IMG/VR virus record: IMGVR_UViG_3300026097_000022
Location: 1 to 63,103 of that record
Source: a virus
Taxonomy: Duplodnaviria; Caudoviricetes
DNA: 63,103 bases
Direction: 5' to 3' (one strand)
Under the pieces are notes generated by a model that saw nothing but the letters and a program-made list of their open reading frames with translations, ran no database searches and was not told the origin of the DNA. Position 1 is the stretch's first letter. The number at the start of each line of letters is the position of its first letter. Positions 1 to 63,103 of this stretch are shown here, one piece after another. The position numbers were made by a program, and so were the translations under genes.

Positions 1-5
1 GAGAG

Positions 6-269
6 ATGAAAGAGGAAGCATTAATATTAGTTGAAGAACTCAACGATAAGGCAATCACCGATTTAGAATACTATTGTCCATTTGAATTTAAATCACACGG
101 ATGGAATAATTCTGCTATATACTTTATGGGAATCATTTTATGGACAGATGAAAATGATGAGCGAGAATATATTGAGGATACAGATGAGCAAGAGCCATTA
201 AAAGATTATATTTTGAGAGAGTCTAAAGTGATACTAAAGGACTTAAACAAAAAGATGAATAACCTTTAA
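6..269 (+). CDS. hypothetical protein (small-ORF variable region)
   Basis: 87-aa ORF; preceded by GAGAG-ATG, as in the repeat at 262-285 and 62955-62978. Confidence 0.7.
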   Translation: MKEEALILVEELNDKAITDLEYYCPFEFKSHGWNNSAIYFMGIILWTDENDEREYIEDTDEQEPLKDYILRESKVILKDLNKKMNNL

Positions 270-281
270 CACCAACGAGAG

Positions 282-434
282 ATGAAAATAACAGTTGAAC
301 ATTATGATGAAAAGGTTTCTATTGAAACAAAAAACGAAGACATTGACTTTAGTGACTTTATGGAATTGGTAAGAAAGGTTGCTCGTGGTGTTGGTTATAC
401 TAATGAAACAATAAACAAATATTTTAATCAATAG
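282..434 (+). CDS. small hypothetical protein (50 aa)
   Basis: Read by hand (MKITVEHYDEKVSIETK...YFNQ); starts inside the CCTTTAACACCAACGAGAGATG repeat. Confidence 0.6.
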   Translation: MKITVEHYDEKVSIETKNEDIDFSDFMELVRKVARGVGYTNETINKYFNQ

Positions 435-436
435 AA

Positions 437-601
437 ATGAGAGAGATACTACTTGAAATGTATGAGCAGCTCTGGGAAGCTGACAAGGATAAGTTCACTT
501 GGAATGCTATCCTAAAGGACACGCTTGAGAAGATAGAGGTGATTCAGCAAGACCCTAACGAGGCTTTAATGAGAGCCGCAGAGAAGTATAAAGAGCAATG
601 A
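437..601 (+). CDS. small hypothetical protein, paralog of 62774-62899
   Basis: MREILLEMYEQLWEADKDKFTWNAILKDTLEKIE..., closely similar to the ORF at 62774. Confidence 0.65.
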   Translation: MREILLEMYEQLWEADKDKFTWNAILKDTLEKIEVIQQDPNEALMRAAEKYKEQ

Positions 602-726
602 AAGTAAAATTCACAAAACAAACCCAAGTTGGATTTCTTGTCTATTGGGGTTCTGGATGGATGAGAGACCAATACTTTGGTATTGACCTTCCATTCCTAA
701 GTATTCAATTTATCAATAGAAAGTAG
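598..726 (+). CDS. small hypothetical protein (42 aa)
   Basis: ATGA overlap with the previous stop; MKVKFTKQTQVGFLVYWGSGW... Confidence 0.5.
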   Translation: MKVKFTKQTQVGFLVYWGSGWMRDQYFGIDLPFLSIQFINRK

Positions 727-827
727 GTTACATAGTTCAACACACCAATGCATTGGTAAAAGTAAGAGGTTGTTAATGGGTTCGTAACCCAACGCCTACT
801 TTAACATAAACGACTAAACAACAAATT

Positions 828-1133
828 ATGCTATTTGAAGAACTACAATCAAACGTTGAAGACTGGGCAGATGCCAAAGGTCTACTCAAAAAAGAGAACG
901 CACCTAAGCAATTCCTTAAAGTGATTGAGGAAGTAGGTGAACTTGCAGCAGCAGTTGCGAGAGATGATAAAGAAGAAACCATTGATGCTATGGGTGACAC
1001 ATTCGTTACACTCATCATCCTATCAGCGCAGCTAGGGTATGACCCAGTAGCCTGTCTGAACGAGGCATACAATGTCATTGCTAAGCGTACCGGAAAGACT
1101 GTTAATGGAGTATTTATCAAGGACGATGAGTAA
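828..1133 (+). CDS. MazG-like nucleotide pyrophosphohydrolase
   Basis: QFLKVIEEVGELA...DAMGDTFVTL, the all-alpha NTP-PPase EExxE..DxxxD pattern. Confidence 0.85.
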   Translation: MLFEELQSNVEDWADAKGLLKKENAPKQFLKVIEEVGELAAAVARDDKEETIDAMGDTFVTLIILSAQLGYDPVACLNEAYNVIAKRTGKTVNGVFIKDDE

Positions 1134-1377
1134 GAAAGACAGAATCATAGAGCTGTACTCAGACACGGATGACATCCTGTTTGCTGACGGACTAGACGAG
1201 GCTATCATAGGCTTTGCTGAGAACGACTGGAGAGTAGTATACTCTAAAGACAAGTGCATTGAAATCCTTGCAGAGGATATGTCTGAAGAGGAAGCTGTAG
1301 AGTACTTGGAGTACAATACATTCAATGCCTACGTAGGAGAGAAAACACCTATATGGGTAGACACATTTAATTGGTAA
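1126..1377 (+). CDS. conserved phage hypothetical protein
   Basis: ADGLDEAIIG...VVYS...EEAVEYLEYN..NAYVGEKTP; start set at the ATG overlapping the mazG-like end. Confidence 0.7.
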   Translation: MSKKDRIIELYSDTDDILFADGLDEAIIGFAENDWRVVYSKDKCIEILAEDMSEEEAVEYLEYNTFNAYVGEKTPIWVDTFNW

Positions 1378-1382
1378 TAGAT

Positions 1383-1580
1383 ATGATCAGAAGATATTTA
1401 AGAAAGAAGAGACACATCCGGGAAACCCAAAAGTTTCTTGAGATGCTAGTGATTGATAACACTAACCTGTCAATACAGGCAAGTAGATTTGGTTGGACCA
1501 CAGAGATTCAAAACTCTATCACCAACAACGCACTGCTTATACGTAAGTATCAGCGCAGGTTACGGCTAATAATGATGTAA
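1383..1580 (+). CDS. hypothetical basic protein
   Basis: ORF in an operon-like run. Confidence 0.55.
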   Translation: MIRRYLRKKRHIRETQKFLEMLVIDNTNLSIQASRFGWTTEIQNSITNNALLIRKYQRRLRLIMM

Positions 1581-1590
1581 ATAAATAACA

Positions 1591-1797
1591 ATGGCATACA
1601 CAGACAACAAAGAACACAAGAAGATCATCGATTGCGTACTTCATCAGAATGTACAGCTATTTCAGAACTTAGGGGTAGACAGCTCTAGATCCGAGTACGA
1701 AAAGGCTAAGATTGCCGAGCGTCAAAAGCTACGCAGAATTAGAGACATTGATCCGGAAAAGATTGACAGACTCATTAAAGATTCCCTAGATGACTAA
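1591..1797 (+). CDS. hypothetical protein
   Basis: 68-aa ORF with A-rich leader. Confidence 0.65.
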   Translation: MAYTDNKEHKKIIDCVLHQNVQLFQNLGVDSSRSEYEKAKIAERQKLRRIRDIDPEKIDRLIKDSLDD

Positions 1798-2296
1798 GGA
1801 TGACATCGTAAGAATATGCGACAACACAAAGAATCTTCTGATAAAGAAGAACGAAGCATACGGAGACAGCGCACTCAACCCGCTAGGGGTATTTGGAAAT
1901 GGGGATGCTGTAACATCTTTAGGAGCTCGTATGGACGACAAACTTATGCGACTCAAAAGTCTTGGGATGGGCAAAGATTCCGTAGATACTTTATATGATT
2001 TGCACGGATACATTACTTTGCTTATCATTGCAATAGAGAGGAAGGAGAATATCAATAGTATGGACTCCATCTGCGATGATGACAGCAACACTAGTAATTT
2101 AATTAACGAGAGAGAGAATGCAAGAACAAGTAACCCTATTCAAAAACATAACGAGTACACAGGAGCCACATCACTCTACACTGAAAGTAGCACTGGAGCG
2201 TATCAAGACTGGCAGGAGCAGATCCTTGATCGAGAAGGTAAGAGGGGTGCATTCGGTGGACCAACACGGAAATCCAGTACCGGACAAGACAGCTAA
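1790..2296 (+). CDS. DUF1599 / nucleotide-modification-associated domain (Nmad1)-like protein
   Basis: KKNEAYGDS...RMDDKLMRL...DTLYDLHGY pattern; C-terminal tail overlaps the next gene. Confidence 0.7.
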   Translation: MTKDDIVRICDNTKNLLIKKNEAYGDSALNPLGVFGNGDAVTSLGARMDDKLMRLKSLGMGKDSVDTLYDLHGYITLLIIAIERKENINSMDSICDDDSNTSNLINERENARTSNPIQKHNEYTGATSLYTESSTGAYQDWQEQILDREGKRGAFGGPTRKSSTGQDS

Positions 2297-3947
2297 GAAA
2301 CAACTACCGGTAGTACTCTTCAGTGGTAGGTTTGACTATCGAGCTGATGAAGGTCTAGTAGACCACAACGGTCTAGTCATACTTGACTTTGACGACATTG
2401 ATGTTAACTCACTTAAAGCTCAGGTAGCTTGTGACAAGTACACCTACGCCTGTTGGATATCTCCATCAGGTAACGGTCTTAAAGTACTGGTTAAGATCAA
2501 GCACACTGACAGGCATAGAGACCACTACAGAGCTATTCTAGGGCACTTTGAGCGTGAGTATGATGTCGAGGTAGACTCCACGTCTATTAATGAATCTAGA
2601 GCCTGCTATGAGTCCTGGGATGAACACCTAGTATACAACGAAGGCGCTGAGGTATTCACCGGGATGGTATCCGTTCGTGAAGAGCGTGAGAAGTTAGCTG
2701 TAGTTGCACCAACAAAAGGTACTGACTACAACAAGGTAGCTATCATTGTATCGATGATACGTAGAGCACCTGAAGGAGCTAAGCACAAGGAGCTGGTTAA
2801 AGCAGCTTACCTAGCAGGTGGATACATAGCAGCAGGGCGTATTGATGAGCAGGAAATCTACGAGATTATGCTCAATGAGATTGAGAAGAAGAACCCTACA
2901 GATCTCAACCACGCAAAGAGTACCATCATAGATGGCATTGAGGCTGGTAAAAATATACCTCCGGCTGAAATGGTCAGCAAGGAGAATGAAGTACGCAGAG
3001 AGATGCTGGTCCTTGATAATGACTACAGCTTTTTATCTGACGATAAGGATGACTTCTCTTGGATTGACGCTTACGCTAGTGGTGATATCAAGCTAGGTCT
3101 AGACACCGGTGATGAAATCCTAGACAACTACTTCCGATACAAGCCTGAGTTCCTTATTATCAACGGACACTCCAACGTAGGTAAGACCACAATGGCACTC
3201 TATATGATCGTTAATTCAGCTGTAAGACACGACTGGAAATGGATCATCTACTCTTCAGAGAACCGTACAGCTAGTGTGAAGATGCGCCTTATGGAATTTA
3301 TCTCAGGAATAAAGATTCACGAGATGAGCCAGGAGGAACGTACAAACTCTTTTAAGTGGGTTACAAAGCACTTCGTTATCATCGGCAATGAAGATGTATA
3401 CAGCTACAGAGATCTCATCATATTCGCAGAGAAAATGATTCATATGAACGGCAAGTACCAGGGATTCTTTATTGATCCTTACAACAGCTTGAAGATTCAA
3501 ATGAGCCAAGGCAGTAGCATCTCTACACACGAGTACCACTACGAAGCAGCATCAGAGTTCCTGACCTTCGCTAAGCGTAACAATATGGCTGTATGGCTGA
3601 ACACTCACGCTGTAACAGAAGCACAGAGACGTAAAGGAGAAGATGGATTGCCAGTAGCTCCATACGCTGAGGATACTGAAGGCGGGGGTAAATTCGTGAA
3701 TAGAGCTGATGCGTTCATAACATTCCATAGAAAAATTCAGTCACCTGACACCAGAGTCAAGCGTAGTGTTGAGTTCCACGTACGTAAAGTTCGTGAGACA
3801 GAAACCGGAGGAGAGCCTACACCATTTGACAGACCTATATTCTTGTGTATGAATAATGAGAACACAGGGTTCTTATCTCATCAACGTGGACAGCTGTTAT
3901 TTAAGCCACTAGACTTTGAGGCTAGACAGTCAAATTTAACTTTGTAA
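2118..3947 (+). CDS. primase-helicase (VirE_N/BT4734-like N-terminus plus DnaB-like SF4 helicase)
   Basis: KKQLPVVLFSG..HNGLVILDFD..ISPSGNGLK in the N-half; Walker A GHSNVGKT and FFIDPYN in the C-half. Confidence 0.85.
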   Translation: MQEQVTLFKNITSTQEPHHSTLKVALERIKTGRSRSLIEKVRGVHSVDQHGNPVPDKTAKKQLPVVLFSGRFDYRADEGLVDHNGLVILDFDDIDVNSLKAQVACDKYTYACWISPSGNGLKVLVKIKHTDRHRDHYRAILGHFEREYDVEVDSTSINESRACYESWDEHLVYNEGAEVFTGMVSVREEREKLAVVAPTKGTDYNKVAIIVSMIRRAPEGAKHKELVKAAYLAGGYIAAGRIDEQEIYEIMLNEIEKKNPTDLNHAKSTIIDGIEAGKNIPPAEMVSKENEVRREMLVLDNDYSFLSDDKDDFSWIDAYASGDIKLGLDTGDEILDNYFRYKPEFLIINGHSNVGKTTMALYMIVNSAVRHDWKWIIYSSENRTASVKMRLMEFISGIKIHEMSQEERTNSFKWVTKHFVIIGNEDVYSYRDLIIFAEKMIHMNGKYQGFFIDPYNSLKIQMSQGSSISTHEYHYEAASEFLTFAKRNNMAVWLNTHAVTEAQRRKGEDGLPVAPYAEDTEGGGKFVNRADAFITFHRKIQSPDTRVKRSVEFHVRKVRETETGGEPTPFDRPIFLCMNNENTGFLSHQRGQLLFKPLDFEARQSNLTL

Positions 3948-3988
3948 AAAAACAATACAAAGTGTTAGGAATTTAACATTCAGTGTGT

Positions 3989-3996
3989 TAGCTTTG
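3989..3996 (+). promoter_or_regulatory. Bacteroidota -7 promoter box TAGCTTTG
   Basis: Matches TAnnTTTG; 5 nt before ATG 4002. Confidence 0.55.
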
Positions 3997-4001
3997 GTAA
4001 A

Positions 4002-4379
4002 ATGAAATTAGAATACAATGAAGTTACTATCTTTCTTCCCAAACCTCCGAGCCTTAACAAATGGTATTCGGGAAAGCATTGGTCGATTAGAAAAAAGCAA
4101 AAAGAATCCTACAGCAAAAGCATCGGGGATGAGCTTGAAAAGATCGATCAGTTTACTATGGATAGATTTGCGCTTGATGTTCAGTATAATTGTCGCTATG
4201 ACGTTGACAATGCTATTACTTGTATCAAGTTTCTTGCAGACTATCTACGTGGCGATGGTTACGTTGAAGATGACACTCCGAAGTATTTTTTCTCGCAGTC
4301 AACAACCTTTAACAAAGAACTAAATAAAGATGAGTTCAAAGCTACCATTCGGTGTTATGGATACCAAGTCCGTGAGTAA
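4002..4379 (+). CDS. RusA-like Holliday junction resolvase
   Basis: PKPPSLN..Y; DVDN..K...D.L..G...DD pattern. Confidence 0.75.
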   Translation: MKLEYNEVTIFLPKPPSLNKWYSGKHWSIRKKQKESYSKSIGDELEKIDQFTMDRFALDVQYNCRYDVDNAITCIKFLADYLRGDGYVEDDTPKYFFSQSTTFNKELNKDEFKATIRCYGYQVRE

Positions 4380-4578
4380 ATCCTACTTTACAGCTACGTC
4401 CAGGGTATGTGCCTTAATGACAGAGCTGTATGAAGATCTTCACAACAAGAAGGGTGAACCCCTAACTGATATTGAAGATATCACACACAAGATCAACGCA
4501 TACAAGAGAGTCGTCAGGACTGAGCTTGAGCTTATTAAGTCAGCTGTAGAGCAGTATGTCGAAGATAAGGATAGTTAA
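4357..4578 (+). CDS. hypothetical protein
   Basis: ORF between the resolvase and nuclease genes; start uncertain (4330 or 4357). Confidence 0.55.
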   Translation: MDTKSVSKSYFTATSRVCALMTELYEDLHNKKGEPLTDIEDITHKINAYKRVVRTELELIKSAVEQYVEDKDS

Positions 4579-4975
4579 CGAGGAACACCTCTTTGAGTTA
4601 CTTAAAGAGAAGATCATATCAGACTTGACTATGTCCGGGGAACAGATGTCTCGATACGACTGCTACTCTCTAGATCACAACGTAGATGTAGAGTTGAAGT
4701 GTCGCAAGAAACATTACGATGACCTGCTCATAGAAAAGAAAAAGTATGATGCGTTAGTACTCAGGGCTACTAATCACGGAACAAACCCGGTGTACATCAA
4801 CTCAACACCATCAGGTGTATGGGCTTTTAGATTGCTGGATATAGACCAGCCCACCTGGGAAGAGCGTGGTATGCCAAAGACCTCAGAGTTTAGGCAGCGC
4901 CAGTTCATCACAAAGGTTGTAGGCTACTACAACATTATGCAGGGCAAAGACATTACGGACCTACTATTTTCGTAA
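4556..4975 (+). CDS. PD-(D/E)XK-like nuclease-family protein
   Basis: YD...VELKCR motif. Confidence 0.55.
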   Translation: MSKIRIVNEEHLFELLKEKIISDLTMSGEQMSRYDCYSLDHNVDVELKCRKKHYDDLLIEKKKYDALVLRATNHGTNPVYINSTPSGVWAFRLLDIDQPTWEERGMPKTSEFRQRQFITKVVGYYNIMQGKDITDLLFS

Positions 4976-5013
4976 CTTGCGCCCCCATTGTTTAATCACT
5001 AAAGAAAAGAAAA

Positions 5014-5139
5014 ATGACAGAAGATTTTGAAATGAACGGAGACTTTGATAGTTTTGTTAATGAGTTAGAGAGCTCAGAGAAAAACGCAAATGCAGTCTGC
5101 GGATTAGACAGTAGTGAGTGTGACAGCTGTGGAAGCTAA
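5014..5139 (+). CDS. 41-aa acidic peptide ending C-x6-CxxC-GS (resembles the RNR alpha C-terminal tail)
   Basis: Read by hand: MTEDFEMNGDFDSFVNELESSEKNANAVCGLDSSECDSCGS; A-rich leader; terminator follows. Confidence 0.65.
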   Translation: MTEDFEMNGDFDSFVNELESSEKNANAVCGLDSSECDSCGS

Positions 5140-5167
5140 CACAACACTGAAATATAATTGATTGCAG

Positions 5168-5193
5168 GAGGGACTTAGGTCCCTCTTATTTTT
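5168..5193 (+). terminator. intrinsic terminator
   Basis: GAGGGAC-TTAG-GTCCCTC followed by TTATTTTT. Confidence 0.7.
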
Positions 5194-5209
5194 CACCATA
5201 AGAAAAGAG

Positions 5210-5947
5210 ATGAAGATAACAGAAGAGAAATTAATTGAATTCTTCCCTAGAGATATGAGGTTTGCCTACTTCGTGGCGAACAAATACAATTACAAGTTCA
5301 AGAACGGTTTCGTTATGGAGCAAGCTAATCACTTAGCTATGGAAGCTGTAATGAAGATGTACCGAGAAGGAAAAGAATTTGAGAACGAAGCACAGATGGT
5401 TGGCTATGTTATGAACTCGTTTCGTTTTGCAATGCTTCGTATGTTCAGTGACACAAACCCACAAAACAGATTAAAGCTGTACCTAGAGTCAGATGTTACC
5501 TATGGTGATGACGGAGATGAGTACAGTGTATTTCAAAACACCGCTTTTGTAGAACCAGAAGAGATCGATGACAATGCTTCATTGAAGGTACAGCTACTTA
5601 AAGATTCACTTACCGACAGAGAGCTTGAGATATTTGAGCTACGCTACGAAAAAGGTATGAAGTACGTGGATATAAAAGAGCAAATAGGAATTGCAAATGG
5701 ATCCCTAGAATGGGTGAAGAGTAAGATCAAACGTAAGTATAAATTAATTGACAAAAAAGTAGAAGAAAATGGGAGCGAAGAAGCCAATGCAGCAAAGGAA
5801 AATGCAAGAAAAGAATCTATCGAAAGAGCTAATAGACAAGCTTATCTTGAGCTACGAAGAAAAACACAACGTGAACGTATTGAGGAAGAGAAGAGACAGA
5901 AACACCGTCGTTCCGAGGCATTGTCTTGGCTTGATCTTGACGCATAA
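5210..5947 (+). CDS. sigma-70/ECF-like RNA polymerase sigma factor or region-4 HTH regulator
   Basis: LTDRELEIFELRYEKGMKYVDIKEQIGI resembles a region-4 HTH; N-half resembles region 2. Confidence 0.6.
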   Translation: MKITEEKLIEFFPRDMRFAYFVANKYNYKFKNGFVMEQANHLAMEAVMKMYREGKEFENEAQMVGYVMNSFRFAMLRMFSDTNPQNRLKLYLESDVTYGDDGDEYSVFQNTAFVEPEEIDDNASLKVQLLKDSLTDRELEIFELRYEKGMKYVDIKEQIGIANGSLEWVKSKIKRKYKLIDKKVEENGSEEANAAKENARKESIERANRQAYLELRRKTQRERIEEEKRQKHRRSEALSWLDLDA

Positions 5948-6284
5948 ATATAAGATGACTCTGATGGCTGTAGGATACCTACTCGGAAAGGATCACGCCA
6001 CAATACTACACGGAAACAAAGTAGGAAAGAACTTTTTATCTCAAGGAGATACGCAATACACGGATGCAATGGTTAACTGGCGCATCATATTTGATGAGCA
6101 CGAACTAGATATCACTGAAGAGACTCACGCTATAGCTAGAGTCAAGAAAAGAATACAGTCACTTATTGAGGACTCAATGAGCTACTCCGGAATCAGTAAA
6201 GAAGACACAGCTAAAATGTTAATAGAGCTGTTGAAAGAGAACGAAGTGGGTGCTGAGTATTTGATGAATAGAGATATATATTAG
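5769..6284 (+). CDS. DnaA C-terminal-domain-like HTH protein
   Basis: R.R..VVPRH...YKMTLMAVGYLLGKDHATILHG resembles the DnaA domain IV 'GGRDHTTVLH' motif; start uncertain. Confidence 0.65.
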   Translation: MGAKKPMQQRKMQEKNLSKELIDKLILSYEEKHNVNVLRKRRDRNTVVPRHCLGLILTHKYKMTLMAVGYLLGKDHATILHGNKVGKNFLSQGDTQYTDAMVNWRIIFDEHELDITEETHAIARVKKRIQSLIEDSMSYSGISKEDTAKMLIELLKENEVGAEYLMNRDIY

Positions 6285-6324
6285 GATATCTCTTTCAGAT
6301 TAATGTTTTCATTTCTCTCTCAAT

Positions 6325-6349
6325 GAAGAAGCCCCTAACGGGGCTTTTT
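6325..6349. terminator. terminator between the converging replication and late blocks
   Basis: AAGCCCC-TAAC-GGGGCTT-TTT. Confidence 0.65.
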
Positions 6350-6449
6350 CTGTTTTGGGATATTACTGCAACAGGTCTTGCCGCATTCTACCGGTGCAAC
6401 CTGGCACCATTTACTTTCTGTATTTTCTGTAGTGTTTCGTTTGTTTCGT

Positions 6450-6866
6450 TTACCCACGTATCCATCTTATCGTTAAACCAAATGCGATCAGTCCTCCAAG
6501 GACAGCTAACCCAAAGGTAAATAGCTTGTCTTTGAAGCTTTCTTTCTCTACGTAAACAATCTTCTCGTAGGGAACTTCGATCACACTAATAATCGTATCC
6601 GAGTCGCAGATGGCGTCGATAGTAATCGTGTCGTTCACCTTTACTAGCTGTACCCTCAGACGATCCTTCACTAGTGTTATAGTGTCGTGTTGCTTCAAAG
6701 TCACAGTATCCGTGATAACCACAGGTGGGCTGACAACCGTGTTGGTCACAACCATCGTGTCTTTTTCCAGAACCAACGGGTCTTTCTGAACCGCTTTCTT
6801 TAAGTGCCATTGAGCGCTGCAACTCATTAAGGACAGCAATAGAATTGACTTTACCACCCATTTCAT
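6450..6866 (-). CDS. putative spanin-like lipoprotein
   Basis: Lipobox LLLSLMSC, C-terminal TM segment, directly after the endolysin. Confidence 0.6.
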   Translation of the reverse strand: MKWVVKSILLLSLMSCSAQWHLKKAVQKDPLVLEKDTMVVTNTVVSPPVVITDTVTLKQHDTITLVKDRLRVQLVKVNDTITIDAICDSDTIISVIEVPYEKIVYVEKESFKDKLFTFGLAVLGGLIAFGLTIRWIRG

Positions 6867-7321
6867 ATAACTCTATATTGATTCATACCATCGACACGAT
6901 CTACTCTGAGCATCTCGCCTCTATTTTTCCCTTTCTTGTAAGATACGTGAACCCAATCCGGTTCATCGTCTGTACCAAACTCCCAGATCATCTGATCAAA
7001 CACAAGGTTATCCTTGATGTACTCAAACAATTCCTTGTTGGTGAATCCACCATACACCTGTGCATCCAGGTCCAAAGCTTCACCCTTACAGTGTTGACTA
7101 CGGCTACTCCCTTTTATAGCCTTGTTAAGAGCCTCGCTTCTATAACCTGAGCTCACATATAGAGGCTTACCGAAGTGCTCTCTAATCGGCTGAAACACGT
7201 GTTCAGCAACAAGCAATAAGTTCGCTAGGTGTTCTGGTGTAGGCTTGTTGTCGATGCCTAATCGTTTAGCTGTGCCTGACTTGATGACCTCAGCTAGAGA
7301 TAAGTTTTCTGTCAATTTCAT
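6863..7321 (-). CDS. endolysin, peptidase M15 family
   Basis: SSGYRS...SQHCKGEALD...WVHVS zinc-peptidase motifs. Confidence 0.88.
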   Translation of the reverse strand: MKLTENLSLAEVIKSGTAKRLGIDNKPTPEHLANLLLVAEHVFQPIREHFGKPLYVSSGYRSEALNKAIKGSSRSQHCKGEALDLDAQVYGGFTNKELFEYIKDNLVFDQMIWEFGTDDEPDWVHVSYKKGKNRGEMLRVDRVDGMNQYRVI

Positions 7322-7539
7322 TTCTTTGCAAATTTTTCTAGCCCTGCGATTCCAAAGCTCCCCAAAGTTACGAAAACAAAACTGTTATAAGTGAACTCAT
7401 TGATAGGTAAGTGTGCACCAAATGCACCAGTGATTACATCAGCAAGCATCACCAATACCATTACAGCGAAGGAGAGAAAACCAATAATGGTCTTCTCGTT
7501 CCAGCTGTTGTCGTCTTTAAAAATCTCTAAAAATTTCAT
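7318..7539 (-). CDS. putative holin
   Basis: 73 aa, two TM helices, basic C-terminus, next to the endolysin. Confidence 0.65.
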   Translation of the reverse strand: MKFLEIFKDDNSWNEKTIIGFLSFAVMVLVMLADVITGAFGAHLPINEFTYNSFVFVTLGSFGIAGLEKFAKK

Positions 7540-7542
7540 AGT

Positions 7543-10500
7543 CTATTCGTAAAAAAAGTAATCTTGATCTGCCTCCATTAAGTGTGTCTTGATGTATTTC
7601 TCGGCGTTATCTACCATCTCGTTATTACCTTTCGCGTTACCAATCTTCACTACAGCTAACCACTTCTCACGAATGTCATCTAGCTGTGCTTTTCTCTTAG
7701 CTGGATTGTCGTAGTCTTCGTAGCTCTTTCTAGTCTCTGAGATCTTTCTTAGGTCTTGTAATAGTGAGTTTACAATGTTGTACTTGTAGTCACGTATTAA
7801 CGATCGCTCAGCAACCATAGACGCTAGGTTGACAACCTTGTCTTTCTTTGGTAGATCAGATCTTAAGTAAGCATCTCTAAATGAAGAAGAGATTGTTGGT
7901 GGTACCACGATCTGCTTACCTACATATCCAGAAACCTTTATGATATTGTTGATCTTAGAATCAGAGTAGTCTGCAATCTTTCTACCGTAGATGTCCTCTC
8001 CTTTAATCAAGTTGAACAGAAGGTCTGCTGCAATGTTAGGACGGATAAAGTCCTTCACCATAGCTGACCAAGACTCTGGTCCACCAAAGATATCCGATAC
8101 ATCTCCATAAGGATCTTCAGAAGAGTAGTTGTAAACTCTTACATTACCATCCTTGTCAATCGATCTAGGAATAATAGTCTGACCACTCATCCATTCCGGA
8201 CGTAATAACTTCGCTGCATCTTCGAGTTCTTCGTCATCATCTCCTAAGAAGTAATTCGAAAGCACAGTAACAATAGCTGTCTTCAATGCAAATACAGCTG
8301 CCGATCCAGCAACACGTCTAAGACCAGCTTGTAAGTACGCTTTCTTCTGTACATCTGTTAAGCCTTTTTCTTGAGACTTAGCAATATCCGAAGCACCATT
8401 CCAAACGTTCTGTCCGTAACTACGTAAAGACTCTAGTCTAAACGAAACGAAGTCACCCACTACAGGTATTACAGCCACCTTGTCGAACCACTTAGGTAAT
8501 CTAGAGAATGTAGGAGTACTCTCCTTTACACGCTCTGCTGCTTCCTTGTGTACTCTGTTTTTCTGTGTTCCAGTTAAGCTGTCGTATTCTTTCCCGTACA
8601 GCTTTTTAGCATACGTCTGGATCTCACTTCTGAATATGATAAGCTTAGTGTAGTCATCGACCGCACCATACTTCTCCTGCAACCATTTGTCTTTGTTCTT
8701 GATGTTGCCCCATATACGTTTCGCTCTTTCGTTGTAAGCATTCTCATCACCGTCCATACCATACTGCATAGCAGCTTGAGACATACCGATAAGGTTAGCA
8801 TCAATACTCTTACCAATAAGACCGTACTCAGCCATAAGGTCTAGTAATGATTCGGTCTCAGCATCTGGTGCCCAAGTCTCACCGGTCTTCTTAAACATCA
8901 GCTTAGTACGCTGACTAAAGTCTTTAGCAAACTTAGGGTTAGCAACCCCGTTAGCCATAATGAAATACCAACCACCGGTTAAGTTCTTTCTCCAAGTGGT
9001 GATGTTCCAAATAACCTTAGACTTTCTCGCAAGCTTTAGCACATTGAAGTATCCGTTTGCCCAAGCTTTGTCAGAAGAGTATAAAGGCTTCTGCTCTAGT
9101 GCATCAGTAATTTCATTGTGTACCCACTTGCCGTTTAACTTAGAGTACGGATCGTTAATCTTAGTGTAGTGTTTTTTCTTCGGACTTCCTGGGTCTTCAT
9201 CTAGGATGTAGTCTGAATTCGGACCTACAATATCTAAGATACCTTCTACCATACGACCCTTGTACAATACATTAGCTAACGCTTGTGATGTCTGTGCAAA
9301 CCTATTGATAGGATTCTTCTCTTTACCTAACAGCTGTTCTATGTACGCAGGTAATTCTTGCTTTCTTTTGAATGGAGCATTCGGTAACTTGATACCGGCA
9401 CCACCTTTACTAGGCTGGTACTTCACATCCTCAAGGTCTGAAATGTACCCATCAATCATCTGTACAGCTTCGTCTCTGATCTCATCTCTACGCTCATTCA
9501 CAATGCGCTGGATGTCCAAAGGACTTAAACCTTGAGCATTAAGCAAAGCAATCTCACTAATCATAAGCTCTTTAAACTGAGCCTGGATAGCTGGGTCTCT
9601 ACGCTTATTGATATCAAAGTTCTTATCCGTAAAGAATCTGTATTGAGTTCTCAGGTAAGTAGTAAGGTTCTGCTGGATAGCCATCACCAAGTCATCACTA
9701 AGACCTTCAAATGCAGGGTCGTTAATCAAGCTTTCAGAGATGCCATCAATAAATGCACGAGCCTCACGCAAAGAGCTTAACAGCTTTTCACCTCTAGGTA
9801 GTGCAAGGATTTTCTCCTTAGCTTCTTTCTTGTTGTCAGCTGTCAAGTATTCATTGGCTAATGCTAGAGCTTCCTTAGTCTTAGCATACTTCTTGATCTT
9901 GTTAGAGATGACCCTAGACTTCTCCTCGGTTCTTGATATCAAGCCTTCTTTAGATTCTTGGAGCTTGAGAATCTCTGTCTCTAGCTGTGTTCTAAACATT
10001 GTGTGCCAAGCTCTCATATACCAAGCCTTCTTGTGTGTAGGCTTTGGAATTTCTCCCTTTTCTAGCTCTGTTAATTGCTTCTCTTCAACTTTGCTTACAG
10101 GATCGTTATCGATCTGGAACTTAACTGGCTGACCGTCAGCATCTTTATATCCGTTAACAGTAAACTGGTCATCAGACCAATCAGCATACTCTACATCTTT
10201 AGCATATACCAAACCACCAATCTGTACCACCTCAGCAGCAGAAACAATTGGCTTTCCATTTCTTCTATCGTAGAAGAAGCTGTGACGGAATGGGTTCATA
10301 CCTACCTGTCTCCAAGGAGAGCCTTTACGACCTGCACCCGGAAAGCTGTTCTCAATCTTTACGATTTCCTCAACCTTCTTTACAGCTGATGCATCTCTCT
10401 CTTCTTTAGTCTTACCCTCAAAGTTCTTCCACTTACCAAGCATACGTGCGATGGTAGTCTTGTCTTGCTTTTTGAGGGTATCCATATTCTTACCAGCTGC

Positions 10501-13500
10501 AATGAATGAAGCTACCTTAGGATTGCTACCAAACTTCACATCTGTTGCCCAAGCTACAGAGCCGTAGCTTAAAGACTTTCCTGATGCTCCTTTATCGTGG
10601 ATAGATACAACCCAGATATTTCTGTTCTTGTATGCTGGTATGTCTAGACGAAGACCTACCTCTGTCCCGTCTTCTAGCATCACGTTCAACAGCTTGCCTT
10701 TGTTTTTATCTAGAGACTCCTGCATATCTTTAGTAGATGCCGGAAGGAAGAAGTCAGTGATAGCTTCAATAGCTTGCGTGATACGAACTGTCTCTTTATA
10801 CTCGGTATTGGTAATCTTGCCTTGTAGCAATTCAGAAGCAGCTTCCTGAACCTCTGTAGTTCTGTTTACAATAGCTGGGTTTACCTGACCTCTACCAAAT
10901 AGACTTGGCTTCCAATCGATCTGCTGTTTAGCTTTATCTCCACTAGGTTCTTTATTTGTAGGCAGGTCTGTATTCCAAATAGAGGCATACTTGATATGAT
11001 AGTAAGGTTCTGCTTTTTCTTTTAAGTCGTTAATCTTTTCTTTAGAAATAACTCTTGTAGGTACGCGAGAGTAATTGTTAGCGTATTTAGAAATACCATC
11101 TCTAGCTGCACCAAATTCTACACGTACAGGTAAATGAGACATTCCTAATTCTCTTGCTGCAAGAACTCTGTGGTTACCTTCACCTATCCAGCCGTAGCCT
11201 TGAGCATCAATATCTATGTAGATGTGGTCAGATCCTTTATATTCAAATCCTTCTTTCTTAAATGCTTTAACAAGTTCTTGTACACGCTTCTTATCTTCAG
11301 CTGTTTCGTATAGACCGCCACGATCTCCGTCACGCATATCCATAAGATTGTACAGCGTAGACACAGGGACATAAGCTGTACCCCCTGTTTTGATAATAGG
11401 GTCTGTGTTTCCAGCTGTTTCCTTTGTCTTCATCTCGATGCCTGCAAAGTCAATCTGTTGTTTCGGTATATCTACCTCAGCTACCTTTGCTATAGCACCA
11501 GCACTAGAACTAATATTCGACTCAATGAATTTCTTCATTGTCGTTTCAGCCTTAATCTCAACGACTATTTCATTTACATTATGCTTTGTGTAGCTCTCTG
11601 TAATATCATAAGACTTGTAGTACTTATCTGGATGATAGACACCTTTGATTTTAGCCATAACAACCCAGCCAAACGATGGGTGATGATTAACGTCACCCGG
11701 TTTAGTCTTTACAACTTTAAACGTCTTAGGATCAAATTCTACAAACGACATAATCTCACCACCAGAAACTCCAATATTTAAAGGGTCTGAAATTCTGTTG
11801 TAAAATTCTTTAAGACTCTTTACCCCAATTGCTTTTTGAAAAACTGGGTTCGATGCAATTCTCCCATTAAGTAACTTTCTTAAATCAGGAGAGTAATTGT
11901 TATCTGCATTTAGTAATTCCAATAAAGCATTAGGATCTTTCCTAAAAGAACTCAGGTTTCTTATGTTCTTTCCTGTTTTCTCCTTGTAGGTTTCAGCAAA
12001 AGATATGAATTCATCCTTCAGTGGAAGAACTGTTTTAGGCTCTTTATATATCTTTCTAGGAACCTTCTTTTCTATGACTGTATAATACCCTTTCTTTTTG
12101 AACTCGGCTCGCTTACTTTTTGAAAGCTCTACACTCTTCTCTGAGTTTTGAATACTTGTGTTGAACAAATCTATAAGAGTAGACTTGCTCATAATTCTAT
12201 TGTCTAAAATCAAGTTTACCAGTTCCTCAAAGATGTGATGCTGAAACTGCCAAGATCCATCTAGAGTTCCGGAGTGAGGAGCAAATAAATCTGCCTTACC
12301 TTCTATAGCATTACGGATAAAACCTTCGGCTTGAGTTTTAGAATTAAACGCAGCAAGGTTAGAAACCTCTCCGAGCTCAACACCATTACGCTCCATCATA
12401 AGAGGAACATAATTCCTACCCCCAAGTAGATCGATAGAATAGCCGTTACCTAAAATTGTTACACCAGCATTTGTGTAGTCGTACATATTTGTCACGAACT
12501 TACGACCCTGTAGTGCAGTCATCTTAATGTCGGTCACAAACTTTTGTACAAAGCTTCGGGTATCTTCTGACAGCTTAGGAGCATCAATAACTTCTATCTG
12601 TTGTTTAGGGATGTTGATTGTACCAACCTCTCCTGATTCACCTTGCTCCTCCTCTTCGATTGCAGTTCCTTCTAAGTATGGGTTCTCTACAAACTCATCA
12701 GGCAGTAAGCCTACCTTTTGAGGGGCATACTTCATTATAGCGTAAGCCTTATCAGTAAACTCTTGAGCTTCCTCAAACTTACCCTCTCTGCGTAAAGCTC
12801 TACCTTTATCCCTTAGCTTAAATGCTTCAGTGTTAACCCCTGAGAAGTTTACATAGCTGTTCTGACCTCTGGTCTCAGCTGTAAGTGCTTTGCGTGCTAG
12901 AGGGCTAAACATTCTAGAGTGTACATCCCACGCATTCTCCTCACCAATAGGTCCAAAGCCATTGCCTCTTTCTGCGTGACCAAAGAAGTCGTGCACAAAC
13001 CTAAAGATATCGTTTACAAGTAAGGTGCGACCGTTGACATCTTTGTACTTTGTCTCAGCCAACATAGGGTTATCCTTTCTCTGTTGAGCTGTTATACCTT
13101 CATCACCAAACCCTGAGTCTGTACTGAAGATACGCATATTCTTATTCTTGCGAAGGTCTTCGATCAACTCGTTACTGTTGTTGTAAGGCTCGTTGTTGTT
13201 AACCTCTACCTTGTACCCCGCTTTAATGATAGCCTCGTGCTGATCAATTGTTTCTTCGGCTAAAGCCTTGTAAGCAGCAGCAACCTCTGGGTCTCTAGGG
13301 TTGTCTTTCATCGCTATATAAGCGTCAGAGATTCTCTTAGACAGCTTTTCGTCAAGCTTCTTGATGAGATTACCATCCGTATGTTTCATCCCCTTAGACT
13401 CCATATAAGATATAGCTACCTTACGTGCATCCTTAAGAGGTTCATTAGATATTCTAGAACCTACAGGAACGTCCATCTGAAGCCTAGAAGCCTCGTATGG

Positions 13501-16500
13501 ATTCTTGCTGTTTACTACAGCTGACTTTTCTGCATTGACATTTACCTCAGCACGACCCTGCAAGGTATTGATAAACCCATTGATGAAGTCTAGAGCTTCC
13601 TCTCTGCTTTTAATCTTACCGACCAAGCTCTTGTCTACGATATTTAACTTCGCAAGGAACTTGATTACAGCTGCCTTGATTTTATCTACAAGTGAAATAT
13701 TGTTGGTAGGAGTCATACCACTACTCTCAGAAGCAATAGCGCCTACATACTCTGCTAAGAATTCTTCCGCAATGTCAGCATCATCTTTAGTCCTACCCGG
13801 ACCGTATACCTGTTGATCGATATAAGCCTGTCTAAACGCTGATAATCTATTGGCTAATGCTATCTCTTCAGTAGAACCCTTAAGTAGCTCTGCTTCAATA
13901 ATGTTAGTGAATTCAGAGATCTTTCTTTTATCAAACTTGACAACAGATAAGTAAGCGTGTAGCAGCTCGTGAGGTAACGTTGACTCGAACGCAAGGTCTA
14001 AGTTGATAGTTATTCTTCTTTGAACAGGCGACCAACTACCTCTCGATTTACCTAGATCAGGAGTACCTTGCAAAGCCATATAAGACTTCATATCTAAGTC
14101 ACCTAGAATCACAAACTCTACAGGAGCTGCACCAAGTTTCTTGAGAATCTTATTGAAGTTCTCAATACTCTTAGCCATCTTTCTACCCTGCGCTTCGCTA
14201 ATCTTACCAGCTGTCCAGTGACCTTTCTTTCCTAGATCTTCAGGCTTTGCATTTCTAGACATTAACTCCTCAACAGGGTCGCCTTTGTACTCCTCGGCAA
14301 TGCCTTGCATTGCAGCAATCTTGAAAGCATATTTAGATGTACCTCTATCAGCCTTGTTGACTCCGGGGATAGCTTCAGCTTTACTATAAGGGATAAACAC
14401 CTCACCACCGTCTTCTTTCATACGACCGGTATCTTCCTTTGTTCTGAATAGGATACCCTTGTCTGTGTAGACAGCTGTCATCTTACCAGTGGTAATGTTA
14501 CGTGGGTCGTCTTTCTGACTTTCGGTTAATCGTTTGTCACTACCATCTTCATTCAGTAGCTTGATGTCGAGCTCTAGCTCTTGTTCAACTGCCCCAATTT
14601 CTTCAGTATCTGCATCTTCTGCGATGGGTTGAGCTGGCTCAGCTTCTTCAGTAGGTTGGGTGAGGATTTCTCTTGCTTCTTCATCTGTATCTATTAATTC
14701 TTGTAGTTCTTTTTCTGCATTAGATATATCCTCTGGGGTAGATGCGTTCTTCTGTAACCAGGACTGATATAAAATTTCTTGAGCTGTAGCACCTCTAAAG
14801 GTTCTTTTCTTACCGTCTTCGGTAACAAGAGATATAGATACTACATCACCTTCATCATTGTAGTTTACAGCGTCATCGATGTTATCGGTTTCACTCTTAT
14901 ATTCCTTACCTCTGATAGCGACTTTATTTCCAGCAAGCTGTACATCTGGAGTCATTTGTACTTCGATACCTAGCTCTGATATAGGCTTGTCTTGCACCTC
15001 GCTAAAAGGTCCTAACTCAATGATTCTATCTTTAGTTTCAACAACAGCTTGTTGTCCATCTCTCAATAGAGTACCCTCAACTGTCTCACCTGAAACAGGA
15101 TCTTTGTATTCTATCGATTGGTCCTCAACGTTCTTAACTAATATTGTAGGCTCAGCTGTCTCTTTATTCTGGGTGACTGGTTCTTCAGCTACCGGCTCTT
15201 CTGCTGGAGTTTCTTCAGTCGGTTGTTCTACTGGAGCTTCCTCCGTAGGTTGCTTGCTTAACAACAGCTCTGTAACCTCGTCATCATTCTCTACACCCCA
15301 TTGCCCAGTAGCAATATCCTCAGGAGTAGCATTGTTGACCATCTCTACAAACTCTTCTTTAGAGACTTCTTTGCCGTCACGGATGTAACGTGCACCACCC
15401 TCTTCAGCGTACTTGTTTTCTATAGCTGTCTTCTTAGCACGTAGATCATCAATCTCTTTTTTGATCTCAGCTTTCTGTGCATCACTAGGTGCTACATTGT
15501 ATCTCTTAGAAGCTGTACGTATCTTCTTGTTAAGGTCTAAAACCTCTGTTCTGTCTTGCTCTGTAAACTTACTGTAGAACTCAGCGTCTTCACCTTGTGT
15601 GTTAATGAGCTTACCAACCTCTTCTTCAATCATCTCATCAATGATCGCCTGTTCTTCTGGTTTAGCGTTCTCACGCTTCTTCATCAGCTCAGTAACATTA
15701 TTCTTGGCACGAGCTACTTCACGTTCGTTCTTAGTGCTACCGATAGCGTTAACACCTCTAGATAAACCGTGGATAGAACCACCCATCAGACCACCAATCA
15801 AAGTATTGTCTGCGATTTCTAGCACAGCTTCACGATCCCAGTTATCAAAGTTACCTCTGAGTCCGTTCTCGATAAGATTATCTGTTACAGCTACTAGGAA
15901 TTCTTCTCCAGCTTCTTCTCCGAATGACTTGAGTAAAGTTTCTTTCTTTAGCTCTTTCTTTAGCGCTTTCTTAAACGTTTCTTTAGTTCCTTCTTTACCA
16001 AAGATCCTTGCAAACTGACGGACATCCGTCTTGAATAAATTCTCTGCAACACCTTCAGCTGTACCGACAGCTAGAGAGTATAAAGCTTTTTCTTGAGAAG
16101 AGAGTGTAGGGTCATCCTGAATCTCAGCATACTTACCACCGGCAGCGGTTGCACCTAGAACTACAGCTCCTGCTGTACCTCCTGTTGCAGCCATCACACC
16201 AAGCTGTGGGATTTGTTGCACCATAGTAGATGCAGCCATCTTAGCAGCTGTGCCAAAGTTACCTTCACCTATGTTACCTACGATCCCTCTTGCTGCATCT
16301 TCTTCACTGATACCGTAGTCACGCCACTTATCCTGCATTGTCTTAGCAGCGTCATCCATATAGAAGTCACCCATAGCACCTAAAGCTTGTGACAGCTTAT
16401 TGTCTATAGGAGCAGCACTAAGCATAGCATTTTGTGCAGCAGTGTATGCAGGGTTAGCTGTAGCATAAGCCAATACATTTTCTTTGACGAACATTTCGCC

Positions 16501-16869
16501 AAGCTTGAATGCAGAGCCTACCATAGATTCAATACCAGACTGTAGTTCAGCCAGTACAGGAGTGTTCTTTATAACCCTACCGATAGGATTGAACGCATAT
16601 ATATCATAGTCTCCTTCAGATTTCTCAGATACCTGTTCAGGTGTCTCTTGAGATTGTAAGTCTGAAGATAATTCCGAAACACCGACACGAAAAGGTTCTT
16701 GTGAATCTTCTTTTTTTTTTTGATCTTCAAAAACCACTACAGATTCGTACTCTGGGTACTTGTCTACAATTTTTCTAGACAACTCTAGATCATCAATATC
16801 TTTATACTCAGGATACTTCGCTTTAATTTTTGCAGCGAATTCTGAAACTGTTAGCTTTTGATCTGCCAT
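7543..16869 (-). CDS. giant modular internal virion (ejection/polyvalent) protein, 3108 aa
   Basis: Position after tail/core genes; HELLH zincin motif, FRFVHDFFGH/GEENAW module, ParB-like EGNHR module. Confidence 0.75.
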   Translation of the reverse strand: MADQKLTVSEFAAKIKAKYPEYKDIDDLELSRKIVDKYPEYESVVVFEDQKKKEDSQEPFRVGVSELSSDLQSQETPEQVSEKSEGDYDIYAFNPIGRVIKNTPVLAELQSGIESMVGSAFKLGEMFVKENVLAYATANPAYTAAQNAMLSAAPIDNKLSQALGAMGDFYMDDAAKTMQDKWRDYGISEEDAARGIVGNIGEGNFGTAAKMAASTMVQQIPQLGVMAATGGTAGAVVLGATAAGGKYAEIQDDPTLSSQEKALYSLAVGTAEGVAENLFKTDVRQFARIFGKEGTKETFKKALKKELKKETLLKSFGEEAGEEFLVAVTDNLIENGLRGNFDNWDREAVLEIADNTLIGGLMGGSIHGLSRGVNAIGSTKNEREVARAKNNVTELMKKRENAKPEEQAIIDEMIEEEVGKLINTQGEDAEFYSKFTEQDRTEVLDLNKKIRTASKRYNVAPSDAQKAEIKKEIDDLRAKKTAIENKYAEEGGARYIRDGKEVSKEEFVEMVNNATPEDIATGQWGVENDDEVTELLLSKQPTEEAPVEQPTEETPAEEPVAEEPVTQNKETAEPTILVKNVEDQSIEYKDPVSGETVEGTLLRDGQQAVVETKDRIIELGPFSEVQDKPISELGIEVQMTPDVQLAGNKVAIRGKEYKSETDNIDDAVNYNDEGDVVSISLVTEDGKKRTFRGATAQEILYQSWLQKNASTPEDISNAEKELQELIDTDEEAREILTQPTEEAEPAQPIAEDADTEEIGAVEQELELDIKLLNEDGSDKRLTESQKDDPRNITTGKMTAVYTDKGILFRTKEDTGRMKEDGGEVFIPYSKAEAIPGVNKADRGTSKYAFKIAAMQGIAEEYKGDPVEELMSRNAKPEDLGKKGHWTAGKISEAQGRKMAKSIENFNKILKKLGAAPVEFVILGDLDMKSYMALQGTPDLGKSRGSWSPVQRRITINLDLAFESTLPHELLHAYLSVVKFDKRKISEFTNIIEAELLKGSTEEIALANRLSAFRQAYIDQQVYGPGRTKDDADIAEEFLAEYVGAIASESSGMTPTNNISLVDKIKAAVIKFLAKLNIVDKSLVGKIKSREEALDFINGFINTLQGRAEVNVNAEKSAVVNSKNPYEASRLQMDVPVGSRISNEPLKDARKVAISYMESKGMKHTDGNLIKKLDEKLSKRISDAYIAMKDNPRDPEVAAAYKALAEETIDQHEAIIKAGYKVEVNNNEPYNNSNELIEDLRKNKNMRIFSTDSGFGDEGITAQQRKDNPMLAETKYKDVNGRTLLVNDIFRFVHDFFGHAERGNGFGPIGEENAWDVHSRMFSPLARKALTAETRGQNSYVNFSGVNTEAFKLRDKGRALRREGKFEEAQEFTDKAYAIMKYAPQKVGLLPDEFVENPYLEGTAIEEEEQGESGEVGTINIPKQQIEVIDAPKLSEDTRSFVQKFVTDIKMTALQGRKFVTNMYDYTNAGVTILGNGYSIDLLGGRNYVPLMMERNGVELGEVSNLAAFNSKTQAEGFIRNAIEGKADLFAPHSGTLDGSWQFQHHIFEELVNLILDNRIMSKSTLIDLFNTSIQNSEKSVELSKSKRAEFKKKGYYTVIEKKVPRKIYKEPKTVLPLKDEFISFAETYKEKTGKNIRNLSSFRKDPNALLELLNADNNYSPDLRKLLNGRIASNPVFQKAIGVKSLKEFYNRISDPLNIGVSGGEIMSFVEFDPKTFKVVKTKPGDVNHHPSFGWVVMAKIKGVYHPDKYYKSYDITESYTKHNVNEIVVEIKAETTMKKFIESNISSSAGAIAKVAEVDIPKQQIDFAGIEMKTKETAGNTDPIIKTGGTAYVPVSTLYNLMDMRDGDRGGLYETAEDKKRVQELVKAFKKEGFEYKGSDHIYIDIDAQGYGWIGEGNHRVLAARELGMSHLPVRVEFGAARDGISKYANNYSRVPTRVISKEKINDLKEKAEPYYHIKYASIWNTDLPTNKEPSGDKAKQQIDWKPSLFGRGQVNPAIVNRTTEVQEAASELLQGKITNTEYKETVRITQAIEAITDFFLPASTKDMQESLDKNKGKLLNVMLEDGTEVGLRLDIPAYKNRNIWVVSIHDKGASGKSLSYGSVAWATDVKFGSNPKVASFIAAGKNMDTLKKQDKTTIARMLGKWKNFEGKTKEERDASAVKKVEEIVKIENSFPGAGRKGSPWRQVGMNPFRHSFFYDRRNGKPIVSAAEVVQIGGLVYAKDVEYADWSDDQFTVNGYKDADGQPVKFQIDNDPVSKVEEKQLTELEKGEIPKPTHKKAWYMRAWHTMFRTQLETEILKLQESKEGLISRTEEKSRVISNKIKKYAKTKEALALANEYLTADNKKEAKEKILALPRGEKLLSSLREARAFIDGISESLINDPAFEGLSDDLVMAIQQNLTTYLRTQYRFFTDKNFDINKRRDPAIQAQFKELMISEIALLNAQGLSPLDIQRIVNERRDEIRDEAVQMIDGYISDLEDVKYQPSKGGAGIKLPNAPFKRKQELPAYIEQLLGKEKNPINRFAQTSQALANVLYKGRMVEGILDIVGPNSDYILDEDPGSPKKKHYTKINDPYSKLNGKWVHNEITDALEQKPLYSSDKAWANGYFNVLKLARKSKVIWNITTWRKNLTGGWYFIMANGVANPKFAKDFSQRTKLMFKKTGETWAPDAETESLLDLMAEYGLIGKSIDANLIGMSQAAMQYGMDGDENAYNERAKRIWGNIKNKDKWLQEKYGAVDDYTKLIIFRSEIQTYAKKLYGKEYDSLTGTQKNRVHKEAAERVKESTPTFSRLPKWFDKVAVIPVVGDFVSFRLESLRSYGQNVWNGASDIAKSQEKGLTDVQKKAYLQAGLRRVAGSAAVFALKTAIVTVLSNYFLGDDDEELEDAAKLLRPEWMSGQTIIPRSIDKDGNVRVYNYSSEDPYGDVSDIFGGPESWSAMVKDFIRPNIAADLLFNLIKGEDIYGRKIADYSDSKINNIIKVSGYVGKQIVVPPTISSSFRDAYLRSDLPKKDKVVNLASMVAERSLIRDYKYNIVNSLLQDLRKISETRKSYEDYDNPAKRKAQLDDIREKWLAVVKIGNAKGNNEMVDNAEKYIKTHLMEADQDYFFYE

Positions 16870-16877
16870 AATATCTT

Positions 16878-18101
16878 TTATAGAATTCCGAGACTATCCT
16901 TACCTTCAGTAGCCTCTGTGGTTTCTTCCTGCGAAGATACGGAATTTCCATCAAGGCTGATTCCGTAGTCCTTTTTCAAAGCGTTTTTGATTCTTGCAAT
17001 TTCGTTAGGTTCAGCGCCTCTAGTTCTGGTTTTTGTAACTGTTTCTTTTTGACCCTGTTGATTACGCTCTTCAATCTCGTAGGTTTCTTCTACCACTAGC
17101 TCACCATCATTGTCAAATGCAAAACCTACAACATTCTTCATAGATCCTGTAAATGGCTTAGCAAATGCCTTGAAGTCAAGTATTAGTGGACTAGCGTCTT
17201 CTGTTGAAGTAGGACCTTCCATCTCTACTTGATAATCTTCTAGTCTTAAGTATTGCTTTCCAGAGCCGCTTTTTGAAGAAGATAGTGAGCTAAAGTCACT
17301 AGGTAGGTTACGCATAAAGTTGTCTACCAATTCTTTCTTATAAGACTGGATAAACTCTTGCTTCTTTTCTTCGGGTTGATTACGTAGGAATTCTAGTTCC
17401 TCCATACTATTGATCATCTCATCTTCACCGCCGGCAAATCCATTACGAACGCCACCCCAGGCTAAAGCCTTTTCTACAGATGATTCGTTAGCATTGATAA
17501 ACGCTTCTGCCATAGACTCTGCGTGAGCTCTAGCAGCACTCGTATTTAGATCCCCACTGTCATTGTAGAAGTCCTTAACCTTAGCACTGCTTAGTTTAAG
17601 CATCTTGTTAGCTTGATCAACAGGGTTAGCCAAGTCGTACTTCATAGATTGAGGAAGCACAAATGGCTCTTGTACAGCTAATGTAAGGTCATCAAGTGTT
17701 CTCTTAGAACGTCTGAAGTTATCTGTCAGCGATAAGAACTCTTGACCTGCGATAGAATACTTACTAGGGTCTGCTTTGTACGCAGCAACCTGTGTTCTGT
17801 ATTGATCAGCATTAGCAATAGCCATACCAGCAATCTGAGTGTACTCACCATACGCTTCATCAGCTTTACGCTTAGCCTCCGGGGAGTCGGACTCGATAGC
17901 CATATCTAGCTGTGACTGATATTTATTCCAAGCTTCTTGAACTAACGGCTTATCACCTTCTAGGTATGCACCCTCTTTCTTCTCGTTGGAATCGATCCAG
18001 CTGTTCATCTCTTTTTGCTCTTGACGCTTTTGTTGCATAGCGTTCTGAGCCATAGATCCAAAGTCTGGTGTCTTGATTATATTTGCTGGTACGAAATCCA
18101 T
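16878..18101 (-). CDS. putative internal virion protein
   Basis: 407-aa helical protein between the pilot-like and giant genes. Confidence 0.55.
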   Translation of the reverse strand: MDFVPANIIKTPDFGSMAQNAMQQKRQEQKEMNSWIDSNEKKEGAYLEGDKPLVQEAWNKYQSQLDMAIESDSPEAKRKADEAYGEYTQIAGMAIANADQYRTQVAAYKADPSKYSIAGQEFLSLTDNFRRSKRTLDDLTLAVQEPFVLPQSMKYDLANPVDQANKMLKLSSAKVKDFYNDSGDLNTSAARAHAESMAEAFINANESSVEKALAWGGVRNGFAGGEDEMINSMEELEFLRNQPEEKKQEFIQSYKKELVDNFMRNLPSDFSSLSSSKSGSGKQYLRLEDYQVEMEGPTSTEDASPLILDFKAFAKPFTGSMKNVVGFAFDNDGELVVEETYEIEERNQQGQKETVTKTRTRGAEPNEIARIKNALKKDYGISLDGNSVSSQEETTEATEGKDSLGIL

Positions 18102-18943
18102 TACTTGAATTGAGGTTTGTTTAATAGCGTGCGAACGAACTTGTGTAGGTCTGAGTCTCCAGACTTAGCTAGCTTCTGCATAGATTTAGCTTGAGTAGGA
18201 TTGAAGATGTATTCACCACCGGTCATCTCTCCAATCTTAGCACCATCCTTCATAAGGTTGATAGGGTTCTCTTTGTGAGAGAATTTACCAGGAGTCTTTT
18301 TTACTTTAGCGCCCTTTTCAGCCGTAAGCGCATTAACTACAGGTTCAAGCTCGTCTTCATTAACTCTATCTGTGGTCTGTGCATTTTTTACACTTAACTT
18401 AGGCTTGCCGTCTTCACCAAGGAGTCCCTCCTTAGAAGCTACCCCATAGTTTAGTCCAGCTTGCATAACATCTCCAATACCTCCAGTGATGTTTTGAGCA
18501 CCTGCTTGGATAGCATTCATAGCAAACCCTTCCTCACGGTTTTGTCTTGCTACATCACGCTGTCTTTGTCTCTCAGCACCACTAGTAGCGATAGTCATTG
18601 CACGCATAATCTCTTGCTGCTGTTGTGACAACGCTTGAGTCTTTGCTGCTGATCCTGCTCCTGTTACCTGTCCAATACCACCAATAAGTGCACGGCTACC
18701 ACCTTGCTGTAATGCAGCTGTAGATGAAGCCATAGATCTATTGATCTCATCAAGTCTACGTCTACTCAAGTCGCTAGCACGTGCTTGCTTGATTAAATCA
18801 GCATACTCTGAAGGCTTGCCTGTTGGAGCTTCATAAGCACCAGCCAAAGCTTGCTTCCCTTGTTTCTTTTGCCACGCTCCGTAACCAGCTTTTCCTAAGC
18901 CGGCTACACCTTGAGCGATTAACATCATTGTAATTGGATCCAT
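18101..18943 (-). CDS. putative internal virion/pilot (ejection) protein
   Basis: MDPITM..., Gly/Ala/Gln-rich N-terminus typical of podoviral ejection proteins. Confidence 0.55.
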   Translation of the reverse strand: MDPITMMLIAQGVAGLGKAGYGAWQKKQGKQALAGAYEAPTGKPSEYADLIKQARASDLSRRRLDEINRSMASSTAALQQGGSRALIGGIGQVTGAGSAAKTQALSQQQQEIMRAMTIATSGAERQRQRDVARQNREEGFAMNAIQAGAQNITGGIGDVMQAGLNYGVASKEGLLGEDGKPKLSVKNAQTTDRVNEDELEPVVNALTAEKGAKVKKTPGKFSHKENPINLMKDGAKIGEMTGGEYIFNPTQAKSMQKLAKSGDSDLHKFVRTLLNKPQFK

Positions 18944-18947
18944 ATTG

Positions 18948-18955
18948 CAAAAATA
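18948..18955 (-). promoter_or_regulatory. -7 promoter box TATTTTTG
   Basis: TAnnTTTG, 4 nt before ATG 18943. Confidence 0.55.
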
Positions 18956-18961
18956 CTAATT

Positions 18962-21900
18962 TTAGTTATGCGCCTTAGAGTCTGCTACTATCGTATTGAT
19001 AGCAAACAGTTCAATAGGGTCGCTTGAAGTTTTTGTCATTTTAATCTTAGCGTAGTAATCTCTTACCTGATCGCCTTCTACAGAGCTGCTACCAACAACC
19101 ACTAGTAAGTCTCCTGCTACAGCTGTTACACTACCACTAAAGGTAACTTGTTTTGCCCCAGATATACTGACAGGATTTACAGATAAGCTGTTGAGCTCTG
19201 TTGCGCCAACCTTATATGCAGTAGCTGTAGCCCCTAGTGGGAAGCTTGTGCTAATAGAGTTAGTGAAGGTTACAGCTGATCCGTTTACCGAAGCTACCTC
19301 ACCTAAGCTAAAGATTTCACTAGTACTTGTTACAGAATCGATAGTACTTCCGTAAGAAGATGTAGCACCGTGTATGTAAGAGTAGTAGAAACCTTCTCTT
19401 TCTTTGAATAGAGATTCAGCAATAGTAACGCTTTGTGTAGCTGTAGTAATAACAGCTGACCAAGGGGTGTTACCTTCAATAGACACAGACTCGAAGGTCT
19501 TGATAGCAGAAGGTTCTATGTTTGATACTACCTCTACAATAGACTCTGATGTCGCAGCACCGTAGAACGTGTTTCTGTCAGCATTCTCATCGTGTCTGTA
19601 TATCTTACCTCCACTGAATGAATACATTGTAGAGTGTACAGAGTCAATTCGCTCCGGCACAAAAGAATATCTCGTAGCCCACTTTCTTGTTGCTGTTCCG
19701 TAAGCAACAGTAAATGCATCCAGTGTAGATGAAGAAGGGTCAATAGATCCTGTAGAATCTGAGTCACAATAAGCATTATCAAAGAAGAATGAAGGCTTGT
19801 ACATATTTACCCGGATCATCACAAAGAAGTCTAGGTTGCTGTTCGTAGCTACACCTAATACACTTGATGCCTGAAAAGGCAAGCTTGTGTATATTGGTGC
19901 CCCACTTGATAGCTGGTCCAGATAAACTACAGCTTCAATACCCTCATCAAAAACATCACATATATCATCGAATGTACGTGGATCAGTTAAGAATCCAAAT
20001 ACAGCTGTCGGATTGTATTGTATTGGTGCTGATACTTCTGTACCCGTAGAGTCTAGAGAAACTTCGTAGCTGTACTCATCTGTATTGATGTGTACTTGAG
20101 AGCTAGTAATTTCTCCGGAGTGTACAATGTACTGATCAGTATCGTCATCTATACCACCACCAACTAAATGTGTACTGTATTTAGAGATGCTGCCAAACTT
20201 ATCGTCAAAGTAAGACTCCATACCGACATCACTTATAATTGTAATGCCTTGACTATCAATCCTAAGTGCCTTGTTAGCATTAACATCAGCAAAGTATGTC
20301 ATACCATCTTTAAAGGCTACAGACTCAGGGTGAGAACCTAAGCCGTACTCTCCGGTGTAATAGCGTTCATTGCCTAGTACATTTGTAGAAAGAGATACGA
20401 TCTGATCTCCAGATCCTGACTGCAACACCTGTCTGCCTACACCGATCACACCACAACGCTTCTCTTGTAAGAAGTACAAAGCCTCGTTGTATCCTACTAG
20501 ATACTTGATGCTTCCGTGCTCGTAAGCTAAATCCTTATAGTTAGCTAGCGATAGATTAAAGGAAGAGAGGTTAAGTCTTGTGCTGTCTTCAGAATCGTAA
20601 TCAGAATACGTAATAGAACCTCTTCTCTTGACTGTTTTAGCGTCTTGTATATGAGCTATAGGTCTACCAATAGAAGATGCCTTAGAATCAAAGAAATCGC
20701 TCACTGAGTAATCCTCTATATATCTGGCAATTGAAGAGAAACTAGGGTAACCAGAATCACCTGTAAATAGGTAGGATCTGTTTTTAGAAGATGTAAATAC
20801 ATTTCTTCTACGGAAGTATACATCGCCCAAGTCTAGGTTAACAACGCTATCTGGATTAGAAACAGCGTAAGTTCCTGTTGTAGCAGTAATGTTTGACGTA
20901 CCAAATCCAATATATAGAGATCCCTTTCTGTACACGTTACCTACAGTAATAGCTGTAGAACCTGATACAAGTATATCGCCCTTGAAAACTTCTTCGGTTG
21001 TAGTAAACTCTACAGAGGTAGGCGCTCCATTTGTGATGGTTACAGCTACACTGTTTGCAGTTCTTTCACCTTGATGCACGCCATTCACCACTTCGTAAGA
21101 CTTACCAATCTCATAGTAGATGTTAGTAGCTGTCCTGTTGGTATTGTAGATCTCAACCACACACTCCTTGAACCAGTTTGTGTTCTTATTGAGTATGCTT
21201 TGTACGTTAAAACCTATTGCGTTTTTGTTATCCTCTAAGACAACGAACTCCCCAGTAGTATACTCTAAAGAACGGCTAGAAGATTTATCGAGTATAGGGT
21301 TGCTTGAGTCATCAGTGAAATTCTCAAGACCTAATACTTTAAATTCCTCCGTTGTTCTAGAGTCTCCATCAAATGACACAATACGTAGTATATCTCCCTT
21401 TTGATAGGTGTAAGATATATCAGCACCTGTCACAGAGTTGTACCCTGAAGACTTGCTAGACAACGTGTTCAAAGAAAGATATATCACCTTGTTTGGAGTG
21501 ATCTGCAAGGAAACGTCTTCACGGAACGGTAAGTACGCACCACCTACCCCATACATAAGTTTAAGCTCACTCTCTCCACGACCAGTGTATACTGGTGCCC
21601 AACGCTTAGCCCAAGAAGGTGCTGAATGTTGTAACCTCATTACCACAGATGCCGCACCGTATAAATCGTTCTCTGAAGATCTGTCGTTAAGTGATTCAAT
21701 GTAGGTGTTGCCTAGTTCCTGTACACCACCACTTCGGTTGAATTCATCGTAATACACCACACCTAGCTTGTGGCTAGAGCCTGATTTAAACGCTCGTGTG
21801 GACACTTCGTCCTCACTGGCAAAGATACCTCCAGCCTTGTAAATGGTGACTGCTCTGAAGCTTAAATCGTATATCGATGAATCTATATGTATTACTGGCG

Positions 21901-23530
21901 CTGCAAGAACTTCTCTGCGTACACTGCCTACCACAAGCTCTCTTATGTAAAGATCCAACGTTGACAGCTTGAAAGATAATTCGTCAAGTCCAGTAGTTCT
22001 GGAAGCTGTAAACACTGCCTGAGCATCAAACAGTGCATTCTCTTGAGCCATATTGAATCCATTGTTTTCAAGATTCACAAAACCTGAAGCCATACCTGAC
22101 AACGATACATTGTAGCTTGAAGAGGTGATCCCGTTTATTACAGCTGTAATCACATCTGCTTTAGATGTTGCCACAGAAAACTCAATAACATTAGAGATAT
22201 GTATTCCGGAAAACAAGAAATTAATGTTAGTCTCCGTTTGCGCTATGTCTATAGAAGCTGTTCCAGAACCGTCTCTGTTAGAATATACTACAGTGATGTC
22301 ATCAAAGTCAATCTTATCATCATAAGTGTCTCCACCTACCGTGATGTATTCTGCTCCAATATGTGCGTTGATATACACCTTTGAGTTAGCTGGCAATCCA
22401 GCTGTATCATCAATCTCCGAGAAGTCTGGATACATATTACCAGCGGCATCAACAGTAAACGGTATATCGTATACTACACCTTCTTTTGCGTAGTTTGGTA
22501 ACAGCTCTACATCTGTATCTATATTGGGATACCCTTCTGTGTACCCACCGTACATTAATCTACCATTCACAATCTCTTGAGAGTCTGCGATCTGTGGCAC
22601 GTTATCGTACAGCTTGGTTCTTTCGTTCTCGGCAAGGGCTACACCGTACTCATCATTAATGAAGTTGATCGTAGCTGTTGTAGCTGTAGGGACATTGGTG
22701 ACCTCAGCAATCTCATAGAACGTGCCCTCATTACCCTCTCTAGCATACAAGAATATCTTATCGACATCTGCTGAGCTGTATTTCAAGAACACATTGATCT
22801 GATTGTAGAAATTATCTTGACCAGGAGTTGTAAATCCTCTACGTAGCTGATTTTGGTTTACCGTAAGAGAGCTGTAAGGAGAGATAGCACTATGCTCACC
22901 GTCTGCATATACATACTTGTACGCAAACTGAAACACCTTGTCCTTGATGTTGTTCTCCTTTAAGTCGGGGTTGTTAACCACAACGTATGCCGGAGGATCT
23001 AAAGGTGGAGCCTTAGCTACTGTAAGCACAGCTAGCTTTTCGTCATCCGTACCTGTAAGCAACTGAGGGTAACCGTTTACTAGCGCCTTATCTGTATTGA
23101 TCTTCTTAGGAGCTGTAAGCCCATCACTGAAGTACAGAAGCACATCGTTATTGTTATTGACGAATATGTTTCCCTTGACAAATCCTTTCTCTGTAAACCC
23201 TAGCACAGAATCTTTAATAATTCTAAATGCCCTGTTTGCTCCTACACTGTAACGGTAGATGCTATGATCGTCATTACTGTTCCAAACGAAGTAAAATATA
23301 TACCCAAGCTGCTCGTCAGAAACGCTTCCAATAACCTTGTTAGTACCAGCAGGCAAAGACTTGTCTAAATCAACAGCTGTATTACCATAAGCGTTCTTTA
23401 CCACAAAAGCTTGACCCGTATCATCAGAAGACACACGGATGTTAAGCGCATCAGTCATCTCTACAGACTTAATCTGACGCTCATCATCATCTTTATTTAG
23501 GTAATTAGGTGTAAGTTTATGTACAGCCAT
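18962..23530 (-). CDS. tail stabilization/nozzle (crAss-like muzzle) protein
   Basis: 1522 aa; LNKDDDER..DALNIR N-terminus, FAYKYVY.DGE.SA.SP.S, G..YYDEFNR, YFAD motifs. Confidence 0.75.
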   Translation of the reverse strand: MAVHKLTPNYLNKDDDERQIKSVEMTDALNIRVSSDDTGQAFVVKNAYGNTAVDLDKSLPAGTNKVIGSVSDEQLGYIFYFVWNSNDDHSIYRYSVGANRAFRIIKDSVLGFTEKGFVKGNIFVNNNNDVLLYFSDGLTAPKKINTDKALVNGYPQLLTGTDDEKLAVLTVAKAPPLDPPAYVVVNNPDLKENNIKDKVFQFAYKYVYADGEHSAISPYSSLTVNQNQLRRGFTTPGQDNFYNQINVFLKYSSADVDKIFLYAREGNEGTFYEIAEVTNVPTATTATINFINDEYGVALAENERTKLYDNVPQIADSQEIVNGRLMYGGYTEGYPNIDTDVELLPNYAKEGVVYDIPFTVDAAGNMYPDFSEIDDTAGLPANSKVYINAHIGAEYITVGGDTYDDKIDFDDITVVYSNRDGSGTASIDIAQTETNINFLFSGIHISNVIEFSVATSKADVITAVINGITSSSYNVSLSGMASGFVNLENNGFNMAQENALFDAQAVFTASRTTGLDELSFKLSTLDLYIRELVVGSVRREVLAAPVIHIDSSIYDLSFRAVTIYKAGGIFASEDEVSTRAFKSGSSHKLGVVYYDEFNRSGGVQELGNTYIESLNDRSSENDLYGAASVVMRLQHSAPSWAKRWAPVYTGRGESELKLMYGVGGAYLPFREDVSLQITPNKVIYLSLNTLSSKSSGYNSVTGADISYTYQKGDILRIVSFDGDSRTTEEFKVLGLENFTDDSSNPILDKSSSRSLEYTTGEFVVLEDNKNAIGFNVQSILNKNTNWFKECVVEIYNTNRTATNIYYEIGKSYEVVNGVHQGERTANSVAVTITNGAPTSVEFTTTEEVFKGDILVSGSTAITVGNVYRKGSLYIGFGTSNITATTGTYAVSNPDSVVNLDLGDVYFRRRNVFTSSKNRSYLFTGDSGYPSFSSIARYIEDYSVSDFFDSKASSIGRPIAHIQDAKTVKRRGSITYSDYDSEDSTRLNLSSFNLSLANYKDLAYEHGSIKYLVGYNEALYFLQEKRCGVIGVGRQVLQSGSGDQIVSLSTNVLGNERYYTGEYGLGSHPESVAFKDGMTYFADVNANKALRIDSQGITIISDVGMESYFDDKFGSISKYSTHLVGGGIDDDTDQYIVHSGEITSSQVHINTDEYSYEVSLDSTGTEVSAPIQYNPTAVFGFLTDPRTFDDICDVFDEGIEAVVYLDQLSSGAPIYTSLPFQASSVLGVATNSNLDFFVMIRVNMYKPSFFFDNAYCDSDSTGSIDPSSSTLDAFTVAYGTATRKWATRYSFVPERIDSVHSTMYSFSGGKIYRHDENADRNTFYGAATSESIVEVVSNIEPSAIKTFESVSIEGNTPWSAVITTATQSVTIAESLFKEREGFYYSYIHGATSSYGSTIDSVTSTSEIFSLGEVASVNGSAVTFTNSISTSFPLGATATAYKVGATELNSLSVNPVSISGAKQVTFSGSVTAVAGDLLVVVGSSSVEGDQVRDYYAKIKMTKTSSDPIELFAINTIVADSKAHN

Positions 23531-23533
23531 TTA

Positions 23534-23935
23534 TTAGTATTTATGTTGGAACCCCTCGTATCCCATTTTATGTAAAAAAGTCTCTGTTAAGTGTGCTTCT
23601 ATAGGGCATTTATATATACCTACAACCTCATAACCCTCGACTATTCTTCCATTCTTTTTATGATCTAACATTCTTTGCCTTAGGTTATTACTAAATCCAG
23701 CATAGTGCTCTTCTGGCAAGTAATACACTGCATAACCTCCAGTCTCTTCCTTGTATATTTTTTTAAACCTGTCTCTACTTTTTTTAACTTTCTCTGGATT
23801 TTTAATTCTGTATTGTCTTGAGTATTCTTTTTTGCACGACTTGCATCTTGAATCAAGTCCATCCTTTGATTTTGGATGACTGTAAAAATCTGATAATTTT
23901 TTAGTTTTGCAGCATTTAGAACATTTTTTCATCAT
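23534..23935 (-). CDS. Zn-finger plus GIY-YIG-like putative homing endonuclease
   Basis: CxxC...CxxC, then AVYY...HYAG..R; AT-rich insert between tail genes. Confidence 0.6.
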   Translation of the reverse strand: MMKKCSKCCKTKKLSDFYSHPKSKDGLDSRCKSCKKEYSRQYRIKNPEKVKKSRDRFKKIYKEETGGYAVYYLPEEHYAGFSNNLRQRMLDHKKNGRIVEGYEVVGIYKCPIEAHLTETFLHKMGYEGFQHKY

Positions 23936-24678
23936 TACATTTTTGGAGATTGACGGAAGTTCTTTCTTAGCATTGACAGTACGTCTTGCTTTCCGAATGA
24001 TTTCATACGGGAATTAGCCTTGCGTCTCTCGTTATAGTATTCTTGTCTTGCTCTAGCCTTTTCATTAGCTGGAACATTACTCTTACGCTCAATAATCTTG
24101 TAGTACATATAAGACCTTAGAGCTTCTTCTGCAAAGATGTGAATCACAGGATTCTCTGAACGAGCTTCGTCTCCTACATACTCTATAAGCACCTTAGCTA
24201 CTGCGCTGTTTGTTGACAGCTCGATTCTATTTTGCTCAAAGTTGATTCGGTACTCACCCAATCCTTTACCTCCTCCAAGTCCGTACAAACGTCCGTTAGA
24301 AGTATTAGAGATAAAGTCTCTGTACACATAAGACTCAAAAGCTTCCATATAAGAAGGGAAGCCTGCTTGTGTGTTAGTCTCTAGTAGATTCAAGTGATTG
24401 TTTCTTACAAAGCTGTACACTAAACCATCACCTCCAACAACACCCAACTTCGTGAGACCTACAAAGTCTACAGGTAAATCAGCTGTACTTAATGCACTGT
24501 CAACGTCAAGCTCCGCAGTCTTAATGCGTTGCCCCATATCAAAACCCATCTCACGAATTCCACGTAAGGCAAAGTTTCGGATAACGGTATCACTTGCATT
24601 AGAGGCGTAGTCATCCCCTGCAAGCGTAAGTATGAAGTCATTTACAACCTGACTAACGGCTACTGTTTCTTGTGACAT
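23935..24678 (-). CDS. tail ring/adaptor protein
   Basis: LPVDFV motif, LIEYVGD; position between capsid and nozzle genes. Confidence 0.6.
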   Translation of the reverse strand: MSQETVAVSQVVNDFILTLAGDDYASNASDTVIRNFALRGIREMGFDMGQRIKTAELDVDSALSTADLPVDFVGLTKLGVVGGDGLVYSFVRNNHLNLLETNTQAGFPSYMEAFESYVYRDFISNTSNGRLYGLGGGKGLGEYRINFEQNRIELSTNSAVAKVLIEYVGDEARSENPVIHIFAEEALRSYMYYKIIERKSNVPANEKARARQEYYNERRKANSRMKSFGKQDVLSMLRKNFRQSPKM

Positions 24679-25421
24679 TATTTAGTTTCTTCTATCTGCT
24701 TTTCTGCTGAAGCATAATTTACTACGTCAGCATCTCGCAGGTTAACACCAATCATCTTTGCGATCTCTACAACCAAGTCTACATAGTAGTGCTCAGGTAA
24801 TTCAAAGTCAATACTGTTCGACGGGCTGTAGATCTCTACGCCTGGAACAGTCGACAAGTACCCAAAGCTTGGCTGTGAGGCTACTTTAGCTCTCGTTGTA
24901 GGGTTTGTACCTTCAGGTAGCTTATAGTACCTTAAATCGATTCTATTAATAGTTGTAGGGAATACTTCGATATCAGAAGATACTAGAGCAACAGGCGCAC
25001 TACTTGTAGGCTTAGATAAGTCGCTAAATAAAATGCGATCAATATCCTCCTGATTGTACACTAAGTCAATCTGAGTCCCTAAAAACGAGCCTAACGCATA
25101 CGTAGACTTTGTATTTACAGCTATGATTCTACCTAAATCTTCAGGCTTAGTGAATACACCATTAGACTTAGAGAGGGTTGATTTTTTTGCGAATACAGAC
25201 AGGTCTTCCTGTAGCTGTTTCTCTTTTGCTTTATCTCTGCCTTGATCAATACCTGTTCTACGGAAACGCATAGCATTGCGCCCCTCGTCAAACAAACGGT
25301 TATATATGTTCATCTGTGCGGCAGCAGCGAACTCATTAAAGACAGCAGGACTTACGAATCCCTTCTGGTCCTTATTGACCAAGTCCTTTAAGGTGCTGTA
25401 TACTCTATTTACACTTGCCAT
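24678..25421 (-). CDS. head-tail ring/adaptor protein
   Basis: NKDQKGFVSP..FN.FA..AQ; YYKLP; FELP motifs; start moved to MASVNRVY after the promoter at 25442. Confidence 0.6.
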   Translation of the reverse strand: MASVNRVYSTLKDLVNKDQKGFVSPAVFNEFAAAAQMNIYNRLFDEGRNAMRFRRTGIDQGRDKAKEKQLQEDLSVFAKKSTLSKSNGVFTKPEDLGRIIAVNTKSTYALGSFLGTQIDLVYNQEDIDRILFSDLSKPTSSAPVALVSSDIEVFPTTINRIDLRYYKLPEGTNPTTRAKVASQPSFGYLSTVPGVEIYSPSNSIDFELPEHYYVDLVVEIAKMIGVNLRDADVVNYASAEKQIEETK

Positions 25422-25441
25422 TAGATTATTCTTTGTTATGG

Positions 25442-25449
25442 CAAAGATA
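25442..25449 (-). promoter_or_regulatory. -7 promoter box TATCTTTG
   Basis: TAnnTTTG, directly after a terminator hairpin. Confidence 0.55.
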
Positions 25450-25451
25450 AC

Positions 25452-25484
25452 AAAAAAGAAGGGGCTGCATTTCTGCAACCCCCT
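25452..25484 (-). terminator. intrinsic terminator
   Basis: GGGGTTGCA-GAAA-TGCAGCCCC followed by a T tract on the minus strand. Confidence 0.65.
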
Positions 25485-25509
25485 CGGTAATAGTAACTTA
25501 TATGTTTCG

Positions 25510-26340
25510 TTACAGTCTGTTGAGCTCTTCGAGCAAACGATCGTAAGTGTCTGCACCTTTTTCTGTCAAACAGAAACGAGTCATAACATCTACTGGATCT
25601 AGTCCGGCAGCAGCTGTAACAATCAAACGGTTCGTGTCAAACCAGTACATACCGTCAGCCTTCTTGTTAAGGATCTGGAACTCAACTGCTTGAAGTACAG
25701 CTGACTTACACTTAACTTGTGGGTTGTCAAACAACTCTACAAAACGTGTAGGGTTCTTCTTAGCATCAATCAATAGATCTCTGCGGATTTCAGCACTCTT
25801 ACGCTTGGTGTTGATACCCAAGAACATAGCAACAGGTAGAAGCTCAGAGATGTCTTTATCTCGTACGAGAGCTACAGCTTCAAACTGTGTGAACTCACGT
25901 TCTAGTTCTTCTTCTGCTGAACGAGACTTATCAATCATCTCAAACAACTTACCGCCATTGGCTTTGTTGTCAGGGTGCATAGATAAGAATGCTAGTAGGT
26001 TTGGTTTTTCAATAGGGACAAACAACATCTTGTTTCTGAAGACTACGTGCTCACGTTGTGCGTGTTCACTCTGCTCTTCTACATAGATAGATTGTTCGTT
26101 AGGAGAGTATCTGATCTGACGGACTCTATTTTGTTCCGGATCAAATACAGTTACCTGTGTGCGAATAGGACATACAATACCACCACCAGTGATGATTTTG
26201 AATGAGCTTGCTTTAGGTTTTTGTGAATCGAATTCCTTGAAGGAGTATTCTCTTTTTACAGCTGTAGGTTTAGCTGTAACCTTGGGAGTTGCAGTGGACG
26301 CAGATTTACGTGCACCTGCTGAGGGCTTTGTGTTTGCCAT
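25510..26340 (-). CDS. conserved protein downstream of the major capsid gene
   Basis: 276-aa ORF; synteny only. Confidence 0.6.
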   Translation of the reverse strand: MANTKPSAGARKSASTATPKVTAKPTAVKREYSFKEFDSQKPKASSFKIITGGGIVCPIRTQVTVFDPEQNRVRQIRYSPNEQSIYVEEQSEHAQREHVVFRNKMLFVPIEKPNLLAFLSMHPDNKANGGKLFEMIDKSRSAEEELEREFTQFEAVALVRDKDISELLPVAMFLGINTKRKSAEIRRDLLIDAKKNPTRFVELFDNPQVKCKSAVLQAVEFQILNKKADGMYWFDTNRLIVTAAAGLDPVDVMTRFCLTEKGADTYDRLLEELNRL

Positions 26341-26376
26341 TGTATTTGTAATTGAATGAAATTAAAAAGTAAAGAT

Positions 26377-26402
26377 AAAAAGGGGAGACCGAAGCCTCCC
26401 CC
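26377..26402 (-). terminator. intrinsic terminator after the capsid gene
   Basis: GGGGAGGC-TTCG-GTCTCCCC-TTTTT. Confidence 0.75.
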
Positions 26403-26421
26403 ATTATCATATGTTTTGATC

Positions 26422-27756
26422 TTACTTGATCAATACGTGTTGGTTAGCTGCACGAGTAACCAAGTTACACTCAGAACGGTAGTTGAACTGCAAGCTATCT
26501 TCGTTAGTGTTAGAAACACCCAAGATAGAACCTGTCATCCAGTGCTCCATTTCACGAGAGTAACCGTTTACAGCTTTGTAGTTCATCTCCAAAGCAGCAG
26601 CACGATCACCTGACTTAGGATCGATAACGCTAGTCAACGGAATCATTACACCCTTGTAAGAAGAACCACCAAGCAATGTTGGGTCGTTCAACAATTTCCA
26701 AGGCTTCTTGTGGAAGGTGTACCCACCACGAGTGAATGACTTGAATCCTAGTTTTACAGCTTGGTCAGCATTAGAGAATGCACCGTAAGCCATTGGTCCG
26801 TTTGTTGGATCTCCAAATCCAGCAGCACCGTTAAGGCTAGCTACCATATCGTCAAGTGCAAGCATCTCAGCTGTGTTAGCGTAGATAGCGTACTCAGGAG
26901 CAGAACCTTGCTTGTCGAGCTCAGCAACGATCAAATCAAGATCAGTCAAACCGTTAGTTCCGAAAGACGGAGTTACGATACCACGATCTTCAATAGCTGC
27001 GAAGTAACCTTCAGAACCTTGAACAGCTTTATCACCTACGGTAGCAGAGTCATTCTTTCCTAACAACATCATCATCTCACGCTTGTCGAGGAAACGCTGA
27101 CGAGTATCTTGCTCACCTTTGATGTACCAACGGTAATCACCACCACCTAAGTTGATGTAACCAATGTTTGTTGCTTGAGAACCAGTAACCTTAAATGTCT
27201 CTTTCAAGATCATATATGGGTTAGTACGGTAAACAACGTTGCTTTCTAGGAAACGCTCTGGTTGATCAGAACCTTCAGCGTACAAGTTACCAATGATTGC
27301 AGCGTCCAATGCGTCAGTTGCAGTTGGAGCTGATACAGTTCCCAATGCCTCTACAGTCACAGTGAATACACCTGCTGCTTCAACGATAGCTGTAACTACG
27401 TAACGATCATCTTCGTGAAGAATAACGTCATTCAAACGAACGAACATCACATCTGAAGCTGTAGTGTCAACTTCAAATTCAAGAGCCGCAGTCCAAGTAC
27501 CTGCTTGCTTAGCGTGTAAGCGAGCTTCCTCGAACCATTCTACTTTGCTTGCAGAACCATTAGCCTTTACAGCTCCGGTCATTTGCAAGAAACCAGTGAT
27601 ACCTTGATCACCGTATGTTTTTACTAAAGCTTCACGTACATCTGGACGCTCTACTTTATTGATGAAGTCACCTAGTGCGGTGTACTTCGCTGGATCCAAC
27701 TGGCGGAAAGACGACTGAACGCCACCGCTAACTGAAGGAGTACTTGATAGTGCCAT
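26422..27756 (-). CDS. major capsid protein
   Basis: 444 aa; follows the acidic scaffold-like gene; VEWFEE, GSEGYFAAIEDRG, LGFKSFTRGGYTF; strong terminator. Confidence 0.8.
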   Translation of the reverse strand: MALSSTPSVSGGVQSSFRQLDPAKYTALGDFINKVERPDVREALVKTYGDQGITGFLQMTGAVKANGSASKVEWFEEARLHAKQAGTWTAALEFEVDTTASDVMFVRLNDVILHEDDRYVVTAIVEAAGVFTVTVEALGTVSAPTATDALDAAIIGNLYAEGSDQPERFLESNVVYRTNPYMILKETFKVTGSQATNIGYINLGGGDYRWYIKGEQDTRQRFLDKREMMMLLGKNDSATVGDKAVQGSEGYFAAIEDRGIVTPSFGTNGLTDLDLIVAELDKQGSAPEYAIYANTAEMLALDDMVASLNGAAGFGDPTNGPMAYGAFSNADQAVKLGFKSFTRGGYTFHKKPWKLLNDPTLLGGSSYKGVMIPLTSVIDPKSGDRAAALEMNYKAVNGYSREMEHWMTGSILGVSNTNEDSLQFNYRSECNLVTRAANQHVLIK

Positions 27757-27779
27757 TTCTTATTTCTTTTATAAATGGT

Positions 27780-28910
27780 TTAAAAAAACTTTAATGTCTT
27801 ATCTGCACCAAGCGCATCAATGATTTGCTTAGCGAGATCATCTCCCGGTTGTGCCTGAGCAACACCAGGAGCTTGAGTCGATACATTTGCAGCCTGCTCA
27901 ACAAGCTTACGCTGTCCGTCACTTAAACCCTGCTGATATAGACTTTTCGCAATCGCATCTATATTATCCACCACGGCTTGGTGTGTGTTGAACTTATCGT
28001 AATCCCATTGACCATCGTCACTAACGTATTGATCAAAGAATGATTCCAAGTTTGTATTCTTATTTACAAGCTGGCTCTTGTATTCGTCAGTAATTCCAAA
28101 GTTGAACTCACCGCTAGGTAAGTCAAAGCTTATAGCTTCTAAAGACTCTGTCTCCTGCTTCATACTAGAAATCCACTGCTCGTCAATAGGACTAGTAGCT
28201 GTAGAATCATTATTGTCTACCGGCAAAGTGTATGAGCTGCGCAACTCATCAATCTGCTTTCTAGACGTATTAGCATCAATCTTAAGCTGTAGTTGAGACA
28301 GCTTGATCTCGTCCTCTGTATACAAGTCCTCATCGAGTTTGTACTTAGATCCGAGAAGCATATCAACTTCTTCACCTGAAAGATCTGGATACTCGTTGAC
28401 CATCGTCAGCTTTACAGCTGTCATATCATCCATTTCGGATGGGTTAATCGATTGGTACTTGAACCAGTCTTCTGGTGAGCGTCCGGTACTTTCGACAAAG
28501 TCGGCAATAACCTTCACACGCTCATCAATCTCTGCTTGTTGTGGAGTAAGCATTTCCTTCAAAGAATCGACACTGTTTAGCTGTACTCCTAGCGTTTCGC
28601 TCAAGTATTGTGCTACAGCCTCGTCACTCATCTGTGGCGCTTGCTCCGGTGTTTCCGTATTTAAAGAACTTTCTACTGGTGCCGCTTCCGGCTCAGCTGT
28701 TGCAGCAGGTGTATCGCCTACTGTATTATCTTCTGTTGATGCAGGTGCTGGCTCTGAAAAGTCAAAGTCAGCTACAACGCCCTCAGGTAATCCTGATTCT
28801 TGCGCTGGTACTGGTTCTGTTTGAGCTGCCTGTACATCTTCTACATTTGCAGACTCCATTTCAAATCCTGCTGCACCTAGTGCACCTTCTAATTCTGTTT
28901 CGCTACTCAT
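27780..28910 (-). CDS. putative capsid scaffolding protein
   Basis: Highly acidic, low-complexity N-terminus; directly upstream of the capsid gene. Confidence 0.65.
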   Translation of the reverse strand: MSSETELEGALGAAGFEMESANVEDVQAAQTEPVPAQESGLPEGVVADFDFSEPAPASTEDNTVGDTPAATAEPEAAPVESSLNTETPEQAPQMSDEAVAQYLSETLGVQLNSVDSLKEMLTPQQAEIDERVKVIADFVESTGRSPEDWFKYQSINPSEMDDMTAVKLTMVNEYPDLSGEEVDMLLGSKYKLDEDLYTEDEIKLSQLQLKIDANTSRKQIDELRSSYTLPVDNNDSTATSPIDEQWISSMKQETESLEAISFDLPSGEFNFGITDEYKSQLVNKNTNLESFFDQYVSDDGQWDYDKFNTHQAVVDNIDAIAKSLYQQGLSDGQRKLVEQAANVSTQAPGVAQAQPGDDLAKQIIDALGADKTLKFF

Positions 28911-28941
28911 AGCTATTGTTTTAAATTGAACTTTCGTGTTA

Positions 28942-28949
28942 CAAAATTA
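28942..28949 (-). promoter_or_regulatory. -7 promoter box TAATTTTG
   Basis: TAnnTTTG upstream of the scaffold-capsid genes. Confidence 0.5.
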
Positions 28950-28993
28950 ACACTTTTCTATATACGCTTTTTAACAGTCTGTTACACAGCTGT

Positions 28994-29305
28994 CTAAAGG
29001 TTCTTGAGTCTTTCGTTCTCACGAGTAAGGAAATCTACCTTGACGCGCAGTGCGTGTACCTCAGCTGTAAGTGCTAGCACCTGCTCACGGAGTTCGTCTT
29101 TCTCGTCTGCGGATCTCGCTAGCAACGACTCCATATTTCTTACTCTATCTTTCAAGTCGTCTCGGTACTGCACACCGTCATCGTTTTGTAGTTGTGATTT
29201 CTTTTCCTCTGCCTTTACTTTGAGCCTAGCTTCAAAGAATTTCCATATACCTGCCGACCCAGCAACGGTAGCTATTGTTACTACTATTTGTGTGATATTA
29301 TCCAT
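28994..29305 (-). CDS. membrane-anchored coiled-coil protein
   Basis: N-terminal TM segment followed by a heptad-rich region. Confidence 0.6.
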   Translation of the reverse strand: MDNITQIVVTIATVAGSAGIWKFFEARLKVKAEEKKSQLQNDDGVQYRDDLKDRVRNMESLLARSADEKDELREQVLALTAEVHALRVKVDFLTRENERLKNL

Positions 29306-29663
29306 TTCGGTGTAGCTGTTCTGTTTTTAATCTTTTAAGACTGCTGAACGAAGAGATTACCAATAACACCCATCCGTAATGAGACGGAGACGGTAATCCA
29401 ATCGTAAGTAAATACATCATTAGACTTGTAGCGTATAAACCGAATGTAATAACAGACGCTCTAATTCGACAAGAAAGTTTTCCCTTAGCTACACATATAA
29501 ACTGATAAACACCTGCTGCGATAAGCATAAGTTGATACACCGGCATAAACCCTATCTCTAAAGCTGTAGCAATAGGAGCGAGTATCATTAGTGCCATAGA
29601 TAATGTAAGTTCAGTAGGCTGGCTATCGCTATAGGTCCATATGTTCTTTACGTTTTTAAACAC
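29298..29663 (-). CDS. multi-pass membrane protein (paralog B)
   Basis: About 4 TM segments; WTYSDSQPTE. Confidence 0.65.
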   Translation of the reverse strand: MFKNVKNIWTYSDSQPTELTLSMALMILAPIATALEIGFMPVYQLMLIAAGVYQFICVAKGKLSCRIRASVITFGLYATSLMMYLLTIGLPSPSHYGWVLLVISSFSSLKRLKTEQLHRNG

Positions 29664-30048
29664 CCTTGTCTAATTTTTCTTTAAACACTCTGATGGTATT
29701 CCAGAAGGCAAACAGACCAATAATTACCCAGCCTATATTAGCGCCTCCTATGATATTCATTTGAATAAGGTTGATGATTGTCATCACAGCTATAAGAGAA
29801 GCAACCTGTACAGCTAACAGTCTCATCTTTAATGTACCGTTCCATAGAACTGCCCACATCTGAAAGACACCTGCAAGGATTGCACCAAGGCAAAGGATTC
29901 TGTTTGGAGTGTGGAACTCTACGATCATAGTTGCTGGTAAAGCAATCATATGACAGAATGCAATTAGAACCTCATTGGGTTCACTATCACTGTACCAGAA
30001 CAGCTCTTTAAATCTTGATAAACCTTTCTTGTATGAATGCATCACCAT
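29656..30048 (-). CDS. multi-pass membrane protein (paralog A)
   Basis: About 4 TM segments; FWYSDSEPNE. Confidence 0.65.
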   Translation of the reverse strand: MVMHSYKKGLSRFKELFWYSDSEPNEVLIAFCHMIALPATMIVEFHTPNRILCLGAILAGVFQMWAVLWNGTLKMRLLAVQVASLIAVMTIINLIQMNIIGGANIGWVIIGLFAFWNTIRVFKEKLDKGV

Positions 30049-30341
30049 TTAACTTTTGAGGACCACCAAGCAGCAGACATTTTACCTTTAGCTATATTCT
30101 TTCTATGTCTAGCCTTGAATGAAGCACGTTTCTTTTTCATACGATCTGACTCACCAGCTTTAGGTTTACCAGCTGTACTAGCGCCTTGTTCTCCAAAACG
30201 AATAGTCTTCACTTTATCTCCAACCTTAGCCACTACAATGTGCGACTTCTTAGGGTGATTAGGGGTGCGTTTAGGCTGATTGTATTTTGTTAATCCAGCT
30301 CTAGATAACCTACTATCAGTTTTTCTTTTTTTCAATCTCAT
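30042..30341 (-). CDS. small basic conserved phage protein
   Basis: KTIRFGEQG...RASFKARH...SAAWWS..VKW. Confidence 0.65.
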   Translation of the reverse strand: MRLKKRKTDSRLSRAGLTKYNQPKRTPNHPKKSHIVVAKVGDKVKTIRFGEQGASTAGKPKAGESDRMKKKRASFKARHRKNIAKGKMSAAWWSSKVKW

Positions 30342-30903
30342 AACCGTTTTTTCTCATTCTAGAAGCTAAACCTTTAATGTACGTAAGCTTTACGCCAGTT
30401 TTTTCTGCTATATATTTTCTATCCTTACCTTCTATAAGCATTAACTCTACTTCCTCTCTCTTTGGGTTAGACAGAGTTTTAGAAATTTTTATTTTTAAAT
30501 CTTCACTTCTTTTTTTGCCTTTCCAATAGAGTGTGGGCTTTTCTAATTTAGACTTGCTTAACTTTCTTTTGTGTTCTTCAGAAAGTTTCCTACCTCTCAT
30601 TTTACATAAATCTTCTTCTCTATGTTTATAGCCTTCTGCACCTTCACCGCCATATGTGTAGTTACAAAGGTTTTTATAACCAAAAAAAGAAATTAAGCTT
30701 TTTTCTATACCACAAGCTGTCTTATTGTCAATATTTGATTCTACTATTTCAACATAGTATCCGTACTTATTTACGATACTGTGCCAATGCTTATTTCTAT
30801 TAGATTTACTATTCTCTCTCCACCTTCTGCCTTTACCTACATAAAAGACCTCGTTATTGTCTTTTCTTCTGTGTAAATAAACTTTATAGTCGGTGTGCTT
30901 CAT
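30316..30903 (-). CDS. GIY-YIG/NUMOD3 homing endonuclease
   Basis: VYLH...FYVGKG..R; N.T.GGEG; LSEEHKRKLS-type repeats; AT-rich; start set at MKHTDY. Confidence 0.8.
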   Translation of the reverse strand: MKHTDYKVYLHRRKDNNEVFYVGKGRRWRENSKSNRNKHWHSIVNKYGYYVEIVESNIDNKTACGIEKSLISFFGYKNLCNYTYGGEGAEGYKHREEDLCKMRGRKLSEEHKRKLSKSKLEKPTLYWKGKKRSEDLKIKISKTLSNPKREEVELMLIEGKDRKYIAEKTGVKLTYIKGLASRMRKNGYEIEKKKN

Positions 30904-30907
30904 TTCA

Positions 30908-30915
30908 CAAAGGTA
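30908..30915 (-). promoter_or_regulatory. -7 promoter box TACCTTTG
   Basis: TAnnTTTG, 4 nt before ATG 30903. Confidence 0.55.
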
Positions 30916-30948
30916 TAAAAAAAAGGGGCTACGTTTCCGTAACCCCTT
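30916..30948 (-). terminator. intrinsic terminator
   Basis: AAGGGGTTACG-GAAA-CGTAGCCCCTT followed by a T tract. Confidence 0.7.
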
Positions 30949-30976
30949 GAGTGTAAGCAAGTTCCTTGTCGGGTTA

Positions 30977-31231
30977 TTACTTTACCTCTTCAGCTTCTTC
31001 TACTACCTCTTCGTATTCACCTGTAGTAAGGTCAACAGTGATTGATCCGTAGTTAGCTTCTAGTACCTTTTGCTCTTCAGCCATAGCCTCTTCCATAGAT
31101 ACTACTTGTAGCTGTGCTTTGTAAGCAGCGTTGGTAGCATCACCAAGAATAGTCTTAGCTTGATTGAGGTTAGACACAGCAGTCTGGATAGACTTGAGTT
31201 CTTCTTCTTTGAGTTTTAGCTTGTCAGCCAT
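30977..31231 (-). CDS. small coiled-coil protein (possible fibre chaperone)
   Basis: L.EEEL..IQ...YG...VDL.TGEY. Confidence 0.6.
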   Translation of the reverse strand: MADKLKLKEEELKSIQTAVSNLNQAKTILGDATNAAYKAQLQVVSMEEAMAEEQKVLEANYGSITVDLTTGEYEEVVEEAEEVK

Positions 31232-31281
31232 AATGTTTAAATATTTAAGTTAATTAACGTGGTACAAATATAATGCAAAAT

Positions 31282-31728
31282 CTATAATGATGACACGATG
31301 GCAATACCTAACCATAATATTGACACACCGTAGTTTAGTACAGCTGTCTGGATGTCATCAAGCGGATACTTTACCGGGTATCCTAGTTTCTTCCCCTCGT
31401 ATTGGAATAGCCCTGGACCGTTGTGACAGCTAAACCATTCCTTCTTACCGAAGATAAGTCTACGTGGCTTGTCAATGAGATCAGGCATACATCCCATAAT
31501 ATATCCAAAGGACGCTAACCAGAAGTTACCAAAAAGGTATGCCCCTACAAGAAACATAGCGAAAGCTGTTGCCTCTATGATGGTAGCGTGAAACTTATCC
31601 TTAAGTCCAGACTCACCGACATAGTCCCATACAAAGTGAGATACAAAAGCAACAGAGCCACCAAGGATATAATCCCCAGTGGCTAGTGTTATTGCTGCGC
31701 CAGTCGTACCGTGAACACTAAACCACAT
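31282..31728 (-). CDS. membrane protein
   Basis: Several hydrophobic segments; H..., SHF..D, PD..D residues suggest a metal-binding membrane hydrolase. Confidence 0.55.
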   Translation of the reverse strand: MWFSVHGTTGAAITLATGDYILGGSVAFVSHFVWDYVGESGLKDKFHATIIEATAFAMFLVGAYLFGNFWLASFGYIMGCMPDLIDKPRRLIFGKKEWFSCHNGPGLFQYEGKKLGYPVKYPLDDIQTAVLNYGVSILWLGIAIVSSL

Positions 31729-32102
31729 TATTCAGCAGGAGTTTCTTCAACAACCTCAGGAGTCGGTTCTGCAATGGTCAACGTTACAGAAGATGGTGAT
31801 GCAAGTTCTGCGAGTTGAGCATCAAGGTTAGACTCAAATTCAGCAACACGGTCTGCACCAAGTGCTGCTTTAGTCCAAGCAATCATATCTTCGTGAGTTA
31901 CGCTGTCAAATGCAGTAAACCCTGATAGGTCAGCAGTCTCTAAAGTTTGTGTACCGATAACGGTAGCTGAGTTTGTTTCGTCTGATCCAGTAACACGCCA
32001 GTGTACGTTGTAAACTACTTGAGATTCGGTTACACCGTTCTCGTCTGTGTGAGTTGGATACGCATCTACTGTGCGACAGTTCCAAGTGTAGGTATTAGCC
32101 AT
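31728..32102 (-). CDS. tail-fibre-associated small protein (paralog 1)
   Basis: YTW...VVYNVHW...F.AFD.VT....IAW. Confidence 0.6.
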   Translation of the reverse strand: MANTYTWNCRTVDAYPTHTDENGVTESQVVYNVHWRVTGSDETNSATVIGTQTLETADLSGFTAFDSVTHEDMIAWTKAALGADRVAEFESNLDAQLAELASPSSVTLTIAEPTPEVVEETPAE

Positions 32103-32141
32103 TCTAAAATGTTTTTGTTATAACGTTACAAAGATAATGAA

Positions 32142-32468
32142 TTACAGCGTTCTGGTTTCAGATACCTGCGGAAGCTGTCTCTTTTGAATAGAGTCTGTTA
32201 AGGCGTTTCTCATTCTAACGAGATCTTCTTCAGGTATACCTGACTCAACCCAAGAGGCTACTGTAGCTTCGTCTAACGAGCCGTAAGGGACGAACTGAGA
32301 CAGATTATCTAGTGACAGCTTAAACTCGTCTATATGCTCTTGTGAGTCCTCTCCTTCTTGAGCTGTGTAGCTCCAGTGTATGGTGTGAAGCACATCTATG
32401 TACTCCACATCATCCTTTGTAAATGTCGGGTAGACTTCTACCTCTCTGATATTCCAAGTGAATGTCAT
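32142..32468 (-). CDS. tail-fibre-associated small protein (paralog 2)
   Basis: FTW...VLHTIHW...FVPY..L....VASW, same pattern as 31728-32102. Confidence 0.6.
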   Translation of the reverse strand: MTFTWNIREVEVYPTFTKDDVEYIDVLHTIHWSYTAQEGEDSQEHIDEFKLSLDNLSQFVPYGSLDEATVASWVESGIPEEDLVRMRNALTDSIQKRQLPQVSETRTL

Positions 32469-32470
32469 TG

Positions 32471-35400
32471 TTATATTTCTTTGATTAGTCTAAATGAAAT
32501 GTGTCCTGCGTTTGCTCCTGTCTCTGAGTCTAACGTGTAGTTTAATGATCCAGAGCGTATTGCACTCTTTAAGAATACTGTTGCTCCAGAATCAATAGTT
32601 GCGTAGAACGTAGCTTGAATAGTAGCGTACTCACCGTAAGTAGTGTAACGTAGGTATTCAAAAGATCTTGAACCTAAGAACGTGTTATTACCACTGTCTG
32701 TTACTTGCGCTCCAACGACACATCTGTCCGCATAGTTATTCTTAGCTACAAACTGATATCTGATCTCGTAGTAACCTGTTTCGTTGATAGTAAATGTAGT
32801 GTTGTTTGTACGAGTTACAGGTGTTGTTCCGGAGTGTGAAGCTGTAGACGAAGAGGTGATGTTTTGACCACCGCCAGTATACGTTGAAGCTGTGAGCTTC
32901 CATCCCTTTGGAGAGTAGATACCGCTTTGCGTTAAAGCTGTTGTTGAGGTTGTTGTTAAGTCTCCGTTAGAGTCTGCTTGTAGAAGACCGCTTGTCAGAG
33001 ATTCAAAACGAACAGTGCCGTTAACGTGCAGTTTAGCTTGAGGGTTAGTCGTACCAATACCTATGTTTCCCGAAGAGTTTATTCGTAATGCTTCAGAAGA
33101 TGGGAAGTCTGAAACTATTCCTGAATCACTAACCCCAAAGGTTGCTTTTACTGGTATTGATCCATAAGAAACACCCCCATAAAGTACATCTGTTCCTCCA
33201 AATGTTAGTGTGAAGCTGCTGTCATCTGCTATAAGACCACCTCCTCTAAAGCTACCATTTACATCTAACTTATAAGAAGGACTCGTAGTCCCGATACCAA
33301 CGTTGCCTGCCGAGGTGATGCGCATCTTTTCAGAAGTGTGAATACTTCTAAATATTAGAGCGTGATCATCAGGGTCTAAAGCAATGTCAGCATACTTGTA
33401 AACCGTACTACTGTTTTGCGCCATAAACCTAAGAGAAGACTGTTCTCCAGCACTACTGTTTTGTAGTCTAAGTAAAATACCAGTGGTAGCATCTGATATA
33501 TGAAGTCTAGTATTAGGAGATGTTGTTCCAATGCCAACGTTATCTCCAGATATTATCATTTTGGTATTAGAGCCTGTCTGAAACTGCATAGTATTGCTGG
33601 AATTTTGATATAAGATGCGACCATCTCTATCGTTTCCAGCAGCAGAAAAATCAATGTAGCCTCCAGTTGTTCCAACTAATTGAATCACTCCATATGAACC
33701 ATCTGATGTTTGACCAATATGTACTCCGTCTGTTGTCGGTGAACCCGGAACTGTGCCTACCACTTGTAAAGCTGATTCTGGACTAGTAGTCCCGATACCA
33801 ACGTTGCCTGATGTATTGATAAATACAGCATTGGCAATACCGTTCGGATGCAGTGCTATAGCACCATTACTGTTGTATATATTTAATGATGACGCTCCGC
33901 CAAAACCACTATATGATCCTCCAGCTTTGAATATTTGTGCATTTCCAGAGTTCGTAGTAAGTATGTGGTTGGCATAATTTGAATTACTTGAATCCCCAAC
34001 TTTTAATGCAATAGAAGATGTGTTGTTTTCAAATTTAGCAATGTCAACAGTAGATGATGAAAAAACATTGAGTGGTGCTGATGGGTCTGTTTTCCCTATA
34101 CCAACTTTACCACTTCTCATTGTAAGTGTTTGCGTAGCAGTTCCAGCTGACATTGTTTGGAAGGTCAATGAACCATCTTCAGTCCCATCAGTTACATCCT
34201 CTGCTTTTGCCGTTAAGATTACATATCGTGTATCTTGACTTGCGTCATTATACCCTCTAAAATCTAAAAGACCAATCTCCTCTTCATCAACAGGAACAGC
34301 GTTATGTTGGAAGTAAAGCAATGGTCTATCGCTTGAAGCTGCTCCAAAAACCATCTTAGCATTGCCGTCAGATACATCTAACCTGTCGGCTGGTGCTGTA
34401 GTCCCAATACCAACGTTGCCAGCCTCTGTATCTATTAGCATTCTTACTAAACCATCAGCTCTTCTGAAAGCAATTTCACTTCCTGTCCCAGTAGAGTCAG
34501 CAGCTTGTAAATACGTTCCCAAAGCGGTAGAAGACCATAGTGTATTTGTATCGTCAGCTCCAGTAAACCAGCTTCTAGCTCTTACTTTACCGTTAACATC
34601 AAGCCTCTGAGTTGGATTAGTAACCGCAATACCGACATTGCCTGTGTTGGTAATACGCATACGTTCGGAGTTACCACTTACTCTAAACTCTAAATGGTCA
34701 TCTGCGTGTGCGTATACTATCCCTCCAGTATAGGGAGAAGACGCATCACCAAAATAAACACTAGAATAAGTAGTGCCTAGTACGCCTATAGAAGATTCAT
34801 TAGACTCTTCAACTAATAGTGTGCCGTATACAGATGAGGGGCTTATACTTGAATGCTGTACGTGTAACTTAGCCCCTGGACTAGTAGTCCCAATACCAAC
34901 ATTTGTGCCATCGTGATAAATTACTGAGGAAGTACCATTAGTAATATTTAACGTTGACACATCTATTTTTAAAGGCTTAAAAGTACTAGTATCGTAGTCG
35001 TAAGCAAATAGATTATTATTTGAATCTGTTGCATCAGCATAAACACCAATCCCCTTGTTCCCACTCTGAGCTATGAATCCCCCTGTATGTATAGATACTC
35101 TATGCCAAGAAGAAGCATTACCAATGCCAACTAATAAATCATCTGATACGTATCCAGTACCTAAAACGTGCAACTTCTGTGAAGGATCAGTAGTCCCAAT
35201 ACCAACGTTACCTGATGAATCTATTCTCACAACCTCCGTTGTAGAATCAGCATCTGCAATAAACCTTAAATCAGAATCATAAGCAATGAAGGTAGTATCT
35301 GGAGCAGTACCTGCTGCCGAACGAACAGCACCTAGTTTGAGCTTAATGTCATTATCGTTCTCTATTGTAAATATAGGTGATAAAGTGTCTGATCCAGACT

Positions 35401-36994
35401 CTACGTGTAATAGAGTGTCTGGACTAATAGTCCCGATACCAACACTGTCGTTGTGAACGGTCATTACAATACCGTTATTGCTATTTCCAAATCTAATATC
35501 AGCATCATTAGTACCGCCTCCCCTAGAAGATGTTCTTATAAATACTGTTTCAGCGTTATCCTTGTTTTCTTGAAGTGTTATCTCTCTATGAACTTTTATT
35601 TGACCATCTTTTTCAATAGAGAACTCACCTGCACTAAATGAAGATGTAGTACCAAAAGATTTACCATCAATATCCAATTCTGTCTCAACAGCATCGCCAG
35701 TTGGAAGTGTAGTAACATCTGTAAAGTCTACAGTTACAGCTGAAGTACTTACCGCACTTGCTTCAATATATACAGTTACACCATCATCTGTATATGTCTT
35801 TACATCTACAAATGCAGTTCCATTAGCAGAGTTTCTAACTACACGGATAGCCTTTATTGAAGAGCTGTATCCATTGTGATGTACAGTGATTAAAGACCCT
35901 GAGTTTCCGTAATTAGTACTTACTGAACCACGACAGCTAAATGGACTTCTTGTTCCACCACCAGAGTAGAATGCAAACTCACAAGCACCACGCCCAGCAG
36001 ATCCATTCATATCAATAACACGATACCAATTATCTTCTGTTACGTTAGCAGTATCTGTGTCTTTGTAGGACTGTGGGAAAATCAAAGTTTGATCTGTAGT
36101 ATTACCTCTATCTGTTACAGACTGAAGGGTGTCAGTTTCAGTATAAGAGGTTAAAAATGTGCTATTATCTACAGTTACATTACCGCTAGAATCTGACTTA
36201 AGATATCCTGCTCCGTATTGACTTAACTGCAAACTACCATCACCGCTAAGAATCAATAAGGTGTCAGAACCACCGCTTTGGTAAGACTGAATAGTCCATA
36301 CCTTATTTGGTACTTTTAAGTCTGACGCTGCTGTACCTGCACCATCCCACTGGTAGAAAGTCCAGTTTAGAAGAGGGTCATCGTTAGAGCTATCAAACTG
36401 CACGTATCTGTTTATAGCAACAGGCGCTGAGGCGTTTTCTCCTGCGAAAGTATATATACTTCCACTCTTAGGTCTTGATGAAATAGTGTAAGTAGATCTA
36501 CTATTTATATCCCAACTTGTATGAGCATTATAAGCTGTGCGTGCGTCAGCTGTAAAAGCTGTGTCGTGAGGGTTGTAAAAATCTACTACCTGAGAATCAA
36601 CCCCTGACCCACCATCATCTGCTGGTGCGAAGAAACTACGTCCTCCATATACGTGAAGTAATCCTGCTGGATCAGTAGTACCGATACCTACGTTGCCAGC
36701 AGCTGTAATTCGCATTTTTTCTCCACCAGTGGTATCAAATAAAATGTTCTTACCAGCGTCTTCAACATACAGCTTTAAGTCGCCATCTGTTTTGATTGTA
36801 GCAGTACCTGTTCCTACGTTTCTAAATAGTATTTCTTTTGAACCGTTTGCTGCGCTGTCTAAACGAAGAGTATTTCCAGTTCCAAATACTTCTAACTTAG
36901 CCCCTGGATCATTAGTTCCAATACCTACACTGCTGGTTCCGCTATCAATAACGATAGTTCCGTCTCCTAATTTTCTTTGATATGAGATTGCCAT
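32471..36994 (-). CDS. long tail fibre protein, 1507 aa
   Basis: Many (R/K)MRI...GNVGIGTT.P..KL.V repeats; beta-rich C-terminal domain. Confidence 0.8.
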   Translation of the reverse strand: MAISYQRKLGDGTIVIDSGTSSVGIGTNDPGAKLEVFGTGNTLRLDSAANGSKEILFRNVGTGTATIKTDGDLKLYVEDAGKNILFDTTGGEKMRITAAGNVGIGTTDPAGLLHVYGGRSFFAPADDGGSGVDSQVVDFYNPHDTAFTADARTAYNAHTSWDINSRSTYTISSRPKSGSIYTFAGENASAPVAINRYVQFDSSNDDPLLNWTFYQWDGAGTAASDLKVPNKVWTIQSYQSGGSDTLLILSGDGSLQLSQYGAGYLKSDSSGNVTVDNSTFLTSYTETDTLQSVTDRGNTTDQTLIFPQSYKDTDTANVTEDNWYRVIDMNGSAGRGACEFAFYSGGGTRSPFSCRGSVSTNYGNSGSLITVHHNGYSSSIKAIRVVRNSANGTAFVDVKTYTDDGVTVYIEASAVSTSAVTVDFTDVTTLPTGDAVETELDIDGKSFGTTSSFSAGEFSIEKDGQIKVHREITLQENKDNAETVFIRTSSRGGGTNDADIRFGNSNNGIVMTVHNDSVGIGTISPDTLLHVESGSDTLSPIFTIENDNDIKLKLGAVRSAAGTAPDTTFIAYDSDLRFIADADSTTEVVRIDSSGNVGIGTTDPSQKLHVLGTGYVSDDLLVGIGNASSWHRVSIHTGGFIAQSGNKGIGVYADATDSNNNLFAYDYDTSTFKPLKIDVSTLNITNGTSSVIYHDGTNVGIGTTSPGAKLHVQHSSISPSSVYGTLLVEESNESSIGVLGTTYSSVYFGDASSPYTGGIVYAHADDHLEFRVSGNSERMRITNTGNVGIAVTNPTQRLDVNGKVRARSWFTGADDTNTLWSSTALGTYLQAADSTGTGSEIAFRRADGLVRMLIDTEAGNVGIGTTAPADRLDVSDGNAKMVFGAASSDRPLLYFQHNAVPVDEEEIGLLDFRGYNDASQDTRYVILTAKAEDVTDGTEDGSLTFQTMSAGTATQTLTMRSGKVGIGKTDPSAPLNVFSSSTVDIAKFENNTSSIALKVGDSSNSNYANHILTTNSGNAQIFKAGGSYSGFGGASSLNIYNSNGAIALHPNGIANAVFINTSGNVGIGTTSPESALQVVGTVPGSPTTDGVHIGQTSDGSYGVIQLVGTTGGYIDFSAAGNDRDGRILYQNSSNTMQFQTGSNTKMIISGDNVGIGTTSPNTRLHISDATTGILLRLQNSSAGEQSSLRFMAQNSSTVYKYADIALDPDDHALIFRSIHTSEKMRITSAGNVGIGTTSPSYKLDVNGSFRGGGLIADDSSFTLTFGGTDVLYGGVSYGSIPVKATFGVSDSGIVSDFPSSEALRINSSGNIGIGTTNPQAKLHVNGTVRFESLTSGLLQADSNGDLTTTSTTALTQSGIYSPKGWKLTASTYTGGGQNITSSSTASHSGTTPVTRTNNTTFTINETGYYEIRYQFVAKNNYADRCVVGAQVTDSGNNTFLGSRSFEYLRYTTYGEYATIQATFYATIDSGATVFLKSAIRSGSLNYTLDSETGANAGHISFRLIKEI

Positions 36995-37007
36995 ATATCT
37001 GTTTATG

Positions 37008-40000
37008 TTATGCTAATACAAATTGTGGAGTACTTGAACCTGTGTCTCCATAAGTAGTTAAATGTAGTTTCCAAGTACCTGTTGTGTCCCCTGCGTAATA
37101 AGGTATATATACAGAGTATCTAACAATAGCGTAAGACCAGTTAGCTGTACCTGTTTGCTCTGTGTCTGTCACGCCATCTGAAAGAAAGTAAGTAGTGTCC
37201 GCTGAGAAGTTCATTCCACCGTTTAGGCTTGATATTAAATGAACGTCTCCTTCTGCTCTGTGTGTGAAATCCTCATCACTTTCCCAGTAGATGTAAGAAG
37301 AATCTTTCAATGTTCCAAAGTTTCTGTAAAGACCGTTTCTACTATTAACAGCTGTCAACTCATATTGATATCCTCCAGAGTTAGGGAACACTAAGTTGAA
37401 GTTGTAAGTACCTGCGGCTGTAAAAGAAAAGTTTAGATTAGCTGTATACATACGCTTATGTGTGTCTTCGTATACCTTAACAAAAGTTCCGTTGTTTGAT
37501 GCTGGATCATTTGAAAGAGAAATAGAACCTACACTAATATCGTTTGTTGTAGTTGCACCTAAAGTAGTTACATCGTCTAATGTCTGTGCTTCTGTGTAAG
37601 AAGCTGTATCTACAGATACTAAACCATTAGCATCAGTCTTCAAGAAACCAGCTCCGTACTGATGTAGCTGTAAGTTCCCATTCTGATAGAACTCAAAGTT
37701 TGGCTCGTTGATATCAGCTAAGTGGAATACAAGTGAGTCATCACCATTACTATCCAAAGCAATGTGGTAATACCCACCACCAGTCTCAAGCTTGATACCT
37801 ACATCTCTGTCGTTCGTGTTTTTAATGAGAAGGTCATCACTATTACCGCTAGCATCAGAGTTTTCAATGATAACAGATTCATTAGAGGTCTTGACAATGT
37901 GTAACGGTCCATCAGGTGAAGTTGTACCTAAACCTAAATCGTGGGTAATCCAAGAGTCATTGTCAGGAGTCAGTTTAATGGCTTGTGTTGAACCATCTCT
38001 AATGTCTAGGTAGTTGTTGCCATCATTATCATCCCAAAGCTCTACACGTTGTCTAATACGCAATACAGAGTCTGCATAGATAGCTGGTGTATCTGAAGAA
38101 CCTGTACCTTGGTTTATATTGGTGTCCTCGTCAATATAGATATCGCTTGTACCTGTATTGATGGTAAGCTTGTGAGAAGGTGCATCTGTACCTATACCTA
38201 CGTTGCCATCAGATGTAATACGAACCGCTTCATCTAATGTTTCGTCATTTTGAGAAGTAAAGAACGCAAGGTGTGTAGTGGAATCAGAATCTCCACTAGA
38301 ACCCCTTATAGCTGCAATACTTGCACCGACTAAACTATTTCCAGGAGTAGCAGTATCGTTTCCTGCAATTCTAAATTTAATACCTACGCCTTCACCACCA
38401 AGCTGATTAATAGAGTTAGCATCATCACGTAAAGACAATACCAATGGATAATCAATGGTTTCTGCGGCAGAGAGATTTTGAGATACCTCAAGTATACCTG
38501 TTGGTGATTCAGTACCGATACCAATACTACCTGATGACTCATAGATTACAGAATCGGTAAGTGTATCGGAATCACTCCACTTAGGGATGTAACTAGCACT
38601 ACCTGTTCCATCTACAACGGAAGTAATAGTGTCTAGGGTGATATTACCACTAGCATCGGTTTTAAGATAACCTGCTCCGTAGCCGTGTAATCTTAAATCT
38701 CCGTTATTATCTATAGTAACTTGATCCGAACCGTCAATTAGTAATCTAATATTACTATCAGCACCTTCGTTGTTTGTATCGGCAGCTATTATTAATCCAT
38801 TAGCTGTATTTGATATGTAAGATGCAGTTGCATTGTCTTTTATTTGAATCCAAGCTGTAGCATCAGTGCTTTCAAATATTGCTACGTGATTTGTATTTCC
38901 TGCGTTAACGTGAAGTTTTCTACCAGGATCAGTAGTACCTATACCAACGTCACCAGTAGGGGATACAGTCATTGCAACACTTGTACCGCCACTAGCTATC
39001 TTAACAGATCCATCGGTGTGTCCATACACCTGACCCTTAATTTCGTCAGAAGCATTTACAAAGTTTACACCTCCAATATTACCGCTTGTTCTGTCAGACT
39101 TGATATCAAAATCCGTAAAGGAGTTACCTTCATTGATTCTAAGATTACCAGCTACATCAAGTTTATAAGTAGGACTGCTTGTTCCAATACCCACATTAGC
39201 ATTAGTAAAGTAAGCATCTACAATACCATCACCACCCTTGATACGGAAGTGTTCATTCTCAGCACCACCTGCCGCAGTACCTGTCTTGATAACTACAGCA
39301 CCGCTTGGAGTTCTGTTTGTCAGATATGGGAATGAAGCGTCATTGGTATTATCAAAGCGTAACCAATATCTCTCTGTTGCTACTGTACTCTCAACAGGTG
39401 TGTACGAAGACCCATCGCTAGAGCTTCCAAACTGCAAAGATACCCCAGCTGAATTTACATTTACTTTGCCGTTAAAGTGAGTTTCCTCTGATGTAGTTGC
39501 ACCCCTGCCTGTAACACTAGCTAATGTATCTACCTCTTCCTGAAGGAATGTGCTGTTGTCTACTGTTAGGTTACCACTAGCGTCTGACTTAACATAACCT
39601 GCACCATATGCATTTAACTGAACAGTTTGGTCATTTTTAACCGTCAATGCAGCAACGCTATTTGTAGCTAACGTGATTTCTCCATTACCAGAAGAAGCAT
39701 TAATCTTATGACCTGCGTGGTCGCTTACAGTGTTATATGAAGATAGTCTAAGCTGTCTTGTTGATCCTGAGCCGAAGTATGCGTACTCACCAATAGTAGA
39801 CTTGTTTACATCAAGCAGTGCATTGGGTAATGTAGTTCCAATACCAACGTTACCATCATCTTGTATCCTAAGTTTTTCATCATTGTCTATATTAAATACC
39901 ATTACGGTATTATTATGACTGTTAGAAGGATCGGCAGATAAAACTAAATTTTGATTTTTCTTTAATTGATCGGGGTTAGACGTATCAATATACCATTCTC

Positions 40001-43000
40001 TTGCAGTAGCACTATTTACTTTAAGTAAAGTCCCTGAACCGTCTATTTCTAATTTAGCTCCAGGACTAGTAGTTCCAATACCTAAGTTACCTGTGTTTAT
40101 GTAACTGACATTGTTATCACATCTAAGAAGAACTTCTGCAGTACCTGCATTGTTCTTCATCTGGAAGTAAGGATCTTCAGATGAAAGATGCCCTAAGTGG
40201 AACGTATCTTGATTATTTACATTTCTAATCTTAATACCTTCTTCACCTGCTGCCGCTTTAATAGCAAGTCTAGAGTCAGGATCTTCTATTCCGATACCAA
40301 CTCTACCATCATAGTTGATACGCATACGCTCCTCAAGAGTAGTACTGCTTGCACCAACGTTGGTAAAGAAAGCTATATCTATTCTGTTTCCCTGACCAGG
40401 CACATCTCTAATAGCATCTATAGCTGCGGCATTAACTCCGTTGGTCTGCCATCTAATTCTACCTAAGCTGTGTTCTGCGTTTACGTCTCCTCCAGAACCT
40501 GTATTCTTGATTGTTAAAGCTTCGGTTGTAGCCGTACCCCAGTCAGTAGATGACGAGATATTCAATACCCCAGTCATCGTATCACCAGTGACGTTCACAT
40601 AACGTGCATCAGCAGTATCTTGAGTATGGTAGTCTGTAGAAGCACTAACGTTACCTGAAGCATCTGTTACAAGAACACCTGTAGTGTAAGTGTTGAGACG
40701 TACAGAACCGTCTGCGTTTACCCTAAAGGTTTCTTGTATTGTACCACTATTTATCTGTTGGAAATAAATGTCACCACTTTCACTTCCATCGGTAACACTA
40801 TCCATTGACCCCATTATTCTAGAGTACAACAGATTCTCAGGAGTAGCAGCATTATTTTTACCGTAGAATGCAAACGAACCTATGTTTTCTCCTGCTGAAT
40901 TTCTATCTGTATTTACAGCTACTGTGGTGAACGATGCTGATTTTACTTCAAGCTCTTCTTGTGGTGATGCAGTACCGATACCCAGTTGACCGCTAGAGCC
41001 TTGTAAGAATAAAGCGTGAGTATTTGTATCAGACTCTACTCTAAAGTCTAAATCTCTACTTCCGTCATTGATAACTACTTCGCTTGTTGTTCCTTCAATT
41101 AATCGCAGCATTTCATAGCCACCAGCTTGAAGAATAATACGATCCCCTGAAAATCTTAAATAAGTATTATTGTCTCCACTATGATATAAGTATTCTGTGA
41201 TACCTACTGAACCGTCAACGTGTAGCTTGTAGTTAGGTGATGTTGTTCCAATACCAACGTTACCATCAGAAGCAATACGTACCCTTTCAGAACCGCTTGG
41301 GCTGAAGGTTAAAAATGAAGTACTAGCTGTTGAACCAAGGTCTATTTGATGTTCTGAAGCTACATCGGTAGGTGATCCGTGTACTCTTAAATGAGCGTTA
41401 TTAGAAGCTGCCTGAAAGAAAATTTCAGCTGCTGCATCTGCATCGTCAGTTCCATTATTATCTAATGAATTTTCAATACGTATGCCCGTTGCAGCATTAC
41501 TATTATGTTTTACGTGTAATTTATGATATGGACTCGTAGTACCGATACCCACATTAGTACCATCGTCATAAACAACAGAATCAGTAATAGTATCTATATC
41601 CGACCACTTCGCTAAGTAATTAGCCGTACCTGTACCATCTACACCCTGGATCTCAGAAAGGCTCACCCAATCTGTACCTGTAGCTGTAGATGAAAGAATC
41701 TGTCCCGATAGACCTGGGGAGTTGTTAGAGTCGTAGTATGCTCCTGTAACTCTTACGTTACCTGTTACGTGTAGCTTTTCAGAAGGTGCTGTATTGCCGA
41801 TACCTAGATTACCAGCTCTTTCAAGAACCATCAGCCCCGATCCGCTTTCACCCATACTGTCTTCCCAAATTAAATATTCAGGAGTTGTACGGTAATACAT
41901 AGACATACCATCTGTTGCAGTATATCCAAATTGAATACCGTGTGGACCACCTGCGCCAGTACCTGGATCGCCCAATCTAATAATAGAGTCTCCTCCAGCA
42001 ATGTGTAAAGGAGTAACAGGCGCAGTAGTATTTATACCCACTCTATTGTTTGTAGCGTCTACGTGTAGTGTATCTGTATCAACTGTAAGCCCTCCAACGG
42101 TAATAGCGTTAGTAGTCGTAGCATTTCTGTCTGTAACGCTGTCTAACGTATCCTCAATGATAGATGTGTCTACCGTAATGTTACCATCTGCGTCAGACTT
42201 TAAGTAACCAGTAGTGTATGAAGTTAGTTGTAAGTTACCGCTTGTATCTAATATCAAGTATCCATTACTAAGACCTTCTTGATTTCCAATATAGAAACTG
42301 TCTGAATCATTAGCTTTAATACCGACTGTCCAAGCAGAAGTAGTATTTATATATTGTGTACCTGCGTTATTTAAACCAGTCTCTACAACAACCCACGTAT
42401 TAGCGTCTGCGTCATAAATCTCTAAGTTCTCTACAGGGTTTGACTGTCCTATACCTACAAGTCCATCACCTGTAATACGCATAAGCTCTGTAGACGTACC
42501 TCCTGCGTAGAATACGTGAGCCTTTGTGTTATCGTGTAGGACGTGCTGCAACGTACCACCTGCCGAACGGATAGATGAGGTACTTGAGTTATCTGTATCT
42601 GTAAGCTTTAGTTGCGGATATGAATTAGAAGATTTTAGGTTTAGCGTAGTAACTAAGTCACCACTAGCCTCGTAGACGTTAGAGTCAGTAAGTGTATCTC
42701 CGTCTAACCATTTAGTAAGGTAGTCTACAGTACCTGTTCCATCAACACCTGCTGGGTTTGATTGAATGGTACTCTCAATAACATTACCATTGGCATCAAC
42801 AGCTAAAGCGTATGCAAGAGTTCCGGTGTTATTACCAGATCCATATGTACTGAACTTGACATCTGTCTCTGCTGAAAATAGACTGTTACTAAAAAATCCT
42901 ACGGCATTGCCATCAACTTGAAAAGTAATACGAGTACTACCTACTGCATCTCCGTGGTCAGCAGTTAGATAAACGTAGTTGTTTGCAGCTCTAAGCCTAC

Positions 43001-43088
43001 CAATAAGATTATTAGTAGTGTCCTTTACAATTATATCTGGAGTATTCGCAGCTTCCGCTTGAATATTATTGAGAAACTTTATTGCCAT
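37008..43088 (-). CDS. long tail fibre protein, 2026 aa
   Basis: GNVGIGT repeats, DGTGT..Y..KW, TL.SVT.R.ATT and YGAGYLK.D repeats. Confidence 0.8.
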   Translation of the reverse strand: MAIKFLNNIQAEAANTPDIIVKDTTNNLIGRLRAANNYVYLTADHGDAVGSTRITFQVDGNAVGFFSNSLFSAETDVKFSTYGSGNNTGTLAYALAVDANGNVIESTIQSNPAGVDGTGTVDYLTKWLDGDTLTDSNVYEASGDLVTTLNLKSSNSYPQLKLTDTDNSSTSSIRSAGGTLQHVLHDNTKAHVFYAGGTSTELMRITGDGLVGIGQSNPVENLEIYDADANTWVVVETGLNNAGTQYINTTSAWTVGIKANDSDSFYIGNQEGLSNGYLILDTSGNLQLTSYTTGYLKSDADGNITVDTSIIEDTLDSVTDRNATTTNAITVGGLTVDTDTLHVDATNNRVGINTTAPVTPLHIAGGDSIIRLGDPGTGAGGPHGIQFGYTATDGMSMYYRTTPEYLIWEDSMGESGSGLMVLERAGNLGIGNTAPSEKLHVTGNVRVTGAYYDSNNSPGLSGQILSSTATGTDWVSLSEIQGVDGTGTANYLAKWSDIDTITDSVVYDDGTNVGIGTTSPYHKLHVKHNSNAATGIRIENSLDNNGTDDADAAAEIFFQAASNNAHLRVHGSPTDVASEHQIDLGSTASTSFLTFSPSGSERVRIASDGNVGIGTTSPNYKLHVDGSVGITEYLYHSGDNNTYLRFSGDRIILQAGGYEMLRLIEGTTSEVVINDGSRDLDFRVESDTNTHALFLQGSSGQLGIGTASPQEELEVKSASFTTVAVNTDRNSAGENIGSFAFYGKNNAATPENLLYSRIMGSMDSVTDGSESGDIYFQQINSGTIQETFRVNADGSVRLNTYTTGVLVTDASGNVSASTDYHTQDTADARYVNVTGDTMTGVLNISSSTDWGTATTEALTIKNTGSGGDVNAEHSLGRIRWQTNGVNAAAIDAIRDVPGQGNRIDIAFFTNVGASSTTLEERMRINYDGRVGIGIEDPDSRLAIKAAAGEEGIKIRNVNNQDTFHLGHLSSEDPYFQMKNNAGTAEVLLRCDNNVSYINTGNLGIGTTSPGAKLEIDGSGTLLKVNSATAREWYIDTSNPDQLKKNQNLVLSADPSNSHNNTVMVFNIDNDEKLRIQDDGNVGIGTTLPNALLDVNKSTIGEYAYFGSGSTRQLRLSSYNTVSDHAGHKINASSGNGEITLATNSVAALTVKNDQTVQLNAYGAGYVKSDASGNLTVDNSTFLQEEVDTLASVTGRGATTSEETHFNGKVNVNSAGVSLQFGSSSDGSSYTPVESTVATERYWLRFDNTNDASFPYLTNRTPSGAVVIKTGTAAGGAENEHFRIKGGDGIVDAYFTNANVGIGTSSPTYKLDVAGNLRINEGNSFTDFDIKSDRTSGNIGGVNFVNASDEIKGQVYGHTDGSVKIASGGTSVAMTVSPTGDVGIGTTDPGRKLHVNAGNTNHVAIFESTDATAWIQIKDNATASYISNTANGLIIAADTNNEGADSNIRLLIDGSDQVTIDNNGDLRLHGYGAGYLKTDASGNITLDTITSVVDGTGSASYIPKWSDSDTLTDSVIYESSGSIGIGTESPTGILEVSQNLSAAETIDYPLVLSLRDDANSINQLGGEGVGIKFRIAGNDTATPGNSLVGASIAAIRGSSGDSDSTTHLAFFTSQNDETLDEAVRITSDGNVGIGTDAPSHKLTINTGTSDIYIDEDTNINQGTGSSDTPAIYADSVLRIRQRVELWDDNDGNNYLDIRDGSTQAIKLTPDNDSWITHDLGLGTTSPDGPLHIVKTSNESVIIENSDASGNSDDLLIKNTNDRDVGIKLETGGGYYHIALDSNGDDSLVFHLADINEPNFEFYQNGNLQLHQYGAGFLKTDANGLVSVDTASYTEAQTLDDVTTLGATTTNDISVGSISLSNDPASNNGTFVKVYEDTHKRMYTANLNFSFTAAGTYNFNLVFPNSGGYQYELTAVNSRNGLYRNFGTLKDSSYIYWESDEDFTHRAEGDVHLISSLNGGMNFSADTTYFLSDGVTDTEQTGTANWSYAIVRYSVYIPYYAGDTTGTWKLHLTTYGDTGSSTPQFVLA

Positions 43089-43105
43089 AGTAATATTGTA
43101 TTACG

Positions 43106-43113
43106 CAAAGATA
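43106..43113 (-). promoter_or_regulatory. -7 promoter box TATCTTTG
   Basis: TAnnTTTG upstream of the fibre genes. Confidence 0.5.
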
Positions 43114-43151
43114 AAAAATAAAGGGGTAGCGACATTCAGCCACCACCCCTC
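43113..43151 (-). terminator. intrinsic terminator
   Basis: AGGGGTGG...CTACCCCT-TTATTTTTT. Confidence 0.55.
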
Positions 43152-43173
43152 TATATCATTGGTTGTTTTATGT

Positions 43174-44313
43174 TTATGAAAGTCGTGTCACCAAAACTCT
43201 ATATGCATCTGTAGAAGGAGCTGTAGCAAAAGTAACAGTCACTGTATCCGTATCCGTTCTTGTTACATCAGTGAATACTGTGTCTCCTGTAGCCTTATCA
43301 AAAATTTGCACAATGACATCCTTAGTGCTTAGTCCGTGAGTAACAGCTATTGCTGTAGTCGCACCATCACCAATGTCTTCAGCGTGAGAATTACCTTCAA
43401 AGAATCCAGTCAATGTAGCTGGAGTAACCGCACGGACAGTATCTGTTCCTGCGTTTACTTCTCCCTGAGTAGCGAGTTCAATAGAACCACGTACTGTCTC
43501 TGAGGCATCGGCAATAGAAATGGTTAATGCATTGCTCGCAGCTTCAGTAGTGATTGTAGTTCCGTCACCTTGAATTGCTAGGTATGCAGTAGACCCTATA
43601 CTTTCAATACCTGTATTACCTACAAACTGAAGAACAGCTAAGGCAGTAGAGATGTCCAACTTCTTAACCTCACCTGAAGTATGAAGAAGAATTTCAGAAG
43701 TACCTGTAGTAGCTCCAAAGTCAGCAAGACTACCAATGTGTAGCTTTTGGTTTACTGTACTCCAGTAGTCGCTAGATTCATCCCAAACGAACTTTACATT
43801 AGCTGCACTACCTCGGTTGATTTCAATACCTGAATCTTGCGATGGTGCTGTCTCCGCTGCAAGGTTGCTGTTCAATAAGATGATATTGTCAGCAAGGTTA
43901 ATCTCCTCGGTATTTACTGTGGTTGTAGTACCTGTGACAACGAGGTCGGAAGCAATGGTTACCGTAGTACCATCATCGCTAATGCTTGAGTCAACAAACT
44001 TACCATTAGTGGAATCCCACTTAGGAATGCCGTCTCCAGATAAATCACCAGCACCACGGAAAGAGATGGTTACATCACCAAAGTCTGGAGATACATCATC
44101 ACGAGTAACAGTGATACCATCACCCTCTTCAATACCAATAGTACCGACAGTGATCCATATCGTTCCGTTCCAATACTTGATTTCATCATCTACCGTATCG
44201 TAGTAGATTTGACCCTCAACAGGAGAACTAGGTGCTGACGCAAGGTTTTGAATACGTGCGTTCTGTAGCTCGTTCTTGCTGAGGTTAATACTGTTTAGAT
44301 ACTTAATCGCCAT
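43174..44313 (-). CDS. structural (fibre/collar) protein
   Basis: AP.SP..GQIYYDT; DNII.LN...SGIEINRG; H.L....V.VQ C-terminal domain. Confidence 0.6.
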   Translation of the reverse strand: MAIKYLNSINLSKNELQNARIQNLASAPSSPVEGQIYYDTVDDEIKYWNGTIWITVGTIGIEEGDGITVTRDDVSPDFGDVTISFRGAGDLSGDGIPKWDSTNGKFVDSSISDDGTTVTIASDLVVTGTTTTVNTEEINLADNIILLNSNLAAETAPSQDSGIEINRGSAANVKFVWDESSDYWSTVNQKLHIGSLADFGATTGTSEILLHTSGEVKKLDISTALAVLQFVGNTGIESIGSTAYLAIQGDGTTITTEAASNALTISIADASETVRGSIELATQGEVNAGTDTVRAVTPATLTGFFEGNSHAEDIGDGATTAIAVTHGLSTKDVIVQIFDKATGDTVFTDVTRTDTDTVTVTFATAPSTDAYRVLVTRLS

Positions 44314-44321
44314 AATATGTC

Positions 44322-44648
44322 TTAGTTAAAGTAAGCCTTACCTGTAAAAGCTCCTGTAAATGTTAGTGTTACTGTGTTATCGTCTACATATGAAATATCC
44401 CCATAAACAACGTCATCCGCAGAATCTACAACGACTACAGCTGGACGCTTACCTAGGTTATGTGATGCCGTCCAGGTTGACGCAGCTACGTCTTGAACGT
44501 GTACGTAGTTTTTATCACCACCACCTTTAAGACCAGCTATATCTACAGTATTCTGTACCGGCTGCTTAACGACAGTAGTTTTGTTGTATCCACTCTGCTG
44601 AATAGATACGCTAATGCTCTCTTGGTTATTTACGGTTATGTTACTCAC
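44322..44648 (-). CDS. small structural protein
   Basis: YVH.Q..A..TW...HNLG.RP.V.VVD. Confidence 0.6.
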   Translation of the reverse strand: MSNITVNNQESISVSIQQSGYNKTTVVKQPVQNTVDIAGLKGGGDKNYVHVQDVAASTWTASHNLGKRPAVVVVDSADDVVYGDISYVDDNTVTLTFTGAFTGKAYFN

Positions 44649-45024
44649 TGACGTCTTCGTTTACTTTAAAGATTCCGTACATCCAAGTAGTGACAACAGC
44701 ACCTTGAGAGCTTTGCAAATCATAAACGTAGATACCACCTTCAATGCCTGACATTACAGTTGCACTTGCCGTTATAGTAAGTTGACCATTGTTATTACCT
44801 GCAAATCCAAAATCATTTGCGGAGACATCGTTAGAATCACCATCTAATAGGGCAGATGTTGAGGTATCAGCCTCACGAACTTGCATCATCCATTCATAAC
44901 CAGAAGAGAGGTCTAAGGGATCTCCTTGCTCATCATTAAATGTCAGTTCTAAGTTGAATGTATCACCACGTCTAGTAGTAATATCCACTCTATTTGATAT
45001 GTCTAAGTTTATGTTGGTTGCCAT
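44641..45024 (-). CDS. BppU-like/Ig-like structural protein
   Basis: RGDTF...PLDLS...MQVR...YVYDLQ...G.F.V. Confidence 0.55.
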   Translation of the reverse strand: MATNINLDISNRVDITTRRGDTFNLELTFNDEQGDPLDLSSGYEWMMQVREADTSTSALLDGDSNDVSANDFGFAGNNNGQLTITASATVMSGIEGGIYVYDLQSSQGAVVTTWMYGIFKVNEDVSE

Positions 45025-45028
45025 ATTG

Positions 45029-45036
45029 CAAAGGTA
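45029..45036 (-). promoter_or_regulatory. -7 promoter box TACCTTTG
   Basis: TAnnTTTG, 4 nt before ATG 45024. Confidence 0.55.
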
Positions 45037-45051
45037 CTAATTTACTGATTA

Positions 45052-47463
45052 CTAAATGTCTAGAACGTCTTGCTGCTCTGGTAATTCACCTCGCTTGCCT
45101 TGACGCTGACTCAACAGCTTAGACTGCTCGACAGCTTGCTTTTTAACACGCTCGTCTTTACGGTCTTCTTTCATAGTCTCAGCTGAGTTCTTTACTTGGC
45201 TTTCAATCTTTTGTTCTTCTATTCCGTATTGACCTTTAAGCTGTTCCATTTCCATACGCATCTGGTGTTCTAGCTGTGCTAACTGAGCTTTCATCTCGAA
45301 CTCCATTTGCTTCTTCTGCATATCTAGCTGAGCAAGGACCTGTTCCTTTTGGATCTCTGCTTGCGTTCCAGCTTGAGCTGCTTGTGCGTTAGCTTGTGCC
45401 TGTGCTTGAATGTTTGCTTGCTGCATTGCTTGGATCTGTGCCATACGCTTCTTGCGTCTGATAATGAGTAGACGTTCAGCCTGGTCAATATCCTTAATGT
45501 TACGTATAGCAATAGCATCCTCTAAGTCGATTTCTTTTTGAGACAGTGCAATCTGAATATTCTGCTCTAGGTACTGACGGTCTGTGTCGCTGAGGTCACT
45601 CAACACACGTACGCCAAAGTTGTACATAGGTAGATCCTTAAAGCTGTTTAGTACAGACATATTTGTCTTGCCAATAGCCTTCTCATACACTTGGTACAAT
45701 ACAGACTTATTAGGAAGGATCTGTAGACACTTCACGACATCTTCACAGACTCTACGGTAGTAGATCATAGCTGAGTTGGTAATGTCGTACAGAGCGTTGT
45801 TAGAAGCGTTTACAGCCATCTGATTCACACCGACCAAAGCTTCACCTTTAGGTGTAGTACCATCGACTACCTCATTGATTCCAGTAGTATCACGGATCAT
45901 ACGCAGATAGTGATTATATAGCGCAATCAACTCATTGATGTTACGGATACTGTTGTTAATCTCACGGATAGGAGGGTTTTGGAAACCTCCCTCTGGGTTC
46001 TTACTACGGTAGTAGAACACACCTGTTTGTTCGTAGATGTCTTGAATATCTAATGGCTGCAATTCTCCACCACGACCAAGGTCAACATTCTCTAGACCCT
46101 CGATATCGACAAGTACACCGTCAGGCTTAGCCTTAGCTACAGCTTGTTGTAGTTTCAAGTGAGACAGCTGTAACTGATCAGCAAATCCAATAACGCTAGA
46201 CACCAAAGACTTTGGAATCATATTACGGATATTGGTAGCAATCACACTGTAAGAAAGACGAGCTCTAGTGAGGTCGTGCATATTCTTAGGAACGTTATTA
46301 CACTGCTTGTAGTTGTATACGAAGTCTGTTCCAATAATGTAGCTACCTCCGTAAACTGTAGCGTTGTTCATATTTACAATCTCGCGATCGTATACAGAGT
46401 TCTTTGGTGCTTCGTAAAAGTCTCCTTTGAAGTAGAATCCTTGATTACCAAAGCGTGACATCTTCTTTTCATAGATCATAGGATCTACAGATAAAAACTC
46501 AAAGTCAAGTACCTGAACGCTATACTCATCGTATGGCATTTCTTGAACATTTACAGTATCGCCAAGTTGTACACGAGAGAACTTTTCCGGACTGTTGCCG
46601 TTCTTGTTCATTACGCTTTGCGCCATCGATTGATACTGCTTCTCTGTAAACTGACTACCAGCAATTCTCTTAAGCTCCGAGATAGATACAGTCTTGATAT
46701 GACCAGCATACACTAGATCCGAGAATGTCGCATCTTCTGTAAAGTTATGGATGAACAGCTTAGGGTCTACATATTCTTGGCTAATCCCGTAGTTAGGGTC
46801 ATTAACACGTTTAGACACACCCATACCACAGTTCACTAGATCCTCAACAACCCTTCTGTAGATCTTCTCATCGAAGTTGTTCCAGCTTAGTGTCATCTGA
46901 GTCCCTAGCTGTGCTGCAATCTCTGCGTCTGTCTTTACGTTAGTCTCTAAGAAAATCTCTGCCTCTTCCGGGGTCTCTGGCAAACGATCTGGATCGATGT
47001 CCACCTCTAGTCCGGACTGCTTAGCTTCTTGGAACTTGTCCTTGTTCGCTATGCGTGCCGCAATCTTCTTTTTCTTTACGTCTTTCTCGCTCTGTGATAA
47101 CGGATCTACAGCTTCTACCTGTGGATAGCGATAAGAAGAAATGATTTTGTTTACAACGATCTTTGCGAACTTAGGAACGATAGGTACAGGAGTCCAATCT
47201 AAAGACATAAGAGCACCATCTCCATTATCTGGGTCAAGGCTATTTAAAATCTGTTTATAGATAGATGTGTCTTGAGTACCGGCAGCATATGCGCGAGCTC
47301 TTTCAAACTCTTTGTAGCGTTTGCCGTAGATACTGTTTTGATTATCCAATCCTCCCCACTGCGCTAGCATTGCCTTAGCATACTGCAACCCATAGCTGTA
47401 GTGCATCTTCTCACTTGTGACCGCTAATGGATTAGGGAATCCTCCTTTTTTTTCGTTATTCAT
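45052..47463 (-). CDS. portal protein
   Basis: 803 aa after the terminase; LDWTPVPIVPKF, IRDTTGINE, Gln-rich C-terminal barrel of the P22/crAss type. Confidence 0.85.
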   Translation of the reverse strand: MNNEKKGGFPNPLAVTSEKMHYSYGLQYAKAMLAQWGGLDNQNSIYGKRYKEFERARAYAAGTQDTSIYKQILNSLDPDNGDGALMSLDWTPVPIVPKFAKIVVNKIISSYRYPQVEAVDPLSQSEKDVKKKKIAARIANKDKFQEAKQSGLEVDIDPDRLPETPEEAEIFLETNVKTDAEIAAQLGTQMTLSWNNFDEKIYRRVVEDLVNCGMGVSKRVNDPNYGISQEYVDPKLFIHNFTEDATFSDLVYAGHIKTVSISELKRIAGSQFTEKQYQSMAQSVMNKNGNSPEKFSRVQLGDTVNVQEMPYDEYSVQVLDFEFLSVDPMIYEKKMSRFGNQGFYFKGDFYEAPKNSVYDREIVNMNNATVYGGSYIIGTDFVYNYKQCNNVPKNMHDLTRARLSYSVIATNIRNMIPKSLVSSVIGFADQLQLSHLKLQQAVAKAKPDGVLVDIEGLENVDLGRGGELQPLDIQDIYEQTGVFYYRSKNPEGGFQNPPIREINNSIRNINELIALYNHYLRMIRDTTGINEVVDGTTPKGEALVGVNQMAVNASNNALYDITNSAMIYYRRVCEDVVKCLQILPNKSVLYQVYEKAIGKTNMSVLNSFKDLPMYNFGVRVLSDLSDTDRQYLEQNIQIALSQKEIDLEDAIAIRNIKDIDQAERLLIIRRKKRMAQIQAMQQANIQAQAQANAQAAQAGTQAEIQKEQVLAQLDMQKKQMEFEMKAQLAQLEHQMRMEMEQLKGQYGIEEQKIESQVKNSAETMKEDRKDERVKKQAVEQSKLLSQRQGKRGELPEQQDVLDI

Positions 47464-47503
47464 CTTTTCGCTGAATCGTTATCAAACGCAAAGATAATAA
47501 TTA

Positions 47504-49627
47504 TTAACGTACGATTGGTTTCGCCTTCCTAAAGAACTGTTTACCAGAGAAGTCTGACCTCTTCTTTTCTTTCGCTACACGCTGGGCAGCAAGCAATGCT
47601 AACCCTGAAGATATGGTAAGGTCATACTTGGTACGGTCGTCAATCTTAAAGTTGATCCAGTCTTCTAGTGTACGCTCAAAGTACATACGTCCGTAGTTTC
47701 CAGCTTCATCTAAACCTATGTGCTCGTGAATATATGCCTCGATAGATTGTGCGTGTGCTTGGATTACATCCTGAGAGTTAGATGGTATACCTTTTGTTTT
47801 TACAGCTACCCTAGCCGTAGACTTCAAGTGTTCCGGACGGTCCATTAAGTACCCATCGTACCCTCTGTTCTCAAAGTAACGAGCGATACCGTACTTGTTA
47901 TTCTCGATGAGTATTTCGTAGCCGTAGTACACAGCAGCCATAAGCACATCTTCATAGAAGATCCTTGCTAGTGGTGGACGGCTTGCATACTCTAGTACAA
48001 ACATATTGGAGGGGTACTCCATATTGAACTTGTTGTATAGGTGGTATGCACCCTTGGACCCACGACCATCAACTGTAGCGTCAAGATCATAGCTATCCAC
48101 TCCACCGGTACCTATGTGTTTATTACCTGGAGACTTCTTACCTTTATCTGTAACCACCTTGTTGCGTAGTTCTGTAGGCGGTAGCCAGGCTACTCTGAAT
48201 CGACCATCAGGATCTGGACGGAACAACACCTCTGTGTCTTGTTTACCGTCTTTCCATACAAAGTTTCCTTTTACTACAGGGTGAGGGTACAGCTCTTGAT
48301 TGTGCTCCACCTGTTCGTAGATCTTACCAATGTTGAACAGGCTAGCTTTAGCTGAATCACGGAATGCTTCCTCAGCAGTAAACGGGAACTGACGGATAAC
48401 CTCATTCAGTTCATTGCTGTTATTGGATAGTGACTTACGCTCGTTCTTCAAGTAAGTGCGTGCACCTATCTCAATAAGATCTCCATCGATACCCATCACC
48501 GGTTCTTCTGGATTGTCTACAACGGGATTACCATACACGTCAAAGAAACCTTCTAGTGCTTCGTATGCCGGCACAAATATTCTGTACAGCATTGACTTGG
48601 TCCTACCATTGGCGTTACGCTCAGATGGATCGGACATATCCCAAAGGTCACGGTAGTTCTTACCGCCCTTGTCCAATGGGTTGACTGTAGAACCTACAAT
48701 AGCCTTGCCTACAAACTTACGACCTACCATCAAACAGGTACGCTGAATACGCCAGATCTCTAGGATATCTTCTGGGCGCTCAAATTTACCAGCCTCATCG
48801 ATGAATAGAACCTTTAGCTTCTCACCATCATAGGCATTCGAAGTAGTGTTTCTCCAGCTGACAATTGTATTCAGTGCTTCACCACCACCGGCAGTCTTGT
48901 TCTTCTTGGTGATACGCTTTGACGGCTCACGAAACGCAAGCTCTGTACGTGGGTTTGTGGTACCATCTTGAATAGGCTTGAAGAAGAATGGGTAGTGACG
49001 ATACATACCTACCACCTTTTTCATAAAGATGTTGTCCTGTGCATCACGACCTGTCTTAGACATAATCCCTAGACCGGCATCATACGTAGAAGTAGCTACA
49101 TCATCCACAACAGAGGAGGCTACGTTTGTGTATCCAGAACGTCTACACTTCGTATACATCTGTCCAGCACTTCTAGGATCTACAAAACAAGCTTCAAGGT
49201 GGAGCATAATGTCCCTTTGAAACTTTAAGTAGTACCCATAAAAGCTGGCATCGATCTTACTCCACTGGAGTAGCATATAGTTCTTGCCAGTGATATATGT
49301 TGCAACACCGTTATTGTAGAACCATAGTCCGTTGTTCCTGCGATCAAACTCTCGCTTGATGTATGGCTCGTACTTTGCTTTGAACTCTTTCGGCATATCA
49401 TACCAGTCGTCCATAGACTTGATACGTGACAGCTCCGTAGGCATTGGAATACGTTGCCAGCGTTGCTCAGGCTTAGGTAGGTCACTATAGAGAATCTTAC
49501 TGTCATCAGGTTGCTCAGGTAGCTGTATAGCTAGACCAGCAATCTCTACAATATCACCAGAGGTATCGTTGGGACATATATTTATGACCTTCTCTTCGTA
49601 ACCTTTTATGTCTTTTAGCCCTGCCAT
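47504..49627 (-). CDS. terL: terminase large subunit
   Basis: KCRRSGYT (Walker A-like), LFIDEAGK (Walker B), QFP...EAF, GVDSYD nuclease motif. Confidence 0.9.
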   Translation of the reverse strand: MAGLKDIKGYEEKVINICPNDTSGDIVEIAGLAIQLPEQPDDSKILYSDLPKPEQRWQRIPMPTELSRIKSMDDWYDMPKEFKAKYEPYIKREFDRRNNGLWFYNNGVATYITGKNYMLLQWSKIDASFYGYYLKFQRDIMLHLEACFVDPRSAGQMYTKCRRSGYTNVASSVVDDVATSTYDAGLGIMSKTGRDAQDNIFMKKVVGMYRHYPFFFKPIQDGTTNPRTELAFREPSKRITKKNKTAGGGEALNTIVSWRNTTSNAYDGEKLKVLFIDEAGKFERPEDILEIWRIQRTCLMVGRKFVGKAIVGSTVNPLDKGGKNYRDLWDMSDPSERNANGRTKSMLYRIFVPAYEALEGFFDVYGNPVVDNPEEPVMGIDGDLIEIGARTYLKNERKSLSNNSNELNEVIRQFPFTAEEAFRDSAKASLFNIGKIYEQVEHNQELYPHPVVKGNFVWKDGKQDTEVLFRPDPDGRFRVAWLPPTELRNKVVTDKGKKSPGNKHIGTGGVDSYDLDATVDGRGSKGAYHLYNKFNMEYPSNMFVLEYASRPPLARIFYEDVLMAAVYYGYEILIENNKYGIARYFENRGYDGYLMDRPEHLKSTARVAVKTKGIPSNSQDVIQAHAQSIEAYIHEHIGLDEAGNYGRMYFERTLEDWINFKIDDRTKYDLTISSGLALLAAQRVAKEKKRSDFSGKQFFRKAKPIVR

Positions 49628-49669
49628 TTGTTTTTTATTTCGTAACTTTACATTAAATTAACATACGAT

Positions 49670-49801
49670 ATGAAGAAGTTACTATTATTTTGTGCGGTAT
49701 TATTGCTATCATCTTGCGCCTCAACAGGCAGCTATGAGTTCACTCAAACCTGCGTATATCCTAGCTGTGACAACCTAGCAATCCACCACCACACCTTCTA
49801 G
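49670..49801 (+). CDS. small lipoprotein, opposite strand to the late block
   Basis: Read by hand: MKKLLLFCAVLLLSSC-ASTGSYEFTQTCVYPSCDNLAIHHHTF; lipobox LSSC. Confidence 0.65.
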   Translation: MKKLLLFCAVLLLSSCASTGSYEFTQTCVYPSCDNLAIHHHTF

Positions 49802-50094
49802 CGTTTAGCAAACTGCTCGCTAAAACCACCGCCATAATCCTGATCGGCTTCAATACCTCCGGTCTCTTTCAATTCCTTGATCATATTCTCCAGCTTCTGG
49901 TACTCAGTGATCAACTCCTTAGCATCTAGTGCGGATTCTTTAATACTCTTGAGCTCAGCTCTACGTCCTGATCCAGATTGTTCTGTATCGATCGGTCTTC
50001 TGATCTCTTCGGTGATATTCCGGATAGCCTCAGCCATCGCTTCCAACAGCTCTTCACCGGCTTTTACGCTGCTGAATTGTCTCTTGCGCCCCAT
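49798..50094 (-). CDS. possible terminase small subunit
   Basis: 98-aa helical protein upstream of terL; synteny only. Confidence 0.4.
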   Translation of the reverse strand: MGRKRQFSSVKAGEELLEAMAEAIRNITEEIRRPIDTEQSGSGRRAELKSIKESALDAKELITEYQKLENMIKELKETGGIEADQDYGGGFSEQFAKR

Positions 50095-50678
50095 TAGAAT
50101 CCTGTGGCGTAGATATGATCGATATGTGTACGGAATACTTCTTGACCATCTATCTTCATACGGTAGTCAGCGTGCTTCATAATCATAACCTTATCGCCAG
50201 TCTTGAGACCTAGGTCTTGAACCACCGGTGAATCGTACATTACGTAACCGAACTGGTTGTACTCAGGTTTCTTTAGCTCTGTGATGATACCGCTTTCTGT
50301 AATCTCTTCCTCAGGCTGCTCCTCTGGCTTGAGGAATATCCATTCTGACAACAGCTGTACATCGCCATCTTTGTTTTTATAGGCATAAGCTTGTGTAGCT
50401 TGGCTATTGCTTGGGTTGAATCGGACAAAATAGATATCGTCTTTTACACGTTGGCGCTTACCGTCTCCGGCAATCAAAACGTGGTGGTGAAAATACAATG
50501 TATCACCAACCTCTACGCCAGTGTCATACTTCTCAGGGACAGCTACTACTTCTGCCTCCATCTTACGGTTTTCGAATTCGTTCCATTTAGGATCGATGTA
50601 GATTGTAGTGTCTCCTACCTCTACCTCATCGTTGAATGCCTTCGGCAAACGCACGAAGAAATCATACAGTGGTCTCAT
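50094..50678 (-). CDS. GroES-like co-chaperonin (tandem domains)
   Basis: MRPL.D...V; VEVGDTLYF; EEITESGII; GLKTGDKV. Confidence 0.65.
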   Translation of the reverse strand: MRPLYDFFVRLPKAFNDEVEVGDTTIYIDPKWNEFENRKMEAEVVAVPEKYDTGVEVGDTLYFHHHVLIAGDGKRQRVKDDIYFVRFNPSNSQATQAYAYKNKDGDVQLLSEWIFLKPEEQPEEEITESGIITELKKPEYNQFGYVMYDSPVVQDLGLKTGDKVMIMKHADYRMKIDGQEVFRTHIDHIYATGF

Positions 50679-50699
50679 AATAAATTAAATTGGATTGTG

Positions 50700-50933
50700 T
50701 TATGAAAAGTCGCAGTCGTATTCAAGCAGCACTGGCATATCCTCTACAGATTTCCAGAGCATAACACCGTCATCCGGGTGCTTGATGTAGATAAGGTATC
50801 TCATCTTACCATACTTATGCAGGTGCTTTTCATCTACAATGATAGTATCAACTGTACTTTCACCTGCCTTCTGACCTATATAATAAGCCATAGCCTTTAG
50901 GGGATTCACCCCAATGATAATTTTTCTAATCAT
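50700..50933 (-). CDS. conserved hypothetical protein
   Basis: IRKIIIG...AMAYYIGQ...WK....MP. Confidence 0.6.
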   Translation of the reverse strand: MIRKIIIGVNPLKAMAYYIGQKAGESTVDTIIVDEKHLHKYGKMRYLIYIKHPDDGVMLWKSVEDMPVLLEYDCDFS

Positions 50934-50964
50934 TTTATTTTAATTTATGTAAAGAAAACTGGAT

Positions 50965-51312
50965 TTAGTTTACACTATCATCTCCGTTAGATAAGTTTAT
51001 CCAGTAATCTATATTTGAAGGATCGTTCTTTGGATCCTCTTCTTTTTCTTTTTCTACTTGATGGCGGTAGATGTCTACAACGCAAGACAACAGATCATCT
51101 AGCTCTTCTTCGTCTTCTACATCTGCCATACACAGAAGGTTCATCTTAGCCATAGGCTCGTTATCTTCCATCTCAATCGTATCCGGATCAATAAACCCTA
51201 CAGCTACAGAAGAAATAAAAGCATCTCTCAAGCCGTACTTTTCTACGATGTCATTCATAGATAGTAACAGCTCATTAAGCTCTAGCAAACATTCTTTCTG
51301 ATCGTCAGTCAT
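50965..51312 (-). CDS. acidic hypothetical protein
   Basis: 115-aa ORF in the operon. Confidence 0.6.
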   Translation of the reverse strand: MTDDQKECLLELNELLLSMNDIVEKYGLRDAFISSVAVGFIDPDTIEMEDNEPMAKMNLLCMADVEDEEELDDLLSCVVDIYRHQVEKEKEEDPKNDPSNIDYWINLSNGDDSVN

Positions 51313-52301
51313 TAGTCAAGTTTTGTTAGGATGAATGTAGATGTAGCAAGAAGACCGGATACGTTATTAGATGAAATCTTGTAGTACAAATCCGTTGCTG
51401 CCGCTACGTGGCGTACAAGTGAAAATCCAATAGCTGTATTACCTGTACTAGAGTGACCACGTGCAATGGATTGAATCAATGTTTCAGAACCACCGTCTGG
51501 TTTTTCATATATAGCTACATCAACATCAGTGTTATTTACTGACACCTCTAACATAAAGTTGATATCAATCTTTACCAAGCCTTCTTGCTGCACATTTACA
51601 GCGCCAGTAGTCGTGGAGCTTGGGAAGAAATGGTTTGATGTATCGTTTACCTCGTGAGAAGAAGCATTACCGTTGTTGTTTATACCGGCTTGAGGAGGTG
51701 TTGCTAAAGTTGTAGTAACAGAGTACAAACCGTTAGGGCGTAAGACAAACATAGGATTGGCAAACACCTGTGAGCTACCACTAGCTGTAGAAGCAAAGCT
51801 AACAGTATTCCCAGAGTACGTGATAGCCATATTACTACCCGCCTCAAACAAGATGTTTCCGTTAGAGTTAGGCGTTGCAAAGTTTACAGCGTTTGAACTG
51901 TCTACAAAAGCAACAGTCCTTGGGGTTTCATCATCGATCCAAGAAGTGCCATTCCAATACAATAAAGCACCTGAAGCTGGCGAAGTAATTGTTGTGTCTG
52001 TAAGATCTGCTAGTGTAGAAACACCACCGCTGCCATCACCAAAAGCACCAGCTCCTAGCTCACGGCTAACCACATCTCCATTTGCATCTAACAGTAAAGC
52101 TGTAAGCTCCGTAGAAGAAACAGTAGGAGTGTTAGTAAAAGAAAGTGTACCATCAATCTCTACAGTGTCTGTAGATAATTTCAATCCAGTGTCGTTCCCT
52201 CCACCATCTTCAACTGTCTTCAATGTAGCTGTAACCCCACCTTCTACGTGGAGCAAATTACCGTACTTATCCTTGATCTTCTGACCTGCTAATGTAGCCA
52301 T
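51312..52301 (-). CDS. putative structural/decoration protein
   Basis: L.DL.D...T....GA.LY.NG..W repeat-type motif; beta-rich C-terminus. Confidence 0.55.
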   Translation of the reverse strand: MATLAGQKIKDKYGNLLHVEGGVTATLKTVEDGGGNDTGLKLSTDTVEIDGTLSFTNTPTVSSTELTALLLDANGDVVSRELGAGAFGDGSGGVSTLADLTDTTITSPASGALLYWNGTSWIDDETPRTVAFVDSSNAVNFATPNSNGNILFEAGSNMAITYSGNTVSFASTASGSSQVFANPMFVLRPNGLYSVTTTLATPPQAGINNNGNASSHEVNDTSNHFFPSSTTTGAVNVQQEGLVKIDINFMLEVSVNNTDVDVAIYEKPDGGSETLIQSIARGHSSTGNTAIGFSLVRHVAAATDLYYKISSNNVSGLLATSTFILTKLD

Positions 52302-52316
52302 ACTGTTTTATTTAGT

Positions 52317-52335
52317 TAACTTTGCAACAAAGGTA
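52317..52335. promoter_or_regulatory. adjacent opposite-strand -7 boxes (TAACTTTG +, TACCTTTG -)
   Basis: 52317-52324 (+) and 52328-52335 (-), serving genes 52356 (+) and 52301 (-). Confidence 0.55.
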
Positions 52336-52355
52336 CTAATTTAATTTACAGCTAT

Positions 52356-52814
52356 ATGCCCAAGGGTAGAGTCGCCAAAAAGAAGATGTTTAGGGACTTC
52401 TCCTACATCGATGATAAGTGGATCAAAGACAACTATTTAAAGCTCTGGCATCCCACGATGAGAGATATGTCTACCAACTACGATGTCAATGAGTCTCAAA
52501 TGAGATTTATGATCTTCGTGTATGATCTAGAGTTCTGGACCAGGGATTGGATTGCTGATCAATACGGTAATCAGAAATGGGGAATGAGTAAGCACCTCAT
52601 CTACCCACTACTAAAGAAAGGATATCTGTACAAGCACTTCAATAGATACGCACCTAACCACGAAAAGAATGATCACCTGTTCCGTGAGGAGCTAGGACAA
52701 AACTATCGTATACGCTACGCACTATCCCAGAAGGGTAGAAACTTTGTAGCACGCTTCTACAATAAGATGCAGGGTGAGGTTAAGATCAATGCGCCTTTTT
52801 CACGCGAAACTTAG
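52356..52814 (+). CDS. hypothetical protein, possible winged-helix regulator
   Basis: LIYPLLKKGYL...YALSQKGR resembles a MarR-type wing. Confidence 0.5.
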   Translation: MPKGRVAKKKMFRDFSYIDDKWIKDNYLKLWHPTMRDMSTNYDVNESQMRFMIFVYDLEFWTRDWIADQYGNQKWGMSKHLIYPLLKKGYLYKHFNRYAPNHEKNDHLFREELGQNYRIRYALSQKGRNFVARFYNKMQGEVKINAPFSRET

Positions 52815-52950
52815 CCTCTAGGCTAGCACCCTTATGTGCAACAAATTCTCCCTTGTGAGGCATTAGGTAGTAACGCCCCTTCTCAAGCATCCAATGATAC
52901 CCAGAAGGAGCCTTTACCATCTCGTGTGTTTTTGCTTTCTTAGCTTTCAC
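52786..52950 (-). CDS. small basic protein
   Basis: Read by hand, GTG start: ..VKAPSGYHWMLEKGRYYLM.. Confidence 0.5.
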   Translation of the reverse strand: MKAKKAKTHEMVKAPSGYHWMLEKGRYYLMPHKGEFVAHKGASLEAKFRVKKAH

Positions 52951-53089
52951 GTTTTATTTTTTTAACAGCTTCAAGCATTGCCTTAGTAGGCTTCTTGCCA
53001 GAACCTCTATTTGCACGTATGTTGTCCCATAACCCACGAGGTGAGTATGATCCGTCTTTACGCTTAATTAGTTTCTTCTTAGCACGCAT
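52940..53089 (-). CDS. small basic protein
   Basis: Read by hand: MRAKKK...RGLWDNIRANRGSGKKPT. Confidence 0.55.
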   Translation of the reverse strand: MRAKKKLIKRKDGSYSPRGLWDNIRANRGSGKKPTKAMLEAVKKIKRES

Positions 53090-53475
53090 TACTTTTTCTT
53101 TTTTACACGCATCATCTTAAAGTCAGCGCCAGAGATCTTACCGTCCTTGTTAGCGTCAAGCTTTACCTGACCACCTTTCAAGTACATACTCATCTTACCA
53201 CCGTTCTTCAAGTACTTCTCTGCAATCTTAGTAGCTTGCTCTGGAGTAGCTCCTTCTTTGATGGCTTGCTTGTACTCACGATCAGCTTCACTACGTCTCT
53301 TAAGGTATGCCTTCTCAGCTTCCATTTCTGCTAGACGCTCCTTAGCGACACCAGCCATCTTAGTCGTTTCTGCTTCACGCTCTGCCGGTGACAGCTTTTT
53401 CTTCTTAGTGGTCACACCACCCTTCTCGTACATACTGTACTTACCGCCTTTGCCGTAATTCTTCTTAGCCTTCAT
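53089..53475 (-). CDS. basic protein with EF-hand-like loop
   Basis: Y.KGG repeats; LDANKDGKISGADF. Confidence 0.6.
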   Translation of the reverse strand: MKAKKNYGKGGKYSMYEKGGVTTKKKKLSPAEREAETTKMAGVAKERLAEMEAEKAYLKRRSEADREYKQAIKEGATPEQATKIAEKYLKNGGKMSMYLKGGQVKLDANKDGKISGADFKMMRVKKKK

Positions 53476-53634
53476 CTATTTTTTCTTTTTACAGTCCTTA
53501 GATTCCTCACAGTAGCATACCTCTTCACTACCACAAGCAAACGGTTCAGGGATGTCATAGACCTTCCCTCTGCCCATACGTGCAAGTATAGACACGATCA
53601 CAATGATCCAAAATAATACTACTAGTTCTTCCAT
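53476..53634 (-). CDS. small membrane protein with Cys-rich tail
   Basis: Start set 5 nt after the TATCTTTG box (53640-53647). Confidence 0.5.
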   Translation of the reverse strand: MEELVVLFWIIVIVSILARMGRGKVYDIPEPFACGSEEVCYCEESKDCKKKK

Positions 53635-53697
53635 AGACGCAAAGATAGTAAACATATACATTCAAGATAAACAGCTGTAGACCAGCACATTGGGTGC

Positions 53698-54228
53698 TTA
53701 CTCTGTCGTCCAGTTATTTTCAATCATAAGATCTCTAAAACATACAGCCTCAGAAAGAGATTCAAATCTTCCGAAACTATGTACTTTATTACTTATGCTT
53801 TTCTGAACGTTGTATCTACCTCCTGTAATACTTATGTGTTTCGGTAATTTATATTTCCCCATTGATGATCTTCTTGTATTCTCTGATTGGGAAATCATCT
53901 GTAGGTTTGAAATGCAATCGTTTGAGGGGTCTGAGTCTATATGGTCTATTACCATACCTCTTTTAATAGGCTCGTCAGAAACCTCATTAAACGTGAAGTA
54001 CACCAGATGGCTAACCTTTTTATCAATGACAGATCCTTTATGACTCATAGATATAGATCTGTACTTATTAGACTTGGACCCACCCTTTAGTATTCTTTCT
54101 TTATGGGTGACCTTTTTGCCATTGCTGTATTTTACAGTTCTCTTTTTTCTTCTTACTCTACCTAGATTAGAGACTTCATAATTTTCATTGTACGGATAGC
54201 AGTACACATCTTTCCAAACTTCCTTCAT
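53698..54228 (-). CDS. NUMOD4-HNH homing endonuclease
   Basis: EVWKD...YEVSNLGRVR (NUMOD4); IDHID....ND..SNL......EN (HNH); AP2-like tail. Confidence 0.85.
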   Translation of the reverse strand: MKEVWKDVYCYPYNENYEVSNLGRVRRKKRTVKYSNGKKVTHKERILKGGSKSNKYRSISMSHKGSVIDKKVSHLVYFTFNEVSDEPIKRGMVIDHIDSDPSNDCISNLQMISQSENTRRSSMGKYKLPKHISITGGRYNVQKSISNKVHSFGRFESLSEAVCFRDLMIENNWTTE

Positions 54229-54259
54229 AGTGTAATTGTTTCTGCAAAGATACAACAAG

Positions 54260-55420
54260 TTTAGACACTAAATGATTCACTAATAATTGTTAGTCGAGAC
54301 TAAACCTGACGGCATCTTTCGTTAATCAGTACTTTGCATTACATAGTACCCCCGTAAACACTGGGATTCATTTTCTTATTTATATTGATTCTAAACTTAT
54401 TTTTCCGTAACTTTGCCTTATGAGGTGACAAGCTCTCAAGTTCCGAGCATCATATCCTCAGACAATAAGAGCAACAATTCACTATAGGGGTGGCGCTCAC
54501 CGCCGCACCCACCCCTAATCACTACAGCCAAACATACTCCGTATACGGCACAACTATATCTTGTGACTAGCTGTACACCATCCACCCCCTCCCTACCTAT
54601 TTCACCTCCTTACAGCTACATATTCTGTGGAGTCTTATGGCGGTCTTTCAGCCGCAAAAGACATTCTCCCCATACATCCCCCTCATCCCCAGAAATAAAC
54701 CCCTGAAACACCCCTTAAAACGCCTTAAAAAGCATCTATTCACCACCATTCCCCTCCCTATTTCCATCCATACCCACACAACATTATACAGCTGATCTGT
54801 TGCACCCCATTGTTTTTGTATTGAGTTATTTGTAGGAGTGGGATTCTATATATATATGAGCGCGCACGCGTGTAGCCCGAACCGATTCTCTCGACCCCAC
54901 CCCCCCAGATTTCGTTTTGGATTTCCCTGAGGATTTTGGCTTTTTTGACCGGTGTGCTGAGGCTGTTTTTGACCTGATCGAGACAGGTACTTTTTACCCG
55001 GTGATTTGATGCCGACCGGAGGATGTGAAGAGGTGATATTTGTAGGTTATGTATGCAGGTGAGGAACAATCCCCTCCCAACCCATTTTCCCCTCATCCAA
55101 CGCACTCACAAACACTGCCCAGTTGACTCCAGAGGACCCGAATGTCCAACCCTTGGTACACTGCTTTTGTGACCAGTTGATGCCCCAGTCGTTCGGTTAC
55201 TGGGTGAAAAGTGCCGTTCCAGGAACGTGGTTTTGTGCCCCTACGTGCGTGCGTGTACGTGTGCGGGTATCTTACTCTTGACGGGGATGTTAAATTTTTC
55301 TCCCTGATTTTCAGGCAGTTAGCTGTTGATTGTGAAAAAAGTTTGATTTGCGTTTGGTGGTTTCAGGATGTCGCCGTAGAATTGTGGTGTTGAAACGATT
55401 CAACGACTAAAACAAATGCC
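54260..55420. other. large non-coding strand-switch region (candidate origin or packaging/terminus region)
   Basis: No credible ORF; separates divergent late and early blocks; C-runs and alternating purine-pyrimidine tracts. Confidence 0.5.
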
Positions 55421-55422
55421 TT

Positions 55423-55626
55423 ATGAGAAACCCATTAAACATCCAAACGTTGACCAAAGTATTCGCTGATGTGCTGAATGTGAAATACACTGATTTTGGT
55501 TCGAACAAAAAAGAGATGAGAATAGCTAAAGACCTAGCTGTTAAATTTCACGATTTGCACTTGAGTGGTGGTGACCTGAGCACATTTGCTCCAGTAATCG
55601 ACCAAGCCAAAAAAAAGCTAAGCTAA
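55423..55626 (+). CDS. early hypothetical protein
   Basis: Starts at TGCCTT-ATG. Confidence 0.7.
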   Translation: MRNPLNIQTLTKVFADVLNVKYTDFGSNKKEMRIAKDLAVKFHDLHLSGGDLSTFAPVIDQAKKKLS

Positions 55627-55656
55627 CTAGAACACTAAACTTAAATTAATTGCCTT

Positions 55657-55830
55657 ATGAAAAATCAAAACTCAATCAACCCACAAGAAGCTAAAGCACT
55701 ACTTGACAACGTACGTGCTGACCTAGACAAGCTCATTGCGCTAGGTGAAAGCTACGCACATTTCCAATCTGCTCAGGCTACGCACAAGTACCTGAAGAAG
55801 GCTAAGAATGCCTTAAAAGGGCTCAGCTAG
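55657..55830 (+). CDS. early hypothetical protein (57 aa)
   Basis: Read by hand: MKNQNSINPQEAKALLDNVR...; TGCCTT-ATG start. Confidence 0.7.
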   Translation: MKNQNSINPQEAKALLDNVRADLDKLIALGESYAHFQSAQATHKYLKKAKNALKGLS

Positions 55831-55836
55831 TTAGCT

Positions 55837-55890
55837 GTTACGCTGATGATGGGTGAGCACACCCGAAACTGCCTTCGGGCAGTCCGTAAC
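55837..55890 (+). ncRNA. type I hammerhead ribozyme
   Basis: GTTACG-CTGATGA-T-GGGTG(AGCA)CACCC-GAAA-CTGCC(TTCG)GGCAG-TC^-CGTAAC: full core and three perfect stems. Confidence 0.9.
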
Positions 55891-55911
55891 TAAACTTAAA
55901 TTAATTGCCTT

Positions 55912-56286
55912 ATGAAAGAATTAATCCCTATGGAATTTATCAGTAGCCACGGAACACTATACGTCAATGAGAACGGCACTATAAACAGCATTGATTGTGA
56001 TGAAGTTGATTGGCTAGGCGATATCAGCAAAGTAGATATCGAAGAGTTGGATTACTACCTGAGCCTATATGACCTTGAACCGACTCAGGGTGGTGATGTA
56101 CTTGACTTCGGGTATTGGGACAAAGATGGTGTATACCATCAGCCGAGTAGACAATGGAGGGAAGATGTGTTTCATAGAATCTCAGTCGACTCCGACCCTG
56201 ATGAAGCCAAGGATTATTGGACTGAAGAGAAGATACAAGAAACCATTGAGAAGAGTTTCGAGTGGATAAAGAAGAATAGACTATAG
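55912..56286 (+). CDS. early acidic hypothetical protein
   Basis: 124 aa; TGCCTT-ATG start. Confidence 0.75.
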   Translation: MKELIPMEFISSHGTLYVNENGTINSIDCDEVDWLGDISKVDIEELDYYLSLYDLEPTQGGDVLDFGYWDKDGVYHQPSRQWREDVFHRISVDSDPDEAKDYWTEEKIQETIEKSFEWIKKNRL

Positions 56287-56294
56287 ATTGGTTC

Positions 56295-56341
56295 GCTCAT
56301 TGGATGCTTCAGGCATCGCCTAGGTCGTGCTAGGAGTGAGC
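56295..56341 (+). ncRNA. small three-way-junction RNA element
   Basis: GCTCATT/AGTGAGC encloses GATGCT/GGCATC and CCTAG/CTAGG hairpins. Confidence 0.45.
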
Positions 56342-56485
56342 TCTAAAACAATTGTGAAAATAATTGTGGAAATGTATTGCGGTCTCGGAATATCTTTTTA
56401 GATTAGCAAAGCAAATGAGGGAGAGCCCGTAAGCCCTACCTCAGCTAGTTAGGTCTAGCAACGTACTTTACTTATTGGAAAACAA

Positions 56486-56622
56486 ATCAGTCTGATGAGG
56501 GCAGTCCATTCAACTGCCTGAGCACATTGTGCTCGACTCCTGAAACGGAGCGAAACCACGGAACGTAGGAAGTACGTATGATATTTAAGAGGGCAGTGTT
56601 ACAGCTGTCCTTGGTTACTGAT
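56486..56622 (+). ncRNA. expanded hammerhead-like ribozyme (branched stem II; substrate site repeated elsewhere)
   Basis: ATCAGT-CTGATGA-G[3 hairpins]C-GAAA-CC ... GG-TT^ACTGAT. Confidence 0.7.
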
Positions 56623-56646
56623 ATTACTAATTAAAATAAATGCCTT

Positions 56647-56988
56647 ATGATTACATTCACTGAATTACTAGAATCGTTTGCCTTCAATGAGGAAGGTAGA
56701 CTACCAAATGCAATTGATCCAACCGCACTTTTATCAGGTATTGATATTGTAGGTTTTGAAATCACTACTAACCGAGATACGTATGTTATCGCACTGGATG
56801 ATGACATCGAATACGTAGAAGAAACCGATGATTGGTTTAGCCTTTGCGAAGGCATCGATGCAAACGTGTTCATCACTGAAGCAGGTCTTGTACTGCTATC
56901 GTTTTACCCCGTTATAGATGGTAAGATAGATACCACTGATAGCCGTATGGAAAGTATTGCGTGTTTCACTAAACAATTGAAAAAATGA
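56647..56988 (+). CDS. early acidic hypothetical protein
   Basis: 113 aa; TGCCTT-ATG start. Confidence 0.75.
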   Translation: MITFTELLESFAFNEEGRLPNAIDPTALLSGIDIVGFEITTNRDTYVIALDDDIEYVEETDDWFSLCEGIDANVFITEAGLVLLSFYPVIDGKIDTTDSRMESIACFTKQLKK

Positions 56989-57254
56989 CAAGCAGAGATA
57001 AAATGATGGAAGTACTCGGTGAGTATTTCCCTATCACCGGAACGACCGAAGACTTCGATGGTAGCGAAGGTGGTATTTGGATTTGTGGCGAATGTGGATA
57101 CACCAACCTGAGAGGTGTGCCGTACTTCGATTACTACGCAACAACCGGTTCGTATGAATTCGGTGTATTGTCTAACCTAGTTAAACTAGCTGAGCGACAC
57201 GGATGGTACTTTGAATGGTACGATGCCGGGACCATTATGGTGACTCCTATGTAG
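56985..57254 (+). CDS. early hypothetical protein
   Basis: ATGA-coupled; GWYFEWYDAGT motif. Confidence 0.7.
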   Translation: MTSRDKMMEVLGEYFPITGTTEDFDGSEGGIWICGECGYTNLRGVPYFDYYATTGSYEFGVLSNLVKLAERHGWYFEWYDAGTIMVTPM

Positions 57255-57291
57255 GGGTTACCGGTTACTGATAACTTTAATTAAAAGCCTT

Positions 57292-57654
57292 ATGACAAAG
57301 CAAGACTTCGTACAATTACTTGTAAGCCACGATTGGTACTTCGAACGTACCGAAGACCCAAAGATGTACAAAAGAGGCGCAGAACAGCGCAGAAGAATCC
57401 TAGAAGCCAAGAAGAGCCTAGGTACTGATGGTGAATACTTATTTCAAAAGTACGCCAAGAAGATTCAACCGGATGCTCCTATAGCTGTAACCGCTACACG
57501 TTCTGCTCGTGTAATGCCTGAGCTTATCTGCCGGTCTACCGGGCGCATTGGTACGCTTGTAGACAAATCGCCAAACGGATTCTCGGAGGTGATGTTCAAC
57601 GGAGAGATGCGTAGTGAGTTTATGAGACAAAGCGATTACTTTTTACTCGACTAA
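57292..57654 (+). CDS. early hypothetical protein
   Basis: HDWYFE..ED...Y.RG motif; GCCTT-ATG start. Confidence 0.75.
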   Translation: MTKQDFVQLLVSHDWYFERTEDPKMYKRGAEQRRRILEAKKSLGTDGEYLFQKYAKKIQPDAPIAVTATRSARVMPELICRSTGRIGTLVDKSPNGFSEVMFNGEMRSEFMRQSDYFLLD

Positions 57655-57656
57655 TT

Positions 57657-57857
57657 ATGGAAAAGGATACATTGAGAAACGGATACCTGAGGATAGCTGA
57701 TAAGCTACAAGGTGAAGACCTACACGGAGCAATGGCTGTAGCCAGGAATCTAGGTCTAATGGGAATTATGAATGAGATAGGAGAGATTATGTACAGCCCT
57801 AATGAGGTGTACAATACCTATCGACAAAGGTTAATCGAATACCTTATCGAAGAATAA
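57657..57857 (+). CDS. early hypothetical protein
   Basis: 66-aa ORF. Confidence 0.6.
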   Translation: MEKDTLRNGYLRIADKLQGEDLHGAMAVARNLGLMGIMNEIGEIMYSPNEVYNTYRQRLIEYLIEE

Positions 57858-57904
57858 TAGAAGCCTCTACGGAGGTGGTTACTGATAACTTAATTTTATG
57901 CTTT

Positions 57905-58228
57905 ATGAATGTATCAACCATTTACAAATTACAACGTGAGAACGGACTTGCAGAGATGCAAGAGATGATCAACACCGGTCTTGCTTTTAAGATGGAAGGC
58001 AGTGTAACTAGAAGAGCTATGGAGCTGTTGCGCTCAGGAGCTTGTATGTTGCCTCTAACAGCTGTTGTCGATGCTTATGGTAATCGTGTACCTAGCCGTA
58101 AAGAACTTGTCTCAGGTACGCTAGGAACGTTTGAGAACGCTGTAAACTTTTGGTCGGATGACGACAACCTTATGATGCTCGAAATGGATAATGAGCCTGA
58201 TGAGGTAGCTTTATTTCACGAACTTTAA
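57905..58228 (+). CDS. early hypothetical protein
   Basis: Q.MINTG.AFKMEGS..R.AM.LL.SG.CML....DAYGN.VPSR; start at TGCTTT-ATG. Confidence 0.7.
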   Translation: MNVSTIYKLQRENGLAEMQEMINTGLAFKMEGSVTRRAMELLRSGACMLPLTAVVDAYGNRVPSRKELVSGTLGTFENAVNFWSDDDNLMMLEMDNEPDEVALFHEL

Positions 58229-58240
58229 ATCAATCATATT

Positions 58241-58516
58241 ATGTCGGAAAGAAAACATAGAAATAGAAAAGGAGACATCTGTTACACCTTCGGTTGGGAA
58301 GGCGGTGGTGGTAACCACGTATACGCACACAACAAAAGAGCCGCTTATAGAAGAGCTGTAAAACTGGGTGCCGGAACACATACACGTAACGGGGACAAAC
58401 TCAAAGTACCTGCTCAACATAAGCCATTAGTACCGGTTGAAGATACATTTCGGTCGGTCAACCTCACTGAGCTATTTGAATTCGATAAGAATTTATATCT
58501 AGCTTACTCCCTTTAA
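58241..58516 (+). CDS. early hypothetical protein
   Basis: 91-aa ORF. Confidence 0.65.
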   Translation: MSERKHRNRKGDICYTFGWEGGGGNHVYAHNKRAAYRRAVKLGAGTHTRNGDKLKVPAQHKPLVPVEDTFRSVNLTELFEFDKNLYLAYSL

Positions 58517-58661
58517 GTCAAGGCAAGGCAACTCCCGGATATCTTCGGGAATGAAGGACATTCTGCCGAACTCAATTTAATTAAGGTTAAAGATCGCCTT
58601 GAGCCTCCGGGTAAAGCATCGATCTAAGAATGTTCAAGATTGACAGCAAGGAAAGACTTGC
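58517..58661 (+). ncRNA. structured intergenic RNA, possibly manA-like
   Basis: Nested stems plus pseudoknot potential; terminal GCAAG-GAAAGA-CTTGC hairpin. Confidence 0.5.
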
Positions 58662-58680
58662 GGTTACTGATAACAACATT

Positions 58681-58803
58681 ATGAATGATTGGAAGATACC
58701 ATTTTTAAACATCGCTAAGATTACCTTTGGGTTAGCCTTGGGTATAGCTGTCGGAGGTGTATTTACCTTTATTGTAAAACAATTACTAAAACTAGTCTTA
58801 TGA
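58681..58803 (+). CDS. small membrane protein (40 aa)
   Basis: Read by hand: MNDWKIPFLNIAKITFGLALGIAVGGVFTFIVKQLLKLVL. Confidence 0.6.
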   Translation: MNDWKIPFLNIAKITFGLALGIAVGGVFTFIVKQLLKLVL

Positions 58804-58967
58804 ATTTGAAAGAGATGTACCAGGAGGTTTACCTTCTAACAAGCCGTGTAAAGGAACGTGCTGAGTTAGCAGACCGAACACTAGATGCTCACGATATGGA
58901 GCGTATAGAAGCCCTACTAGGGCAGATTCAGGTGTTTACAAAACAACACCACAGCAACTGCGAGTAA
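58800..58967 (+). CDS. small hypothetical protein (55 aa)
   Basis: ATGA-coupled; GTCTT-ATG start. Confidence 0.6.
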   Translation: MNLKEMYQEVYLLTSRVKERAELADRTLDAHDMERIEALLGQIQVFTKQHHSNCE

Positions 58968-59001
58968 TTTGATTACCACTTGTGGGTTAAATAAATTCTT
59001 G

Positions 59002-59009
59002 TATATTTG
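59002..59009 (+). promoter_or_regulatory. -7 promoter box TATATTTG
   Basis: TAnnTTTG followed by a non-coding structured region. Confidence 0.6.
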
Positions 59010-59013
59010 CATC

Positions 59014-59116
59014 AACAAACAACCCTCGTGCCAATTGTGGTTGTTTTGCAAGCATACATTTAAGACTCTATCGGAAGTAGTTGAGGGCACGCAACGAAAC
59101 TGATAGGGTCTTTTTT
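59014..59116 (+). ncRNA. candidate ~100-nt sRNA/leader with kissing loops and an E-loop
   Basis: Two hairpins with complementary loops CGTGCC/GGCACG; AGTA/GAA internal motif; ends in a T tract. Confidence 0.55.
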
Positions 59117-59621
59117 GTTGCTTGGTATTGAGGCGCAACACAAAACAAAGCCCTTACGTTTGGAAGAGATGGTTACCGAGTAAACAGCATCGCCAATGAT
59201 CCGGATGAATAATACACACCGGATGGAGACCTACGCTATTGGAAACAGCTGTAGTTTCAATGCTCTAAACAAAAGTGTTAGCGAGTGATGGATTCCTATA
59301 CCTTTCCTGCTCGTGGGTGCCGGAGAATGCGATGAGTCAACCTTAAGCTAGTCTCTTTCCTTTATAGGGTTCTATACCCTATAGGGGATTTGAAGGTCTG
59401 CTCAGATATCACCAAAAGCTAGTTAGCTGTAAGAAACATTCACCCTCTACAAGATACATTGAGGGAGGAGGTGGGGGGTTCTAAACCCCCTCCCCCCCGC
59501 CACACAACATTCAAGGCAAGCAACATAATCAGGCAAGAAAAATTACTAACATTTCTTGTATAAGTTACAGCTATTTAGTAAATTGCAATCAACATTAGAA
59601 GTCTAATTAAATTCAATACAT

Positions 59622-60209
59622 ATGACTTTAGGAGAGAAGCTGTCTTTGATACAGCAAGAATTCAAGGCTAAGAAAAGCCGCTTCAATAGCTTCGGGAAGT
59701 ACAACTTCCGTAGTGCTGAAGACATCTTGGAGGGACTAAAACCTTTCAACACAAAGTACAAGGTACACTTCCTTGTAGAAGAAACATTAACTGATCTTGG
59801 TGGTCACCCTATCATCATCTCTACAGCTAGCATTGTAGACAATGAGAAAGGCGATCGTGTAAGTGCTACAGCTATTGTAGGTGTAGACCTAGCACAAAAA
59901 GGTATGCAGATGCCTCAGGCTTTTGGTTCAGCTTCTAGCTACGGCAAGAAGTACTCACTGGGTAACCTTTTGTTGATTGATGATACAGCTGATGCTGATG
60001 CAACCAATGGACACGGAAAAGCACCTGCTACACCGGCTAAGGCACAAGCCCCAGCTACAGCGCAGAAAGATGACAGCTTCCAGCAGTCTATCGAATACTT
60101 GAAGAGCACACCGGACGACAAGAAAGGTATGGTACTGGGTATGATCCTAGAAAAGTACGGCAACAAGTTCTCGCCTAAGCAGGTTGAGGCACTCAAGAAG
60201 TTTGTATAA
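59622..60209 (+). CDS. ERF-family single-strand annealing protein
   Basis: K...N.FGKYNFRSAEDI...K; Q..GSASSY.KKY.L..LL.IDD..D.D. Confidence 0.88.
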   Translation: MTLGEKLSLIQQEFKAKKSRFNSFGKYNFRSAEDILEGLKPFNTKYKVHFLVEETLTDLGGHPIIISTASIVDNEKGDRVSATAIVGVDLAQKGMQMPQAFGSASSYGKKYSLGNLLLIDDTADADATNGHGKAPATPAKAQAPATAQKDDSFQQSIEYLKSTPDDKKGMVLGMILEKYGNKFSPKQVEALKKFV

Positions 60210-60226
60210 CAGCTAAAGAAACAATT

Positions 60227-60493
60227 ATGAATTATCGTGAGAAAAACCTTATTAGATCAATAGAGCATTTAGGAGTGTCAGCGCAGAACGATGCGGTGGT
60301 AAACCTAAGAGATCAAAACAAAGCAACTGTCTTTGTAATGAACCATCTTAACGAGCTTATAAACATCACCATCCAAAACATTGATAATAGAATGTATGTA
60401 TGGGTAGGCGGTAAGCAATACGAGATCCGAGAAGGTCAGGTAGAAGCTGTTGATGACATTCAGATGCCGGAATCAGAATACGTAAACCTCTAA
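60227..60493 (+). CDS. hypothetical protein
   Basis: 88-aa ORF in the recombination operon. Confidence 0.65.
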   Translation: MNYREKNLIRSIEHLGVSAQNDAVVNLRDQNKATVFVMNHLNELINITIQNIDNRMYVWVGGKQYEIREGQVEAVDDIQMPESEYVNL

Positions 60494-61302
60494 TGGAGTT
60501 CGCTAGACTACTAGTTGAGAGGACGGGTAAACCATACCTGTCCTACTCAGCGCTTAAGTACGCCGCAGATGGTGGAAAACAGCAGGATATGAAACTATTC
60601 GAGCTGTACATCACCGGTAAACTTAAGAAGGAAAGCCAAGCACTATTCTTTGGATCATTGTACGATATGATGTTGCTAGAGCCTGAGAAGGTGAATGAGC
60701 AGTTCTATGTGCTTGATGATTCCGAAATCATTGAACAGCTAAAGGACAAATACAAAAATCCTAGAGCTTCCAAGCAGTACAAGGAATGGAAAGCAGCTCA
60801 AGAAGGTGATAAGCGTACAGCTGTACCTGAAGAAGACTGGTGGATGGCTAAGAATATGATCAGCCGCCTAGACAGCTCTGAAGTAGTAGATCCTGAGACT
60901 GGTTTGATCACTCCAGTGCGTAACTTCCTTAAGGGGAAAGCTCAGGTAGAATTCAACACTTGGATTGAAGAGATTCCGGTAAGAGGTTTCTTTGATGTTG
61001 AAGGTGATGGGTTCGTAACGGATAGTAAGTCCACACGTAACGTGTACGGATTTAGATACGATGTGAAGAGCTTTGATTACGACATCCAAGCATACATCTA
61101 CACTCAGGTAGCCGGAACAGACACGTTCTATTGGGTAGCTCAGGGTAAGGCTAAGCCATATCTCTGCGCTGTATACAAGGCTTCTCCGGAGATCATCGCT
61201 TCAGGTGAGCGTAAGTTTTGGTCAGCTGTAAACAACATTACCAGATGGCTTAACGATCCAACAAAAGACACCGAAGCATTCGCTATTTATGGTGAAATTT
61301 AA
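60493..61302 (+). CDS. RecE/DUF3799-like PD-(D/E)XK exonuclease
   Basis: LSYSALK, FGS....MLLEP, RG.FD.....V.D.KST, Y..QA..Y. Confidence 0.8.
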   Translation: MEFARLLVERTGKPYLSYSALKYAADGGKQQDMKLFELYITGKLKKESQALFFGSLYDMMLLEPEKVNEQFYVLDDSEIIEQLKDKYKNPRASKQYKEWKAAQEGDKRTAVPEEDWWMAKNMISRLDSSEVVDPETGLITPVRNFLKGKAQVEFNTWIEEIPVRGFFDVEGDGFVTDSKSTRNVYGFRYDVKSFDYDIQAYIYTQVAGTDTFYWVAQGKAKPYLCAVYKASPEIIASGERKFWSAVNNITRWLNDPTKDTEAFAIYGEI

Positions 61303-61335
61303 TCTTATCAACTTGTTTATTAACTAGGAACACTT

Positions 61336-61343
61336 TATATTTG
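61336..61343 (+). promoter_or_regulatory. -7 promoter box TATATTTG
   Basis: TAnnTTTG upstream of the SSB-like gene. Confidence 0.55.
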
Positions 61344-61369
61344 TTCCTGCAACTTTAAATTTAATAGTT

Positions 61370-61654
61370 ATGCAAAACGACAAAATCTTTGCGCAAGGAT
61401 TCTCTTTCAAGAAGAATCCAAACTCTCCTGAATTCGTAGTAGGGAAACAATCTATCAAGGTAGATGAAGCTGTAGCATTCCTACAGGCAAATCAAAAGAA
61501 CGGCTGGGTCAACCTAGACGTGAAACAAGCCAAGAACGGCAACTACTATATGGAGTTGGACACTTGGGAGCCTAAGGGCGGTAACGGTCAATCAGCACCG
61601 GCTTCAAACAATCCGTTTGTTGCAACAACTCCAGGAAGTGACCTACCGTTCTGA
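61370..61654 (+). CDS. putative single-stranded DNA-binding protein
   Basis: Small beta protein with flexible tail ending DLPF; next to the ERF and exonuclease genes. Confidence 0.7.
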   Translation: MQNDKIFAQGFSFKKNPNSPEFVVGKQSIKVDEAVAFLQANQKNGWVNLDVKQAKNGNYYMELDTWEPKGGNGQSAPASNNPFVATTPGSDLPF

Positions 61655-61668
61655 TAGAATAAGTAATA

Positions 61669-61701
61669 AGGGAGGTGGAGCTAGACTTCGCCTCCCTATT
61701 T
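61669..61701 (+). terminator. hairpin/terminator after the SSB-like gene
   Basis: AGGGAGGTGGAG...CTTCGCCTCCCT-ATTT. Confidence 0.55.
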
Positions 61702-61706
61702 ACTAT

Positions 61707-61925
61707 ATGGAGGTAGAGGTATCTATCTTCAAAGCCAAGAACTGGCACAAGAGACACACTTGGATCGTTAGTGTGATCACTGATCAAAATCAAATCTTAA
61801 AAGAAGATGCCAAAACAAGGTCAAGACTCAACGAAGAGTACTACGGATCAAAGTTCAAAGGACAACGAGGCATCCGGATCGAGCGAATCCACAGCTGTAA
61901 GCAAATCGGCACCACAGCTTGGTAG
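61707..61925 (+). CDS. hypothetical protein
   Basis: Start set at the ATG after the hairpin. Confidence 0.55.
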   Translation: MEVEVSIFKAKNWHKRHTWIVSVITDQNQILKEDAKTRSRLNEEYYGSKFKGQRGIRIERIHSCKQIGTTAW

Positions 61926-61952
61926 CGACTTCAAATTTTTATACTGGGAACA

Positions 61953-62243
61953 ATGAGAACAAAGAAAGAGGAAGAAGATTTTCAGAAATTCAATAAAGCT
62001 GTAAAGCTAACACTACTACTACAAGCATCGCTTGAGTTGATGGATGAGATGAAGGGGTTGAAGATGTATAGACAAGACATCAAGAACCAAATGAATAGAC
62101 TGGAGAAAAAGATTGAGATACACCTGCGTGAAGCTATTGCTCAGATGTCTTCTGATGAAGAGTTTATGATGATGCAGATACAAAGAGGTATCGATACATT
62201 ATTAGAAAAAACATTAGAGGAGATTCACAATGAGGGTATTTAA
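61953..62243 (+). CDS. hypothetical protein
   Basis: 96-aa helical ORF. Confidence 0.65.
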   Translation: MRTKKEEEDFQKFNKAVKLTLLLQASLELMDEMKGLKMYRQDIKNQMNRLEKKIEIHLREAIAQMSSDEEFMMMQIQRGIDTLLEKTLEEIHNEGI

Positions 62244-62373
62244 AGTAAAGATCAAGGACCAGGTCTACGGAACATACAAGACTATAGAACAGGCTAGAGA
62301 CCTTAGGGATATGCTTAGACAGTGGAGTTATGGACAGCTGTCTATAGTAGTCACTGAAGAGGAGGATGAGTAA
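62230..62373 (+). CDS. small hypothetical protein (47 aa)
   Basis: Read by hand: MRVFKVKIKDQVYGTYKTIEQA... Confidence 0.5.
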   Translation: MRVFKVKIKDQVYGTYKTIEQARDLRDMLRQWSYGQLSIVVTEEEDE

Positions 62374-62773
62374 ACTGATAAGGGGAGGGGTTTTTACTAA
62401 CTTAAACTAACGACTGTGGTTATTCGTTCCCTCCCTTTATGAGCCAATTAATTAAGATAAACGGCTCAAATCTTCACAGCTATGAACCTTAAATCTTCAC
62501 AATGATGTCAAGTAAATTGCACAAAATAGTTGACACCAACAAGAGGTGTAAGCACATTAAAAGAGAAGGTGAGAGTTGTACGCTCAATAACAACTGCACC
62601 TATCCCAGATGTAAAACCTTACGAGTGTAACGAATGCCCTTGAGTACCCAACGAGGGTAATGTATCAATAAACAGATTACAATCTGCTTATTTGTAACAT
62701 TAATGATACTTTAAGCATATAAAAATAGGCGCACACATATAAAAGTAGGCGCAAACCTTAATACCAAATAAAA

Positions 62774-62899
62774 ATGAGAGAAATATTACTTGAGATGTAC
62801 GAGAAACTTTGGAACGCTGACAAGGATAAGTGGGCTTGGAATGTGATACTGAAGGACACGCTTGAGAAATTAGAGACCAAAGATGATACAGAACAATAG
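62774..62899 (+). CDS. small hypothetical protein, paralog of 437-601
   Basis: MREILLEMYEKLWNADKDKWAWNVILKDTLEKLETKDDTEQ. Confidence 0.6.
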   Translation: MREILLEMYEKLWNADKDKWAWNVILKDTLEKLETKDDTEQ

Positions 62900-62974
62900 G
62901 GTTTTGTGTCTTTAATAGAACATTATGTCAAGTAAACTGCACAAGATGCTTGACACCTTTAACACCAAAGAGAG

Positions 62975-63103
62975 ATGACATCTTTTAGAGAACTCAAAAA
63001 GCGACATAAACTAAAATACTATCTTGGAAAAGATAGTGTTGGAAACAAACTATATGCCGCTGATGAAGTAAAACTCTCTATGCCGATTGAAACAAGGACT
63101 CCT
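62975..63103 (+). CDS. hypothetical protein, truncated by the window end
   Basis: Starts within the CCTTTAACACCAAAGAGAGATG repeat; open to the end. Confidence 0.5.
   Translation, partial: MTSFRELKKRHKLKYYLGKDSVGNKLYAADEVKLSMPIETRTP

What the first reader, a model, noticed from the sequence alone, without database searches (positions are those of the whole stretch)
56486..58672. One hammerhead catalytic strand, four dispersed substrate sites: candidate multi-target ribozyme that processes early mRNA
Seen: 56486-56557 reads ATCAGT-CTGATGA-G..C-GAAA-CC, the enzyme half of a hammerhead. The substrate it requires is GG-UH^ACUGAU. The exact 11-mer GGTTACTGATA occurs at 56613, 57263, 57877 and 58662, all intergenic and on the sense strand. 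Each copy directly follows a hairpin of unrelated sequence: GAGGGCAG/CTGTCCTT, GGTGACTCCT/AGGGGTTACC, GCCTC-TACG-GAGGT and GCAAG/CTTGC. The predicted GUU^ cuts (after 56616, 57266, 57880, 58665) fall 30, 25, 24 and 15 nt before an ATG. I see no CTGANGA core next to sites 2-4. Known: hammerheads cut after NUH and can be split into enzyme and substrate strands, but natural examples are overwhelmingly single-site, cis-acting. Inference: after the first cis cut, the catalytic RNA re-pairs with the other three sites (6-bp stem I; short CC/GG stem III possibly stacked on the adjacent hairpin). That would cut the polycistronic early transcript into units with 3' hairpins and fresh 5'-OH leaders, acting as an RNA-only processing nuclease. 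Alternative: the 11-mer is a protein-binding or recombination site.
Basis: partly seen in the sequence, partly recalled or inferred. Interest (0 to 1): 0.93.

Follow-up and report, generated by a model that had tools for sequence, protein, structure and literature searches.

The report
One hammerhead ribozyme, many cut sites
A marine phage carries a single hammerhead ribozyme core whose short guide arm matches a motif repeated before its early genes, which suggests that one small RNA enzyme cuts a long message at many places, something not described for natural hammerheads.

Summary
Window 56486-56622 is a complete, enlarged type-I hammerhead: arm ATCAGT, CUGAUGA, elaborated stem II, GAAA, CC...GG, GUU^ACUGAU. 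GGUU^ACUGAU recurs at 57263, 57877 and 58662, each directly behind its own hairpin and with no catalytic core nearby.

I found 36 distinct related enzymes in IMG/VR and metagenome contigs. In the 13 arrays examined in detail, one enlarged hammerhead heads 4-15 sites (its own first site plus core-less copies). All lie downstream on the same strand, a median 24 nt before an ATG.

- Three lineages use different arms (ATCAGT, ACAGAT, GGTTAA). In each, the dispersed sites carry the matching hexamer (ACTGAT, ATCTGT, TTAACC).
- GG-U stays constant opposite the enzyme's A-CC.
- The cleavage nucleotide is U, C or A, never G (0 of 266 distinct sites).
- The hairpin abuts GG in 89 of 111 sites. This matches stem III of the complete minimal hammerheads that sit in the same pre-gene position in more distant relatives.

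Best reading (confidence 0.75): one catalytic strand cuts many sites of the early transcript. There is no biochemistry and no RNA-end data. My seven literature searches found no such natural system.

The parts
56486..56491 (+). Stem I, enzyme arm (ATCAGT). It is complementary to ACTGAT at all four sites.
   Evidence: Pairing is kept in 8 of 8 aligned enzymes, with both-side changes in 4 of 6 pairs.
56492..56498 (+). Hammerhead core C3-A9 (CUGAUGA).
   Evidence: In relatives N7 varies (T 30, A 5, C 1) while the other six letters are kept. That search required CTGANGA.
56499..56534 (+). Two extra hairpins, IIa (56499-56519) and IIb (56520-56534), inserted at the base of stem II.
   Evidence: RNAalifold. 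Both-side changes in 6 of 7 pairs (IIa) and 3 of 6 pairs (IIb).
56535..56551 (+). Stem II proper: G...C closing pair, CUCC/GGAG, loop UGAAAC (UGAGAU in most relatives).
56552..56558 (+). G12-A13-A14, A15.1 and the enzyme side of stem III (GAAA-CC-A).
   Evidence: A:U, C:G and C:G are invariant in 8 of 8.
56563..56577 (+). Hairpin IIIa (ACGUA ggaag UACGU) within the stem III loop.
   Evidence: 5 of 5 pairs have both-side changes.
56589..56622 (+). Site 1 (cis): hairpin IIIb 56589-56612, GG 56613-56614, U16.1 56615, U17 56616, cut after 56616, stem I strand ACUGAU 56617-56622.
   Evidence: The hammerhead fold is -44.7 kcal/mol against an MFE of -46.7.
57239..57272 (+). Site 2 (no core): hairpin 57239-57262 over the stop codon of ORF 56985-57254, then GGUU^ACUGAU. 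Cut after 57266, 25 nt before ATG 57292.
   Evidence: Orthologous sites in L003 8058, L004 7850 and L049 13470 have different hairpin letters and the same 10-mer.
57863..57886 (+). Site 3 (no core): hairpin 57863-57876, then GGUU^ACUGAU. Cut after 57880, 24 nt before ATG 57905.
58646..58671 (+). Site 4 (no core): hairpin 58646-58661, then GGUU^ACUGAU. Cut after 58665, 15 nt before ATG 58681.
   Evidence: Orthologous sites at L049 13925 and L004 8306.
55837..55890 (+). Separate complete minimal type-I hammerhead with its own arms (GUUACG/CGUAAC). Cut after 55884, 27 nt before ATG 55912. It would set the 5' end of the RNA that carries the large enzyme.
   Evidence: Conserved in L004 and L005.
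56444..56471 (+). Variable hairpin (56444-56459) plus a conserved single-copy box (56461-56471) just upstream of the enzyme. Role unknown; candidate promoter or 5' part of the ribozyme RNA.

Best explanation
Window 56486-56622 encodes an enlarged type-I hammerhead ribozyme at the head of a block of small early genes. Its catalytic strand has a 6-nt arm, the CUGAUGA core, a stem II carrying two extra hairpins, then GAAA and CC.

Proposed substrate recognition: the strand recognises every copy of [hairpin]-GG-U-H^ACUGAU on the same-sense early RNA. It does so through 6 base pairs of stem I and 3 base pairs of stem III (A:U, C:G, C:G). The substrate's own hairpin abuts GG and completes stem III by coaxial stacking.

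Proposed outcome: cleavage after H17 at 56616, 57266, 57880 and 58665 would cut the polycistronic RNA into one- or two-gene messages. Each message would start about 24 nt before its ATG with a 5'-OH. Each would end in a hairpin plus GGUU with a 2',3'-cyclic phosphate.

What is shown: the sequence architecture, the conserved and covarying structure of the enzyme, its one-to-many relation with the sites in three lineages, and the hammerhead-type constraints at the sites.

What is inferred: that cleavage occurs at the core-less sites; whether it is long-range within one transcript or truly intermolecular with turnover; the end chemistry; and the effect on mRNA stability or translation.

Likely origin (inferred): more distant relatives have arrays of complete minimal hammerheads that share one arm sequence. 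Most copies then lost their catalytic strand, and one retained copy was elaborated.
For: 1. One enzyme per array. In each of 13 arrays exactly one CTGANGA core is preceded by the arm; L012 has two, the second being a minimal hammerhead with the same arm. The arrays hold 4-15 sites (118 in all). The first site is always the cis site, so none lies upstream, and none is on the opposite strand.

2. Covariation across three lineages.
- Arm ATCAGT or ATCGGT goes with site ACTGAT (8 loci, 67 sites).
- Arm ACAGAT goes with ATCTGT (2 loci, 19 sites).
- Arm GGTTAA goes with TTAACC (3 loci, 32 sites).
- Cross-lineage hexamers behind GGTN occur only twice, once per strand.
- The only arm variant within lineage A (ATCGGT, 8 of 31 distinct enzymes) still pairs with the unchanged site through a G.U pair.

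3. Hammerhead-type constraints at the core-less sites.
- GG-U is invariant, opposite the invariant A-CC after GAA.
- Position 17 is T 207, C 52, A 7, G 0 in 266 distinct site contexts.
- The hairpin ends 0 nt before GG in 89 of 111 unique sites and 1 nt before in 15, with 98 distinct hairpin sequences.

4. The same job is done by complete ribozymes elsewhere. More distant relatives carry only complete minimal type-I hammerheads before genes and no core-less arrays (L134/L135, L141, L152, L153, L155, L156, L157, L162, L163, L192, L198). In these the hairpin before G-UH is stem III. W, L002, L004, L005 and L012 have both kinds. 114 of 118 sites are followed within 80 nt by the ATG of an ORF of at least 30 aa, at a median of 24 nt.

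5. The enzyme is a real structured RNA.
- RNAalifold recovers stems I, IIa-c, III and IIIa-b.
- On 8 sequences, 98.1% of cells pair, against 33-42% when partners are slid. 24 of 41 pairs change on both sides, and 0 of 500 shuffles reach this.
- A covariance model built from 6 lineage-A enzymes finds the lineage-B enzyme of L007 at E 5e-9.

6. Cofolding. The W enzyme (56486-56583) cofolded with sites 1 and 2 gives exactly the hammerhead pairing, with the substrate hairpin kept. Values are -7.1, -6.0, -6.7 and -4.7 kcal/mol for sites 1-4, against -2.5 and -2.8 for hexamer-swapped controls.

7. Not a standard promoter or terminator. No sigma-70-type promoter or T-run terminator is called at any of the four sites.
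Against: - No cleavage assay and no RNA-end data exist.
- Only 9 intermolecular base pairs form, and the computed binding is weak. For sites 3 and 4 the cofold minimum is not the clean hammerhead pairing.
- I identified no stem I/stem II tertiary contact, which natural hammerheads usually need at cellular Mg2+.
- After a cis cut at site 1 the enzyme keeps its own ...GGUU tail in stem III. That tail must be displaced for another substrate to bind.
- Arm/motif covariation would also arise if only the first copy were cut and the motif served another purpose.
- Sites are related by descent, so the counts are not independent. The absence of G at position 17 rests on few transversions (7 A against 0 G).
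- Rfam gives no hammerhead hit in the window, even at E up to 10.
- The covariance model did not find the L008, L012, L143 or L144 enzymes.
- In W the full cis element has a non-hammerhead MFE fold 2 kcal/mol below the hammerhead fold.
- A hairpin plus conserved motif before small early ORFs also describes the terminator-promoter cassettes (PeSLs) of T4-like phages.
Confidence: 0.75

Rival explanations
1. The hammerhead cuts only its own first site. The repeated hairpin-plus-motif is a DNA-level or protein-level signal, for example a terminator hairpin followed by a promoter for a phage or virion RNA polymerase. This would resemble the PeSL cassettes of T4-like phages. The ribozyme arm simply tracks the first copy of that motif.
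For: - The layout (variable hairpin, conserved 10-17 nt, short leader, ATG before each small early ORF) resembles PeSLs (abstract of PMC4122927).
- Cassettes between the motifs are shuffled among L001, L002 and L003.
- The phage is crAss-related: a muzzle-protein homologue is encoded at 18962-23530. The early promoters of the crAss-like virion polymerase are unknown (passages of bioRxiv 10.1101/2020.03.07.982082).
- Cis cleavage alone forces the arm to match the motif.
Against: - It does not explain why the one tolerant position is exactly H17 and excludes only G.
- It does not explain why the constant part is exactly GG-U opposite A-CC.
- It does not explain why the hairpin abuts GG.
- It does not explain why complete hammerheads occupy the same pre-ATG position in relatives.
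- It does not explain why the enlarged enzyme is present in all 13 arrays examined, while the loci that have only minimal hammerheads show no core-less arrays.
- No sigma-70-like or T-run terminator call falls at the sites.
- The -33 region of a Bacteroidetes-type promoter would fall in the variable hairpin (consensus recalled, not tested).
- I found no RNA polymerase family in the four giant ORFs.
Confidence: 0.15
2. The core-less sites are relics of former complete hammerheads. They are kept only as translation leaders or as recombination linkers between gene cassettes, and are no longer cut.
For: - Relatives with complete minimal hammerheads that share one arm suggest such an ancestry.
- Cassette shuffling at the sites is seen.
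- The AU-rich leader after the hexamer is also found behind genes without any site, at 55395-55422 and 55625-55656.
Against: - Relics would not keep GG-U-H plus the hexamer invariant over 266 distinct contexts while hairpin letters vary freely.
- Relics would not switch hexamer in step with the arm in three lineages.
- A decayed copy does exist (59171-59180) and shows what loss of constraint looks like.
Confidence: 0.06
3. A protein endoribonuclease or RNA-binding protein, from phage or host, recognises hairpin plus GGUH-hexamer. The ribozyme is unrelated to sites 2-4.
For: - Hairpin-guided processing of repeated sites by proteins is common. One example is the five RNase III sites in the T7 early precursor (passage of PMC3867540). 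Another is Cas6 at CRISPR repeats (recalled).
Against: - The protein's specificity would have to change for six contiguous bases in three lineages while the ribozyme arm changes in parallel.
- The hairpins have no conserved sequence for a protein to read (98 distinct among 111).
- No nuclease family was found among the ten small early ORFs (PHROGs only).
Confidence: 0.04

Closest known systems
Clustered cis-acting hammerheads flanking genes in prophages and phages (Perreault et al. 2011, PMC3088659; passages read)
   Same: Hammerhead core. Location between phage genes, including early genes a few nucleotides before a start codon. The proposed role is cutting long phage transcripts into gene-length mRNAs. 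The more distant relatives here (for example L152, L163, L198) and window 55837-55890 are of this kind.
   Different: There, every cut site has its own complete ribozyme. Here, one enlarged catalytic strand stands before 3-14 further sites that have only a hairpin, GG-U-H and the stem I strand.
Discontinuous (split) hammerhead in mammalian Clec2 3' UTRs (Martick et al. 2008; seen only as cited in PMC6765202, and in the listing of PMC2920678)
   Same: The enzyme and substrate strands lie far apart on one transcript.
   Different: That system has one enzyme, one substrate and long stems. Here there are many substrates per enzyme, and stem III is reduced to 3 intermolecular pairs plus a stacked substrate hairpin.
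Engineered trans-cleaving hammerheads (design recalled; examples in PMC3064770 and PMC1199579, listings only)
   Same: Two recognition arms flank the core, and cleavage follows NUH in a separate RNA.
   Different: Here the system is natural. The arms are very asymmetric (6 + 3 bp), helix III is completed by the substrate's own hairpin, and stem II carries two extra hairpins.
RNase III processing of the T7 early polycistronic precursor at five hairpin signals (passage in PMC3867540)
   Same: This is a functional analogue. A phage early transcript is cut between genes at hairpin-marked sites, leaving 3' hairpins.
   Different: In T7 the nuclease is a host protein acting on double-stranded RNA. 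Here the proposed nuclease is a phage-encoded RNA guided by base pairing.
PeSL terminator-promoter cassettes of T4-like phages (PMC4122927 abstract; PMC2839356 listing)
   Same: A stem-loop plus conserved motif precedes small variable early ORFs. The cassettes are shuffled between relatives.
   Different: PeSLs carry a promoter. Here the conserved part is a hammerhead substrate strand complementary to a nearby ribozyme arm, and no -35/-10 pattern is called.

Membership tests
Hammerhead ribozyme (Rfam clan CL00010) | Conserved core C3-U4-G5-A6-N7-G8-A9 and G12-A13-A14 | tested here: met
   Present at 56492-56498 and 56552-56554. Kept in all 36 distinct related enzymes, with N7 varying T/A/C. 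That search required CTGANGA and GAAACC. The covariance-model hit in L007 is independent of it.
Hammerhead ribozyme (Rfam clan CL00010) | Three helices around the core, supported by covariation | tested here: met
   Stem I has 4 of 6 pairs with both-side changes. Stem II region: 6 of 7, 3 of 6 and 2 of 5. Stem III is invariant. Overall 24 of 41 pairs change on both sides and 98.1% of cells pair (the alignment is fitted to the model). An independent RNAalifold prediction agrees.
Hammerhead ribozyme (Rfam clan CL00010) | A15.1:U16.1 pair and cleavage after N-U-H (H not G) | tested here: met
   GUU at all four window sites. Position 17 is T 207, C 52, A 7, G 0 in 266 distinct sites.
Hammerhead ribozyme (Rfam clan CL00010) | Match to a curated Rfam hammerhead model | tested here: not met
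   No hit in the window at gathering score, or at E up to 10 around either element. Minimal hammerheads of relative L152 give only sub-threshold hits: Hammerhead_3 at 28.7 bits, E 0.0014; Hammerhead_1 at 20.9 bits, E 0.061. The large insertions and the short open stem I are the likely reasons (inference).
Hammerhead ribozyme (Rfam clan CL00010) | Self-cleavage by 2'-O-transesterification | not testable with these tools
Hammerhead ribozyme (Rfam clan CL00010) | Tertiary contact between stems I and II (natural fast hammerheads) | tested here: inconclusive
   The stem II loop UGAGAU (UGAnn in the minimal copies) is conserved. I found no conserved partner by eye. No formal search was made.
Clustered cis hammerheads of phages (Perreault 2011 type) | Each cleavage site has its own catalytic core | tested here: not met
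   Sites 2-4 have no core. There is 1 arm-preceded core per array in 12 of 13 arrays and 2 in L012. The element at 55837-55890 does meet this feature.
PeSL-type terminator-promoter cassette | Stem-loop terminator followed by a sigma-70-type early promoter | tested here: not met
   None of the 19 promoter-like or 11 terminator-like calls in 52000-63103 falls on the four sites. Promoter-like calls are below the shuffle mean (19 against 24.7). The scan covers sigma-70-type promoters only.
Natural trans-acting (multiple-turnover) ribozyme, RNase P-like in function | Intermolecular cleavage with turnover | not testable with these tools
   Only pairing models are available.

The most novel reading that the evidence does not exclude
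A phage-encoded small RNA is a true RNA-only, multiple-turnover endonuclease. It would be a natural trans-acting hammerhead whose 6-nt guide programmes cleavage of up to 15 sites per genome. The system would have evolved from an array of self-cleaving hammerheads by loss of all catalytic strands but one. Each substrate would supply the missing half of stem III with its own hairpin. This would be the first natural small nucleolytic ribozyme that works as a shared enzyme rather than a self-cleaver. It would also be a natural blueprint for short-arm trans ribozymes.
Probability: 0.4. Interest if true: 0.95.

Novelty: new variant of a known kind. Interest (0 to 1): 0.9.

Why it matters
Natural hammerheads are known as self-cleavers with one core per site. 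[quoted passage not shown]

A conserved one-core, many-site arrangement, found in at least 36 distinct phage variants and three arm/site lineages, would matter in several ways:
- It would show that evolution has turned a self-cleaving ribozyme into a shared processing enzyme.
- It gives a concrete role for phage hammerheads: making monocistronic early mRNAs with defined 5' leaders and 3' hairpins.
- It suggests how a substrate hairpin can replace most of helix III.

It may also bear on crAss-like phage phi14:2. There, early transcript 5' ends showed no common upstream motif. Processed ends rather than starts are one possibility to test; this is an inference, and phi14:2 was not examined here.

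The idea is directly testable with two short RNAs.

Tried and rejected
Leads that gave nothing or were rejected:

- Rfam: no family in the window at gathering score. Only chance snoRNA-like hits around the enzyme. Nothing around 55780-55960. Only tRNAs in 8 relative loci.
- tRNA scan of the window: none.
- Nucleotide search of 55800-59200 against GenBank phages: no match.
- The 269-aa exonuclease-like protein has only remote GenBank phage relatives. The nearest deposited genome by terminase, MW202828.1, has no hammerhead but a different repeated palindrome. No cultured relative with this system was found.
- N4-like hairpin-promoter idea: considered because of the 3108-aa ORF and the 5-7-bp hairpins, then dropped. 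The phage is crAss-related, the hairpin letters are unconstrained, and the conserved part matches the ribozyme arm.
- Giant ORFs: no DFDxD-type motif by regex, and no polymerase family in PHROGs or Pfam. A virion polymerase was therefore neither found nor excluded.
- Sequencing runs: no RNA holder listed (22 runs, all DNA or guessed DNA).
- Other repeated 10-mers in loci without arrays were coding repeats.
- Extended stem III pairing (CCAcGGA/UCCuUGG in W) is not conserved in relatives (read).
- A pseudoknot between the 5' flank and loop IIa looked possible in lineage A but not in L007. It is not claimed.
- Of the 74 metagenome hits to the 19-nt enzyme pattern, 13 were chance matches in unrelated contigs (no core). 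Twelve were minimal hammerheads of another phage group, some of them cut by contig ends.
- One false 'large enzyme' (L013 1437) was removed from the counts.
Supplementary files of papers were not consulted. Extended Data and supplements of the phi14:2 paper, which hold the primer-extension end points, could bear on the link suggested under Why it matters.
- Literature searches for a natural multi-site or trans hammerhead in phages (and related 79, 80) found none. The library lacks most subscription journals.


Full report
**What is in the window.** The window is a whole 63,103-bp contig. It belongs to a podovirus-like phage.
- Its large terminase is 39-49% identical to those of Flavobacterium, Maribacter and Cellulophaga phages.
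- ORF 18962-23530 is a crAss muzzle-protein homologue.
- Structural genes lie on the minus strand. A block of small ORFs without family matches runs on the plus strand from about 55400 to 58970.

**Check of the observation.**
- 56486-56557 reads ATCAGT-CTGATGA-G...C-GAAA-CC.
- GGTTACTGATA is exact at 56613, 57263, 57877 and 58662 on the plus strand and nowhere else.
- Each copy follows a different hairpin.
- The predicted GUU^ cuts lie 30, 25, 24 and 15 nt before an ATG that opens an ORF.
- Of the three CTGANGA words between the first and last site, only the one at 56492 is preceded by the arm.
- With site 1, 56486-56622 forms a complete type-I hammerhead. Its fold (-44.7 kcal/mol) lies 2 kcal/mol above a competing fold, which arises because two of its hairpins share GAGGGCAGT.
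- Rfam does not recognise it.

**Relatives.** A 269-aa exonuclease-like protein encoded 2-4 kb downstream (60493-61299) was used to fetch related contigs from IMG/VR. This gave 13 loci, then 80 with an alignment. A pattern scan with the motif independently picked out the same contigs as multi-copy holders.

Its order is:
- a 6-nt arm and CUGANGA;
- two inserted hairpins;
- a stem II with loop UGAGAU;
- GAAA-CC;
- an internal hairpin and a GC-rich hairpin;
- GG-U-H^, followed by the complement of the arm.

Structure support is as follows.
- RNAalifold on six lineage-A sequences predicts these helices, with 15 of 41 pairs compensatory.
- A covariance model built from them finds the lineage-B enzyme of L007, which was not used to build it (39.5 bits, E 5e-9). 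It misses L008, L012, L143 and L144.
- On eight sequences, 98.1% of cells pair, against 33-42% with slid partners. 24 of 41 pairs change on both sides, and 0 of 500 shuffles reach this. That alignment is fitted to the model.

**The one-to-many relation.** Behind each enlarged hammerhead lies an array of sites of the form [hairpin]-GG-T-H-hexamer.

| Lineage | Arm | Site hexamer | Sites per locus |
|---|---|---|---|
| A | ATCAGT / ATCGGT | ACTGAT | W 4, L001 14, L002 12, L003 13, L004 6, L005 7, L049 6, L090 5 |
| B | ACAGAT | ATCTGT | L007 9, L008 10 |
| C | GGTTAA | TTAACC | L012 6, L143 15, L144 11 |

- None of these 118 sites is on the opposite strand. The hexamers of the other lineages occur behind GGTN only twice in all 13 loci.
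- The first site is always the ribozyme's own, so no site lies upstream of the enzyme.
- Each array has one arm-preceded core. L012 has two, the second being a minimal hammerhead that serves one of the repeated sites with the same arm.
- 114 of 118 sites are followed within 80 nt by the ATG of an ORF of at least 30 aa, at a median of 24 nt.

A metagenome scan with a 19-nt piece of the enzyme added many lineage-A copies. In all there are 36 distinct enzyme sequences: arm ATCAGT 23, ATCGGT 8, ACAGAT 2, GGTTAA 3. One false hit was removed. There are 266 distinct site contexts.

**Why I read the core-less sites as substrates.** Covariation of arm and motif is not decisive by itself. Cis cleavage at the first copy forces it whatever the motif does. 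Four further facts point to the hammerhead.
1. The constant part of the motif across lineages is exactly GG-U, opposite the constant A-CC that follows GAA in every enzyme. The part that changes between lineages is exactly the six bases that pair with the arm.
2. The only position that varies within arrays is the cleavage nucleotide. It is T 207, C 52, A 7 and never G, which is the NUH rule. Orthologous sites differ there (L001 4943 GGTT against L003 4891 GGTC).
3. The hairpins have free sequence (98 distinct among 111 unique sites) but a fixed position. They end directly at GG in 89 sites and 1 nt before it in 15. In the complete minimal hammerheads of this phage group, the hairpin before G-UH is stem III itself. 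A core-less site thus looks like a hammerhead with everything 5' of stem III removed. The enzyme's CC can rebuild a nicked stem III of three pairs stacked on the substrate hairpin.
4. More distant relatives (for example L134/L135, L141, L152, L163, L198) have only complete minimal hammerheads before genes, several sharing one arm, and no core-less arrays. All 13 arrays examined have the enlarged enzyme.

Two more points fit this reading. The window itself has one complete minimal hammerhead at 55837-55890, cutting 27 nt before ATG 55912. Within lineage A the only arm variant, ATCGGT, still pairs with the unchanged site through G.U. That is what one expects if the arm must fit many sites at once.

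**Mechanism and its weak points.** Cofolding the W enzyme with each site gives the hammerhead pairing for sites 1 and 2, with the substrate hairpin retained. Computed gains are -4.7 to -7.1 kcal/mol, against about -2.6 for hexamer-swapped controls.

This is weak binding. It fits long-range action within one transcript, or high RNA concentrations, better than tight trans binding.
- I found no stem I/II tertiary contact.
- After a cis cut, the enzyme keeps its own GGUU tail in stem III.
- Whether action is intramolecular or intermolecular, the turnover, the 5'-OH and cyclic-phosphate ends, and any effect on stability or translation are all inferences.
- No RNA sequencing run holds this sequence.

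**Rivals.**
- A PeSL-like terminator-promoter cassette (abstract of PMC4122927) shares the layout and the cassette shuffling seen between L001, L002 and L003. It explains none of the four facts above, and no sigma-70-type promoter or T-run terminator is called at the sites. A promoter for an unknown phage polymerase cannot be excluded.
- Relics without function are contradicted by the strict conservation. A truly decayed copy exists at 59171-59180.
- A protein nuclease would have to change specificity in step with the RNA arm.

**Comparison with what is known.** Perreault et al. described several complete hammerheads flanking genes in prophages. They proposed processing of long phage transcripts (PMC3088659, passages). 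That covers the minimal copies here, but not an array served by one core.

[quoted passage not shown] My searches found no natural multi-site or trans hammerhead in phages.

The functional analogue is RNase III cutting the T7 early precursor at five signals (PMC3867540, passage).

An extra base between A9 and G10.1, as in 55837-55890, is known from viroid hammerheads. This is recalled, not checked.

**Verdict.** Confidence is 0.75 that sites 2-4 are cut by the single core, and about 0.4 that this is true intermolecular turnover. It is a new variant of a known kind, of high interest, and testable with two short RNAs.

Noticed in passing
window 55837-55890 (+): Complete minimal type-I hammerhead with its own arms (GTTACG/CGTAAC), an extra U between A9 and stem II, and a UUCG-capped stem III. 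It cuts after 55884, 27 nt before ATG 55912. It is conserved in L004 (core at 4923) and L005 (core at 3957, arm with one G.U). Rfam gives no hit.
   Followed up: partly
window 56444-56471 (+); L004 6001, L005 4568, L007 1194, L008 3421, L012 4474, L049 12099, L143 3535, L131 3479: A single-copy conserved box, ACGT(T/A)C(T/A)TT(G/T)A, sits directly after a variable hairpin upstream of the large ribozyme in the loci listed. It lies 10-20 nt before the arm in lineages A and B and about 200 nt before it in lineage C. It is a candidate early promoter or the 5' part of the ribozyme RNA.
   Followed up: partly
L001, L002, L003 (arrays at about 4200-8600): Gene cassettes bounded by the cut sites occur in different orders and combinations in closely related contigs. 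One example is the ORF starting ATGAAAACTTTATTAGC, ninth in L001 and second in L002. The repeated sites may also serve as recombination joints.
   Followed up: no
window 59171-59180 (+); L004 8994, L049 14636: Inside a conserved non-coding stretch, two relatives keep a hairpin-less GGTT^ACTGAT site with no ORF behind it. The window has the decayed form GGTTACCGAG at the same place.
   Followed up: no
window 56497-56505 and 56588-56596 (+): Hairpins IIa and IIIb of the window's ribozyme share the 9-mer GAGGGCAGT. A strand-swapped, non-hammerhead fold is therefore 2 kcal/mol more stable than the active fold. This is not seen in relatives. It may be chance or a switch.
   Followed up: partly
window 54260-55420 and 58970-59620: Two long non-coding stretches flank the small-gene block, partly C-rich and with odd composition. 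Long, highly transcribed intergenic regions were reported for crAss-like phage phi14:2 (passage).
   Followed up: no
L199/L200 (GenBank MW202828.1, 45600-50000): The nearest deposited phage genome has no hammerhead. It has a repeated palindrome, GTGTCGTTAACGACAC, 20-35 nt before several early genes.
   Followed up: no
L007 1040-1100, L008 about 3290-3400: Tandem copies of GAGCTGAC(GA) lie upstream of the lineage-B ribozymes. They contain CTGACGA words that are not hammerhead cores.
   Followed up: no
L203, L204, L223, L276 and other metagenome loci: A different phage group carries a minimal hammerhead with the same stem II loop UGAGAU (arm AAACCT or AGCCTC-like), about 40 nt before an ATG.
   Followed up: no
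L131 3480-4290: In a 63%-identity relative, the conserved box is followed by about 800 nt of non-coding sequence that ends in a tRNA-like T-arm, instead of a ribozyme array.
   Followed up: no
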